Assembly (NCBI RefSeq): GCF_031769215.1
Contig: NW_026782276.1
Span: 1 to 64,000 of the forward strand
Direction: 5' to 3'
Length of the DNA: 64,000 bases
From: Ylistrum balloti
Lineage: Eukaryota
In this document: positions 1 to 64,000 of the stretch, in pieces
Layout: each line of letters starts with the position of its first letter
Position numbering within the stretch: the first letter of the stretch is position 1
Notes under the pieces: generated by a model
Database searches by the model: none
What the model saw: only the letters and a program-made list of their open reading frames with translations
Told to the model about the DNA's origin: nothing
Program-made: the position numbers and the translations under genes

Positions 1-1960
1 AAAATGATCATGAGATTGTTAAGTTACAGTTAATATATAAAAGTCTTAAATTATTCCCGATACAGTAAAGGATATGATTATTGTTTTTTTTCCCCCAATT
101 TTTTGGATTTCCATTATACAGGTGGTTATACTTTTTTTTATGGAGTTCCATTATACAATTGTAATATTTTCCTTCTAGTCGAATTGTATCTTTTTCATTC
201 CCGTAATTGCATATTCTAATAATTGGCCTACTTTTCGATTTGGTACATTATTTTCATGCCTTTGGGACAATTTGGTTTATAACACATTTATCCCAACGAC
301 AGGACTTTAAATCATTCTCCATTCATTCTATATTGAATCATATCCATGTGGAATTGTTAAATGAATAGAAAAAAGAGAATATCATATTTAGGCATGCATA
401 TTAATTTGCATTTATTTTCATAGTGTCATAGAGATTTCAGAGCGGGAAATTCAAGTTCAAACAGAGACATCGTTAGCCGGATGTAAACAATAAACGTCAT
501 GGATGTTGTAGAACGAAACAGGCAATCTAATAGGTTTATCAACTTAAATCAAGATATTTGTGATACAAGACCATATTACAAATTAATTACAAATTATATA
601 AAAACAAAGAAGCATAGTCATACAAACATAACTTACGATAATTGACAACAGAAGATACGGGTGAAAAATATTACAGTTATAGTGCAAATCATCACAGATA
701 AGAAGTTTAAAATGAAACAAATTTTAAGGATGAACACCGTCAAGACATGACACAGTGTTACTAAATATGAAAGAGTAAAACACTATTGAGAAAGTGAAAT
801 GTACCTACATGCTTATATAGCAAATTGTATAAAATGGCAGGATACACAATGCATAATGAATATGTCTACATTTTCACTTATAACTGTTGTACAGGTAATC
901 ATGTATTTGTGATTCATGTGATGACATATACTTGCCGTGATATATTGTAATATAACGGGTAAATCACCAGGTACAACTTGTAAACATTTAACCATACATT
1001 GTAAACTTGAATTTGTTTATATAAATCTGATGGCTGATCTAGTTTAAACAGATGCATTATACTGAGATCCAATGTTTGAGAAGATGTAAAATTCCGAACC
1101 ATTCCCGGTCGATTCAGTATTTAATTATTATTTTATGTGTTTTAGCTGGTTTACAATCGTCCTCTGGGGTTTTCTACCTGGAATTTGAAGAGAAGTATCA
1201 TCAATCAACTGCTCTTACCCTTTGGATGTGTACTCTTCCAGGTGTACTGCGAACTATATTAGGTACAGAACAAGTTTATCATCATTCTATTTCGAATTAA
1301 TTCATTATATTTCTACAAAACTGTTCTTTGTGGAGACAAAATTCTTGTTCAGCCTTTCAAGCACTTTATATGTAGTATGCCATATTGATATATTTTTGTT
1401 TGATTTCACGTAATCACCAAACTAAATTAAATACTTTCCTTTTGGTTATGTCACATAGGCCGTGTATGTTAATAGCTGGGATTGTCTTAATAGCATATAA
1501 GTAAAATGCGTCTGTGAATTATTTCTGTTTTCTCAGCTATGCACCGATACGACATTAAAACCCATTTTAAGACTGTGAATATATTGATATATTACATAAT
1601 TCAGTGTTGTAAGCAATGCAACTGATCTACTGAAAATATTAAAAAAAAATATTGTTATGTTGATTTTTAGGTAAAGAAAGGCTTTTCTTATCAAAGATTC
1701 TCATGTCGATCTGTTTCAATAGCTGGAGGTTTAGTTTTAGGATTGAGCCTCGCTTTGACTGCTTTCGTCGATGATCTGATATTTACCATCTAAAGGGTTT
1801 TTCATTACTCGGAGGTAAGCACACTTCTTCAAAATTAGTTAAAATTTTAAATTCTTAAAAAGTTTAGCTCTGATTGCTAAGTAAAACCAGTAAATTCTGA
1901 CCTTCGCTCATAATAACCGAAGTGTTTTTCTCAACAATACAACAGAAGAATACACAAACA
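1..1960 (+). repeat. Left arm of an inverted duplication matching ~19200-21440; may extend beyond the window start
   Basis: Positions 1-59 are the reverse complement of ~21381-21440. Homology continues through introns and exons 2-3 to the 'aacaatacaacagaagaatacacaaac' motif (~1933-1960). Confidence 0.9.
1146..1814 (+). pseudogene. Partial SLC16/MCT pseudogene (exon 2 at 1146-1262, exon 3 at 1671-1814), an inverted paralog of the minus-strand MCT gene
   Basis: AG/GT-bounded 117-bp exon encodes GLQSSSGVFYLEFEEKYHQSTALTLWMCTLPGVLRTILG. The 144-bp exon 3 carries indels and stops. Coding exon 1 is deleted near 477, and no exon 4-6 was seen downstream. Confidence 0.8.
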
Positions 1961-2637
1961 ACGGACAATTGTATTTGTTTTAAGATTAAATTCAGTAGGT
2001 ATAACTTAACATGGTGTTTTCTGCATAGTGATAATCTATCCTCTAAAGAACAATGACAGTTTAGTTTGTTTTATAAAAACTTAACAATGATTAAATAATT
2101 AGTATCACTGATAACATGTTATCGTCATTCCACTTTTCTTCGTTTATCATTAAACATAACAATAATGGATATGAATAAGTAAGATATTCTAATTGATGAT
2201 TAACAAATGAGGCCAGATATGATTACCTTGTCTGACACCTGAATGTGCAAGTATGGTAATTTCCTGACACACATAAAGGTATTATTATAAAGTATTCATA
2301 CCATTTTGCTAATTATCTAAAGACAATTACATAGACAAAGTTACACTTATGTCAGACATTCTGTATTAATTAAAATTACTGCAAATCTCCCATCAAGTTA
2401 ACTAATAATCATGTCAGACGTGTGCATAGGTCGTGGTTAAAAAAAACAAGTTGAAAGCTTAATGTCAAGGAGTTCGAGCTCAAGTAAGATATGTAAATTT
2501 ACCCCAGTATAACTGGCTACGAGCTGCCGACTGCTGAGATCGTTAGCATAACAGAAGAAAGCATAGTACGTGGAAAGTGCTACAAGCGGTACCTCAAGCA
2601 AAGGCCATTACAGTCTGAACTGTATGAACCTTCTGGT

Positions 2638-3646
2638 ATGAGCACTCCAGATGACCTGGCGAATGATGCAGATGATGCTTACACTGATTTCATGTCATCC
2701 AACCAACTACCACTAATCTCTGTTGAGAAACTATTTTATGGTAGCAATTCACATAAAAGATGCATCATATGTGGAAAGAGGGCCCGGGGTGGACGCACTA
2801 TACCCCAGCATGCCATGACAAACAGTATATGTCTACGTATTTCATAGTGCTTCAGCTTGGAGTTAGACCATTGTGCCCCATTTCCTTGGTCCAAGACACA
2901 TTATCCGCGAGAACGTTAAGTGCCACAACACTGCCTTACAGATGTTTCTACGGGTACAAAGTAACTGTAATCCTTGATGGTACCGTATTTATGTCCAAAA
3001 AGTGCCCATCACCCCCTTCAAAGATCATCATACTGTTGGCAAAAGAAGCGCAACTATGCTAATTTCATGAGCATTGCCTTTACAAATAGTCATGTACTAG
3101 ACACTATTGGGCCTTTTTATGGCAATGAAAATGATGCAGATGTCTTGACAACATTCTTGGAACAGTTGAGAATCTGACCTTGTGGCTCAGTGAAGATGAC
3201 AATGTGATTGTAGATCGGGGGTTTAGGGATGTGTTGGAGCTGCGGCGCAACAAGGCCAACTGGGTGAAACTTGATGCCTGTTTCCAGTACTGGATATGGA
3301 ATATTTAGAAACAGTAACCTTCGGATCATATCGGTTGAAAGTAGCACCCAGGTATATTGCTGAGCATCTGACTCCTGCTGGAGACTTTGAAGTTTTGATC
3401 TATCAGCATGATGAATTCCATTCAAGGCATACATCACAGTCAAAATACAATGTTTGGAATGCGTTTGACAGAAATGATCAAGATTACCATGTCAAAGATT
3501 ACTACTGTGTCTGTCCAGAGGGCAAGCGAGCCATTGGAATGTGTGCACATGTTGCGAGAATTTTGTATTTCTTGGGCCATGTTCAGCATCAAGATCAAAC
3601 TAACCCAGTCCATGCAACATTCAAGTTCAAACAAACAATCACTTGA
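2638..3646 (+). mobile_element. Degenerate, internally deleted ISL2EU/PIF-Harbinger-related DDE transposase with a C-terminal SWIM zinc finger
   Basis: Motifs across frames: VILDGT, VLDTIGPFYGNENDA, VIVDRGFRDV, SRHTSQSKY and YCVCPEGKRAIGMCAHVARILYFL (SWIM). TIRs were not found. Confidence 0.7.
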
Positions 3647-3774
3647 GCAGTTATGCTATACTGAAACGCAATGTAATGTGCTGCAAGCCGCAACTGTTTT
3701 ATATCTTATTAGCTTCTCAAAATGCCAAAAAGTTATGGATCGGAACTGACATAGGCGAAACCCGTTACTATTAC

Positions 3775-4000
3775 TCTACATAATCGGTCTTCATCAAAAG
3801 ATTTGTATGAATCTGTTAACTATGTCTTCAAATTGTGAAACAATGGTGCTGGATTCATTATCGACATTTTTTTTATTTCCATGTAAAAAGTTGTATAATT
3901 CAGTATGTATGTCTCCAGGAATCTGTCAAACCAAATTCTTTTCTTTTAACTGGATTTTGTGGCTTTCTATCGCTGAATTGAATTCCAGTCTCCGCCAATA
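3775..4000 (-). mobile_element. Degenerate L1/Tx1-type LINE AP-endonuclease fragment
   Basis: Minus-strand frames give NIIGGDWNS, KEFGLTDSWRH, FTW and a KTD tail, in the order of the APE motifs GDFN..LxDxWR..FTW..SDH. Several stops are present. Confidence 0.5.
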
Positions 4001-4699
4001 ATATTTTTGTTCATATATAAGCCCAGCATACTCAATACATGATCCTGACCTGGGTTGTCCATGTGCGCATGTTTATATCGCGCCTGAGTGGGAGAGAGCA
4101 CTGTATGCAGTTCAATCACCTTTTACTATGCATTTTAAGATTATTCGTAGGCGCACGCGCAGCAACATCCCACACAAACCACTTTATCCCTTAACATTTT
4201 GTACTAGGCAAAGGTCGGGCGGACCTCTCTTAAGAAACCTGGTAAGATAGATGTGGCAGAGAGTGTGTTTGTGTGTTACTTTCTCTTTGTTGTTTCACTG
4301 TCCTTTATCAGACCTAAACGAGTACAACCCTTCAAAAGGTACAAAGGATACAGACACAAGTTGAAAATACATACACATTCAATATCCGCATATATCTAAT
4401 AAAATGCGATTACTTTTTATTTTATCCAACTCCATTTACTTTTACACTAACAGATACATTACTGACTGTGTTTGTACTGACAGTCTATGAGCCATTGTTA
4501 CACCAATGCCGCTAAGACTAGCCCGATTTTTCACTGTCCAACTGACTACAAGACTTAGTAACGACCTCTAGGAGCATGATTTACAGTGTTTCCCTGTTGT
4601 GTTCTATTCCGCAAATGGCAAACCCAAGTATTTTAATTCTGATCAGCATCGATTTATGTGGTATACCGAATCTGATGTGATTGCGGATTTAAAATGATA

Positions 4700-5110
4700 A
4701 GATATTTTACGAATATTTTTGTTTAAAACGCTACTCTTCATTTGATAACACCTGGTCATATTGTTATCAAATTGAGCCTGAAACATATTAGAGGCGGGCA
4801 ATCATTTCTTTGATTCAAAAAGTTGTTTAATACCCTTAGGGCATGGGTACGGTGCCCCGAGTGGGGAATTCGACTGACAGTTTGAATAAAACGCTACTCT
4901 TTTCTAATACCTGAGCGGATTTCAAACACATTCAATCGGAATAATAATTTCGTCGATTCAGAAAGTTTAGACTCAAATTTTGGTTTAAAACGGCATTCTT
5001 CTCTACCGTCTGATCATATTTTTGTCGCAACTGAAACATCATTAAGGGTTGGGCATCATTTTTTAATTACAGCAATTGGATTGTAGACTAGATAACGAGG
5101 TCCCGAATTG
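4700..5110. repeat. Degenerate tandem units related to the Helentron-like element at ~45920-47000
   Basis: Recurrent 'aaaacgctactc' anchors with an 'atcatttcttt-gattcaaaaag-ccctaggg' context, shared with 45970-46500. Confidence 0.5.
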
Positions 5111-6760
5111 AGAGGAATTTTGCTGCAATCATCATTTATATGTTTGATCACTATGTATATTCTGAATAATTAACCGTGAAAATTTTAATAGTTAATATTA
5201 AAAGCAAGCTGTTGTTTGTCTCATTTGTTGAATATGAAGCAATGTATCTCGATTAGATTAATAACTGTATAGATAACACACAATCAAACAAAATATCAAT
5301 AATGCCGAATGATTTCGAAATAATCTGTTTTCGACATCGAGTCAGCAAATAGAATAGATTTGCTTTTCAGATAAAAAATCGTTCGCTCATAAAAAACAGA
5401 TAAATTTCCATTGAACGAGATCCCTTCCCACTATGAGCTATACTCGGTGGTAACACTTGAAGCTATGATACATACATCGGTAAAATATTTTAATATTCCT
5501 TATAGACACTACGAGAGAGAAGTATTATCGATGGGATTTAGTATATTATCTTTCTATTTGACAACGGCTACAAACGAACTTCCCCCCCTCCATACATAAC
5601 AAAACGTCACAGCACACAGCACATACAACACTAACAACATGTGTCGAACAAGACTAATGCTATGCTAGCGAAATGCTTTAATTATTCACAATAAAATACT
5701 TGGTCATGGTAATTTTGATGACTGCATTGAAATTTAACTCTACCACCTCTGACTTATAATTTTACGCACAAATTATTATTTAGAACGTAGCGTGCAATTT
5801 TCTGCAAACATCCTTCTAAGACAGGACACGTCAGTGAAGCTACTTCGTACAACTGTTTCATCATTAAATGACTTGTCAATGATTCCATAAATATTCAATA
5901 TCGAAGAATTCTACAAATTCTTCAAGCAAATTTGTTTTTATGTCTCTGAGCCATGCCACATCGGATAGATATATTGACATATGTGACACTTTAAAATTTA
6001 TCATAGTTCTTTCTCAAATCATTTCATCTTAGTGTTTTTCGGTGTTTACTGCAACACGAGAAGAAGAGTTCATGTAAAATCGTGTTAGCAATTTACGGAA
6101 CATTCGATCGTTCGTGTTAAAGTTGAATTAACTTATTTTACATGATAATGGTTCCTTTATCGACTGGTTCTGCCAGATTTAATTTTACGTTTGTATTGGA
6201 AGGTGCTTTGGAGCATGGAGACCATTCACCACTGTAAGGTTTTACGGAGTACAATTTATTATCGGTATATTGATTCCAATGTGTAACCATGGACGCGGCA
6301 ACCTTATCATTATCTTTTTAATAACCAAAATATCAATGTAGAAGTGTTTAATATTGCAAGCTTCTACATGTGTGTTCAGACATCCACATACAGTACATAG
6401 TTTGTCTACTCAAAAGTAAAACAATTCTGAATTGAAATTGTAAAAAGTAATTTTGTATATATGTAGCACTTTAATTATAACCTACAGAGGTAAGTATCAA
6501 TAGAACATATCACATAAATAGCTAAAAAGATCTGATGTTGAACACACGATGGAAGATTCCCAGCGACAGCGTTGAACTTGTGACGCCACAGATGTGGGCT
6601 ACCATAACGAGGCGATCGCCATTGAGTCAACAGAACTAACTATGACGTTTACACGTTCTTGGACTTTAATTGTATGATATGAAGTATTTTATAGCTCAAT
6701 GTAGCTAAGCGTTCAGGATACATGTTAAATACAATCTCTGTCACTCAGATGACAGAGCAT

Positions 6761-6833
6761 GCGTCTTTGGCTCAGTTGGTAGATCCTATTGATTATCACA
6801 CTTGAAACCCGGGTTCAACTCCAGGTCGGGGCG
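6761..6833 (+). mobile_element. tRNA-derived SINE head or pseudo-tRNA
   Basis: A-box TGGCTCAGTTGGTAGA and B-box GGTTCAACTCC are present, but acceptor-stem pairing is poor. Confidence 0.55.
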
Positions 6834-7259
6834 TTTGACAGGAATATGTTTCCTCTGTTCTGTCACGATTATACCAATAGCACATACGACGTTAAGAGTA
6901 GAAAACTGTGTTTTGTTAGCTTGTCGTTGATCTTTAAGATATTTAACATTATAATAGTTCCTACATGGTACAATAACGTTCGCCACTTCAGTAATAATAT
7001 AACATATCCAGGGATAAAGTAGGCGGTCGTGATAAGTATATTTTGCATAGTCGTTCTGATCGACGAGTCGGGTGCGTTGTCAACTGAACTGAGGTAAGCT
7101 ATTATCACATTTGGTAATATGGTATTTAAGCATCAGTTGCTGGCTCTGTATTGAAGCTTATTCATTAGCGTCAAATGTGTATTTTTTCTGGTACTATGTA
7201 TGTGCAACTGTGTTGTGAACTAAACTGAACATGTCTTATTTCAATTTCGAGATATATCA

Positions 7260-8330
7260 TCATCGTTACAAAACCTCCAATGCTAAAAAGGTTTTAGGAT
7301 GTCATTGAGATACTACGACACTCTCCACATATATCTTTTTGTTTTCCAACATACTCTATATTTTCTATATGCTGTTTATATTAATAAATTTGTGCTTGAA
7401 ATGTAAATTCTTCACGTTTCGTTATAATATAACAGAATTCGAGGAATATTTTTTGTACACTGGATCATATTCAAGCTGACGGGCTTTGTTCCAGAGTAAC
7501 TAAAATCTATTTTGATAATCAATGAGTGATGATACATTTCCTGCATAGAAAGATTCACCGCAGATGTGATATTTTCACCGGAGACGGAACTGTGCTCCAA
7601 CAATAAAATTGTGTTATCTGATTAATTGGATCAAGGTACTTCATACATGAGTTACAAACTAATGTATAACGGTATCCTAACATATTGATCGAGAAAGGTT
7701 GATCACTTTAACCAAAATAGCACATCACGTTCCTCTCGATGGTTTGTGATTTGTGTTGTAAAATCATTTAGGCTTTCGATGTTGTTTAGCTCGACAAATA
7801 ACACTCGGCACTGAAATGTTGACCAGTTCGTCATGCAATATTTGATATTCGTAATTCGAATGTTCCCTAGCTTGATATGCGACATACCAACATGTCAACA
7901 TAACCATGGTCTGAACTTGAATTCCATGAACCTTTTACAAAACATGAACAAAAGAAAGATTTACATGAAGACTCTTGAAAAATTACAAGGAGAATAAGAC
8001 CAGGTGTTCCGAAAGAGTAAGTGCCTTCTACTTTATCGAAAGCCATTCTTTCTGGTAGAAATATAGAAGTCATAAGAGTCCAACATTATCGCTAAGGAAA
8101 AACTCCTGAATACTTTCAGCGACAAAAAGGAATCGTATTTAAGATCTTGCCCAAACTCTCTACCTCCATCTTTCTGTGACACACTGTTCATACCGCATTG
8201 AATTATCTTCCTCCAAAGATATTTCTGGCCAAATTTAGTCAAAAGTCGTTGTGTCGTTCATCACTTGTATTTCCGGAATTAGAACTTTCACAAACAAAAT
8301 GATACCAAAGTCACATCATTGCAATGCTTT
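7260..8330 (+). pseudogene. Possible highly degenerate Mab-21/cGAS-like receptor (cGLR) C-terminal relic
   Basis: Interrupted plus-strand frames: FVPE*LKSILI...IFSPETELCSNKI has spacing like the Mab-21 WxPxNL...FFIPENNMFxxKI motif, followed by LLLYRKPFFLVEI*KS*ESNIIAKEKL and SSLVFPELEL. Many stops; recognised by eye only. Confidence 0.33.
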
Positions 8331-9039
8331 TAAATAATGCTGAGCAATTTGTGTTATCTCCCTTTACATAGCATATACAGTCAATCAATTTATTTATTTT
8401 TACAAGTCTATTTCAAAATAATTCTTGATAGTTGAGTCAATGCTGTAAGTAAACATGTATTCTGAAACACATGAAAAATGTCAAGAAGCTTTATTTGAAG
8501 TCGCATATGGTAAGCAATAAATATCAGCATTGTAGTACTATAATTGTGACAAACATAAGTATAAAACATTGCATTATATACATAACAATGGTGTTCATTA
8601 CTTAATATTAAAGTTCCATACGATCACTGACAAGAACATATTGCAGCTCCAATTAACAAACATCCAACGACCGGACATCACTTCATATACATATAATTAA
8701 TTTTCCGTTGTTTGCAAGCAAAAAGCACTAGCAGTAAACAAATAAAATATAAACATGCGGGGCAATTACAATTTAGTGCAGTATTAAACTTCAACCGTGT
8801 AACAAGTTTTATTTGCAAACATATGAAGGATTGATTTTCCCTGATTGTTAAATCAGTTTACACTCCAAACAACGATGCAATCTTGAAAAGAAAAATAACA
8901 TCGTGAGAAAGCAATGTGCTTTAATTAGCGAAATTCAAATGAAATTATTGTATTTGTCGAATTAGTTCATAGGCCTGAAGCCTTCTGATCTGCATGATGT
9001 ATCACCTCGGTTTGGGAACGTATCGCCTTCTGATATTTT

Positions 9040-12000
9040 TTAAATGTCGCTCACAAATTTAGGCCGGCTCTTAGTTTTGTTCCAATGCGCTATATTTGCC
9101 GTTGCAAAGATGATAGCTCCGCCGGTCGTACAAAGTCCTCCGAAATAAAACCCGCCACTGACAGTATGACTGATATCTGTGATGTAACCTGTAGTTAAAT
9201 TTGGAATAAACGTATAAGGGCTGACATTTAGGAAATGATAGCGCGTGAGAGCGTGACATAAACAAATATATTGAAAGTGAATAAATGACACAGACACAGT
9301 AAAAGCTGGGTAAGATATCTAAAACATTACATGCTGTATTTTCTTAACTTTTGTAATTAACAGCGTATCAAACCTATCTTATTGGATCAAAAAATAATAA
9401 GATAACTATACAAGACTTGTTTAATATACCTGCAATTATGGGACCAACACATGATCCAACTCCTTGGAAAAACAGCAATATCCCTAAAGCATTGACCATA
9501 TTCTCCGAGCCAATGATATCGACAAGAATGACATGTTTTTGTGAAAGAACGCTTCCCATCAAAACTCCGTGTGTTGAACATAGTACAAACATTTCAGTCA
9601 ATGTTGAAATAGTAACAGGAAGAATACATAATATCATTCCAACAGACAGAAGTATTACATTATACACAAAGATTTTATATTGTGCCAGAAATCGCATATC
9701 GAAAAACGCCCCTGAAAATATACGACCTATTCCGATAGAAAGAGTTGTTGCAGAAACAACATAGATAGAGTTCCGATCCGTAATGCCCATCTCTCTTCCA
9801 AACAACGGAATAAATGCAAATATCGACTGAGTTGAAACAGAGAAAAGGGCAATCGCAATGCAATACGACAAAAATCTATAATCCGCCATTAACGTTTTAA
9901 TGTTTGAATGACTACAGCATCTCCTGCAAGAATATGTTTTGTTACAGCATTCTTTATCGACCTGGCCACTTTCGATTGAGCGTTTTGGATTTGCTGTTTG
10001 CTGACTCTTTCTAAAATAAAAGAAAATACAAATATAGACAAAATATCTAATGCTTAATAGACTACAGCTAAGAGTAATTAAGCATAGAGAACATATACTG
10101 GAAATTATCATAAAGTAAAAGTTTTGGTACTCGAAGGCCTTTTATTCTATTGTTATCATCATAATAGGGTTGTACACGCCTAAGGCGTATTACAGCTTAT
10201 AACACAATAAGACACTTTTTCATTATACAAAGTCATATAACAATGAGGTGTACAAATACGCACTGGAGATAATGCTTTATCCAAAGTTTCATTAGTCTCA
10301 TTAATCTGCTCATAAAGTACGTTATTGCAGTATCATTCTTATGGTGATAGACTGTTCACAATGGCCGTTTACAGTCCCGTACACAGACTGACATATCAGG
10401 TGCTATTCTAGAGGATAGTAAATTAGATTTTGGAAACCATTATACGTGCAATACTAAAATACTTTCATACTTAGGGCGTCGGTGTTGAGGTACCTTTTGC
10501 TGTTGATGTCGATAAGAAGAGGTCTGAAAAGGGATCCACATACAATGATATGTAACACTACTCCTGATTGTATTAGAAAGGCTCCGAGGAATCCGTAATA
10601 CTCGAACAGAAAATTGATTGCAGCAGGAACAATGAAGGCCCAAACTGCCCACCCCGCTAGAGCATTGGCCAATCCACGTCTTTTGCTAAAGTACTGATTG
10701 ACAATAATAACGGCCGAAGAATGGACGAGGCACATACCCACACCTGTAAAAGAAAAACACATTGAATTATTTATTTTAACAAAACAAATACACTGTAAAT
10801 GCATCGCTGTGCATCATCTGTGGCACTCTCTAGAGTTTCAGAATCAATATCGAACATATCATTTTATGTAGCTACGTCTAGAAACATGATGTGTACCGTC
10901 AAAGTTATTTCATGTATAAGAAACTGACTCAACAAATGTAAAACATTACCTGTAGAGATCTGAGTTAAATACAGTGATTCATTTTAAGACAAATCAATAT
11001 ATTAGCAATTTCACTATAAACTGTCATTGTAGATACTAGAAATTCTACTGTTAACAAGAAAATAACGCTCAGTTAACACAATCTTAATGTAGACTTGGAA
11101 CTTAATGACGCCTACGAAATGTAAATATTGATCAATCCAAGTAAGCAATTTTATATTTTAAAAGGAGGACCAAAAGACATCAAATACGTCTAGTTTTATA
11201 TTGTTAACGTGGAACGAGCGTCGGTCAGCGATCCGGGAAATGAACACCGAAAAGATTGATTGCAATGACAAATGTTTATTTACAATGATGACAATAAAGA
11301 GATTTAATAAAAAAAACCCTATAATACCCACACGTCACACTCACTAATTCACTCATTCACAAACACAATTATTACAAGTTACAGTCTGTAGCTACACACA
11401 CAACGACGAATGGGATCCTGGTACAGTTCCGGTGCAAGACAGTCGCTAACCTGCAACCATCCCAATAGTAGATATACTGTGACTCAGCCTCCAAGCAAGT
11501 CGCTGACCCTGGCCTACGTAACGACCCAACACATGTATTCCATGCTGACCTTGACCCTGGCGAAGAGAACTTATCCGGTCGGTCCTGACGCTGGAGTCAC
11601 AATGAGTTGGCACAGCTGACTGGTCCTGGCTTGATAGCTGAGACTCCTAGTCCGTCATGTGAAGCTACAATAATACATAGTGGAAAATAATGCTGTAGTC
11701 ACACAGATTCACTCTCACCTGGCATACTAATTAACTAATAATTAATTATCAATAATATAAATATTCATTAATATATTGTAAATATACGTAAATCAATATA
11801 ATAAAGATAAAGGGATAAGTGTGCGGCTCCAAATGGCTATAAAAACACGACTAAGCACAATTCATAGAAGGTGGCGTCTCACGGCTTCCATAATTTTTTA
11901 CCCAGTGCGCGTACACACTCCAACTAACGCTATAGCTCTAGCTCAGAGCTTCCATAGAATTTTAAAACGGACAAGAACCCTATATTTATTGAATAATTCT

Positions 12001-15000
12001 ACACACAACAATCTATTATGTTTATATTATCTAAATACACCAGAAATCAATAGGAAGTATGAAATTATAATGATATAGCAGAAACACACCACAAAACAAG
12101 TGTACTACATGTATCAACAATAGTTACGCATGATTGGAGCGCACCGACACCTCGATTGCTTGACCCGATAGATTTGACGGCATGGATAAAATAATGCCAA
12201 AAAAAAACATATGGAAACGGAAGAAAGAAACAGAACGTACCACAGTCTGTCGTCTGTGCCTTGTTCACAATATCGGAAACAGCTATATTTACATATCGGC
12301 TACACGAACTCACAAAACTGTGGACCGTAAACAAGTGTCCATTCCGTGCACAACCGGTCAAGCCCGTGACGTATATCCGCCCAGTGGTGCGGACAATTAA
12401 GAGTCCTTACACCGCAAAACAAACTCAAATTAAAACTTACCATTTATAGACAAACTATACATGCTTACGTGACAGTTTCCCCCCTGCTTTCGAAGAAAGT
12501 GGATACACTTTCTCATACTCACGGAACATGTATTCCTAGAGTCTGCTCAAATAGTCCGCTCCAACGTTGTCGGAACCCTTGATGGCACGAATCCTCAATC
12601 TGTATGGCTGTAGGAGTAACGCCCATCTCATAAGTCTGGCATTCGCAGTTTTTGATCTGTGCAAGTAAGTTAATGGGTGATGGTCCGTCTCAAGGATAAA
12701 CTCTTTCCCATAGATGTAAGGTTCAAACTTCTGGACTGCCCAGACAATTGCCAAACATTCCTTTTCTATAATTGCGTAGTTCTTTTCCCTGGCAAATAAC
12801 TTCCTGCTGGCGTAGGCGACAGGCATTTTCTGTCCGTTTTCTTCCTGCAGCAGCACAGCACCCAAGCCAGTATCCGATGCGTCTGTTCGAAGAATGAACT
12901 GTTGCTCCAAATTTGGAAGTCTGAGCACCGGTTTAGCTGTTAGCATGTTCTTGAGAGTAGAGAATGCCTTATCGTGCACTTCGCTCCAAAGAACTTTATT
13001 TGGACATCCCTTCTTCGTCAGATCAGTCAAGGGGGCGGCAACTGCTGCGAAATTAGGAATGAAACGCCGATAGAATCCGGCCAACCCCAAAAAAGAGCGA
13101 ACTTGTTTCTTTGTCTCTGGTCTCTCTGCGTTTTTGATGGCCGTCACTTTCGACTCTTCCAATTCCAATTTTCCATCACCAACAATGTGACCCAAACAAG
13201 TCAAACTGGAAAATCCAATCGAGCATTTTGTTGGTCTTGCTGTTAGCACTGCTGCTCGAAGCCTTGCAAAAAGATCGCGAAGTACTTCCATATGTTCTTC
13301 CCAGGTGTCTGTGTAAATCAATATGTCGTCGATGAAGTTATCGATGTGTTCCATACCAACTAAAAGTTTCCTCATCAGCCTACTAAATGTTGCCGGGGCA
13401 TTTACTAAGCCAAACGGCATTACCTTAAACTGGAAAAGGCCTTGTGGAGTTGAAAAGGCTGTCATCTCTTTTGCGTCTTCCGAGAGCGGCACCTGCCAAT
13501 AGCCTTTACAGAGATCCAGTTTGGAGAAGTATCTTGCACCCGCTACCCGAGAGAAAATATCATCTGTGTTTTGGCATCGGCTCGGTATCAAATACCGTGA
13601 CTCGATTTAGTCTCCTGAAATCAATGCAAAAACGATTCGTCCCCTCCTTTTTCTTGACCATTACAACAGGAGCCGAGTATGGGGATGATGATAGCTCGAT
13701 AACGTCCATATCCAACATCTTCTGCACCTCTTTTTTGATCACCTCCTTGGTAATATAAGGCAAGGGGTATTGTTTCACATGAACGGGAGCATCGGTAGTA
13801 GTCCTGATTTCATGTTGGGCGAGATTTGTCCGGCCTGGAAGATCAGTTAGCACATCTGTATAACTGTCCATGAGCTCCTTCGCTTCATCTGCTTGTGCAT
13901 TGTTCAGGCCTCCAGAGATTTCAACATCTTCAACATGTTCCTTTCCCCTATCACTAGGAAGGGACTCCAGTCTGCTGGGAAAATCCGCGTCCCCCTGAAT
14001 CTCCTCACCATCAGCAACAACACTTGCTATGGTGTTTGCAAGAATTCCCTCAGTATCTTCCGCAACATTGTCCACTGGCTTCATGTACTTTTTCAACAGG
14101 TTAATATGTAGAGTCTTGATTTTACCGTCCCTGTTCACACGATAGTCGAACGGTCCGACTTTCTCTACAACGTCGTATGGGCCACGCCATTGCATCAGCA
14201 ACTTGTTAGCTTTTGTTGGCAGAAGCACTAACACTTTGTCGCCTGGTCGTAGCTCCCGTGACTTGGCTCTCCTGTTGAAGTTCCTTCTCTGAACTCGCTT
14301 GGCATCCTTCAAGTGATCCATTGCAACTTGGCATGTCTCCTCCATCCGTTCCCTCAAATCCATTACATACTGATAAGTCGTTTTGACGTCGTCATCTGGA
14401 ATCTCTTTCGTTAGCAGTTCTTTCAGAATCATCATCGGTCCACGTATCGCTCTGCCGTACAATAGTTCAAAGGGTGAAAACCCCAAGCTTTCTTGCGGCA
14501 CCTCCCTATAAGCGAACAAGAGGGCATTGATGTATCTATCCCAGTCCTTGGGTTTCTCAGCGGCCATTTTCCTTAGCATCTGTTTCAGTGTACCATTGAA
14601 ACGCTCAACTAACCCGTTGCATTGAGGATGATATGGCGTTGTCGTTAGTTGGCGGATCGACAATAGTCTGCTCACTTCCTTCATTAATCCAGAGGTAAAC
14701 TGGGCCCCTTGATCGGACAACATCTCACTGGGTACTCCAACACGGCTGAAGATATCAACCAGTGCCTCTGCAACGCGCTCAGTCTCAATGCTTCTAAGTG
14801 CTACTGCCTCCGGATATCTAGTCGCGAAATCCACTACTGTCAGTATAAACCGGTTGCCACGGTCTGTTGCAGGTTCGAGAGGACCAACTAAATCCACCGC
14901 TATCCTCTTGAAAGGCGTATCGATCAATGGCATACTGCCGAGTGGCGCTTTCGGTACTCGGCCTTTAGGGAAGGTACGTTGGCACACATCACACGAACGA

Positions 15001-18000
15001 CAGAACCGAGTCACATCGCCCTGCAGACCAGGCCAAAAAAACTCTGCAAGAATCCTGTTAGTCGTTCGTTTTGCTGCCAGATGTCCCGACATAATCGACT
15101 CGTGAGCTAGTTTCATTATCATCTGTCGATACTTCGTTGGTACGACTAATTGTCTAAACACCTTTCCAGTTGCAATCCCAGGGCTTCTGAACTCTCGATA
15201 TATTAATGTGGTAAAACAGGGAAGACTTACCCCCATCATCGCGTTCATACGTATCCGATTCCTTTGCCAACTTACGGAACTTCTCCAGGGTACCAACGCT
15301 TTGCTGTTCCTCCTTCAACTCCTTCACACTACCTAAACTCGTCATAAACTCCGGTACCTGCAACGGCTTAGCTTTCCTCTTGACCTCCGCTCTCGTCTGA
15401 ACCGCATTTAACGAATCAAGCTGCCACTTCTCATCTGGTTGTCCTACCGGAAGGGCATCCTTAACATTTCCAATAATCACATCGTACAAGGGTGACTCTA
15501 ACAAGAAGGCTTCAGTATCTCCGTTAAAATATGGCGTGTTGATCTGTACGTTGGCGATTTGGCATACAAGACGAGAACCATCAGCTAAAATGTAAGTCTT
15601 GGTCTTGTCGGTGATATTCTCAGGTTCAACGAGACTACGTCTCACTCCTACCTCATCACAACCCGAATCCCGAAGAACGGTGACAACTTTACCGCCCACA
15701 CGTCCCAACACCACCGGCATGGAAGTTGTCTCCTTTGTATTGTAGGCGAAACTCATCTTCGGTATGGTGTTGGCGCCACTCGTGTTCCCTTTATCTTTTA
15801 CCATAGAGGCTGCCTGACCTTCTTTCATCTTTTCAGATTTCTTCTTCCGGCAATCTGAAGCAATATGTCCAACCTTTTTGCAATAGAAACAAGTCCTCTC
15901 CTTGGGCAAGTCGCTTGAACCAATTGTAGATTTCCCAGGTGCAGAACTTGTTGACGGCGAATGTCCTGAAGCTGTTGCCTTATGACTTCCTGCCTTGGTT
16001 CCCTTAGAAGATATCAAGTTTGCCGCTTTCGTTCTTCTTGCCTCTGCATATTGATCGGCCAGTCTGGACATTGCATCAAGGGACACGGGAATCCGTTCCT
16101 TCAGGAACAACATCAGATCCTGGTTACATACCTGTAAAAACTGATCTCTCAAAAACAAGTCTTTCAAGCCTTCATAGGTCTTGTTAGTGTCGGCTAGTTC
16201 GACCCATCTCTCCAAGTAGTTTTCCAGGCGAATGGAAAACTGTGAAAATGTTTCACTTCCATCGGGTCTTGATGTTCGGAAGCTTTTCCTGAATCCTTCC
16301 CCTGTCATATCAAATCTCCTCAGTAATGCCTTCTTAAGTTCGCATTACCCGTCAAAAGAGCGCTAAGGTTAGCTCCCCATCCATCACGTTCCCAATTCTG
16401 TACCGTTGCGTACCGTTCGAAGCGCTGGATGTAAGCATCGATGTTGTCCTTTTCTTCATTGAAGGCAGGTAACTTGGAACCCTTCTTTATTGTATCTCTA
16501 GGATTGGTCTCCCTCCGACGTCCCGATTTGTCCCATTCAGATTGATACTCCTGTTCTGCACGAATTAATTCCATTTTGCGTTTATGTTCTTCTTCTGCTC
16601 TCCTGTCAGCCCGAGCCTCTCTCTCCTCGTCCATTTGCTTTTGCATCTTTTTCTCTTCCCTTTCTCTTTCACGGTCATCTCTTTCCTTGGCTTGCTGCTC
16701 TTGAATGAACAATCGTAGTTGGTCGCCTTCAAGTTGAAGTCGCTTACCTGCTTCCAAAATTGCTGAAAGAGAGGACATTTTCAAAACAACTAAATCACTA
16801 GACTGCAAGAGATAACCAACACATACAATATTCAATACAACCAGGCATAAGAACTTACCGGAAGTCATGCGTCATCCTTGCTCAGGCCAATTAACTCACC
16901 TCAGAGTTCCTGTATAGAGTCCCCAAATGCCCACGTTAAGAAGAAAATGAAAGTAAAGGAAATTTGGCGGGAATCTGTCAAACAATCTAGACTTTGAAAC
17001 CAATCAAACAGGATTCTATTCCCGAACAACTAACTTTGGCTAATCCCACCGCTGCCACCAAGTTGTTAACGTGGAACGAGCGTCGGTCAGCGATCCGGGA
17101 AATGAACACCGAAAAGATTGATTGCAATGACAAATGTTTATTTACAATGATGACAATAAAGAGATTTAAAAAAAAAAAACCTATAATACCCACACGTCAC
17201 ACTCACTAATTCACTCATTCACAAACACAATTATTACAAGTTACAGTCTGTAGCTACACACACAACGACGAATGGGATCCTGGTACAGTTCCGGTGCAAG
17301 ACAGTCGCTAACCTGCTACCACGCTCAATCCAGAGCCAAGAGGTATAAACACATCAAGCAGCACCATGCTTGCTTGAAACGCCCAAAATGGCAAACTCAC
17401 TAGTGTCCAAGACACGACAGGAAAGCTGGGATGTACACACTAGTGTCCTTGACACGACAGCCATCCCAATAGTAGATATACTGTGACTCAGCCTCCAAGC
17501 AAGTCGCTGACCCTGGCCTACGTAACGACCCAACACATGTATTCCATGCTGACCTTGACCCTGGTGAAGAGAACTTATCCGGTCGGTCCTGACGCTGGAG
17601 TCACAATGAGTTGGCACAGCTGACTGGTCCTGGCTTGATAGCTGAGACTCCTAGTCCGTCATGTGAAGCTACAATAATACATAGTGGAAAATAATGCTGT
17701 AGTCACACAGATTCACTCTCACCTGGCATACTAATTAACTAATAATTGATTATCAATAATATAAATATTCATTAATATATTGTAAATATACGTAAATCAA
17801 TATAATAAAGATAAAGGGATAAGTGTGCGGCTCCAAATGGCTATAAAAACACGACTAAGCACAATTCATAGAAGGTGGCGTCTCACGGCTTCCATAATTT
17901 TTTACCCAGTGCGCGTACACACTCCAACTAACGCTATAGCTCTAGCTCAGAGCTTCCATAGAATTTTAAAACGGACAAGAACCCTATATTTATTAAATAA

Positions 18001-20941
18001 TTTTACACACAACAATCTATTATGTTTATATTATCTAAATACACCAGAAATCAATAGGAAGTATGAAATTATAATGATATAGCAGAAACACACTACAAAA
18101 CAAGTGTACTACATGTATCAACAATAGTTAGGCATGATTGGAGCGCACCGACACCTCGATTGCTTGACCCGATAGATTTGACGGCATGGATAAAATAATG
18201 CCAAAAAAACATATGGAAACGGAAGAAAGAAACATAACTTACCACAGTCTGTCGTCTGTGCCTTGTTCACAATATCGGAAACAGCTATATTTACATATCG
18301 GCTACACGAACTCACAAAACTGTGGACCGTAAACAAGTGTCCATTCCGTGCACAACCGGTCAAGCCCGTGACGTATATCCGCCCAGTGGTGCGGACAATT
18401 AAGAGTCCTTACACCGCAAAACAAACTCAAATTAAAACTTACCATTTATAGACAAACTATACATGCTTACGTGACATATATCGCACAATAAGAAAGAGTA
18501 ATTCTTAATGTCATCACAATGACGGCTGTAAAACTTTCCAGGAATATTTCTCGAAACCCTGTGTTGTAAGTTTGTCAGTTGACGACATCATGCACAAAAG
18601 AGGGATATTACGAACATGCCTCAAATACCGGATCAAATGCGACATGGCATAGTTTGGGGATGCTGCTATGTTGCTCTTCCGGAGTTTACAATGGCGTTTA
18701 ATTCCGTGTGGTAGAAATTAAGCGATGTCTAGTTAGGATTTTCTGTCTTTTCTACATACGGAGAGTCAATCAGACATTATTTTCTTCAATATTTTGCTTA
18801 TCAATCTGTCTGGTTGTGTACATCCAACATCTTCTTCGTAACATATTTGAAATCAGAACAATACAGAGCTATTCGGCTTGAAGAAAAGTGTAACTACAGA
18901 ACCCTTTACATTTCATGAGATAAATGTAAATTAACTAGACCAGGAAATCAAAGTTGAAAGAGAGCACAGATATTGGCTTTGGCGGGAAATGTTCAAATCT
19001 CAAATGAATTCCTCGAGGCCTTTACACAATAAACCTTGTGATATTTTTTGTCTATTTACTTTAAAGTTCCGTATCGTTAGAATTTAAATTTATAGTAAAA
19101 TTTCAATTGAACGCCTTATTTTTATACTGAATCTGTTATATTTTAATAGATGACATGTAATCATGGCCCCCTAACATAGCTGACGATTCCTGGAACAAAA
19201 CAGCTCTATAACGTTTGTGTATTCTTCTGTTGTATTGTTAAAAAACACATTGTTTTTTATGTTCTAAGGTCAACGTTTACTGCTTTTACTTATATGTCAA
19301 AGCTAAAATCTTTAAAGAATTCATATCTTATCTGATTTTGAAAAAAGTGTGCTTACCTCCGAGTAATGAAAAACTGAAGATGGTAAATATCAGATCATCG
19401 ACGAAAGCAGTCAAAGCGAGGCTCAATCCTAAAACTAAACCTCCAGCTATTGAAACAGATCGACATGAGAATTTGTTGATAAGAAAAGCGCTCATCGGAC
19501 CTAAAAATCAACATCAAAGTAATTATGTACCCAACATACCTTCAATCGATCAGTCGCATTGCTTACTACATTGAATAATGTAATACATTTACTTAGAATG
19601 GGTTTTAATGTCGTATCGGTGCATAGCTGAGAAGATCATTCTAGCTATTTGCATATACAGCTCATGTAATATAACCAAAAGGAAAGCATCTGATTTAGTT
19701 TGGTGGTGACGTGAAATCAAACAAAAATATATCAATATGACATACTGCATACAACGTGCTTTAAAGACTGGACAAGAATTTTGTGACGACACCGAACACA
19801 GTTTTGTAGAAATATGATGACTTTAATCCGAAATGGAATTATGATAAACCTGTTTTACCTAATATAGTCCGCAGTACACCTGGAAGTGTACACATCCAAA
19901 GGGTAAGAGCAGTTGATTGATGATACTTCTCTTCAAATTCCAGGTAGAAAACCCCAGAGGACGATTGTAAACCAGCTAAAACACATGACATAATAATTAA
20001 ATATTTAATCGACCGGGAATGGTTTTGAATTTTACATCTTCTCAAACATTGGATCTCAGTATTATGCATCTGTTTAAACTAGATCAGCCATCAGATTTAT
20101 ATAAACAAAATTAAAGTATACAATGTATGGTTTAATGATTACAAGTTGTACCTGGTGTTTTATCCGTTATATTACAATATATCACGGCAAGTATATGTCA
20201 TTACATGAATCACACATACATGATTACCTGTACAACAGTTATAAGTGAAAATGTAGACATATTCATTATGCATTGTGTATCCTGCCATTTTATACAATTT
20301 GCTATATAAGCATGTAGGTACATTTCACTTTCTCAATAGTGTTTTACTCTTTCATATTTAGTAACACTGTGTCATGTCTTGACGGTGTTCATTCTTAAAA
20401 TTTGTTTCATCTTAAACTTCTGATCTGTGATGCTTTGCACTATAACTGTGATATTTTTCACTATTATCTTCTGTTGTCTTTGGTCTTAAGCTATGTTTGT
20501 ATGACTATGCTTCTTTGTTTTTATATAATTTGTTTGTTGAACTAATCTGGTCTTGTATCACAAATATCCTGATTTTACCGAAATGCGATCAAATACTTAA
20601 TCTAATTATTTTCATCTCGGTATGATAAACTGTGGAAAGTGAAAATTCCGCGTGGTTATTTAATGTCGATGGTTTGTTTCAAGTATAATTCAGTGTCATA
20701 TCTTCTGGTGTGTTGAATTGATATACCCTTTTGATTGTCTGTTACGTTCTACAAAATTTCCATGACGTTTGTTGTTTAGATCCGAAAGTTAATAGAAAAC
20801 AAATGAAGTACTCACATAATATCCCACGGGCCAAAAAACAACCGATGACGATTATCCAGCCCCAGCCACCATCAGGAGGAGACAATACAATCCTTCCTTT
20901 GTTATGCTGCAATGTTTTTGTTTCGAGGAGGCGTTATCCAT
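9040..20941 (-). CDS. SLC16/monocarboxylate-transporter-family MFS protein. Exons 20941-20816, 19975-19859, 19500-19357, 10743-10494, 10010-9430, 9188-9040. Exon 1 has an apparent 1-bp frameshift.
   Basis: PPDGGWGW signature, GPMSAFLINKFSCRSV, QYFSKRRGLANA, LFRP, GIGRIFSG, LLFFQGVG..GPIIAG. Canonical GT-AG sites with compatible phases. The exon-4 donor (GTACCT) is weak and less certain. Confidence 0.85.
11202..12474 (-). repeat. 3' LTR (1273 bp)
   Basis: Direct repeat of 17064-18476 lacking ~140 bp. On the element strand it starts TGTCACGT and ends ACGTTAACA. Confidence 0.95.
12475..12491 (-). promoter_or_regulatory. Polypurine tract
   Basis: GAAAGCAGGGGGGAAAC immediately precedes the 3' LTR on the element strand. 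Confidence 0.8.
12536..15296 (-). pseudogene. pol: Pol: integrase followed by RT and RNase H; frameshifts near 15200 and 13570
   Basis: HESIMSGH...CRSCDVC (HHCC), VDLVGP/SDQG/LVERFN (DDE), FCIDFRRLN, FGLVNAPATF, FIDDILIY, RTDASDTG, EKECLA, ADYLSR. Confidence 0.92.
15154..16868 (-). pseudogene. gag: Gag (coiled coil, SCAN-like capsid domain, CCHC knuckle) plus aspartic protease, split by a deletion/frameshift near 16340
   Basis: KLPAFNEEKDNIDAYIQRFE, ETFSQF..RL..YLERW..DQFL..FLKER (SCAN-like), CFYCKKVGHIASDC, LRDSGC. Confidence 0.85.
17042..17060 (-). promoter_or_regulatory. Primer-binding site complementary to the tRNA-Leu 3' end
   Basis: TGGTGGCAGCGGTGGGATT lies 3 nt from the LTR. Its complement AATCCCACCGCTGCCACCA is the 3' end of metazoan tRNA-Leu(AAG/TAG) plus CCA. 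Confidence 0.85.
17064..18476 (-). repeat. 5' LTR (1413 bp)
   Basis: Same termini as the 3' LTR, with an extra ~140-bp segment at ~17320-17460. Confidence 0.95.
18560..18720 (+). mobile_element. Possible decayed Tc1 5' end
   Basis: MPQIPDQMRHGIVWG resembles Tc1 N-termini (MPRL...RAIG), but the match is short. Confidence 0.25.
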
Positions 20942-22831
20942 ATTGCTAACGATATTTTCTGTTTGAACTTGAATTTTTCCGCTATTGAAATCTCTATGGC
21001 ACTATGAAAAGAAATGGTGCTCAGTATGCATACATGTTTATCCTCCAATTCATATTAGGTAATGTGTTACAATTTTTCTATTCATTTAACAATTCCACAT
21101 GGATATGATTCAATATAGAATGAATGGAGAATGATTTAAAGTCCTGTCGTTGGGATAAATGTGTTTTAACCAAATCTGCCAAAGGCATGAAATAATGTAC
21201 CCAAATGAGAAAGTAGGCCGATTCTTAGAATATGCAATTACGGGAATGAAAAAGATACAATTCGACTAGAAGGAAAGTATTGAAATTGTATAATGGAACT
21301 CCATAAAAAGTATAACCACCTGTATAATGGAAATCCAAAAAATCGGGGAAAAAAAACAATCATCATATTCCTTACTATATCGGGAATAATTTAAGACTTT
21401 TATATATTAACTGTAACCTTAACAATTTCATGATCATTTTCTTATTAATGATTCTATAATTAAACTATATCCACAATCACAGATCGAAAAAACTTAAATG
21501 TTGTCAGTAGATCTATTTCCTAGATTTTAGATTTTAAAATAAACACGGTAACACATTCGTTTTGACTTATTAAAAGCTTTCATATCCGGTTGATTTGCAA
21601 TTTTGTGAAATCAAACGAAATGCGGCATTTTCACATTATTGTTTTTATTATTCCTGTGTCGTTTTACAAAATCTTGGTGAAAGAGACTTTTTTGTTTTTT
21701 TTTTTTTTTCCAAAACATTTTCAAAATCAGGTCACACCTATGAATCAATAAGAACCTACATGGGCATATCAGGAAGATCCATGAAGTCCTACTAAAGAAA
21801 AGGGATAAACATCCATCAGCTAAATCAGAGATGGTAGTCTGTCAGTCCACTTTTTCTGATCAGTCCAAAATTAACACTAATATGGTGACAATGGAACCTT
21901 TAAATGTATTCTGGAAATGTTCATCAAAAGAAATAGCGATAACGAACTTTCGTTGACTAATCGAGGATGGCAATATGTCACCCATTTTTCTTTTTCTTTC
22001 GTTACAAAATCAAAATGCTCTACTAGGGACTAAGGGAAATCCTCGCATAATAATTTAGCGATGTCTACCCAGTATTTTTCCAGATAATGTCGTGACAATG
22101 ATGATTTTTAAAGATTGGTGACAAAAGGACCACGGACATGGGGGATTTGAACAACTCGCCATCTGACGGTTGGATAAAAATTTAACTGTTCAAAATACCA
22201 TATATCCTTAGTTCGGAAGACAGTGACGTTTGCTATTTGATTTCAAGTTCTACTTCCAGCAACTCCATTTAAAAATATCAATCTGGTATAGAAAACATAA
22301 TATGATAAAAAAATATCCAATTTATTCAAATGCGAAGGCTGCAACTCTGCAGAAGTAGAATAATAATTCTTCTTGAAAGATGGGATAATGATATCAATAT
22401 CAATATCATATTCAAAAGTGTGTTGTCTATGAAAAAAGTCAATAAAGGTGAACTAAGTACTTCATAAAAGTACAGATTACGAAATAAAATGAAATGATCA
22501 TGTTATTCGCACCGCATAATTGTCGTCAAAAAAACAAGTATCAGAAATATTACATCTGCGAAAAATGTTTAAAGCATCTATAATTGAAAACTCTATTAAT
22601 AAGATGTTGAAAATATAGTTTGTAATGGATCATTATTGCAAGAAATAACCGATCAAGGCCACATCAGCTGATGTGCAAAAATGTTAGATCATGTTGTCAA
22701 GTCAAATTAGCTGATGTGAAAGTTATAAAAAAAAAAAAAAAAAAAAAGATACCAATTCTTTACCTCTGATATGTGCTACAATGTATCTAATATTACTTCA
22801 TTGTAGAAAAGGTTTCCCCAACTACTTCATA

Positions 22832-24919
22832 CTAATTTTCATCCATACTTGATTTTGATGTATACTCCCCTTCGCCGTTCACAGTACACTCTGCTGACTT
22901 CATCAAACAATTGAACTTTTTCAGTCACATACAAAGTCTTTCACACTAAAATCGGAAAATGGACAATGTTTGAAAATGTATTTTTAATACTTTTATGATA
23001 ATAAAAGTGCACTATACATCGCCTTTCTGAAACATTACGCTCCAAACTTGTGACGAACTTCCGGTTATGGCGTCATCAAGATGGCCACCATAGTGAAATT
23101 TACCCAAAATGTGAAAAAAACACGTTTTATATGGGATCAGGATGCTTTCGGATACTTTCGGGAATTTTAAAGAGGCAGGACGAGACAATAATAGATTTAG
23201 GAGCTATTCGATTAGATTTTTAGAAAAAAGGTATACGGGTGTGATTACGTACAAGTCACGGCTAATTGCTTTCTTATATGTTTGCTTAGTTTGGTTTTCA
23301 GTTGTTTCTCAGTGTAGTGACATACTGAGTAGCTAAAGTAAGATATTCTAAAGTGACAATTCATTACATACCATGACTTTTCATATCCCCTCCCATGAAA
23401 ACATAGTAAATTATTTTCTCACAATATCGCCATCATCCGTGCACAACTCATATTTCAATACATTATAGATAGGGCTACTCTAACTACGTCATACTCACCT
23501 TCTTCCATATTTGATTTTGATGTATACTCCTTCAAAGTAAACGTAATCTTACCTGTAGTCTTTATTGTCAAAAATTTATATATATACTCGTCATGTTCTT
23601 CGCAATGCTAATAGTTCTGCCCGATGCCCACTATCTAGCATGTTGATCTCTTGTTGGTAAGCCTTATATCAGATACTAATAGTTCCAGTAGATTATACCC
23701 ACCTGGTGTGTTGTCTACGGAAGTTTGATATAACATCCAATGGCAATTGTCTTCTTCTTTATTACTGAAAACCCCAGAGTGCTTAAAATAGGTATGTGGT
23801 ATGCTTGTATGAATGCGTGATACGGTCAATGTATATCAGGCATGTTCAAATGTTGATCTTGACACAAGACAGTCAGACTTATACGTATAACTATATTGAA
23901 ATTGCTTAATTTGAACTAATTGCAGAATTCACGGTTTTACGAATTGCGCATGTGTCATGTATTTTGATATTTTATTAGTTGAAGATTGGTTGGTATTTAA
24001 ATTTAATTATTATCATCAATAGTGGCCTGTTTCTGAACGAACTGTACATGTAAGTACAAACGTGCAGCTACAGGTGTCTGAAAAGTCAATGCCGTTCGAA
24101 ATATTTCAGTTTTACAAATTTGGTATCGTTTAGTTACTTATGATTGCAATCACTTCAACTGTCAATTTATTTATTTGAGGACCCACTTGCATATTAAACT
24201 ATATATGACTAACTTTTTTCTTCAATTTTTAATTAACGTGCCATATTATTTTCTATTATACAACAACTTTTGTGCGTATTTTAAATTTGAGATAAATAAA
24301 ATAAACGATTGATTCGAGTGTGACTTGGGCGTGGTTGCCATCTTAGGTCATCCTTTTACTTGCGCTAGTTTTCAGCAGTTGTTATTTGCTTACTTACATA
24401 GATTATGTAACATACGCCTGTTGGTATATATTCTTAACGCTTGGGTTGTTGGGTATAATATTCAAAACATAGCTGTCCACTTGATAACGTGTCATTGCAA
24501 ATACAAGAAATACACATCAGACTCACGACCTGGGAGCATATAATAATTTAGTTATAAATAGAATCGATGTGTACATTATTGGTTGTTAAAGTGTCCTGTA
24601 TTTATTCCAATACTTGCAGACACGCTAGTATACACATGTACTCGCGCGCACACACATTAGTATAATCAATGGCTGTACTCGATTTGAATAAGAGTATCTA
24701 TAATACAATATACCAGTCGGTAAACAATTTTCAGGCATTTTACCTGTTAACAATGATAATTCCAGCGTAAATATATACTTATATAAACCTTTTAAAACAT
24801 GATTAATGATAGCCTCCGCTAATTCTATTGTCTGATAAAGGGATTAGTGAATAACACCAAGTTTAACCCAAAATTAATGTGTCCAAAATTCAAGCTAAAA
24901 TACCTGTAGCTGTGACCAT
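22832..24919 (-). CDS. Tentative six-micro-exon gene for a ~99-aa peptide. Exons 24919-24904, 24788-24744, 24479-24416, 23764-23703, 23552-23499, 22890-22832.
   Basis: Hand-built GT-AG chain with compatible phases (1,1,2,1,1) and no stop: MVTATGLYKYIFTLELSLLTVDSYVLNIIPNNPSVKNIYQQANKEEDNCHWMLYQTSVDNTPGKITFTLKEYTSKSNMEEECTVNGEGEYTSKSSMDEN. The exon-3 acceptor is weak. Confidence 0.33.
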
Positions 24920-25254
24920 TATAGACCTGTCTATCGAAAGAGAAATGCAACCATACATGCACACATATATATGGGAAGTAATATATTTACCTAGATCGCG
25001 AACGTCACATGTAAATAACTGTCAATGTGTGTTGAAAATCAATTTTCACATGATAAACTTCATTATGAATTAAAATAAAATCTCTAAATATTGGCATGAA
25101 CCAATCAGAAGAATTGAATGGCTGTTAGCGAAGTTATGTGTTTGTGCGTACTAGGCATGTCGTTAACCGTTAAGTATGATAAGTGTAAAGCGCATCCCTG
25201 GTAGCAATGCGGATGGGTTAAACGAACTGAACTCTTACCAAATGGGTTGAAAGT

Positions 25255-26620
25255 ACATCTTTCACACTAAAATCGGAAAATGAATAATGTTTAAAAATGT
25301 ATTTTTATATACTTTTATTAGAATAAAAGTGCACCATGCATTGCCTGTCTGAAACATTATACTGCATACATAACTGCAACATCGTATATACAGCTATTGA
25401 GGACAAACTGCGTCGCGCATGAACGGATTTCTCGCTCCAGGTGAACGATTTTTAATATTGATTAAACAATTTTTCCAATAAAACGGCTATTTTGTCAACT
25501 TCAATGTGGTCAAGAAAGCAATATCATGAAAAATAAATGTATGCCTCTGGTTATCAAATATAATAACATTTTGATATAACTTTGACAAACCTGAATTTAA
25601 AATTTGTTGTCACTTTTAGGTGAAAATGGCACATGATTTCATAATGATGGCTTATGGCTGTACAGGTAAACACGGCACCAATATATGTGTATCGATGAGT
25701 CAATAAGACGAATTGTTGTTTATATAAAGAATATAATCATAATGTTTCCTGAACAAAGCACATTTGATATCTTCAAAATAAAGAATTTCATATGTAATTA
25801 ACGAAATGTACATATATATTGCAATTTCAAAGGCATATGTACAGTTTACGACTGACATTTGTAACTATTGATGTGAATATATGCTGACCGATTCACTTCA
25901 GTAAAGAAAATAATAATGAATCATGTGAGCATTGTAACGAGAAGTGTACAATGTATATACTATGTTGACATTGATACTTACATGTACAATGTATATACTA
26001 TGTTGACGTTGATACTTACATGTACAATGTATATACTATGTTGACGTTGATACTTACATGTACAATGTATATACTATGTTGACGTTGATACTTACATGTA
26101 CAATGTATATACTATGTTGACAATGCTTACATGTACAATGTATATACTATGTTGACATTGATACTTATACAATGTATATACTATGTTTACATGTACAATG
26201 TATATACTATGTTGACGTTGATACTTACATGTACAATGTATATACTATGTTGACGTTGATACTTACATGTACAAGCATTGTAACGAGAAGTGTACAATGT
26301 ATATATTATGTTGACATTGAAACTTACATGTACAAGCATTGATTATAACAGGCATTCATTTTGATTTCATTTGATATGGGTTCAGAATGCTTTCAGATAC
26401 TTTCGGGAATTTTAAAGAGGAAGGACGAGACAATAACAGATATAAGAGTTATTAGATTAGAAATTTTGTTACTTATGATTGCCATCACTTCAACTGTCTA
26501 GATATTTATTTGAAGATCCACGTGCGTATTAAACTACATGTTTATATGACTAATTTTTTTTTTCAATTCTTAATTAACATACCATATTATTTTCTAACAT
26601 ACAACAACTTTTTTCGGTCT
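25255..26620 (+). repeat. Interrupted direct duplicate of ~22930-24290
   Basis: Shared blocks 'tttcacactaaaatcggaaaatg', 'gatactttcgggaattttaaagagg' and 'gttacttatgattgc..cacttcaactgtc' occur in the same order. Confidence 0.75.
25944..26335. repeat. 38-bp minisatellite, about 9-10 units
   Basis: Unit TGTACAATGTATATACTATGTTGACGTTGATACTTACA. Confidence 0.92.
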
Positions 26621-29600
26621 TTGGAATTTCACAAATCTGTTCTGTGGCATGTATTATATGAATAATGTAAGAGATATGATTTCTAGTTTACATGTACAAT
26701 TCACATTTGTTAAAGATTGTCTATTCATTCGTTGTGTTACAGGTAGGAAAATAGTATTCAAAGATCTCGTTATTATTTTACAGATATCTAGAGCATCGTA
26801 AAAACCACATTTAGTCCAACACCTCACTTCCTGTTTTACAGACTATTCAAGAGATATTGATTCGATTCACTGAAACTATCCTACCACACAGATATGCAAA
26901 TAAACTGTTTCAAGATATACCATTTACTTATCATCTAGACGTACCTAAATGGTAAACATCAATTTATGCGTGTGTGATGCATATGTACATCACGACTTTG
27001 TTCTGACTTTCACATTGGTTAAGAGTCAGCATTATTAAAGAGTGTGTAAAAACGGACTAAGATATGTCAAGTGCGTGGTTTAAGTGTTGATTCAATCATA
27101 CTCACGAGATCGTAATTTCAGCTAACAAGATTAATGGTGTAATGAGCGTATGCCGAGTAGACAGTTATCCTGTTGATGAATGCATGTGATCGGTCAGCTC
27201 TGTTGATGGAGGTCACTACACTATGACGACAGTCGTTAAGTAATCACCACGGGTGTTTGTGGCACATGTAAACAGACCGATGAACGTATTCAAGGTAACA
27301 ATTTCCTTTTATCTGTCTGTGTCTCGTATTACAATACATATCAAATATACAAAAATGCTTTCATTGTACGAGTGTCACAAATTATGCAACTACCCCAAAT
27401 AAGGACATTTGTATACAAAAATGCAAGGAAATGTAGGTCGAGGGGATAATTTAAACAGTTTTGAAATTTCAAAAATAACCACGAAAGTCGCATTAAAATA
27501 CCTTCCTTTTGATTTAGTAACGTAATAATAGCTAAATGGTAATTGTAAAATACAGCTCCTGCCTTAAAATTATAACATGAGCTTGACTTGAGGTTTTGAT
27601 ATATTCATTCATATGCTCAACATAAAGATGTGGACAAGACAAAATTTTCATCAGTGCAGATACAATATATTTTCCCTCGTATTTTTGGAATAGTTCACTG
27701 AATTATAGGGCTAGTACACCACCCTTCTTCTTCCTCTCACACTAATCTAGATTTTGACATTTCTTTCGATCCTTTTGGGGGTTTCTGCAGTCGCCTCTTA
27801 CGATTAAATTTATCCCTTTAAGTTCCTCCCGAATGCGAGAGGGGTTGGTCCAATTGGGGAACTGTAAGTCTTAAATTATCCAGGTTTGGTCTGCAGCATT
27901 TAAATATAAATAGTGAATCTGACCTCTTTTTGACCACAAGGGAAATTGTATCAGAAATTGTTTGTCATATTTGAAATTCTTTATTAAATTTCTGAATAGC
28001 TTAGACAGGTGAACGATGCAGGCCCCTTCGACCTCTTGTCCTAATATGAGAGCGCCTCAGTAGCAATAGTTTACAAATTTTAATCATTTTTGATTTTTCT
28101 CATTTGTCTCGTCGTTTATAAAACTTTGGTCTTTCACATTACTGGTAAATGCTGAAGAGAGAAGGAACAAGATCAAACGTAGACTGAAGCGTCATTACGT
28201 TATCTGATTATCATTTTGTATTGACAAAGTGTTACCTGAGCCATCATGACCCGAGTTCTGACAACCGGAGCGGGACATCAACATGCACGATGTGTACCGC
28301 GATAGGATTGGTATAAATTAATCCTCTCAATTGGTATGATTGATATTATGTACAGTTTTCAGCACTGATGAAACGACACCAAACGAATCCATTACACCAA
28401 TGATGTGAGTAGGTATATAGACATGGTGAAGATACGTTTTCATGTAGAGAAAACTAATTAAGTGTCTTATGTACATGAGTTACGAAATATGTCTTTTTAT
28501 TAGGTTGACATTGATTTGATGTTGTTTTAAACGATAATTTCGTTACCATGGCCATCCAACACCCCAGTGCATCAATTATATAACTTCTAAACAGTTTTAG
28601 ACAAATTGACCCTGATCCGAGGTAGCAGCTCGCCGTCGACATCACCTGAAATGCACAGACGTCTTCTCGAAAGAAATAACATATTATTTACACGTATCCG
28701 TGTTATTCTAAAGCAATCTTTTCATTCAATAGAAATTATTCTATTAGGGCTTTTCACCATCTTTTTAAACAACTATTTATTTTTTGTATTTGTTATGTTA
28801 ATTAACATAAATGATCAGTCATATGATATAACGTCGGAATCTTTTTAAAGGAAGAGAAAATCGTCATGTATGGAAATATACGTTCTTGTTCACATATAGC
28901 CATGTGATTCAAACATTTAAAAAAAAAATTTCTGCTGATTCAGTGTCCTCGAAATGACTGAATTCATTCTATTCGTGTTATGTAATACAGCACCTGGCTA
29001 TTATATAGCGCCTCTTGGTGTCGCTTCGTACGGTCACATACTTGGAAATCACTCACTATACATGCTTTCGTTCCAAAGAGACAGGGTATTGACTTCGTGT
29101 AAATTTTTATTACTGCGGATCAGTGTATTCAAAACAAACTATTATCTAGCATCTCCATTTCCTCTCCAGTTCCCTAGGGGACGAATCAACTTCCCCATTA
29201 AAAGAAATGGTTGCCTTCATCCAATTACGCATCAGACCAAACTAAGTTGAAATCCATGATGACATGACGGAGAAGTAGCATTTTATAGTAAAATATTGTC
29301 TAACATCCCCTTTCTGTGGCCTCATGTTACGTGATAACCATGAAAGGCGATCGCTGTATCAGTGTTGTCACTGAACGGCTCGGAAGAAATCCATTGAAAT
29401 TGTAAAATATTGCAGAAAAGACACATAATACATGAAAAAAACCTTTCATTTATGTTTCCATTCTGATGGTGGCCCGGTGCAGAATGTACAAATAAACTAG
29501 ACGAAAATATTATTTCATTTGATACATTGTTTATATCTTCTGCATCTGACTTTAAATTTTTGTTAAACGGCGCCATTCACTTGTGTATTTGTACCATCTC

Positions 29601-30789
29601 TTTTCTTAGGTACTTGGTTTTTAAACCTCATAGGTCATACATCTATAAGTTGAACAAATGAAAGATATACCATATACTGGCTGAAAAGTTACATACACTT
29701 GTAATTTACAGTGTTTCGTTTACAATGTGACCAACCTTTGTGTACGGATACTCATTATATATACATTATATATTTAAACATTAAACGGATATCTCCTTTT
29801 TTTTGTCTCGGTATCGACACATCTAAAGTTTCGTACCCTTAAATAGGAAAGTTTATTTTCATCCCTTCTGTTTTTTCCGTTTAATTATTTTCAATTCGTA
29901 ACAGTCGTTAAACATATTTACCAGCCAAACAGTGCGATATGATCGCAAAGTTGCGCGGTAGATTTAACCAAACTTGAAATTTATACAATTTATAGAGGTA
30001 AATATCTGCTACAAAGTTACGATCGGAATGATCATCAATGCACGTGATCATTTAATGTTTACGTCAAGTACAGACAGTTAACAACAGCGCACTATTAGGA
30101 TTTGCGATAACAAGAATTTACTGTTTAAAAAGTGACCGTGTTGTATTTATAATATAAATATAATATAAATGAACCGGTGGCTTTACAGTTATTCAATAAA
30201 ATACAACAAACAAGCAATAAGCTATAATAAAAAGATATACAAATTATATCGTTTGTTTGTTAATTGAATATGATTTTGTAAAGAAAAAACACGAGACTGT
30301 AAGCAATGCGTTTCTGTTCTCTTCGGCTTCTGCAGGCGGATGTTTATGTGTTGCAACTGGGTACGTAACATCATCAGTAAACATTAAAACATAACACGTC
30401 ATCTGTCAATATAAGAATGGAATTTGTTAACACTATTCATTCACCATATTGTGATAATGATAATGTGATTGAACTAGATTTCAGAAATTTGATAAACGAT
30501 CTTTTTTCATTTTTAAAATTGTAATCATGATATCTGTATTTAAATTTAAAAAAGAAAGATAAGAAATTCATCTTTTAGACACTGATGCACGTGTTTGTAA
30601 ACTCTGAATAATCTTTTTTGGCATTTTATGTACATTCATACATAATCGTAATTCATAATATGTTTGTCCCACATAAAATCACTATATTGTTTACCTACTA
30701 AATCATACCATATATGTTTAAAAATACGTTATATCTGACCTAATTCCTATATTTAAAAAGGCAGTAATTTCTACATTCTATTATGATCT

Positions 30790-31440
30790 TACAACTTGGT
30801 GTAATACATTTACAACATTCATGGCTTCAATATCGAATTGATATCACACCTTAGTTTAATACATTTACAACATTCGTGTCTCAATATCGAATTAATACAC
30901 CGTACATTGATGTAATACATTTACAACATTCGTGTCTCAATATCGAATTAATACCGTACATTGATGTAATACATTTACAACATTCGTGTCTCAATATCGA
31001 ATTAATACCGCACATTGATGTAATACATTTACAACATTCGTGTCTCAATATCGAATTAATACCGTACATTGATGTAATACATTTACAACATTCGTGTCTC
31101 AATATCGAATTAATACCGCACATTGATGTAATACATTTACAACATTCGTGTCTCAATATCGAATTAATACTGTACATTGATGTAATACATTTACAACGTT
31201 CGTGTCTCAATATCGAATTAATACCGTACATTGATGTAATACATTAACAACATTCGTGCCTCAATATCGAATTAATACCGTACATTGTTGTAATACATTT
31301 ACAGCATTTGTGCCCTAAATATCGAATTAATACCACACATTGGCGTGATACATTTACAGCATTCGTGCCCTAAATATCGAATTAATACCACACATTGGCG
31401 TGATACATTTACAGTATTCGTGATCTCGATATCGAATTTA
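30790..31440. repeat. 54-bp minisatellite, about 12 units
   Basis: Unit AATATCGAATTAATACCGTACATTGATGTAATACATTTACAACATTCGTGTCTC. Central units are near-identical and edge units are diverged. Confidence 0.95.
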
Positions 31441-32469
31441 GACTTACAGTTTACATTTCTATTTCTTTTCCATTTCCAAAAAAAACCCTCAGTTTTTCAC
31501 TGAATTTTTATGTGTAGTTTTCACATTTGAGGAAAAGCGATGAGGTACACTTATCTAAATTGTAAAACGTAAAAATAGTAAGATATTTCTGTCTTCGTTT
31601 TGAGAGCTTTAGGAGGTCTACCTAATTCGAATTTTCGTTTTTGTTATCGCATATAATGTATTACCCTTGTAGTATATTGTGAATTCCTCAAATAGAGTTA
31701 CAATTCCAGCATTTATGTCTTAGATTACTTTGTATTTTCATATCAGTTTCCGATCTTTTTCAGTTTTAAAAGAATACCAGATTGATACCTATCAAGAAAC
31801 CCCCGTCTAATTGTATTAGGCAACTCATAACAAGAATTAGGTCAAGTCTACAAAACTCTTACCAAATTTATGGTGAGAGAAAAGAAAAATATGAACTTAA
31901 GGAGTTGTTAGACAGGGGCAACATATAAAATAAACCAAGGTGTTTAAAACATGACAAGGAGTTTAGATATATTCGCTACAACAGATGTACAACGGCTTTA
32001 CATATTTCAAAACACCATGATAAACATATTGTTTCAGAGTTAAATTTGTAACTTGATAACATGTTATATATAGATCTGGCTTTGTAGTTGCTTAATCTTA
32101 ATGCTCAACAAAATTTAAGCATCGATGACATAATCGGGAGATCCACAGTAAAACATTATATATTATTTACAAAAAATGATAAAAAAATAAAAAAAACTAA
32201 TATGCACTTGTTTCTAAAAAACGGTAACAATGTGAGAGTTCCCAACTCAAACGATTCGATCTGTGTGTCATTTTGTTAATAGTGACCAGTGACAGAGACC
32301 TAACCAAGAAATATGTTGCATTTACATCAACACCGGATGACACTCCAGAGGAATTACATGGACACTCATGCTCTCTGTCATTTGTAACAAAATACGCATT
32401 TTTAAGTTCGATATCTGACAATTCCTTTTTCAAACAATGATAGAAAGCAAAGAGTTTCTGAAATTTCTT

Positions 32470-35400
32470 CTAACACAAACCGAACGATGTAGAAGACAGA
32501 GCATATATTTTGTTGATATCAAGATGTATCGGATCATGTCTGAATACCATCAACAGAGGCATTCCCTGTCCCATCATTCCATACCTCGCTGCTAATTTGG
32601 TTGCTGCGTTATTTTCTAATGGACTCGTGAAACCAACAACGCAACCCTTTGGAACTTCACTTGCAATTTTTAAAAATACTTCGTTAGCCACATACTCATT
32701 GTCCGCATAAAGTGGAGCGATTTGGAGACATGTGTCCTGGAACCTCAGAACTGCATATCCACAAAGTTTGCCATCTTTTACCGCGACATAGGTCTTTAAT
32801 TGGGGATTAGAAATCCAATTAATGATGTAAGCTTTCCGTGGAATTTTGTGAATCTGAGTGTCATACTGTATCACGGCTGATAATGTGGAGTGTTTTAAGG
32901 GATGGATGAGAACTTGTTCTTCGTGTTTATGCCTGGGATTTAGATCGACATGTTGTTCAATTCGCCCGCTATTGTACCAGGTGGTGTATGCTTGCGTCGT
33001 GTTACTTTTCGTAATCATGTTAACCTTTTCCTGCATGTGTGGCCAGATAAATCCAGCATAATTTCTGTCCGGAAATCGATTTATTGTCTTTGCAAGCTTA
33101 TATCCAACACTTGAAGATCTGTAATCTTTGTGGACAATCCATAACCCTGATACATAGAGATTATCCGTGAAGGACAATGATGAATAACATCCTGAAAACA
33201 ACACAAGTGATTGTAGCAAAGATATTGAATATTCTTTACAGATTTTATACACAAAGGAATGCTAAGCAATGTCAAAAATTTGTTTTTTTCAGACGCAGGT
33301 GTTAACATACATACCCCCAAATAAAGAATATCTATCCCTTTTTTCAATTAACATAAAAAACAGGACTATGTTGTTTCCGCTGAAGTCAGAAGGACGACGG
33401 TATTTCAAAGTTTTGTTTTTCTTTCATAGTAAAAAATAAAGAAGAAAATTTACAAAATAGTGAAAAATGATAGAAACGATCCGATACTGTATTTAGAAAT
33501 CGCTTAGAAAACGTCAACAATCAACAAAAGACAACACCAGAAATTAGTTTTTTATATCAAGTGGTGTCACGTGATATGCGCAATTGATGTTCCGAATGTC
33601 TCAGATAACTCTATATGTGGTTACCTGTTGCTAAATATCACTGTTGTTATATATCATATATTTGAAATGCAAATCTTTTTCATTAATATTTTTTTAAAAT
33701 CATCAATATTTACCAAAACAATTGTTTGCAGATAGCAGCTGTGAAATGTATTTCTGGGCCTAGGAGACATGTGATTTAGCCATCAAGTTAATAAGGGTGT
33801 AATGCCCTGAATAGATCGGCTTAGCAGGGAGAAAAACGCGAGAAATATATATTGCGCTCCACTTATGTTTTATTTTTGTTACATTGCTTATCACTTTTTC
33901 CAATCTTTGAGATAGCAAGAGGTAGACACTGCTTGTGGACTGTTTGCAGTTCCCGAGCTTTTTGCGTAAGCTTCATGCAACGTTTCAATTTATTAGAAAA
34001 GTGGCACAGTATAGGTTATACATATGTACTCTATAATTATCTGAAAACTCTTCCAGAAAGAGATATGGTAAGACAACTATCACCATTTTAGGCGCATTTT
34101 CTATCTAGAAAATCCAAAAGAGGATTGGAGTAAGTCAATTGACTTATTTGGATTGAGTTAGATTTACATATCGCTTTCTCCTTCGGAACACTTGGTCTTA
34201 TTCTCATTGTACGTTTTCAGTAGTTTCCGTGTAATCTTTCTTTAGTCTATATTTTCCTCACTTTTATTTGAATTTGAACTTAGATTATGATTATGTTGTC
34301 TTGTATCAGGAGACTTTCATTTTCTCTTCAATTTTTTATCTGTATTCACTGATTAAATCTGTGATATATTAACAATGCATTTAAGTACAAAAGAAACAGA
34401 TTTCATGAAACAACTCTTGGGGTAAAGCTTGAAATCTACTGACATTTATATTCCAATGTGCAGATGAGAGATTGCACAACGTTACACGATGCGATGTATA
34501 TATATTTAGGTTGGTCACTTGTAGATCTATCGGATCCACACTGTTTAGTTACACATGAATAGCCTTAGTGTACGGTAATCATTAAATGGTCTTCTCTTCA
34601 TGTCACATTAATGAATCATAGAAAATATCAAACCGTCAGAGAAAAACCTTTATTTTCATTACCTCTGTATTACTTTCATTTTTCATATATTTTGTCAACA
34701 AAAAATATATGCTGAGGTAAAATTGAAGTGTTGTGTTTTTACACGGGCGACCCAGTCGGTAGAGTGTTGGGACCTGTCACGTATATACCCGTATAGGTAA
34801 ACTTTTTGTTGCCCGAGACACCACTACTCGCCTCTTTCGACTGTGTGAAACTATATACGATAAGACTTATTAATGCAGGTCCAGTGTTACTTCAAAAAGG
34901 CAGAACTAAAATTATTTTATAACCACTGATCAGTTTCCATATTCATGTGATCGCTATTTAGTAATAACTTCACGAATTTTCGTTTCAAGTTTTAATTCGT
35001 AAAATTAGCCAACTGTTTTTACCAAACCGCGCGAAATGTGCGATGCTATCGCACAGTTGTGCGCATGATACTCCATAGCGCGAGTGTGCGCACGATGTAT
35101 GCAAGAAGGTTTTGTTGCGTTACGTGTTACCACAACTGTATCGATGATGAACCACGAATGTGTAAAATTTAGTGTAGATTGACTTTTTTATTTATGTATT
35201 ATTTATTTTGTTTCATTTTTGGGGTTCCCGATTATGTGGGACGCAAACATTATACTAATGATATAGAATACGTTTGCTCATTAGATAAAGAAGAGTACAT
35301 CAATCCAAAAATGATAAACCATTCGATAAGACATTTGTACACAATGTTACTGACAGTTACCGTTAACCTCAAACAGGGAGAATGCTGAGGTTCCGTCCTT

Positions 35401-36287
35401 TGGACGACTTACAGCAGAAATAAGAAATGATAATTTAAACAAAATTGATATCAAATTAGAGAAAATAAGGCCCTGGTGTAGTACACACAAACATGTGATT
35501 ATCTAACTTTAAAAGACGTCAATTTCAATGTCTCCACTAGGATACGAACACGTGACACTTGATTTACTTGTCTAAATCTATAAATAGTATCTTTCTAACC
35601 GAGTGGCATTTTCCGGTTAGTATTTTACCAATGCTACATATTCCTCCTGTAGGAAGTAACTCGTCTTGGAGGCAGGGTTACAGCGATGTTAGTGAAAATA
35701 ACGCTGTGTATATCATTCATTCTAGAGGTCATTATTACAACGGCGTCGCTAGGATTCGAACCCGGAACATCTGGTATTTAAGTCTGACGCTCAAAAGATC
35801 AAGTTGAAGGTCTCTCTAACCAAGCGGTAAGTACAATTTTACAAAAGTTACAATTACTTGTAAACTTTGTGTTTGTCATATTTGTAAAGTCATCAGAATA
35901 AATTCAAACTTACCAATGATTTCTCTGTCTACCGTCTCAGCCACAACGAAATCCCGTGGATTAGTTTTAAATGCGCAGTCTAAGTATGCTTTCTCCATAA
36001 TCCACTTTTCCTCATCAAGTAGTTGATTAACTTTCGTTAAATCTCGCTTGTTCATTGAACGAATCCTGAAGTGGACATTTGATAAAGCGCGTGTCCTGTA
36101 ATAATGAAAAAAACCCGTTGCAAACATAATATCATTCATATCCCAATAAATGCGATGGAATAGTTGATATAAATAGATAAAATGATTGCATATGTTTGTG
36201 TAACAAAGCAACTTACTGCCTAACGATTCTTCGTATTGTCTCTGCAGATGCAATGGTCAGGATTTGCTGGTTTAATATCGGTATCAT
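32470..36287 (-). CDS. GNAT copy A, a YitH/holothin-acyltransferase-like two-domain N-acyltransferase of 324 aa. Exons 36287-36217, 36095-35914, 33191-32470.
   Basis: Intact spliced ORF (71+182+722 nt). FRIRSM..DL..V..L..EKW, FVVAE...EIIG, GLWIV..YRSSSVG, YDxxxH..PR..YI..W, GYAVLR, IAPLYAD, NxxA..LA..YG. Confidence 0.85.
35480..35830 (-). mobile_element. Dimeric tRNA-derived SINE-like element in GNAT-A intron 2; related copies at ~38870-39160 (+) and ~47280-47620 (+)
   Basis: Two 'GTTCG(A/T)ATCCTAG' B-box units about 200 bp apart in each copy. Confidence 0.55.
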
Positions 36288-38378
36288 TTTGCCGTCAGAT
36301 GACGCAAAGGTATGCTCTGCCTTGCCGGATTGTACAAAGTATACATCCGGGTAAAATCGTTCCTGTATATTTTAAATGCACCCGTATTGAAGCAGTCTAT
36401 GCAGTTAGGTGGACACGTTATTTAAATACAGCTACCCCTTTTCGGTGAGGTGTAATAACGCATTGCTAAATTCTAAGGTCCTTATTTTCTATATACATGT
36501 ATATGTAGAAAGCATTTATCTAAATTCCATTTTAATTATTCTCAGGTATGTCGTTTAAAATAAAACTCAACACCTTTGCACTTCTTTGAGGTAAACTGAG
36601 ACTTTTCTGTCACCGACATTCTAATTTGTAAGACACATGAGCAATATAATCTTTCACGTTCTTTGTAACTCTGTAGGTATTGTCGAACAAAATTGTTTTT
36701 GTAAGTTCGGGACATCAATCTGCCCACATCTGATATTTATCAATGTCTTGTTTACTCTTCTGAAGGCTACGATTGTAACTAAAGTCAACAAGAATTAAAA
36801 AGCATTGACACGGATGTCTGCATCTTTTTGTTTGTTTTTGTTTCTTTGTTTGGTAACACAGGGACGCATTTGAAAAATGTCGCTGCATAATCATAGTAAT
36901 TGTTTTGAGTATATAGTAAATATATAGTGGTGTTATAATACAAATGTGATTTCAACATGACTATTCTTTTTTTATCGTGATTTTTTAAATTTTTTAGTAA
37001 GAATTTTGATGATAAAGTCTTCAAAACCACAAGGGTCAAATGTCCCATGATCACTTTTCTAACAACTACTTGAACATGGGTTATGATACTTGTGTAGTAT
37101 CTTACTGAAGAATTTGAATTTAAACCTTGTTTTAACGAACCAGCAGTTTATGTAAGCTTCAAAACAGAAGACCGATTCAGGCCCATTCGGTCTGTAGATG
37201 TTAATCTTTCTCCCTCAACCGGTTTCATCGAACTTTTCTAACCGCATTTGTCTGTTTAATGCCCCGAAGGATACAGCAACGCAGGTAAAAACAGTCGTCG
37301 AAAATGATGCAGGCACATGTTTTCTAATGCGCACCTGTTTCACCCTCTGCTTCATTCCAGATACCAAACATTCAAGGTGGTATAGAAATCAGGTTCAAGG
37401 CGTATTCTTTTCACTTCTTGGTCATTCATAGTAGAGACGTAGTGATCAGAAACATAAGCGTGCCTTACATACGGAATTTCGTTGATATATATAAGATACT
37501 ACATCACAATTCGGTTCCAATGACTGTAAATGAGTCTCAAACAAACACCCACACATTCGGATCACTTTTGCTTTGTATTACCTCCCTTCAAGAGCATGCA
37601 TTTTTATGACTAGCTCTTCAGCTGATCGTCACTCATCAAAGCTTCTTCGGCCAACGTTTGATCGAATTGGCCTAATTTCCATTCCGCTGACAGAAAACTC
37701 AATCGCACGACCAGAAACGTTATGTGTGGGATTATACAACTGAAATAACCATATTCATAAACCATCACATCTATTTAAAATTTTATATAATTTTGTGGAG
37801 CACCATCAAGGCATAGTAGATATACTATGTATAGAGATGTACACAAGTAATTGTTTTATATAACATTTTTACTCGAAGAGAACATGTTTTTATCTAATTC
37901 TAGAGAAAATAACTAACGAGAGTGAAATGAATATCATATATAACAATCATGTGTGACACGTTTCTACCACGTGTTTCCAGTATATTGTTAGCTCTTTAGT
38001 TCAAAGTTAATTAAGGACGATTAAACATATGAGAACAACTCTTACAAGGACTTCTTTCAATTCACACTAAAATCCAATAGTCCAATATGCGTTAGCATGC
38101 TATTTTATTTCTGAAGTTACAAACATATCTTGTTAACATATCTGTACCACGCAATTAAATACCATTCTTACGAAACCCATTGTCATCTTGAAACATTGTG
38201 ATGTTTGTAGCTGTAAATAGGCAACGTGTCCATTTAACGACATTGACTGCTACAACTCAGGTGTACTTCATATATATACATAACGACCTTACCTGGAGAC
38301 ATACATCGTACGATCTAGAAAGCCAAAACATACCTTAGTGTTTGTTGTATGATCACAACTGCATCACCTGACTGCAAA

Positions 38379-40358
38379 ATGATGGCGATACTAAAACAAC
38401 AAATCCTGACCATTGCATCTGCACGAGTAATACTAAAAATTGAAAGGCAGTAAGTTGATTATTTCACACACGCATGCAACCATTTTATCTATTAATCATT
38501 ACGTTTGAATTTCATTGTCTAATAGATAATACTATGTTTGTTTTAAGTTGTTTTCATTTTTACAGGACACGCGCTTTTTCAAATGTCCACTTCAGGATTC
38601 GTTCAATGAAAGAGCAAGATTTAACGAGAGTTAATCAATTACTTAATGACGAAAAGTGGATTATGGAAAAAGCATACTTAGACTGCGCATTTAAAACTAA
38701 TCCACGGGATTTCGTTGTGGCTGAGACGGTAGACAGAGAAATCATTGGTAAGTTTGAATTTTATCCTGATGACTTTACAAATATGGGAGAAAAATCAGCT
38801 GATCAGTAATTGGAACGCTGGTGAAATGCTAGTCGCTAATTACCGCACAGTTTGAATAATCTTATCTTTATTTTGATTGGATAAGTGTAAGACTAGTAAA
38901 CAAGAGGCTCCGGGTTCGAATCCTAGCGGAGACATTGGAATAATGACCTCAGGAATAGTACTTCGCTTTACCTAAACTAGCATGGCTTTAACCACTGGAA
39001 GCTCGAGGACGAGTCATTTTTTGGCAGAAGGGGTATTAAATCTGAAATAATACTAGCCACTAAATGCTACTCGGCTAGAAAGATGATTTCTTCAGCTCGA
39101 TCGACTGAGCGTTAGATAAGTATACCAAGGGTCATGGATTCGAAACCTAGGTGGCCGGAGTTCAATAAGGCGACAAACCGGTATATACCTTAATGATATC
39201 TTTCGAGCATATAATGTATGCTTTGTAGTAGAAAACTATCTAATTTTGACTTTACTTTAATTTGTGCTTGTTTGGCAATTTTCATCTTTGTATTTGCCTT
39301 TTTTATGATTTGAAGGAAGAATCTACGAAGATATAAATGTCATAATGTTCAATGAACAAGTAAAGATTTTGTCGACGCCGTCTAAATTCTCGGAAGAAAA
39401 GTTTTGAAAATATCAAAATAATTTGCTTCGAAAAATAATAAGGAAATTGGCACTGTCAAGTTCAGATTGAAAATAAATTTAAAACAAAGAGGAAAATATT
39501 CTTTAATTTGGGTAATTGTAATATAAATCTGGTTCTTAAAAATAATCAGCTTTAAGGCAACGCTATGCATTCTTCTATGTATGATATTTTAAAGAGCATT
39601 TAAATACATTGATACAATCCCTTGTGTTATTTACAGGATTTCATGGACTACTTTCCCTCACGGATAAACTCGACGTGTTAGGATTATGGTTTGTCCAGAA
39701 GGAGTACAGATCTTCTGGTGTTGGATGTAAATTTGTCGAGAGAATAAACCAGGTGTCAAACAGAAATTTTGGTACATTTATTTGGCCACACATGCAGGAA
39801 AAGGTTAACATGATAACGAAAAGCAACACGACGCAAGCATACACCACCTGGTACAATAGCGGGCGAATTGAACAACATGTCGATCTAAATCCCTGGCACC
39901 AGCCTGAAGAACAAGTTCTTATCCGTCCCTTAAAACACTCCACATTATCAGCCGTGATACAGTATGACACTCAGATTCACAAAGTTCCACGAAAAGCTTA
40001 CATCATTAATTGGATTTCTAATCCCCAATCAAAGACCTATGTTGCGGTAAAAGATGGCAAACTTTGTGGATATGCAGTTCTGAGGTTCCAGGACACATGT
40101 CTCCAAATCGCTCCACTTTATGCGAACAATGAGTATGTGGCTAACAAATTATTTTCAAAAATTGCAAGTGAAGTCCCTAAGGGTTGCGTTGTTGGTTTTA
40201 CGAGTCCATTAGACAATAATGCAGCAACCAAATTAGCAGCTAGGTATGGAATGATGGGACAGGGAATGCCTCTGTTGATGGTATTCAGACATGATCCGAT
40301 ACATCTTGATATAAAAAAAATATATGCTCTATCTTCTACATCGTTCGGTTTGTGTTAG
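38379..40358 (+). CDS. GNAT copy B, 324 aa. Exons 38379-38449, 38566-38747, 39637-40358.
   Basis: Intact, with the same exon sizes and phases as copy A and canonical splice sites. Motif A reads YRSSGVG. Confidence 0.87.
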
Positions 40359-42393
40359 AAGAAATTTCAGAAACTCTTTGCTTTCTGTCATTATTTGATA
40401 AAAGGAATTGTCAGGCATCGAACTTAAAAATGCGTTTTTTGTTACTGTAAGGATGACAGAGTGCAATAAGTGTCCATGTAATTCCTCTGGAGTGTTATCC
40501 GGTGTTGATGTAAATGCAACATATTTCCTGGTTAGGTCACTGGTCACTATTGACGAAATGGCTCACAGATCGAATCGTTTGAGGTGGGAACTGGCACATT
40601 GTTACCGGTTTTAAGAAACAAGTGCATTTTCGTTTTTTTTTGTAAATAATGTATAGTGTTTTACTGTGCTTCTGCCGATTATGTCATTAATACTTTAATT
40701 TTGTGGAGCGTTACGAATATGAAAATTCAAAGCCAGATCCATATCTAACATGTTATCAAGTTACAAATTTAGCGAGCTCTGAGACAATATGTATATCATG
40801 GTGTTTTGAAATATGTAAAAGTCGTTGTACATCTGTTTCAGCTAATACATCTAAACTCCTTGTAATGTCTTTAAACTCCTTGGTAAATTTTATATGTTGC
40901 CCCTGCCTAACTACCTCTTGAGTTCATATTTTTCTTTTCCCTCTCCAATTTGGTTTCTCTCACCAGAAATTTGGTAAGATTTTTGTAGACTTGACCTAAT
41001 TCTTGTTATGAGTTGCCTAATAAAATAAGATGTTTTTTTTTCTTTAGATGTATCAATCTGGTATTCTTTTCCAAACTGAAAAAAAGATCGGAAACTGATA
41101 TGAAAATACAAAGTAATCTAAAACAGCAATGCTGGAATTGTAGCTCTATTTGAGGAATTTACAATATACTACAAGGGTAAAACAAAAAAGTATGCGATAA
41201 CAAAAACATAAATTCGAGTTAGGTAGACCTCCTTAAGATCTCAAAACAAAGACACCAATATCATACTATTTTTACGTTTTTACAATTCAGGTCATTGTAT
41301 CTCATCGCATTTCCTCAAATGTGAAAACTACACATAAAACTGAGGTTTTTATTTTGGAAATGGAAAAGAAATAGAAATGTAAACTCTAACTCTGAATTCG
41401 ATATTGAGGCCACGAATGCTGTAAATGTTTTACGCCAACGTGCGGTATTTATTTGATATTGAGACAAGAATATTGTGAAAGTATAACAACAAGGTGCGAT
41501 ATTAATGCCATATTAAGACACGAATATTGTAATTGTATAACAACAAGGTGCGATATTAATGTCATATTGAGACCACGAATGTCGTAAATGTATAACACCA
41601 AGGTGCGGTATTAATTCGATACTGAGACACGAATATTGTAAATGTATAACGCCATGGTGGGATATCAATTCGATATTGAGGCTACAAATGTTGTAAATGT
41701 TTAACACCAAGGTATGCATTAATTCAATATAGAGAAAAGATTGTTGTCAATGTATTAAACCGAGGTGTGATATCAATTCGATATTGAAGCCATGAATGTT
41801 GTAAATGTATAACACCAAGGTGTAAGATCATAACAGAATGAAGAATTAACTGCCTTTTCAGGTATATGAAATACGTCTGATATAACGTTTTGTTTTAAAC
41901 ATACATGGTTTGTTTTAGTACGTAAATAATGTAGTGATTTTATGTGGGACAAACATATTATGAATAACGATTGTGTATGAATGTAAATAAAAGGCAAATA
42001 AAAATTATTCAGGGTTCTTAAAGTTTACAAACACATGCATCTGTGTCTTAAATATGAATTCCTCGCCTTTCTTAATACAGATATCATGATTACAATGTAA
42101 AAAAATTTAAAAAGGATTGTTTATCAAATTTCTGAAATCTAGTTCAAGTACACTATGATTATTACAACATGAATGAATAGTGTTAACAAATTCCATTCTT
42201 ATATTGACAGATGACGTTTTATGTTTTAATGTTTACTGATGATGTTACGTACCCAGTTGCGACACATAAACATCCGCCTGAAGAAGCCGAAGAGAACAGA
42301 AATGCCTTGCTAACAGTCTCGTGTTTTTTCCTTACAAAATCATATTCAGTTTACAAACAAACGATAGCATTTGGTTTTTTTTTAAAATATAGC
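39780..42393 (+). repeat. Right outer arm of the GNAT palindrome, inverted match to ~30218-33050
   Basis: Continuous reverse-complement homology of the exon-3 tail, the 3' flank, the minisatellite and the 'gttgcaactgggtacgtaacatcatcag' block. Confidence 0.9.
41395..41830. repeat. Diverged inverted counterpart of the 54-bp minisatellite
   Basis: Recurrent 'attcgatattgag..cacgaat.ttgtaaatgtat' units. Confidence 0.8.
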
Positions 42394-42405
42394 TAGATAA
42401 ATAAA

Positions 42406-42506
42406 GACAGGGAATGCCTCTTTTGATGGTATTCACACATGATCCAATACATCTTGATATCAACAAAATATATGCACTGTCTTCTACATCGTTCGGTTTG
42501 TTATAA
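42406..42506 (+). pseudogene. GNAT remnant D: last ~33 codons plus a 3' UTR-like tail to ~42690
   Basis: QGMPLLMVFTHDPIHLDINKIYALSSTSFGLL*. Confidence 0.85.
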
Positions 42507-43569
42507 GCAATATAAGTAGAAATATCATATAGGAAACTCTTCGCTTTCTGTCATTGATGTAAAAGGAACTGTCCGATATCGAATTCAGACATTTGCATTT
42601 TGTTACTAAAAAATGACAGAGGGCATTTCAGTTAGCATCTATGTATTTCCTGTTGAGTATCATCCGGTGTTGATGCAGGTGCAAAAATGTTTCTTAGGTG
42701 TCAAGGTCAAGGTCACAATTACTATTTGTAGAAGTATTTCAAAAATTTCACTTCATTTTGCATAATCCTCTGAAACGATGAATACTTACTATCATCAAAA
42801 CTGCTCAAACATTGACCTATTTGAGATGGGAGCTGACACATTGGTTCCATTTGCGAGAAACAAGTAAATGTGTGTAAAATTCCTATAATAATTGAATAAT
42901 TTAAAGAACGCTATGGTTCGGTTTGTGACTTTGGGACTGCTTGAAAGTATCCAATATACAGTGGTTTCTTGTCTTTCTGCCTGTTTCTTATCGCTTTTAT
43001 CTAAAACAAACTGATCATTTATGAATTAGGAACGAAAATAACAATAACATATTTTGGTATTGACAATGAACGACTCACCTGAAATTTTACTTTTGACAAA
43101 TGGTATTTAGTCTATTTGATTTGCATGCAGAGATATGATCAAATGATAACTGGAGTTCATCCTTATTGTATACACTGTAAGAACGTTTTAAGTTTCGACG
43201 ATGAAGCAGAAGACGCTCAACATTCCGAAGCACCTTGTCTTTTTCAGTGGTTTTCGTGTAAATCTTTGTTTTGTTCATACGTGCCTTCTGTGGGTATTAT
43301 TTTATCTCCTTTTGTCATTCTCTATTATGACTTATTGATATATCTGTGTTGTTAACATACATCTCATCTTTCATGCATATCATAACAATTGGCAGGTATC
43401 CAGAACTGTCAATACAGTTACAGTTTGAATCATATCACATATGTGATATCAGCTTTTATTCATTTTGCAAACGTTTGCGAAACAATTTTTTTAATACATA
43501 CTAATCGTGCAAGGGGTCTTATTGTGAGAGAAAACCGGATAACCCGTGAAAACCAAAATGGTCGTGCAG

Positions 43570-43655
43570 ATAACCCCTTACTTACGTCCGTAATAGAAAT
43601 CGAACCCCGGATGGTGAGGTGAAAGGGAGTGCGTTACCAAAGCGCCACCCGATCA
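43570..43655 (-). mobile_element. tRNA-derived SINE head; copies at ~45020-45110 and ~52480-52560
   Basis: GGTGGCGCTTTGGTAACGCACTCCCTTTCACC...GGGTTCGATTT...GGACGTAAG. Confidence 0.55.
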
Positions 43656-43789
43656 CCCAACATTTCACATAAGTACATAATGACCTATATATCAGACATT
43701 TTAAGGTCATTAGAAATAGGACATGCTCCTCTTTATATCATCGACCATTTGATCTGTAAGGTGTGTCAAAAACATGTGACCAATATAAT

Positions 43790-44023
43790 CTGTCATGCAA
43801 GTAAATGACATACTTGCGAAACCCAGTATCATATTGAAGCATTGCATGATGTTTGCTGCTACAGCACAGGTGTACTTTATATATATACATAACGATCTTA
43901 CCTGGATATATACTTTGTACGATTTGAAAGTCAAATCATACCTTAGTGTCTGTTGTATATCACAACTGCATCACGTGACGGCAAAATCATGGCAATACTA
44001 ATTAAACAAATCCTGAACATTGC
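43790..44023 (+). pseudogene. GNAT remnant E: promoter plus truncated exon 1
   Basis: MAILIKQILNIA, then a jump into a second copy of the 42990 module. Confidence 0.75.
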
Positions 44024-45479
44024 TTATCGCTTTTATCTAAAACAAGCTGATCAGTTTTGAAATAGGAACGAAGAAAATAATAACTCATTTTTGTCAAGAT
44101 AATAAATGACTCACTTGAAATTTTCCTTTTGACAGATAATATTTAGTCCATATGATTTGTATACAGAGATATGATTAAATGGTTTCTAGAGTTCATCTTA
44201 TTATGCAATGTATGATCATTTTACTTTTAGATGATGAAGCATAAGACGCCCAACATTCCGAAACACCTTGTCTTTTTCAGTGATTTTCGTGTAAATCTTT
44301 GTTTTGTTCATATGCATTTTCAGTTGGTATTCTTTTATCTCCTTTTGTCATATTCTATTATGACTTTTTTCTGCTTGTGTTTGGGTATAGGTTCAAAGTA
44401 TTTTCCCCTGTTACATTAAGCAGAAAATGGGGTTGTACCTATCGACTGCGTTGCAAATCTGCTGAGAATCAGTCACCCGACATTACATTGAGTTTCAGTA
44501 AATATGTTCAATTTGAAATTGTGAAAGAAATAAAGCAACAATACTTACAATACTTAGAGCTGATTATTCTGATCAAAAAGGGTTTGATATCAGCATTTCA
44601 TCATAATAATCTTCATTAAGACTGAAAATGTTCAAAGTAAGGTAAAATGTCAAAAAAATAAAGACTTACACGAAGACTCTCGGAAAATGTACAAGTTTTT
44701 TCGTTGAAACCCGTCAAGTCAATCTCGATCAATATTCAGATACAATATTCTGCTGACACATTGATATCTCTGTCGGATGTCATCAAATTGCAAATTAAAT
44801 TCAAAGATATTCACCTTTTTCTGTTTATTTATCATTTCAATGAGTTTCGAAAACATAACACAAGTTGTGTAATTAATGTAATTTCATCTTTCATGTGTAG
44901 CATAACAATTGTCTATTTGCAGGTATCCTTAACTGTAAATAAAGTTACATCTTGAATATTTAGAAACTGTCACTTAGAGTGACAACAAATATTTCGCATA
45001 GGTGATATCAACATGGTAGGGTAGATGACCTCTTACTTACGTCCATTAAGGGAGTCGAACACCAGGTGGAGAGGTGAAAGGCGAGTGCGTTACCAAAGCA
45101 TCTTCCGACCAACCAACATTTCACATAAGTACATAATGACCTATATATGAGACACTTTTAAGGTCATTAGAAAAAGGCGTGCTCTTTTTTATCATCGCCC
45201 ATTTGATATGTGAGGTGTGTCAAAAAAATGTGAGCAATATAATCTGTCATGAAAGTAAATAATATTCTTACGAAACCCAGTATCATATTAAAACATTGCG
45301 TGATGCTTGTAGCTGTACATAGGCAACGTGTCCATCCAACGACATTGACTGCTACAACACAGGTGCACTTTATATATATACATAACGACCTTACCTGGAT
45401 ATATATTTTGTACGATCTAGAAAGCCAAAACATACCTTAGTGTCTGTTGTATATTACAATTGCATCACCTGACGGCAAA

Positions 45480-48400
45480 ATGATGGCGATACTAAAACAA
45501 CAAATCCTTAACATTGCATCTGCACGAGTAATACGAAAAATTGATTATTTCACACACGCATGCATCCACTTTTTCTATTAATCATTACTTTTGAATTTCT
45601 TTTTCAAATAGATAATACTATGTTTGTTTTAAGTTGTTTTCATTTTTACAGGACACGCGCTTTTTCAAATGTCCACTTCAGGATTCGTTCAATGAAAGAG
45701 CAGGATTTAACGAGAGTTAATCATTTACTTGATGACAAAAAGTGGATTATGGAGAAAGCATACTTAGACTGTGCATTTAAAACTAATCCACGGGATTTCG
45801 ATGTGGCTGAGACGGTAGACAGAGAAATAATTGGTAAGCACTAATTGACCACTATAAATATGAAATAGTTCTTTTGGTTTGCTACATCATTTGGTAATGG
45901 TAATTAATTTTTAATTCAGCAATTTGATTCCAAACTTCGGACTTAGGGACAGAACCCGAAAAGGGAAAAATAATACAATATTTTGCTTCAAAACGCTACT
46001 CCTTTTTTAATGTTTGAATTTGGTTTAAAACAACATTGATGGTGGGAAATTATTTCTTAAATTCAGAAATGTTATTCGAACCCTAGGGACTTGGGGATGG
46101 GGCCCAAAAATGGGAAAATTGTCAAAATATTGCTTCAAAACACTACTACTCCTTTTTAATTCTTGAATGGATTTCAACAAAATTAATTTTGAAACGTCAT
46201 CGAGCAAGTTTTTTTTTCTCAATGCAGAAATTTGATTCGACCTCTAGGGATGGGTCCCAAAAGCGGAAATTATTCAATATTTTGCTTCAAAACACCACCT
46301 CTTTTTAATGATTGCATTGATTCAAACAAATTTGGCCCGAAACAGCATTGAGAGTAGAGAAGGATTTCTGATCTTCAGAAAGAAGTTTTAACCTGTAAGG
46401 AAGCTAGTCGATATTTTTCTTCAAAATGCTGCTCTTTCTTAATTTTGGAATGGTTTTCTACCTAATTCAGACACAAACATCACTAGGAATGGGAGATCAT
46501 TTCTTAAATTCCGAAAGTTGATTCGACTCCTGGTAAATAGGAATGACCTTGATTTGCTTGAAAGGTCACAGGGATCAAATATGTTAAAATCTTTAAATGA
46601 CTTCTCAACAACCAAAACGCAATGAATGATCCTAGACCTGTAGCCTGCTAGGATGAAAGGTTACCAACTTTGTTAATATGAATGACATTAACCCTCTTTC
46701 AAGGTCACGGGTATGCAATGTATCAAAATGACTTCTTCTCAGTAACTAATAGATAAAGGGTCTCAATATTGGGTCTATAGCATGTTTTTCAACATGCAAT
46801 ACGTCCGGAGTAATGGCAATTAAGTAGTGCATGTATAAAGAATATGATTGCATAACATGTCTCGATGAACAAACAATGTCTTCTATGTAAGCTGTAGAGT
46901 AATTGAGCAATTTCTTTTAGGCCTTTTCTGCCTCTTTCATAAATAGGTTTTTATAGACAGATGACTGTTAAGGCCCATGGGCCTGTTGTTAGCAAATATG
47001 TCAAAGAAAAAAAATAAATGAAGCCGTGCTCCTGAATTCATCAAAGACAAGTCATGCCTGATTTTTTTAGGTATATATGATCTATTTCTAAAAAGCTTGG
47101 AATAATCAGTTTCAAAAGCATTGCACAACACTAATCTATCTTCAAAATTGGTAAAGAACACAAGTTGTATTGATAAAATCGCTTGTATTGTTTCCAGGAT
47201 TTCGTTGTCCCTTTTGCCTCACGGGTAATCTAGTATTAGGATTATGGCTTGTCCATAGCAAAATAGTATTCGCACGTTACCGCTAAGTTAGAAAGACTTT
47301 CAGCTTGATAGTTTGAGCGTTAAAGTAGAAAACCAGATGTTCCAGGTTCGAATCCTAGCGTAGCCGTTGTAATTATGACCTCTAGAATGAAACATATACG
47401 CAGCGCTACTTTCACTAACATCGCTGTAGTCCTACCTCGAAGACGAGTTACTTCCTGGAGGAGGAGTATGTAGCACTGGTAAAATACTAACCGGAAAATG
47501 CCGCTCTGTTAGAAAGATACTATTTATAGATTTAGACAAGTTAATCAAGTGCCACGTGTTCGAATCCTAGTGGAGGCACTGAAATAAATAATGACGTCTT
47601 TTAAAGTTAGATAATCACAAGTTGGTGTTCAATTTTTTTTTATATTATTATTTCTTATTTCTGCCGTAAATCTACAAGTGACCAACCTAAATATTCACGG
47701 CTTAATTAGGGAATACTCGAAGTGGTATTCTTATATGTTTAAAAAATAAATAAACCCTATCCCACACTTATTTAAAAGTCATTTCGGAATGTATGTCAAC
47801 CACGTAAGAATCGCACATGTGTGCGATAAAACCGCACAACGCGCTCACGAATGTGCGACAACTCATTTCGTCCAATTTCCCTATCGTGCGCACATCGGAT
47901 CGTGTAACGTTGTGCAGTCCCTCATCTGTAAATTGGAATATACATGTCAGTAGATATGGATGTCATGACCTCATATGTATAAAAACACATGCCATATGTC
48001 AAATTTCAATCTGTAACCCACATGTTGTTTCTCGAAATCTGTTTCTTTTGTACTTCAATGCATCCTTAATATATCACAGATTTAATCAGTGAATACAGAT
48101 CAAAGCTTTGAAGAGAAAATGAAAGTCTCCTAATACAAGAAAATACCTATAAGTCAACATCATCATAATCCAAATTCAAATTCAAATAAAAGTGAGGAAA
48201 ATATAGATTAAAGAAAAATTACACGGAAACTACTGAAAACGTACAAAGAGAATATGACCAAGTGTTCCGGAGGAGAAAGCGATATGTAAATCTAACTCAA
48301 TCCAAATAAGTCAATTGACTCACTCCAATCCTCTTTTGGATTTTCTAGACAGAAAATGCGCCTAAAATGGTGATAGTTGTCTTACCATATCTCCTTCTGG

Positions 48401-49956
48401 AAGAGTTTTCAGATAATTATAGAGTACATATGTATAACCTATACTGTACAAATTTTCTAATGAATTGAAACGTTGCATGAAGCTTACGCAAAAAGCTCGG
48501 AAACTGCAAACAGTCCACCAGCAGTGTCTATCACTTGCTATCTCAAAGATTAAAAAAAAAAATAGCATTGTAACAGAATTAAACATAAGCCGAACGTAAT
48601 ATATGTTTCTCCCGTTTTACCCCATGCTAAGCCGTTCTATTCAGGGCACTACACCCTTATTAACTGGATGGCTAAATTACATGTCTCCTACGCCCATAAA
48701 TACATTTCACAACAACTATCTAGAAAAATTGTGTTTTGGTAAATATTGATGATTTAAAAAATGAAATTTGCATTTCAAATTTATTATATAAAACGACACT
48801 GATATTTAGCAACAGGGAACCACATATAGAGTTAACTGTGATATTTCTGATATCACGTGACACAACGTGATATAAATACTAATAAATAGTGTTGTGTTTT
48901 GTTGATTGTTAACATTGTCTAAGCGATTTCTAAATACAGTATCGGATCGTTTCTATCATTTTTCACTATTTTGTAATTTTTCTTCTTTATTTTTCACTAT
49001 GAAAGAAAAACAAAACTATGACATACCGTCGTCCTTCTGACTTCAGCGGAAACAAAATAGGCCTGTTTTTATGTTAATTAAAAAAAGAGATAGATACTCT
49101 TTATTTGGGGGTATGTATATTAACATCTGCGTCTGAAAAAAAACAACTATTGAACATTGCTTAGTATTCATCTGTGTATAAAATCTGTATAGAATATTCA
49201 ATTTCATTGCTACAATCACTTGTGTTGTTTTCAGGATGTTATTCATCATTGTCCTTCACGGATAATCTCTATGTATCAGGGTTATGGATTGTCCACAAAG
49301 ATTACAGATCTTCAAGTGTTGGATATAAGCTTGCAAAGACAATAAATCGATTTCCGGACAGAAATTATGCTGGATTTATCTGGCCACACATGCAGGACAA
49401 GATTAACATGATTACGAAAAGCAACACGACGCAAGCATACACCACCTGGTACAATAGCGGGCGGATTGAACAACATGTCGATCTAAATCCCAGGCATAAA
49501 CACGAAGAACAAGTTCTCATCCATCCCTTAAAACACTCCACATTGTCAGCTGTGATACAGTATGACACTCAGATTCACAAAGTTCCACGAAAAGCTTACA
49601 TCATTAATTGGATTTCTAATCCCCAATCAAAGACCTATGTTGCGGTAAAAGATGGCAAACTTTGTGGATATGCAGTTCTGAGGTTCCAGGACACATGCCT
49701 CCAAATCGCTCCACTTTATGCGAACAATGAGTATGTAGCTAACGAAGTATTTTTAAAAATTGCAAGTGAAGTTCCTAAGGGTTGCGTTGTTGGTTTCACG
49801 AGTCCATTAGAAAATAACGCAGCAACCAAATTAGCAGCGAGGTATGGAATGATGGGACAAGGAATGCCTCTGTTGATGGTATTCAGACACGATCCGATAC
49901 ATCTTGATATCAACAAAATATATGCTCTATCTTCTACATCGTTTGGTTTGTGTTAA
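45480..49956 (+). CDS. GNAT copy C. Exon 1 starts at 45480 with its donor deleted; exon 2 45652-45833; exon 3 49235-49956. Functional status uncertain.
   Basis: Exons 2 and 3 are open and AG/GT-bounded. A 15-bp deletion relative to copy B removes GAAAGGCAGTAAGTT. Confidence 0.7.
45920..47000 (-). mobile_element. Helentron-associated non-autonomous (HINE-like) element in GNAT-C intron 2
   Basis: Internal tandem units anchored by 'cttcaaaac.ctactcc' and a terminal palindrome AGGCCCATGGGCCT at ~46971. Absent from the A and B introns. Confidence 0.6.
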
Positions 49957-49959
49957 AAG

Positions 49960-50790
49960 AAATTTCAGTACAGTTGTGGTAACGCTGAACGCAAAATCGT
50001 CGTGTGTACGTCTTGCGCACGCACGCATGATACAATATCGTGCGCACAACTGTGCAATAGGATCTCACATTTTATTCGGTTTGGAAAAAACGGTTGGCTA
50101 ATAATATGGAAATTATGGAAATGAAAATTAAACGGAAATTCGTGCAGGTTTTACTAAATAGCGATCACATGAACATTATAACCTTCGAAAGTGGCGAGTA
50201 GTGGTAAGTTTACCTGAACACGGGTATATATGTGACAGGTCGGTATCCGTCCCGGCTGGATCGCCCATGTAACAAACACAACAGTTAAGACTTACCTGAG
50301 CATATATTTTTTGTTTGCAAAATGAATGAAAAATAAGAGTAATATAGAGGTAATGAAAATTGAATTTACTTTCTGACGGTATAAGAATTTAAGTGATTTA
50401 TTGATGTGACAAAGAGAGACGTCCATTTAATGTTTATATATTGTATATATAATGTGTGTCCGTACACTATGGCTAGTCACGTGTTGCTCTTTGTAAAGAA
50501 AACACTTAAAATTACGAGTGTATCTAGCTATTCTATATGTTTCTTATACATCTACAAGTGTGCAACCTACATATAAATGAATTGATTAGGACATATACTT
50601 AGTTGTGTTTTTATATTTTTAGAAAATTAAAAAACCCTATCCAACATTTATTAATAAGTCATTTCTTAATTTATATCTACCACGTTGAATCGCATATTTG
50701 TGCGATAGCTTATTTCGTCCAATTTTCCTATCACGTGTGTATAGTACATACATCGCACACACATCGCACATTGTGCTACGTTGTGGGATC
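49960..50790. mobile_element. MITE-like repeat with GTGCGATAG/ATCGCACA motifs; related copies at ~34480-35200 (inverted) and ~47720-47900
   Basis: Shared 'tgcgcacaactgtgc.atag.atc.cacattt' blocks. Termini are not resolved. Confidence 0.45.
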
Positions 50791-51027
50791 CTACAACAGT
50801 ATAGATACAATATACGAACCTCATAGCTTTCGGTCTTTACTTAAAAAGGGAACTGTGTTGATGCGGATGCAAACTGTTTCTTGGTTTGGCTCTCAAAGTC
50901 AAGGTCACAATTATTATGTATAGAAGTATTTCAATTAGCTATAACAGCTTCGATGATTTAATTCATTTGCATAATCCTCTGAAACGATGAATACTCACTT
51001 TCGAAAAAACTTTCAAACATTGAACTA

Positions 51028-52100
51028 CACTAAACAACTAAAGAAAGGTAACACTACTTTATTCTGTGATTAATTCATTAACCCCTTCATAAATCCTTAC
51101 CAATCATGTACGAATAAAGTAATTGATCAATTCTGATAAAACTGCAGTCATGGTTCATTATAAAACTTTGCGTTCAGTTGATTTTATTTGACTATAAAGG
51201 ACGTTGGGGTCAATTTCAAAGGTAACAACATTAGTAACGGGCATGGCCACCGTTTGCGAAGTGAACGGCATTGCAGCGTCGTGGAACTCGTAAACCGGCG
51301 GATAATTCGAGGAGAGATGTTGTTTCATTCAGCGATCAAGGCTTGGGCCAGCTCCTGCAAGTTTGACGTTCTCTCACACGTCGCCCAAGAACATCCCAGA
51401 CATGCTCAATCGGTGACAAATCAGGTGATTTAGATGGCCAATCTAACACCTGTACGTTATTCTGCTGCAAGAAAGTTCCGCTGACGCGACTGGTGTGCAC
51501 TGGTGCGTAATCCTGTTCAAAAATGGCGCCAACTCCATGGCGTCTTAAGAATGGCAGAACCACCGGTCTTAAAATTTCGTCCAGATATCGAATGCCGGTT
51601 AAATTGCCATTTAACACAACAAGCCTGGTACGAGTCCCCCCACAAATACCACCCCAAACCATTACACTTCCGCCGCCAAAGCGGTCCCGTTCTGCGACGC
51701 AGCAGTTCGCAAAACGCTCCCCTCGTCGCCTCCACACTCTCCGCCTTCCGTCATCGTGTTGCACACAAAACCTGGGCTCATCTGAAAACAGAATACTGTT
51801 CCATTGGCGTAAGGCCCAACGACGGTGAACACGAGTCAGGTTACGCCGATTATTGCGGTGACGTCGCAACAAATTGTGTCCAGTGTAGTAACGCCGCGCT
51901 TTCAATTGGTAGGCCCTCAACCTGTTACGGACTGTCTGGGGAGACATACAAACACGCCCAAACAATATCCTTGTAGTCTCTACTGCGGTTACGAATCGAT
52001 TGCGCACGTGTATCAATCGTATACGACGGTCATCCCTGGCGGTCGTTTTACGGGGTCGGCCGCTTCGGGGACGATCGGATGTTGACCCAGTTTGCAGTTC
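51028..52100 (-). mobile_element. 5'-truncated Tc1-like DD34E transposon
   Basis: DRPRSGRPR, FSDE, VMVWGGI, QDYAP, SPDLSPIEHVW, NGGHARY*. One terminus remains (TA|CACTAAACAACTAAAGAAAGG); C-terminal frameshifts. Confidence 0.9.
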
Positions 52101-53297
52101 GACGATGAAACAGAAGACGCTCAACATTCCGAAACACCTTGTCTTTTTCAGTGGTTTTCGTGTAAATCTTTGTTTTGTTTATACGTGCCTTCAGTGGGTA
52201 TTCTTTTATCTCCTTTTGTCATTCTCTATAATGACTTAATGATATATCTGTGTTGTTAACATGCATTTCATCTTTCATGTATATCATAACAATTGTCTAT
52301 TGGCAGATTTCCATAACTGTCAATACAGTAACAGCTTGAATCATTTCACATATGTGATATCAATTTTTATTCATTTTGAAACGTTTGTGAAACAATTTAT
52401 TTTAACTTTTACTAATAGTGCAAGGGGTGTTATTGTGAAAGAAAAACCGGAGAACCCATGAAAACCAACATGGCCGTGCAGATAATCCCTTGTTTACGTC
52501 CGTAATGGAAATCGAACCCCGGTTAGTGAGGTGAAAGGCGAATGCGTTACTACCACCCAACATTTCTCATTACTTCATAATGACCTATATATCAGACACT
52601 TTTAAAGTCGTTAGACATAGGACATGCGATTTTATTTATAATCGACCCCCTGATCTGTGAGGTGTGTCAAAGCATGTGAGCAATATAATTTGCCTCGCTC
52701 TATATGAAACAAATGAAATTTCAACATAACTATGCGAATTCATCTATTCTTTTTCATAGGAATGTGTTAATGTTGAAAGAATTCCGATGATGTAGTCGTC
52801 AAATAGATTTACTATAATAGCAATTTTATCAAAGCTGCTCCATATTTCAAGACACAAAAAAGACAATACAGTTTTCATATTTTCAAAAATTATGATTCAT
52901 ATGAGTCAATGCTAGCTCAATTACTTTTGACATCTTCAAAAGCACAAGAATAAAATGTGCCGACATTTTTTACCAATAACTACTTGGCCATGGCTCATGA
53001 TATTTATGTAGTAGCATGCTAGAGAAATTGAATTTCAACCTTGTTTTAACGAACCAACAGTTTATGTAACCTTCACAACAGGCGGGCGATTCAGACCAAT
53101 TCGGCCTCTTTGTTTTATTTAACTATCAACCAACAAACATTTGCCGCCAAGATTTTAAAAAATTTATTTTAAGTACATCCCCGAGAACATATCAACCTCA
53201 TTAAATATTAATCAAAAACATTAAGACTCTAACCATATCGCCTTGAAAAAGTCTATCAGAAGAAAATTCATCAGCTACGGAACAGTTAACATTATTG

Positions 53298-53343
53298 TAT
53301 GTGTGTGTGTGTGGATGTGTGTGTGTGAGGGTGTGTGTGTGTG
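53298..53343. repeat. Interrupted (GT)n microsatellite; a (CA)n tract also lies at ~60014-60038
   Basis: Read directly from the sequence. Confidence 0.9.
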
Positions 53344-53699
53344 TTATTTTTTTTTATTAAAACACCTTTTCAATACAAGAGTTTTAGGAAAGCGTTGCGA
53401 TTGGTAGTGATTTGTTAGTTGTTTGTTATCAACAAATCATGGCAGGAGAGAGCGTTAAATCAGCTTGAACACACGCGGCCTTAGAACTAACATTTCAGAA
53501 CTAAGACAGCAATTAACAGAACATCCCGATTTAGATATCATAAAATAATCAAAAAACTGAAATGAGAAAAGAAATAAATAGATTTAAATCACAGAAAAAA
53601 ATAGAATATTAAGAACCAATTCGATCTGACAAAAATGAGTTAGCGATGTACATAAAGATAATCTCTCGTTCTAAACGATTCAAATAAAAGCTGTATCGC

Positions 53700-54790
53700 C
53701 TAAAATTGAATTAACAGGTGCATGAATACATAATGATGATAAAGTCCCAGCAGCGTTTGAGATCTATATAAATCTCAGTGTGAAACTAAATGATTATGAC
53801 CTGATATCACCATGTCATATCCAGGGCTTTTAATGCAGCAAATTCGCGAAAAAGTACAAGTAAGCGGTGTGCCATCATAGAAGAATGGATATCAGAAATT
53901 AATTTGGTAATATTGAATTATTCCAGAACATGCTTGCCGTATGGATATGAGTTCTTGGAATACAAAAACCATGAAACTATATCAGGGTCAGATCATATCT
54001 TTATTATTTTGAAATTGGTTCTACACGATACGTCTTTGAATCAGGTCACACATACCTTGCAAAGTCGTTTAATGTCACTTTCAGATGTATGTCTATCGTA
54101 CATATACACTTCAATTGGAAACCATAGAATCTGCTACATCGAAATCAACATAAGTAGCTTTTCAGAAAGTTATATAATAAACATGATGGATAGCAACTTT
54201 CCTTAATATCTAACCTATGTTGTATACTTGTCGCAGATGATACAGTTTTCAAGAGGTTGTTCTCATTATCAACGATTTTAATACAAGATATAGTCAACAG
54301 ACGTACATTTGCAACACAGATTTTCAAAAGATGCAGGTTATTATGTAGGTTGAAAATTATTGGGAAATTTTACGGTCGTACAATGATGTAATTGAGAAAT
54401 CTTCTATGATATCACCATGACGAACACAAAACCTCACCATAACTTGAATCACTCCGCATCTGTTGAAATTCTGTATTACATATTAAAAAACATAAAACAC
54501 CTGTCATTTAAGTAAAGATGTTCTTACATCCGTATTAATTTCATTAAGATAACCTTGGATTTGTGCAAATTAGCAAAATGTAGCAGAGGAAGTGTAACGA
54601 TTGAATATTACAATATAGTATTTTAACGCCCTATATTGCACCCAATACTCATACTTGTACTTGCCATGTTCATCAATGCAGTGTATTTGATTAAATCGAC
54701 ACATACATACACTTTTTATTATTATACATTATACGCTAATGTATTACTAAAATACACAGATGGTATACTTTTAAATCATCGTTTATACTT
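53700..54790 (+). mobile_element. Degenerate Penelope-like element RT fragment plus 3' tail
   Basis: GHTYLAKSFNVTFR-like motif. The 54170-54790 segment is a direct repeat of 63390-63930. Confidence 0.6.
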
Positions 54791-55108
54791 GACCTTGACC
54801 TGCAATCAGTAGAAACTCCTATAACATCTTATCAAACCGCCCTTCCAGCATGACTGATAAAGTGACTTCGGTCAAATATATAGAAGCATTGTCAGCTTAA
54901 TAATACATTTTTTTTGTTATAAACAAGACGTTAATATAGACATCGTCACTGAAATTAACACATGGGCTTGAAGAAACAGTAAAATGATATATACAGACGA
55001 TCAACTACTCTAATAACCTTGATTAGCAAATAATGAGAGTTCACCTTCTTGTGTCAAAACGTTCGTATGCTAAAACGCGACATTGACATACGTGAACGCT
55101 TATTCTCC

Positions 55109-58100
55109 ATGTCATTTGATAAAAAAATCAAGATGGCATATGCTGTAGTTTTTATAATGGTGTTGGCTGTGACATTTGCCACTAATGATCAACAGGATTT
55201 GAAGTATGAGACCCTTCAATCTGAACTATCTGCTTTGAAGAATTACGTTTTGAAGATGAATGTTCAACTGGAGAATGTTCAAAAAAAGTATGACGACATG
55301 AGTGAGGAACTATGGAGTTTAAGGTAAATATTAGATCATAAAAGTAAGGGGAAGAGGGTATATTTCTATAATTGACTTGTTTCTTGTAATATTGTAAACA
55401 CCATTCGGTGATTTTTATTCAAATTAAAAACACATTCTGTAATCACTTTCCGTATTAGAAATGGTCACGTTCATAGTATATATGAAAATATCGGTTGAAA
55501 AATGTTATCGCCAGAGAAATTTAATGCAAAATAAAAAGGAAAGAGAAAGCCTTTTCGTACATGATAACCTTCCTACTTTCTGTGAAATAAGACTACCGTT
55601 GCTATTGGCGCTGCCTTTTTCAATATCCAAATTGTTAATTGTTAAACAACTATATAAATAACCTGTTATTTCAGTGTTACACTCAGTCGACCTCTATTAT
55701 CAAAATGTCATATGTAGTTGACCGTAAATTAATTTTTATGCTATGATTTGTGGTTTTCTTATATTTTGCTGTTTCTTAATCTATAACAATTGTTTGGCAA
55801 AACCACTTGCACAAATTTTCAAAGGCTGTTGTGAACCCTACAAACCATACCAAACCATACCAAATAAAGCCATTTCAAGTGAAATGGAATTTAGGGAAAG
55901 TGACCAAATCAAATTTTGCTTCAAAACTAAGAATAAAGTAGGTGTCATTTAAAAACAGGTAGCAGTTAAAAACACCAGTGGAATGACAAAATAGAGATAT
56001 AGAATAGGCAAACATGTAATAACACAGGCCCTAAGCAAATTTAGGATCATTTTTACTGACAGATCGGGGATATGTTTTGATTAACAAAAATAATCAGGAT
56101 ATATTTATAAATGAATCCCGTCTGAAAAACGTGTCATGTTAAAGGATCTTCTTTGTATGAATATGGATATTTCGAAATCTATATCGAACGGATATAAAAA
56201 ATGAAGCAATGTAAAATCAACTACATCCAATATAATTCCTTCTGCTTTAAAAGGAGTAAGCAAGGTATCGCTGACACCAAAACGCCACGAAAGGCAGACC
56301 AAATAGACAACTATCAACTAAAAATTCATGGAACGCAAACTCTGTTGAACAAGAGGTCAACAGGTAAGACCATTCTTCTAATTCACTGTAAGCACACATA
56401 AAACGGCAATTATCGCGCTAAACGTATTGTGCTAAATGTGATAGCGCTAGTAGTAGCTTTTTTATGTTGTTTACATAACAAATATTCTGGATTTGGGAAA
56501 TCTCCTTTGCGCAACATTATCAGAAAGTGGTCAAACGCTAAACTTCATTGCGCAAAATCAGGTATGTTAGTAATCCGTATATAATACTATCTGACAGATT
56601 TTTGGGATACAATGAAGTTCTTTCTACTTCAAACAGTAACTAAAAATTCAAACAGTAATTTCATAGGTTTGTGCTGTTGACAGTACGTAAGTATCGGAAA
56701 AAATCCGTAGTGTCACGTACCTGTAAGTTAACCGAGTGTTATATATACTATTCAATATGATTAATACGTTGTATGCTTTATTTACAGTTTATTCTCCTAC
56801 GTTCCAATTGCCAAGTGTTTGGAACGTATCGAAAGGTAGGATATTAATTCATTGTAGTCATTGCAATGTTTGATAAACATTATCTTTTTTATTATCATTT
56901 TTTGAAGCATTATCAAATTTCGAGGCAACATTTAATTCTATGATTACATTAATTGAAATATATTTCTAAGCAGTGTCAAAAGGACAGAAAGGAGAACCAG
57001 GTCTCGGAGGGCCTAAAGGAGACAGTGGAAGAATGGGTTTTCCTGGTCTGAAAGGGAACAACGGACCAAAAGGCGACAGAGGAAAAGTTGGAATTACGGG
57101 GCCCAAAGGAGACATGGGATCGCCAGGATTAGAAGGACAAAAAGGTAGCACTGGAGCAAAGGGAAGTAAAGGAGATACAGGAAGACCCGGAAGAAATGGG
57201 CAAAAGGGGGATATCGGACCAGCAGGTGCCCGTGGTATTACTGGACCTATCGGTCCGAAGGGAGACGTTGGGATACCTGGAGCAAATGGCCACAGAGGAT
57301 CGACAGGGCATCATGGGACATCACCTAGTCAAGGTAAATAGACTAATGATTTCAGTTTTTCCGTCACATTTCTCGATCTAATTGCTTTATATTTGTTTCT
57401 AATAGACTGATAAGGTTTTTGTAAGTATAACTAGCATTTATTTTCATTAAGGTATCGTTAGTCTTCGGAGTATTGTTCATCACACTTTGACAATCGTAAA
57501 AATACTGTTGTGAACGGCATTTTAGTTTATGTATAGTTTCAAAGATTCCGGGTAGCTAGCTCCTGGAAGGCCCCATATCTTGCCTATACCAATATTTAAC
57601 CTTCAGTTATCGTGAGATTCCAGAGCAAATCAGACGCCGTTACCAGTTCTTCCGGGTCTGTGTAATAATACAGTCATGCAAACACAATAATTTATTTACA
57701 CTACTCGATGTTACAACATTGGTGCCAGAAATGGGATTGTTTCTGAACCCGATAATCCAGAGAAATTATTTCAATGCGCTGTATTATTTTTTACTAGCCG
57801 GAGTTGTGTTTGCGGCGATCGTCACTGTTCGAATTATTTTATATGTGTTTCTTTGGTTGGATTAGGTGAGACAATCTTACCAGCCGTATTGCAATTCCGA
57901 AATCATTTTGAATGGCTATACTTACACTTTACAAGAAATATCAAATCCTTTAGTGAAAATGCACTAGAGTAGAAAAGTGCCATTCAGGTAAATGACGTAA
58001 GTATATTTGTTTTTGGTGTTTTTATCCAATTTTTACACAGGTAATCTCGGGATTACTTTTTTCGTGCCAATTTTTATGCATATTTGATTTGCCGGCTCAT

Positions 58101-61092
58101 TGGTGTATTGTAAAATTTATTTGTGTTGTGGGAGTGGAATCAAGAACTTCGTTGAAATTATATTTTTATACATTCAGATTTTGAAGTCTTTCGGTGTATA
58201 TATTTACTCTTTGGTTGCTCACTTTGAATCAATATGACCTACAAAATTTGGAATGGGACTTTGTTCGAGTCAGATTTCTGGCATTGTCTTGCTTGTTTTT
58301 CCCCTTTACCTGCACCATGGATGTTCCCGTATAGTTTGTGTATTTTAGGTTTCAAACTATTATTGTTCAAGACGGATACTCTGGCTTGTTCAGTTATCTG
58401 GCTGTATGCTATTTATGTTGTAAAATAGTGATTGGTGTGTCATTGTACAAACAACTAAAACATGATCCTCTGATAGTGGTTGTTGCTTATTTGTGGTGTT
58501 TGCACTTGTATTGTAGTTTATTTGTGTATATATTCATGTCGTCATTATTACAATATTCTGTACCGTTGGAACTGTGTAAGCTGCAGCCCTCACGTGCTAT
58601 CCAATTGTACCTTCTAGTAGGACACTTGGGCAATATGGCAGTATGTTGATAGGCTAGGAAAGCTTGTTGGAACTGTGTAAGCTGCAGCCCTCACGTGCTA
58701 CAAAACCTTCTAGTAGGACACTTGAACAATAAGCTGAGAGGATAGTAAAACTTGTTGAAATGTGTAAGCTGTATGTACTATAAAATATTCTGACACGAAA
58801 TACGATGAAATAAGACATGATATGCACGCACATTCATAAAATAAGAGAAGGCAGATGAAAAGGAAGGTTTGATCGCAGCAGCTTTCCTTGGGACAGATAG
58901 TAAAGACATCCGTTGGCAAAATCAGATATTGAGAGAAGCGATGGAGTTCTTGGCACTGTGCACTGTATTCTCTGTATTCTCTTAATCATCTTCAAAAAAA
59001 GTAACACATTTATCTTGTCAGTAACATCACATTGAACAGCATACTGATATTCAAGCACTAGTAAAATCGACTTTTCTGCTTCCCACAGTTCCAATATCAT
59101 GCATTCCCATATTGACATCCGCGGTGCCCAGATTCGGAAACATTATTGTTGGGAATGGGTTAAACAGAGTCCTAGTTTTAGAAAATCAAATGTTTTAAAT
59201 TGAGAATGTGTGTATGCAGCATATATTGTAACTCAGATTTGCGAAAACGTATAAATGCTCGTGCATTTTACTGGGTTTAGTGGCATGGTATGTCACTCAT
59301 TCATTTTAGAATTGGATATGATCGGTTTTGCATCACACCATAATATTGTATTTTTACAGCTATATGTTGTTTATGATACATTGTTCTCTTAGCAAACGGA
59401 GAGGAATGTTGTGAAACGGCATTATAGTTTACGTATAGGTCCGAGGATTCCGGGAAGTTAACACCCTGAAGGCCTCGAATCTCGTCTATACCCATGTTAT
59501 ACCCTCAGTTATCGTGAGACCACAGAGCAATTAAGACAGAAACTTACACCACACAACTTTACAACCATACCATAGTCGGTTATTCTCGTGGGGATGATAT
59601 TTGCACTATTTCGCGGTAAACTAACGTGATCGCGGAAACTTATTCCATAAAATAATGACCCATGAGTGTATCAAATGTCCGTTTACACACAGATCGTGAG
59701 ATTTAACTTCATTTAAATATTATTCGTTTTTTGTTTTCGATGCTAACCATTATTATACATAGTCATCTTTGCTGAGTGTATTGTATGTTACTGTTAGGTC
59801 CCTTCTTTCTACCTTTCCTGCTTTTTTGTACTTAAAAGTGGCCCATCCGATGTATTGGTGTATCAGACGTAATTATTGCTGTGCAATTCATTACTCAAAT
59901 GAATTAACGTTAAACGCATTCTAAAAGCTGCTGAACATCCAGCTTACTATTATTGTTGTGTTTGTACGTGTATATCCCTCTGTGTCATTATCGACGTCCA
60001 CAATAGCTAAATACACACACACACACACACACACACACAAATGTATAAAGTTTATCATAATTAATTTAGATTTTTGTCTTCTTATCTTTTTCTTTTGGTA
60101 TAATCATGAGTTATAAGTAAGGCCATTTTTCAGACCTTAACACCATTTTCTCAGCTAGACATGTTAACATAAAGAAATATGTAACTCCCGAACGTTTATT
60201 TGTATATAAGTTAGCTTCAAATAACAATTTCATATAAAAGGTAAAGTATTTCCAATCGCTAAGGTGGATAAACCTATCAAAACTGCGTTGTTTTTGCAGT
60301 AACCTAGATTTCCACGGAAAGAATAAGCACCATTTGCAATTTTAACTCATTTTGTTCAAACAAGGTCACAGCATTTGCCGATATCAATATTCCCAGATGT
60401 CTTTGTGATACCTACACAATAAGTGTATGGAACAACAGATCTAGCAGAGATCATGAAAAAAGGGGGAAATACTGCTTAACTTTTTAAAAATTGTCATGAA
60501 AAAGATGACTTTATGTAAAATCGTTAATATAATGATGATAATATAAGAGCATGCAAATAGACAAATTAAAACTGAAATAAGAAAAAGATTGGGGACATAA
60601 ATTAAGTGGGTGGAGAAACGCTTTGATAGATTCCATCTTACTTTTAACCCTATTTGATAATATATATCTGCCATTTATCAAGAGACAACGGCTTTACCAT
60701 GTAGTTGGTTGTTTTCAGGAACGAAGATCTCGTTTGCTGCGGAGAGTAAAGTGAAAATGGGGGCCAAGAGGCACAGCTCACGTTTGGCATTTCATTCACT
60801 CTACTGGAACGATGGAAATAGCTTCGATCGATCGAATGGAAAATTTTCTTGTCGTGAGCCTGGAGTTTACCTGTTTACAATGAGTATAGCTCCAACTGTA
60901 ACAGAGAAGACCGTGTTTATGCTCTTTCGTAACGATCAAGTTTGGCATAGTATAACGAGTACAAATAACACTGGCTCTGTCACAGGGATCGCTCGATTGG
61001 CTCAGAGAGATACGGTCTCTGTTAGGGTACAAGGAAATCACCATAATATCGCGCCAATCTGCTATTTTGAAGGCGTTCTACTTTATCAATAA
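55109..61092 (+). CDS. Secreted coiled-coil + collagen + C1q-domain protein of ~368 aa. Exons 55109-55323, 56254-56363, 56788-56835, 56971/56974-57333, 60719-61092.
   Basis: Signal peptide AYAVVFIMVLAVTFA, heptad-rich segment, 38 uninterrupted Gly-X-Y triplets, and gC1q motifs ISFAA, F....WNDGNSFD..NGKF.C..PGVYLF, L...D.V.V, FEG.LL. Splice phases 2,1,1,1 are consistent. Confidence 0.88.
58566..58780. repeat. ~100-bp tandem repeat, about 2.3 copies
   Basis: 'gttggaactgtgtaagctgcagccctcacgtgcta...ccttctagtaggacacttg' is repeated. Confidence 0.8.
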
Positions 61093-62380
61093 TTGATTAA
61101 TTTTGAACTATTTGACAAAGATAAATAATTTTTATCAAAATGAACTGCGTTAAAATTGAACTTGATTTATTAAAAATTGACAGAATGAAATTTTATTACG
61201 ATATAAGGTTTACTGGGGGAAATTATGACTAAGTTGAGTGTCATCGATGAAGCAGAAGACGATTTCCCTTCCGGTACAGCTGATCTTATTACCCTTTTAT
61301 TGCTTTTTCACGGGTTTCATTGTAAATCTTTCTTCTGTACATATTTTGCTCAATAATTATTCTTATTTTTGACTCAGCATTTTGTTCTTCTATTATGTTT
61401 TTGTGATAAGTATAGAAACTCAAATTTTTTACACAGTGACTGTCTTTGTCAAAATTAAAATACAATAAACAAAGTTGATCAAACCTTGTATGCTATTTAT
61501 CATATCGTATGAATAGTTACACTTTCGAGGATATAAAAGTGGTCTTGACGTTCATCTAAAATTATATACATTTAGTTATTTGCAATAAAAATATATGCAA
61601 TTTATGAAACCATTACGCAAGTCATCATAGAGAGTTTTAGATTTGGTTTAGAAATGGAAAGGGTTGAACTTCTTGTTGTGGTGACCATATGGTAAAACAA
61701 AACATTCAGATAAGATACAGATAAGAACTGACTTAAACATAGTTTTAGAATGAAAAATAAAAAAACAAATTAATAAAATAGTATTACAGCAGCCATTTGG
61801 AAGGTATATGATAAAAAGAAATTAACAGATGTGTATAGGATATTTAATACCGCTCCTATTGCGTAACAGAATTGGAATTTATCCGTAACACAATACAGCT
61901 TAAGATCACTACTTGTCACACTCAATCATGTGTGAGTATGGAGTAGTGAAGGAAAAATGACCAGCTGTTTTGGACAGCACACGCCGATGTAAATCTTGGT
62001 TAACCATAGTCGGCAATGTCGCGTTCTCAAATGATAATGGTCTTGCGCTGGTCATAAAATACGGCACAATGTAGTATTCATTGTTATGTCTGCGTGGTTA
62101 TTACAAATTTGAAGAGTTGTAAAATCGAACGATTATTTCTGTAACGAACTTTCCATTATGAAAGCAAGGCTGAGTATCTGGTGGTAACTTTAATCATACA
62201 AGATCTATGAAACGAGTCTAAGACAATGCCATAGACGGACATTTCGGAACCATCTTAATTGAAACATTTCACGCTTATCTTATTTCGTTTTTTTTTTTTT
62301 TTTTGGGGGGGGGGGGAACAAATCCTTGAAATCGAATTAACTACGACATGTAAGCGTAGGCTAGGGATGTAGAGAAGTTG

Positions 62381-62605
62381 CTATTTAAACATGGCAAATG
62401 CGCAATACGGAAATAAATCGTACAGCTTGGTTGAATGCTGTCCATGTCCGTTACTGTGTAATAAAATATCAAGGCTAGCGACTGAGTATGTCCTGTCTTT
62501 GATTTCCAATTTTGGTGGATATGTACCATGGACATGGTCAATAAATTTCTTGTTATTTAAACAAAGGATGTCATTCATATATCTGAAGGTGAAACTGAAG
62601 GACAA
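62381..62605 (-). mobile_element. Penelope-like RT C-terminal fragment
   Basis: SFSFTFRYMNDIL.LNNKKF...YPPKLEIKD...LDI....TKLYD. Confidence 0.75.
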
Positions 62606-63029
62606 ATATATACCATTATATCATATCCAAGGTTTTCATGCAGCAAATACGCTAAAAACACTAAATTGATTTTTAGATCTGACATCAGCTACTCCCATTC
62701 CAGCAACAGCCATGATATTATAGGAATCCAATGAAAAGATATCATGGTCAAATCATAACCCCATTATTTCGAAATTAGTATTCCATCTTATAAAGAACAA
62801 AATGGAATTCCCTATAAACCGATATTTTCTAACGTTAGATTGAACGATTTCAAACGGCTCTTACAATATCTCCATAAATGACATACCAATCACATATATA
62901 AACAAATATACAGAAAGCTTCACACCAACATGTGTTAACATTGAATTTCGAAAAACCTAGGGAAATCTAAGAACAGAAAGCACAAACCTTGGTGGAATGA
63001 GACTGCACCATAACAAATCACATTTAATT

Positions 63030-63930
63030 TCGATTCTAATGGAAAAGTCTTCCAACAGAACTAACTGTTCCCCTCTGGTGGCCGAGTTATTTTTTTGTTT
63101 TCATACGTTGCTGAATTCATTAAAAAGCTTATCGAAAAAGGTCACGATGAACTTGCTAATTCGTTTAATTTCACTTTAAAATATAATGATGACGTCTTTT
63201 TTAAATAACAAGAAATGTATTGTAGATATCCACCAGAATAATTAGACATCAAGGAAACGACAGACTCTGCTACGTCAATCGCTCATCTCAATATTTTACT
63301 ACAACGCAACCACCATCAACAGCTTTTCACAAAGCTTTATGATAAACATTATGATTTTATTTCCCCTATTGGGAACTGCCCATTTCTTGATAGCAACTCT
63401 CCTGTATATCCAACCCATGGTATTTACTTGTTGCAGTTGATGCAATATTCAAGGACCTGCTCCCATTATCAAAGATTTAATACAAGATGTAGTCAACAGA
63501 CGTAAAACAGGTTTTCATAAGATGCAGGTGATTATGTAGGTCGAAAATTATTGAGAAATTTTACGGTCGTACAATGATGTCATTGAGAAATATTCCATGA
63601 TATCACTATGAGGACCACAAAACTACCCATAATTGTAATAATACTGCATCTTTTGAAACACGGTATTACATAAATAACAAACATTTAGCTTCATACATGT
63701 GTATAAACTTCATTATGATAATGCTAGGTTTGTGCAAATTCACAAAAAATAGCAGAGGAAATGTAACTCAAACGATTGATTATTACAATATATGTTAATT
63801 AACACCCTATATTAATACTTGTAATTGCCAAGTTCATCAATGCACAGTATTTGTTTAAATCGACACATTTTTAACTCATCTCATTATAAACTAAGGTATT
63901 ACTGAAGTACACAGATGGTATAGTTTTTAT
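63030..63930 (+). mobile_element. Penelope-like RT fragment plus 3' tail
   Basis: TNCSPLVAELF, LANSFNFTLKYNDDV, LDIKETTDSA, TKLYDKHYDF, HGIYLLQLMQYSRTC. Confidence 0.8.
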
Positions 63931-64000
63931 TCATATGTTACAATGTATCAATATTGCAAACTGGCTAACAGGCGTGTTAGATATTTATGTGACAATATTA

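What the first reader, a model, noticed from the sequence alone, without database searches (positions are those of the whole stretch)
32470..49956. Expanding cluster of YitH/holothin-acyltransferase-like GNAT genes
Three near-full copies and two remnants lie within 18 kb. The tandem-GNAT architecture matches the bacterial YitH/HlmA type (HlmA acylates holothin in holomycin biosynthesis). I know of no characterised function for such proteins in molluscs. Spliceosomal introns show these are host genes. Rapid birth-and-death suggests a small-molecule acylation or detoxification system under ecological pressure, possibly from an old horizontal transfer (inference).
Basis: partly seen in the sequence, partly recalled or inferred. 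Interest (0 to 1): 0.7.

Follow-up and report, generated by a model that had tools for sequence, protein, structure and literature searches.

The report
Scallop cluster of mitochondrial-type acyltransferases
A scallop carries a small, reshuffling cluster of already-annotated two-domain acyltransferase genes from an old family shared by many invertebrates; the proteins are likely imported into mitochondria and likely put acyl groups on a still unknown small amine, and nothing ties them specifically to bacterial antibiotic chemistry.

Summary
Three intron-containing GNAT genes and three relics (one more than reported) lie in 32.5-50 kb. A and B are intact three-exon genes; C has lost its first splice donor. 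RefSeq already lists all three as 'holothin acyltransferase-like' (Ylistrum balloti). They belong to the PF00583+PF18014 family (fold of PDB 3DDD, Z 27).

The name misleads. An HlmA-type enzyme is only 20% identical, and a mollusc+HlmA clade is rejected (p-AU 4e-6). The genes nest in an animal clade with hemichordates, spiders, a brachiopod and a nemertean, so any transfer from bacteria predates molluscs.

All dN/dS values are below 1. Detoxification under ecological pressure is untested. Verdict: an ordinary birth-and-death cluster in an uncharacterised family, with one good testable lead.

The parts
36217..36287 (-). Gene A exon 1: start codon and presequence-like leader
   Evidence: the model equals RefSeq P0002 / XP_060074740.1
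35914..36095 (-). Gene A exon 2 (182 nt): start of the N-terminal GNAT domain
32470..33191 (-). Gene A exon 3 (722 nt): motif A variant RSSSVG, then PF18014 domain, stop
38379..38449 (+). Gene B exon 1: start codon and presequence-like leader; head to head with A
   Evidence: RefSeq P0001 / XP_060074741.1 starts at the second Met
38566..38747 (+). Gene B exon 2 (182 nt)
39637..40358 (+). Gene B exon 3 (722 nt): full motif A RSSGVG; the first ~150 nt are the block that differs from A and C
42408..42503 (+). Relic: last 32 codons of exon 3, followed by 3' flank like that of A, B and C
43989..44023 (+). Relic: start of exon 1, inside a copy (43554-44023) of the region upstream of C
45480..45581 (+). 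Gene C exon 1 lacking 15 nt with the splice donor; reading on from its ATG meets a stop after 33 codons
45652..45833 (+). Gene C exon 2 (closer to B, 174 of 182 nt, than to A, 169 of 182)
47198..47255 (+). Relic inside C's intron 2: splice acceptor and start of a B-type exon 3
49235..49956 (+). Gene C exon 3 (closer to A, 703 of 722 nt, than to B, 651 of 722); open frame

Best explanation
This is a tandem and inverted cluster of intron-containing scallop genes for two-domain GNAT proteins (two intact, one with a broken first splice site, three relics) that are likely imported into mitochondria and likely transfer an acyl group from an acyl-CoA to a small amine. Shown: gene structure, family, fold, place in an animal clade, mosaic copies and purifying selection. 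Inferred: exon 1 is a cleavable presequence (cut near R-A-F/L-S); the N-terminal domain binds acyl-CoA and catalyses, while the C-terminal PF18014 domain lacks the P-loop and would close the acceptor pocket; the job would be conjugating matrix acyl-CoAs to amines or amino acids, as glycine N-acyltransferase does. Copies likely arise by local duplication and unequal exchange, and gene conversion likely homogenises most of the gene but spares residues 84-133, so A and B would differ in substrate or in activity.
For: Family and fold: PF18014+PF00583; AlphaFold model pLDDT 91.6; best match 3DDD at Z 27.2, rmsd 2.6 over 263 residues, next row 18.9; Foldseek E 2e-16. Leader: A and B pass an Arg-rich, acid-poor rule, as do 19 of 22 named animal homologues with an extension of 20 or more residues, against 454 of 5861 internal windows. 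Sites such as RAFS, RALS, RTYS, RAYT, RSLS occur, and the features match the description of presequences in PMC7723863 (passages). The leader has its own exon in A, B and 3 copies on contig C1066. Chemistry: the relatives with a tested function that I found (HlmA, ActA; XrdE by gene swap) N-acylate a small amine (PMC3826145 and bioRxiv 10.1101/2024.01.12.575338, passages). Constraint: dN/dS 0.39 (A-B), 0.21 (A-C), 0.30 (B-C); one sister subtype is 81-87% identical across four scallop genera. Mosaic: 41 of 68 A/B differences in exon 3 fall in 150 nt, reached by 0 of 20000 shuffles; dS is 0.57 there and 0.13 in the rest. That block is strands 82-90 and 95-103, the P-loop, helix 112-121 and strand 127-132 of the model. 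An independent sequencing run has one contig over 35981-38680 that joins the 5' ends of A and B.
Against: No localisation predictor or experiment was run. The leader rule is my own, made after seeing the sequences, and many of the 22 proteins are near kin. 10 of 32 named animal homologues have no extension as annotated. The acceptor is unknown and a protein substrate is possible. The R/QxxGxG loop is complete in only 2 of 11 scallop-clade proteins (B and one from Pecten) and a motif-B-like pattern in 0 of 11, against 13 of 13 for both in the conserved mollusc clade, so A and C may be weak or inactive. Glycine N-acyltransferase is only a distant fold match (Z 12.2), so it is an analogy and not an orthologue.
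Confidence: 0.55

Rival explanations
1. The scallop-only clade has drifted from catalysis: the conserved single gene (contig C339) is the working enzyme, and the cluster encodes weak or inactive ligand-binding or regulatory copies.
For: P-loop complete in 2 of 11 and motif-B-like pattern in 0 of 11 scallop-clade proteins. Pfam Acetyltransf_1 scores best on the N-domain of the conserved copy (44 bits) but on the C-domain of A, B and C (28-34 bits).
Against: The first Arg/Gln and last Gly of the loop are kept in 11 of 11. Active GNATs with atypical P-loops exist and motif B is not conserved across the superfamily (PMC4964394, passages). B keeps the full loop. Purifying selection holds.
Confidence: 0.17
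2. The cluster is a defence against diet or microbes: it acylates and disarms amine-bearing algal or bacterial compounds such as holothin.
For: Scallop-restricted expansion among named hits; an active-site block kept distinct between paralogues; precedent for an expanded scallop conjugating family, the sulfotransferases, in toxin handling (PMC5700196, passages).
Against: No special kinship to HlmA; generic bacterial members match the conserved oyster copy at 24-29%, against 20-22% for the HlmA-type protein with two scallop proteins; no dN/dS above 1; paralogue sets on one scaffold also occur in hemichordates. In bacteria, acylating holothin is a step in making the antibiotic.
Confidence: 0.13
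3. The genes turn over fast because they serve the germ line (for example sperm mitochondria), or they acetylate mitochondrial proteins instead of small molecules.
For: [quoted passage not shown] Distant tandem GNATs such as VipF and NMT act on proteins (hits; functions recalled).
Against: The link to DUF1248 is a minority Pfam label on one cluster, and no scallop expression data were in reach.
Confidence: 0.12
4. The cluster is partly an assembly artefact, or the genes came by recent transfer from bacteria.
For: Three copies on another contig (C1066) are 96-99% alike with their flanks and could be over-assembled.
Against: Copies in this window differ by 3-16%; an independent run covers the distinct 5' ends of A and B; intron 2 sits at the same codon in 8 of 8 other paralogues printed; the animal clade has support 100/99.
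Confidence: 0.03

Closest known systems
PDB 3DDD (Pyrococcus horikoshii NP_142035.1), PF00583+PF18014 family, often called YitH-like (that label is recalled)
   Same: Same two-domain fold over the whole mature protein (Z 27.2; profile E 6e-25) and the same Pfam pair.
   Different: 15-16% identity; the scallop proteins add a leader exon and introns; 3DDD is titled 'putative', with no substrate given.
HlmA / HolE / XrdE holothin N-acyltransferases
   Same: Same Pfam architecture: a GNAT in a holomycin-type cluster of Photobacterium arenosum (NRPS, oxidoreductase, thioesterase, acyl-CoA dehydrogenase, globin) has PF00583+PF18014 and aligns end to end with B (E 1e-13).
   Different: 20% identity; separate branch; a joint clade is rejected; no biosynthetic cluster around the scallop genes; no leader of the scallop kind. 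HlmA itself was not in hand: the Photobacterium gene is assigned by gene context.
Conserved mollusc orthologue group (G000:C339 copy, Argopecten P0015, oyster, mussel, clam, abalone, Aplysia)
   Same: Sister clade (SH-aLRT 97; 100/100), same intron 2, presequence-like leaders.
   Different: One copy found here, 54-71% identical across mollusc classes, complete motifs (13 of 13); the window's clade is multi-copy with remodelled motifs.
Nematode F36G3.2 / DUF1248-associated and spider 'N-acetyltransferase domain' proteins
   Same: Top look-alike clusters at 0.96-0.97; spider rows sit in the same animal clade.
   Different: No function is known for them either; the one nematode row (Plectus) has a long branch and an unstable place.
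Glycine N-acyltransferase (GLYAT) and histidine N-acetyltransferase
   Same: Tandem-GNAT small-molecule N-acyltransferases; that GLYAT is mitochondrial is recalled. A working analogy only.
   Different: Z 12.2 and 15.6, 6-8% identity; different families.

Membership tests
PF00583+PF18014 two-domain GNAT (3DDD type) | C-terminal Acetyltransf_18 domain above cut-off | tested here: met
   61-66 bits against a cut-off of 22.7 in A, B and C
PF00583+PF18014 two-domain GNAT (3DDD type) | Two GNAT folds packed as in 3DDD | tested here: met
   Z 27.2, rmsd 2.6, 263 aligned; TM 0.70/0.79
PF00583+PF18014 two-domain GNAT (3DDD type) | R/Q-x-x-G-x-G/A P-loop in the N-terminal domain | tested here: inconclusive
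   Complete in B (RSSGVG), one Gly changed to Ser in A and C; atypical loops can be active
Holothin acyltransferase (HlmA/HolE/XrdE orthologues) | Orthology: one clade with HlmA-type proteins | tested here: not met
   p-AU 3.7e-6 with one HlmA-type row assigned by context, 32-row quick tree; 20% identity
Holothin acyltransferase (HlmA/HolE/XrdE orthologues) | Lies in a dithiolopyrrolone cluster with an NRPS | tested here: not met
   The 15 frames of 130 aa or more in the window include no NRPS-like one; those identified are MFS, C1q, DDE transposase, a gypsy-like element and the GNATs
Holothin acyltransferase (HlmA/HolE/XrdE orthologues) | Acylates holothin with acyl-CoA | not testable with these tools
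   needs an enzyme assay
Mitochondrial matrix protein with cleavable presequence | 20-60 residue Arg-rich, acid-poor, amphipathic N-terminus with R-2/R-3 site | tested here: met
   A: net +2, moment 0.86, RALS; B: net +4, 0.79, RAFS; criteria from PMC7723863; home-made rule. RefSeq's N-terminus for C fails it (net -3)
Mitochondrial matrix protein with cleavable presequence | Import and cleavage shown | not testable with these tools
   no predictor or experiment available
GLYAT / HisAT families | Sequence or profile membership | tested here: inconclusive
   No such Pfam family is listed for A, B or C at E 0.001; fold matches Z 12.2 and 15.6, far below 3DDD
Recent horizontal transfer into molluscs or scallops | Mollusc genes nest among bacteria, apart from other animals | tested here: not met
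   14 of 15 named animal rows form a clade at 100/99; 31 of 33 at SH-aLRT 99; monophyly of all 19 animal rows not rejected, p 0.48

The most novel reading that the evidence does not exclude
Invertebrates have an overlooked mitochondrial acyl-CoA:amine acyltransferase family of prokaryotic type, and scallops have built from it a copy-number-variable sub-family with a rebuilt CoA loop that handles a new acyl donor or acceptor, swapping the active-site block between paralogues by gene conversion. At the bold end, the family entered early animals ready-targeted from an intracellular Dot/Icm-bearing bacterium, whose homologues carry similar leaders.
Probability: 0.25. Interest if true: 0.65.

Novelty: new member of a known kind. 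Interest (0 to 1): 0.33.

Why it matters
The database name steers readers toward antibiotic chemistry or gene transfer, and the tree shows that this is annotation carried over from a distant enzyme. If the leader is a true presequence, a family present in molluscs, brachiopods, nemerteans, spiders and hemichordates is an unassigned mitochondrial acyltransferase. A and B then form a natural experiment: nearly the same protein with two different active-site blocks, plus a conserved paralogue as control, which makes substrate discovery directly testable. Without that, the cluster is a routine example of birth and death of genes.

Tried and rejected
Expression: no RNA holder was listed for gene B, so nothing is known.

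Copy-number hint: in run X1 no long contig covered 41.3-49.8 kb. Its contigs cover A, B as far as exon-3 nt 694, and C's 3' flank from exon-3 nt 665, with a 30-base overlap, and 17 of the 24 listed differences in B's exon 3 are A- or C-type. A two-gene haplotype would explain this, but no contig bridges the gap and collapsed paralogues would give the same letters, so it is not counted as evidence.

Positive selection: none seen; the divergent block has dN/dS 0.51 with raised dS.

Single-sequence PDB search gave only GCN5/PCAF at E about 0.5; NCBIfam gave no family above cut-off.

The careful mixture-model tree on 65 rows did not finish in two runs, so its supports are SH-aLRT from the quick tree. 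The bootstrap tree (42 rows, LG+G4) had not fully settled. The trees use 65, 32 and 42 rows chosen by hand from about 300 sequences held; fragments and most unnamed proteins were left out.

The thiomarinol plasmid was not available, so HolE and HlmA themselves were not compared.

Animals plus the leader-bearing bacterial clade as one group: neither favoured nor rejected (p-AU 0.16).

Literature: 'holothin acyltransferase-like' 0 papers; holothin + acyltransferase 5 papers, all bacterial by listing; DUF1248 2 papers; F36G3.2 2 papers (one read, table rows only); the scallop/GNAT search listed nothing on this family among 15 of 43; the PF18014/YitH search was swamped by scanning noise; one search was too broad. 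Subscription papers are not covered. No earlier findings of this scan matched.

Presence in vertebrates, cnidarians or protists was not settled: the last homologue search returned 6 proteins only. No complex prediction was run.
Full report
What is there. The window holds three copies of a three-exon gene and three relics between 32.5 and 50 kb. A (minus strand: 36287-36217, 36095-35914, 33191-32470) and B (plus: 38379-38449, 38566-38747, 39637-40358) lie head to head and give open 324-codon frames. C (plus: 45652-45833, 49235-49956) has open exons 2 and 3, but its exon 1 lacks 15 nt that include the donor, and reading on from its ATG stops after 33 codons. All 5 modelled introns are GT-AG. The proteins are on record as Ylistrum balloti 'holothin acyltransferase-like', XP_060074740-742. 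RefSeq gives C a different first exon, whose sequence I read at about 42.8 kb, within duplicated 3' flank; I take this for a filler (inference). C may be a young pseudogene, or may start at an ATG in intron 1 that is in frame with exon 2.

Copy number. The genome search gave 14 matches: 11 open last exons on 5 contigs, two pieces of a stop-ridden relic on a sixth, and the remnant at 42.4 kb. PF18014 finds the same 11. These are lower bounds. An orphan exon 2 lies in the C1066 cluster. Intron 2 falls at the same codon in 8 of 8 other paralogues printed. An independent run has a contig joining the 5' ends of A and B, so these two are not an assembly artefact.

Family and fold. All three carry PF18014 and PF00583 above cut-off. 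The model of B from a 120-row alignment is confident (pLDDT 91.6) and matches 3DDD far above anything else (Z 27.2, next 18.9). The N-terminal domain has the P-loop position; the C-terminal domain has none, like the inactive central domain of the multi-domain aminoglycoside acetyltransferase described in PMC4964394 (passages; that this is Eis is recalled).

The name and the transfer idea. I found an HlmA-type gene by context in Photobacterium arenosum, beside an NRPS, oxidoreductase, thioesterase, acyl-CoA dehydrogenase and globin, as in the gene table of PMC3826145 (passages). It is 20% identical to B and 22% to the conserved scallop copy. Homologues occur in scallops, oysters, mussels, clams, a freshwater mussel, abalone, Littorina and Aplysia, and in Lingula, Lineus, spiders, a nematode and three hemichordates. 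In the trees the window genes sit in a scallop clade (12 rows, SH-aLRT 99), sister to a conserved mollusc clade, inside an animal clade (31 of 33 named animal rows; 14 of 15 at 100/99). One Saccoglossus row lies outside in all three trees, and the Plectus row is unstable. Molluscs plus the HlmA-type row are rejected as a clade (p 3.7e-6); all 19 animal rows together are not rejected (p 0.48). So the family was in animals before protostomes and deuterostomes split (inference from the tree). Its deeper source among prokaryotes is open; the trees have no outgroup.

The leader. Exon 1 encodes about 24 residues ahead of the domain, Arg-rich, acid-poor and amphipathic, followed by RAFS (B) or RALS (A). 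19 of 22 named animal homologues with an extension pass the same rule, against 7.7% of internal windows and 0 of 27 prokaryote rows; 24 of those 27 were matched parts that may lack their true starts. 10 of the 32 named animal proteins have no extension as annotated. The features fit presequences as described in PMC7723863 (passages). Mitochondrial import is an inference, not a result.

The scallop clade. R/QxxGxG is complete in 2 of 11 scallop-clade proteins, 13 of 13 conserved mollusc ones and 73 of 96 others; a motif-B-like pattern of my own is in 0 of 11, 13 of 13 and 53 of 96. The clade is not decaying: one subtype is 81-87% identical across four genera, though the window's subtype is only 57-60% identical to its Pecten relatives. 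Atypical P-loops occur in active GNATs, so I read this as remodelling, with loss of activity as the main rival. 'Scallop-only' rests on named hits; several unnamed fragments fall in or near the clade.

How the copies evolve. C is B-like in exons 1-2 and A-like in exon 3. A and B differ at 68 of 722 exon-3 bases, 41 of them within 150 nt (0 of 20000 shuffles); dS is 0.57 there against 0.13 downstream, and A and C are identical in that block. B's block is the closer to the Pecten relative (32 of 50 residues against 23 of 50), while elsewhere A and B are equally close. This fits gene conversion over most of the gene with an older, protected difference in the active-site core. All dN/dS values are under 1.

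Mechanism. Shown: structure, family, fold, ancestry, mosaicism, constraint. Inferred: mitochondrial import, acyl-CoA binding in the N-domain, transfer to a small amine. The last rests on HlmA, ActA and XrdE, which set the acyl chain on holothin, and on analogy with glycine N-acyltransferase (distant fold match; its biology is recalled). Rivals are inactive copies, dietary or microbial defence (precedent: scallop sulfotransferases, PMC5700196), and a germ-line or protein-acetylating role (nematode DUF1248 genes, PMC8480184).

Papers. I saw passages only of PMC3826145, PMC3069032, bioRxiv 10.1101/2024.01.12.575338, PMC8480184, PMC5700196, PMC9025465, PMC10576830, PMC4964394, PMC7723863 and PMC8703567 (nothing of use). 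No supplements were read; expression tables in scallop supplements could bear on the rivals. My searches found no functional study of an animal member; they cover open papers only.

Verdict. Real, already annotated, a new member of a known but uncharacterised kind. The likely mitochondrial leader and the swapped active-site block make it worth one assay. Interest 0.33.

Noticed in passing
L125:1381-2403 (G135), L126:1498-2637 (G260); proteins P0068, P0085, P0099, P0191: A bacterial clade of the same family (9 rows, 99/95) in which several members have Arg-rich, presequence-like N-terminal extensions. The three closest genomes are small Gammaproteobacteria with DotI/IcmL (3 of 3), but so are 3 of 5 other hit genomes. 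They could be host-mitochondria-directed secreted proteins; start codons are unverified.
   Followed up: partly
window 11201-18476: Gypsy-like LTR element on the minus strand, with terminal repeats about 99% alike and gag-, protease-, RT- and integrase-like frames split over four ORFs (domain names from reading the translations).
   Followed up: no
window 51336-52178 (-): Tc1/mariner-like DDE transposase frame (PF13358), next to another copy (52098-52692) of the region upstream of gene C.
   Followed up: no
window 9377-10141 (-) and 60661-61089 (+): An MFS transporter exon (PF07690) and a C1q-domain exon (PF00386) flank the cluster.
   Followed up: no
window 30790-31440 and 41395-41830: A tandem repeat of about 54 bp lies downstream of A and, inverted, downstream of B, as part of an 84% inverted duplication of about 3 kb.
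   Followed up: partly
window 1-1959 and 19213-21440: An inverted duplication of about 2 kb at 86% identity.
   Followed up: no
G000:C1066:1-23000 (L106-L108): A second cluster: four copies of a sister subtype, three of them 96-99% alike with flanks, plus an orphan exon 2. Very recent duplication or over-assembly.
   Followed up: partly
L095:7430-11071 (Xenorhabdus sp. TH1 plasmid): A family member that branches with the HlmA-type protein sits beside a long-chain acyl-CoA ligase, a thioester reductase-domain gene and efflux genes: possibly an undescribed small acyl-amide pathway.
   Followed up: no
window intron 1 of A, B and C (36216-36096; 38450-38565; 45545-45651): In all three genes intron 1 holds an ATG in frame with exon 2 with no stop between them, which could give an isoform without the leader.
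   Followed up: no

What the first reader, a model, noticed from the sequence alone, without database searches (positions are those of the whole stretch)
39637..39780. Sharply bounded hypervariable cassette over the GNAT active-site motif
In the first 47 residues of exon 3, B differs from A/C at 24 positions by my count. Over the remaining ~193 residues, A and B differ at only about 12, with an abrupt switch at FIWP. The variable block covers beta-4 and motif A: B has canonical RxxGxG (YRSSGVG) while A/C have YRSSSVG. Homogenised scaffolds with a protected specificity cassette would be a conversion-driven way of diversifying enzymes, more typical of immune loci than metabolic genes. This is the best candidate for a novel system in the window.
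Basis: partly seen in the sequence, partly recalled or inferred. Interest (0 to 1): 0.72.

Follow-up and report, generated by a model that had tools for sequence, protein, structure and literature searches.

The report
Gene-conversion mosaic in scallop acyltransferase paralogs
Three neighbouring copies of a scallop acyltransferase gene have been partly overwritten by one another, and the "hypervariable cassette" is the coding end of an old stretch that escaped the overwriting. It is a clear but ordinary example of gene conversion between duplicated genes, not a new diversity-generating system.

Summary
In exon 3, gene B (39637-40358, +) differs from A (33191-32470, -) and C (49235-49956, +) at 24 of the first 47 residues and 12 of the remaining 193. 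That is 41/147 nt against 27/575 nt. The breakpoint lies at about 39775-39815 (max chi-square 75.6, permutation p<=0.0002).

It is not a cassette bounded on both sides in the DNA.
- B's divergence continues at the same level (31-34%) through intron 2; the 5' edge is only the exon edge.
- Silent sites are as diverged as the intron (dS 0.57 against 0.13 in the rest).
- dN/dS is 0.5-0.7, not above 1.
- Only two cassette states exist. A and C are identical there.
- B's cassette shows 0-2 differences per 147 nt in four other individuals.
- The window holds no donor cassettes.

Nearest neighbours change along the gene: B~C at the 5' end, A~C in intron 2 and the cassette, all three alike in exon 2 and the rest of exon 3, and A~B in the 3' flank. 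This is interlocus gene conversion and partial duplication in a young cluster.

Whether selection keeps the cassette unconverted is open (about 25%). That idea is itself a known concept, the "peak of divergence". The scan also noted conversion-limited tracts among channel paralogs elsewhere in this genome. The finding is a new member of a known kind, of modest interest.

The parts
39637..39783 (+). B-type 'cassette': first 147 nt of exon 3 of gene B (residues 85-131 of P0001). It encodes the end of beta-3, beta-4, the motif-A loop, alpha-3 and beta-5.
   Evidence: It is 28% different from A/C at the DNA level, with dS 0.57 and dN 0.30. It is 64% identical in protein to the Pecten maximus relative P0007.
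39775..39815 (+). Breakpoint interval where B switches from about 28% to about 5% divergence from A/C (the FIWP codons).
   Evidence: Max chi-square falls at 39775 with p<=0.0002. The last dense difference is at 39782 and the next at 39815.
38750..39636 (+). Intron 2 of B, the non-coding continuation of the divergent block.
   Evidence: Its last 160 nt are 31-34% different from A and C. Its first 330 nt are 33% different from A. The middle part cannot be aligned.
39784..40358 (+). Homogenised remainder of B exon 3: end of the N-terminal GNAT domain, the linker, and the C-terminal Acetyltransf_18 domain.
   Evidence: It is 4.7-5.2% different from A/C, with dS 0.13-0.16 and omega 0.15-0.2. Pfam PF18014 matches with E=2.6e-18.
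39894..39925 (+). Second small unconverted patch in the reference B haplotype, with 8 B-unique sites in 32 nt. Contigs of three other individuals carry the A/C states here.
38382..38450 (+). Gene B exon 1.
   Evidence: tblastn of P0001 residues 1-23 gives 100% identity. The donor is CAG|GTAAGT.
38564..38749 (+). Gene B exon 2, homogenised with A and C.
   Evidence: It is 4.8% different from A with dS 0.054. The A-B near-identity runs about 38 nt into intron 2.
33045..33191 (-). A-type cassette (gene A = P0002 / XP_060074740), the derived state.
   Evidence: It is identical to C's cassette (0/147). It carries the only exceptions in the family alignment at the otherwise invariant G87 and G129.
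32470..33191 (-). Gene A exon 3.
35912..36097 (-). Gene A exon 2.
36216..36287 (-). Gene A exon 1. A and B lie head to head, about 2.1 kb apart.
49235..49956 (+). Gene C exon 3 (P0017 / XP_060074742). The cassette at 49235-49381 is identical to A's.
45650..45835 (+). Gene C exon 2. B-C homology (90%) ends about 3 nt past this exon.
45483..45545 (+). Relic of the ancestral exon 1 of C. A gap of about 16 columns against B in the alignment removes the GT donor.
42778..42864 (+). Alternative first exon used in the annotated C protein. It lies inside a relic of another copy's 3' UTR.
   Evidence: tblastn of P0017 residues 1-29 gives 100% identity. The stretch is homologous to the 3' UTRs of B (40545-40622) and A.
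47152..47255 (+). Decayed relic of an exon-3 acceptor plus the first 60-85 nt of a cassette, inside intron 2 of C. It marks C as a chimera.
   Evidence: 75-78% identical to both the B and A cassettes, then truncated.
48003..49234 (+). Distal intron 2 of C, which is A-like (about 91%).
   Evidence: 32458-34435 matches 49968-48003 at 91.4%.
40359..42394 (+). 3' flank of B. It is homologous to the 3' flank of A (30220-32469, inverted) at about 84-90%. C has no counterpart.
42406..42721 (+). Truncated relic of a further gene copy: the last ~100 nt of exon 3 plus a 3' UTR.

Best explanation
The window comes from the scallop Ylistrum balloti and carries a young cluster of three tandem-GNAT acyltransferase genes annotated as 'holothin acyltransferase-like'. 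Each has an N-terminal GNAT domain and a C-terminal Acetyltransf_18 domain. A is on the minus strand and lies head to head with B; C follows on the plus strand.

Two old sequence lineages are present, A-like and B-like, with about 0.45-0.6 substitutions per neutral site between them. They have been patched together by partial duplications and non-allelic gene conversion.

Shown:
- The nearest neighbour changes along the gene: B~C in the promoter, exon 1 and intron 1; A~C in distal intron 2 and the cassette; all three alike in exon 2 and the rest of exon 3; A~B in more than 2 kb of 3' flank.
- The 147-nt cassette is the exonic end of one unconverted block that also includes intron 2.
- Its silent sites are as diverged as that intron.
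- The FIWP switch is the 5' end of a tract that continues for more than 2.6 kb, through the rest of exon 3 and into non-coding DNA, at 5-11% divergence.

Inferred:
- Conversion is continuing. Other individuals carry A/C states at nearly every B-unique site downstream of the switch, and A and C are identical across the cassette.
- The B-versus-A/C cassette difference persists mainly because a 28%-diverged block that is flanked by alignable sequence on one side only is a poor substrate for heteroduplex formation. This barrier reinforces itself.
- B keeps the ancestral-like cassette. The A/C lineage accumulated about 2.5 times more changes at both silent and replacement sites, under relaxed constraint (omega about 0.7).

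No dedicated diversification mechanism is involved.
For: - Identity of the genes: (XP_060074740, XP_060074741 and XP_060074742, Ylistrum balloti). The tandem-GNAT fold (VipF, 3ddd, MshD, Eis-like) is.
- Segment divergences, A-B: 5' flank 0.37, exon 1 + intron 1 0.26, exon 2 0.048, intron 2 0.33-0.34, cassette 0.28, rest of exon 3 0.047, 3' flank 0.107.
- Segment divergences, B-C: exon 1 + intron 1 0.06, cassette 0.28, rest 0.052, 3' flank unrelated.
- Segment divergences, A-C: exon 1 + intron 1 0.29, last 160 nt of intron 2 0.095, cassette 0, rest 0.033.
- Site patterns, counted as A=C / B=C / A=B: 5' part 11/69/9, end of intron 2 43/8/5, cassette 41/0/0.
- Codon measures: cassette dS 0.57 and dN 0.30; rest dS 0.13 and dN 0.027; exon 2 dS 0.054. 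The silent-site excess in the cassette gives Fisher p=0.0014.
- Breakpoint: p<=0.0002.
- Polarisation with Pecten P0007: 25 nt changes on the A/C branch against 10 on the B branch (p=0.017). These are 7 silent + 18 replacement against 3 + 7, giving omega about 0.7 on both branches, not different from 1.
- Introns of Ylistrum and Pecten do not align, while A and B introns align at 67-74%. The lineage split is therefore younger than the species split.
- Contigs of four other individuals from two studies run from B's intron 2 through the cassette and past 39783, so the junction is not an assembly chimera. In them the cassette has 0-2 differences, none towards the A/C state. Downstream they carry A/C states at 39894-39920 and 40146-40313.
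- There are no extra cassettes in the window apart from a truncated relic.
- C is a chimera with a relic exon-3 start in its intron and a recruited first exon.
Against: - In the mature mRNA the cassette is flanked on both sides by homogenised coding sequence (exon 2 and the rest of exon 3). It has stayed unconverted in all five B haplotypes seen, although sequence immediately downstream is exchanged. A similarly diverged 32-nt patch (39894-39925) was converted in other individuals. This is what selection against conversion would also produce.
- dN/dS in the cassette (0.5-0.7) is three to four times the background seen in the rest of exon 3 (0.13-0.2). The A/C state changes two otherwise invariant glycines.
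- The downstream 'A/C states' in other individuals may partly reflect collapse of paralogs in de Bruijn contigs (depth 27-30 against 12-18).
- The cassette alone cannot resolve whether A and B cassettes are sisters.
Confidence: 0.68

Rival explanations
1. Selection-maintained island of divergence. After duplication, the A/C-type and B-type cassettes acquired different properties in the acyl-CoA-binding core of the N-terminal GNAT domain, for example in acyl-donor preference or activity. Conversion events that would mix them are removed by selection, while the rest of the coding sequence evolves in concert.
For: - Coding sequence on both sides is homogenised (exon 2 dS 0.054, rest dS 0.13) while the cassette is not.
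- The B cassette is retained in the reference and four other individuals, although adjacent sequence is exchanged.
- A and C share an identical cassette (0/164 nt, where about 5 differences are expected at the exon rate), so the cassette can be converted between like types.
- Omega is 0.5-0.7 against 0.13-0.2 in the rest of exon 3.
- A/C alone change G87 and G129.
- The three polymorphisms seen in the B cassette are all replacement changes (and my own codon reading).
Against: - The divergent block includes the whole of intron 2 at the same level. It is not a peak centred on codons with homogenised introns on either side, as in the opsin case described in PMC3924837.
- Silent sites carry the excess (p=0.0014), and omega is not above 1.
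- The N/S ratio in the cassette does not differ significantly from the rest (p=0.078) or from the B-Pecten comparison (p=0.20).
- The A/C branch is longer at silent sites too.
- The 3' boundary is abrupt, as at the end of a single tract.
- No functional data exist.
Confidence: 0.25
2. Ectopic replacement. One cassette type, together with the adjacent intron, was pasted in from a more distant paralogue elsewhere in the genome, so the block is foreign rather than old.
For: The abrupt 3' boundary and the 28% divergence would fit a pasted-in tract. Other family members exist in Ylistrum (P0008, P0011).
Against: - The other Ylistrum paralogues are only 32-47% identical to either cassette, which is further than A and B are from each other.
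- B's cassette is the ancestral-like one (64% identical to Pecten P0007).
- It is continuous with an intron, exon 1 and promoter that show the same old divergence from A.
- There are no donors in the window.
Confidence: 0.04
3. Assembly artefact: a chimeric join of paralogues in the reference contig.
For: Multi-copy clusters with 95% identical stretches are prone to mis-joins.
Against: Independent contigs of four individuals from two studies span B intron 2, the cassette and the breakpoint (38700-39940, 38732-39812, 38700-40330).
Confidence: 0.02

Closest known systems
'Peak of divergence' between duplicated genes undergoing gene conversion (Innan 2003 on RHCE/RHD; the Teshima-Innan signature in red/green opsin exon 5), as reviewed in PMC3924837
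   Same: Neighbouring paralogues are kept alike over most of their length by non-allelic conversion, while a short coding stretch stays strongly diverged.
   Different: In the opsin case the flanking introns are homogenised and the peak sits on known functional codons. Here the adjacent intron is as diverged as the cassette, the 3' edge is a step rather than a decay, and no functional difference is known.
Frog ATP1A1 paralogues (bioRxiv 10.1101/2020.08.04.234435) and Tigriopus GOT1 paralogues (PMC3728101)
   Same: These are tandem duplicates of ordinary housekeeping or metabolic genes. Conversion homogenises most of the gene and islands of difference persist. This shows that the pattern is not peculiar to immune loci.
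   Different: In the frog case, according to the abstract, one paralogue evolved resistance to toad toxins, so the persisting differences have a demonstrated function. The scallop case has only sequence statistics, and they are equivocal.
Arm-to-arm conversion in inverted duplications or palindromes
   Same: A and B are head-to-head inverted copies (30220-36435 against 42394-38207), with arm identity varying in blocks.
   Different: The arms are only 74-95% identical and of unequal length, and a third, direct copy (C) takes part.
Tandem-GNAT acyltransferases (Pfam Acetyltransf_1 + Acetyltransf_18; structures 3ddd, VipF 7wx7/6wqb, MshD 1ozp, Eis)
   Same: The two-GNAT fold is predicted with pTM 0.70, and Foldseek E-values reach 6e-12. 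The motif-A loop lies in the N-terminal domain.
   Different: Sequence identity to any solved structure is 8-15%. The substrate of the mollusc family is unknown. The name 'holothin acyltransferase-like' is the annotation source's label and was not tested here.
Cassette-based diversity generators (chicken immunoglobulin pseudo-V conversion, lamprey VLR, antigenic variation)
   Same: Only the use of gene conversion.
   Different: There is no array of silent donors, only two states, and no somatic or population hypervariability.

Membership tests
GNAT superfamily, two-domain YitH-like architecture (Acetyltransf_1 + Acetyltransf_18) | C-terminal Acetyltransf_18 domain above the Pfam gathering score | tested here: met
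   PF18014 scores 62-66 bits against a cut-off of 22.7 in A, B and C.
GNAT superfamily, two-domain YitH-like architecture (Acetyltransf_1 + Acetyltransf_18) | N-terminal GNAT fold with a beta-4 / motif-A loop / alpha-3 element | tested here: met
   The AlphaFold model shows beta-4 at 95-103, the loop, and alpha-3 at 112-121. The profile matches GNAT 3d8p over residues 72-144. Foldseek finds tandem GNATs. Pfam GNAT models score only 16-20 bits on the N-domain alone, below threshold.
GNAT superfamily, two-domain YitH-like architecture (Acetyltransf_1 + Acetyltransf_18) | Acyl-CoA-dependent transferase activity | not testable with these tools
   This needs an enzyme assay.
Paralogues evolving in concert by non-allelic gene conversion | Silent and non-coding divergence much lower in some segments than in adjacent ones, with sharp breakpoints | tested here: met
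   dS is 0.05-0.13 in the homogenised segments against 0.45-0.6 elsewhere. The breakpoint has p<=0.0002.
Paralogues evolving in concert by non-allelic gene conversion | Different segments support different nearest neighbours | tested here: met
   The supported pairs are (B,C) at the 5' end, (A,C) in intron 2 and the cassette, and (A,B) in the 3' flank.
Paralogues evolving in concert by non-allelic gene conversion | Conversion tracts segregating in the population | tested here: inconclusive
   Other individuals carry A/C states at the B-unique sites 39894-39920 and 40146-40313. These are short-read de Bruijn contigs, and some have doubled depth, so paralogue collapse cannot be excluded.
Selection-maintained peak of divergence (Teshima-Innan signature) | Divergence peak centred on coding sites, with homogenised neutral sequence on both sides | tested here: not met
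   Intron 2 immediately 5' of the cassette is 31-34% diverged, the same as the cassette. Only the 3' side and the distant exon 2 are homogenised.
Selection-maintained peak of divergence (Teshima-Innan signature) | Excess of replacement over silent change, or a demonstrated functional difference | tested here: inconclusive
   Omega is 0.5-0.7, which is raised against 0.13-0.2 in the rest of exon 3 but not above 1. Fisher p is 0.078. No functional data exist.
Cassette-type diversity-generating locus | Multiple donor cassettes and many variant states | tested here: not met
   There are three cassettes in two states plus one truncated relic. Each of four individuals shows 0-2 differences per 147 nt.

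The most novel reading that the evidence does not exclude
The cassette difference is actively protected by selection. After duplication, the A/C lineage remodelled the acyl-CoA-binding core of the N-terminal GNAT domain (beta-4, motif-A loop, alpha-3, beta-5, including two otherwise invariant glycines). This gave a different acyl-donor preference or a regulatory, non-catalytic role. The cluster now keeps two enzyme types on a shared, conversion-homogenised scaffold. It would be an enzyme counterpart of the opsin and RH cases, in a mollusc family whose substrate is unknown.
Probability: 0.25. Interest if true: 0.5.

Novelty: new member of a known kind. Interest (0 to 1): 0.3.

Why it matters
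The locus is a clean, well-delimited example of mosaic evolution by non-allelic gene conversion and partial duplication in a bivalve. It has an inverted pair, a chimeric third copy with a recruited first exon, and possibly segregating conversion tracts. It could serve population-genetic work on conversion tract lengths and homology thresholds in molluscs. It also warns against reading local paralogue divergence as hypermutation or positive selection without checking silent sites and introns. If the minority reading is right, it would point to the residues that tune the cofactor site in an uncharacterised animal family of tandem GNAT enzymes.

Tried and rejected
- Hypermutation or positive selection confined to the cassette is rejected. 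Silent sites carry the excess and omega is below 1.
- A both-sided cassette boundary in the DNA is rejected, because intron 2 is equally diverged.
- A donor-cassette array is rejected. Sensitive blastn and tblastn of both cassettes against the window found only the three genes and one truncated relic.
- An assembly chimera is rejected by independent contigs.
- A donor among other Ylistrum paralogues is rejected, since P0008 and P0011 are too distant.
- 'Canonical against non-canonical motif A' as a functional discriminator is rejected, because that position is variable across the family.
- N-domain Pfam scores of A and B are almost equal, 18.2 against 19.7 bits.
- Dating the cassette split against the species split from the cassette alone was inconclusive. 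No four-taxon topology was rejected, with AU p between 0.25 and 0.8. It was settled indirectly by intron alignability.
- Mapping the 24 variable residues onto the pocket was not possible, because model coordinates are not exposed to scripts. By secondary structure, the changes fall in every element of the block: beta-3 four, loop two, beta-4 three, motif-A loop three, alpha-3 five, loop four, beta-5 three. This count was derived.
- GARD, RDP and codeml are not installed. They were replaced by max chi-square with permutations, site-pattern counts, Nei-Gojobori estimates and parsimony polarisation.
- A literature search for 'holothin acyltransferase' found nothing.
Exons were searched by reference, and whole-protein steps used the database entries P0001, P0002 and P0017.
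- The large representative-protein search was not used, because nothing here rested on an absence of relatives.
Full report
**What is there.** The window is from the scallop Ylistrum balloti. The word search returned the window's own proteins, annotated as 'holothin acyltransferase-like'.
- Gene A is on the minus strand: exon 1 36287-36216, exon 2 36097-35912, exon 3 33191-32470. It is P0002 / XP_060074740.
- Gene B is on the plus strand: exons 38382-38450, 38564-38749 and 39637-40358. It is P0001 / XP_060074741.
- Gene C is on the plus strand: exon 2 45650-45835 and exon 3 49235-49956. It is P0017 / XP_060074742.
- Coordinates come from tblastn and splice-site inspection.
- A and B lie head to head as an inverted duplication (30220-36435 against 42394-38207). 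C follows B.
- Each protein has a weakly scoring N-terminal GNAT domain and a strong C-terminal Acetyltransf_18 domain.
- An AlphaFold model of B (pLDDT 74, pTM 0.70) matches tandem-GNAT structures such as 3ddd, VipF, MshD and Eis.
- I sent no spliced model joined by me to any search tool. Exons were searched by reference, and whole-protein steps used the database entries.

**Checking the observation.**
- B differs from A at 24 of exon-3 residues 2-47 and at 12 of the remaining 193.
- At the DNA level this is 41/147 against 27/575.
- The maximum chi-square breakpoint falls at exon nt 139 (window 39775) for both A-B and B-C. Its value (75.6 and 69.7) is far beyond anything in 5000 permutations.
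- B has YRSSGVG and A/C have YRSSSVG.
- In the model the block (residues 85-131) covers the end of beta-3, beta-4, the motif-A loop, alpha-3 and beta-5.

**Why it is not a bounded hypervariable cassette.**
- The 5' edge is only the exon edge. B's last 160 nt of intron 2 are 31-34% different from A and C, its first 330 nt are 33% different from A, and the middle does not align.
- The excess divergence is present at silent sites. Cassette dS is 0.57 against 0.13 in the rest (Fisher p=0.0014). This matches the intron (about 0.45 after correction).
- dN/dS is 0.52 overall and about 0.7 on each branch when polarised with the Pecten maximus relative P0007. It is not above 1, and it does not differ significantly from the rest (p=0.078).
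- There are only two states, because A and C are identical over the cassette (0/147).
- Contigs of four other individuals from two studies show 0-2 differences in B's cassette, none towards the A/C state.
- The window holds no further cassettes except a truncated, decayed relic at about 47152-47255 inside intron 2 of C.

**What the pattern is.** Divergence and site patterns show that the nearest neighbour changes along the gene.

| Segment | Closest pair | Figures |
|---|---|---|
| Promoter, exon 1, intron 1 | B~C | 6% apart; A 26-29% away; 69 B=C sites against 11 and 9 |
| Exon 2 | all three alike | 4-7% apart; A-B dS 0.054 |
| Distal intron 2 and cassette | A~C | 0-9.5% apart; B 28-34% away; 84 A=C sites against 8 and 5 |
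| Rest of exon 3 | all three alike | 3-5% apart |
| 3' flank | A~B | 10.7% apart over more than 2 kb; C unrelated |

- The A-B near-identity at exon 2 runs about 38 nt into intron 2.
- For A against B, the FIWP switch is the 5' end of a tract longer than 2.6 kb. It runs through the rest of exon 3 into non-coding DNA at 5-11% divergence. Upstream of the switch everything except exon 2 is old.
- C is a chimera. Its 5' part is B-like and ends a few bases past exon 2. It carries a relic exon-3 start in its intron, followed by A-like intron and exon 3.
- C's ancestral exon-1 donor is deleted. The annotated protein starts in a recruited exon at 42778-42864, inside the 3' UTR relic of yet another copy.
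- Debris of further copies lies at 42406-42721 and 43856-44023.

**Age and direction.**
- Between Ylistrum and Pecten only exons align, whereas A and B introns align at 67-74%. The two lineages therefore split after the species did. The cassette alone cannot resolve this.
- B's cassette is the conservative one. It is 64% identical to P0007, against 49% to its neighbour A.
- BLAST aligns B's whole exon 3 to the Pecten gene but drops A's cassette.
- Polarised changes are 25 on the A/C branch against 10 on the B branch (p=0.017). The excess is at silent as well as replacement sites.
- A/C alone change two otherwise invariant glycines, G87 and G129.

**Is conversion continuing?**
- The rest of exon 3 is patchy. 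The reference B has a second small old patch at 39894-39925, with 8 B-unique sites in 32 nt (p<0.0002).
- Contigs of three other individuals carry A/C states at seven of those eight sites. They also carry A/C states at nearly all B-unique sites between 40146 and 40313, mixed with A-only, C-only and novel variants.
- This suggests segregating conversion tracts. The contigs are short-read de Bruijn assemblies, however, and some have doubled depth, so paralogue collapse is not excluded.
- The identity of A and C across about 164 nt, where about 5 differences are expected at the exon rate, points to a recent A-C exchange that included the cassette.

**Mechanism and rivals.**
- Best reading (0.68): this is a mosaic made by partial duplications and non-allelic conversion. 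The cassette is the exonic end of an unconverted block. It persists because a 28%-diverged block with alignable sequence on one side only is a poor conversion substrate.
- Main rival (0.25): selection removes conversions that mix the two cassette types.
  - In its favour: coding sequence on both sides is homogenised, the B cassette is retained in all five haplotypes, omega is raised, and conserved glycines are changed.
  - Against it: the known signature is a peak on coding sites with homogenised flanking introns (PMC3924837), and that signature is not met. The statistics are equivocal.
- An ectopic donor (0.04) and an assembly artefact (0.02) are essentially excluded.

**Comparison and novelty.**
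- Homogenised paralogues with persisting islands of difference are well described. Examples are RHCE/RHD and the opsins (PMC3924837), frog ATP1A1 (bioRxiv 10.1101/2020.08.04.234435) and the metabolic enzyme GOT1 in a copepod (PMC3728101).
- The pattern is therefore not specific to immune loci, and this case is a new member of a known kind.
This fits an active conversion regime in this species.
- By established GNAT knowledge, the block encodes the acyl-CoA-binding core rather than the acceptor-specificity loops. That makes 'specificity cassette' a less natural label, although acyl-donor preference could be affected.

**Limits.**
- GARD, RDP and codeml were not available.
- Only one reads call was allowed, so the A and C cassettes were not surveyed in the population.
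- No RNA runs were found, so expression is untested.

Noticed in passing
window 11201-18476: Two 99%-identical repeats of about 1.3 kb (11201-12474 and 17063-18476) flank a G+C-richer interior. On the minus strand the interior has ORFs matching integrase (H2C2 and rve domains) and reverse transcriptase/RNase H. This is a young LTR retroelement, and its ORFs are split or overlapping. It was only observed.
   Followed up: partly
window 30791-31366 and 41411-41790: Minisatellites with a 54-bp unit lie in the homologous 3' flanks of A and B. Copy numbers differ between the two arms.
   Followed up: no
window 42778-42864 and 45483-45545: Gene C lost the donor site of its ancestral exon 1 through a gap of about 16 alignment columns against B. 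The annotated protein XP_060074742 starts instead in an exon recruited from the 3' UTR relic of a dead copy about 2.8 kb upstream. The protein therefore has a new N-terminus in place of the basic, helical leader of A and B.
   Followed up: partly
window 42406-42721, 42984-44369, 43856-44023: Debris of at least one further gene copy lies between B and C. It comprises the end of exon 3 plus a 3' UTR, repeated promoter and exon-1 fragments, and internal duplications.
   Followed up: partly
L002:5880-6044 (Pecten maximus LR736850.1): A second copy of exon 2 of the Pecten relative P0007 (96% at protein level) lies about 4 kb upstream of the gene. Partial duplications of this family therefore also occur in Pecten. 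No full tandem paralogue was seen within 10 kb of P0003 or P0007.
   Followed up: no
window 39784 (individual X5): One individual, filed under a different organism label, has G>T at the second base of the codon for the conserved Trp of FIWP. It also has two replacement variants in the cassette (39675, 39729). Each is supported by a single contig only.
   Followed up: no
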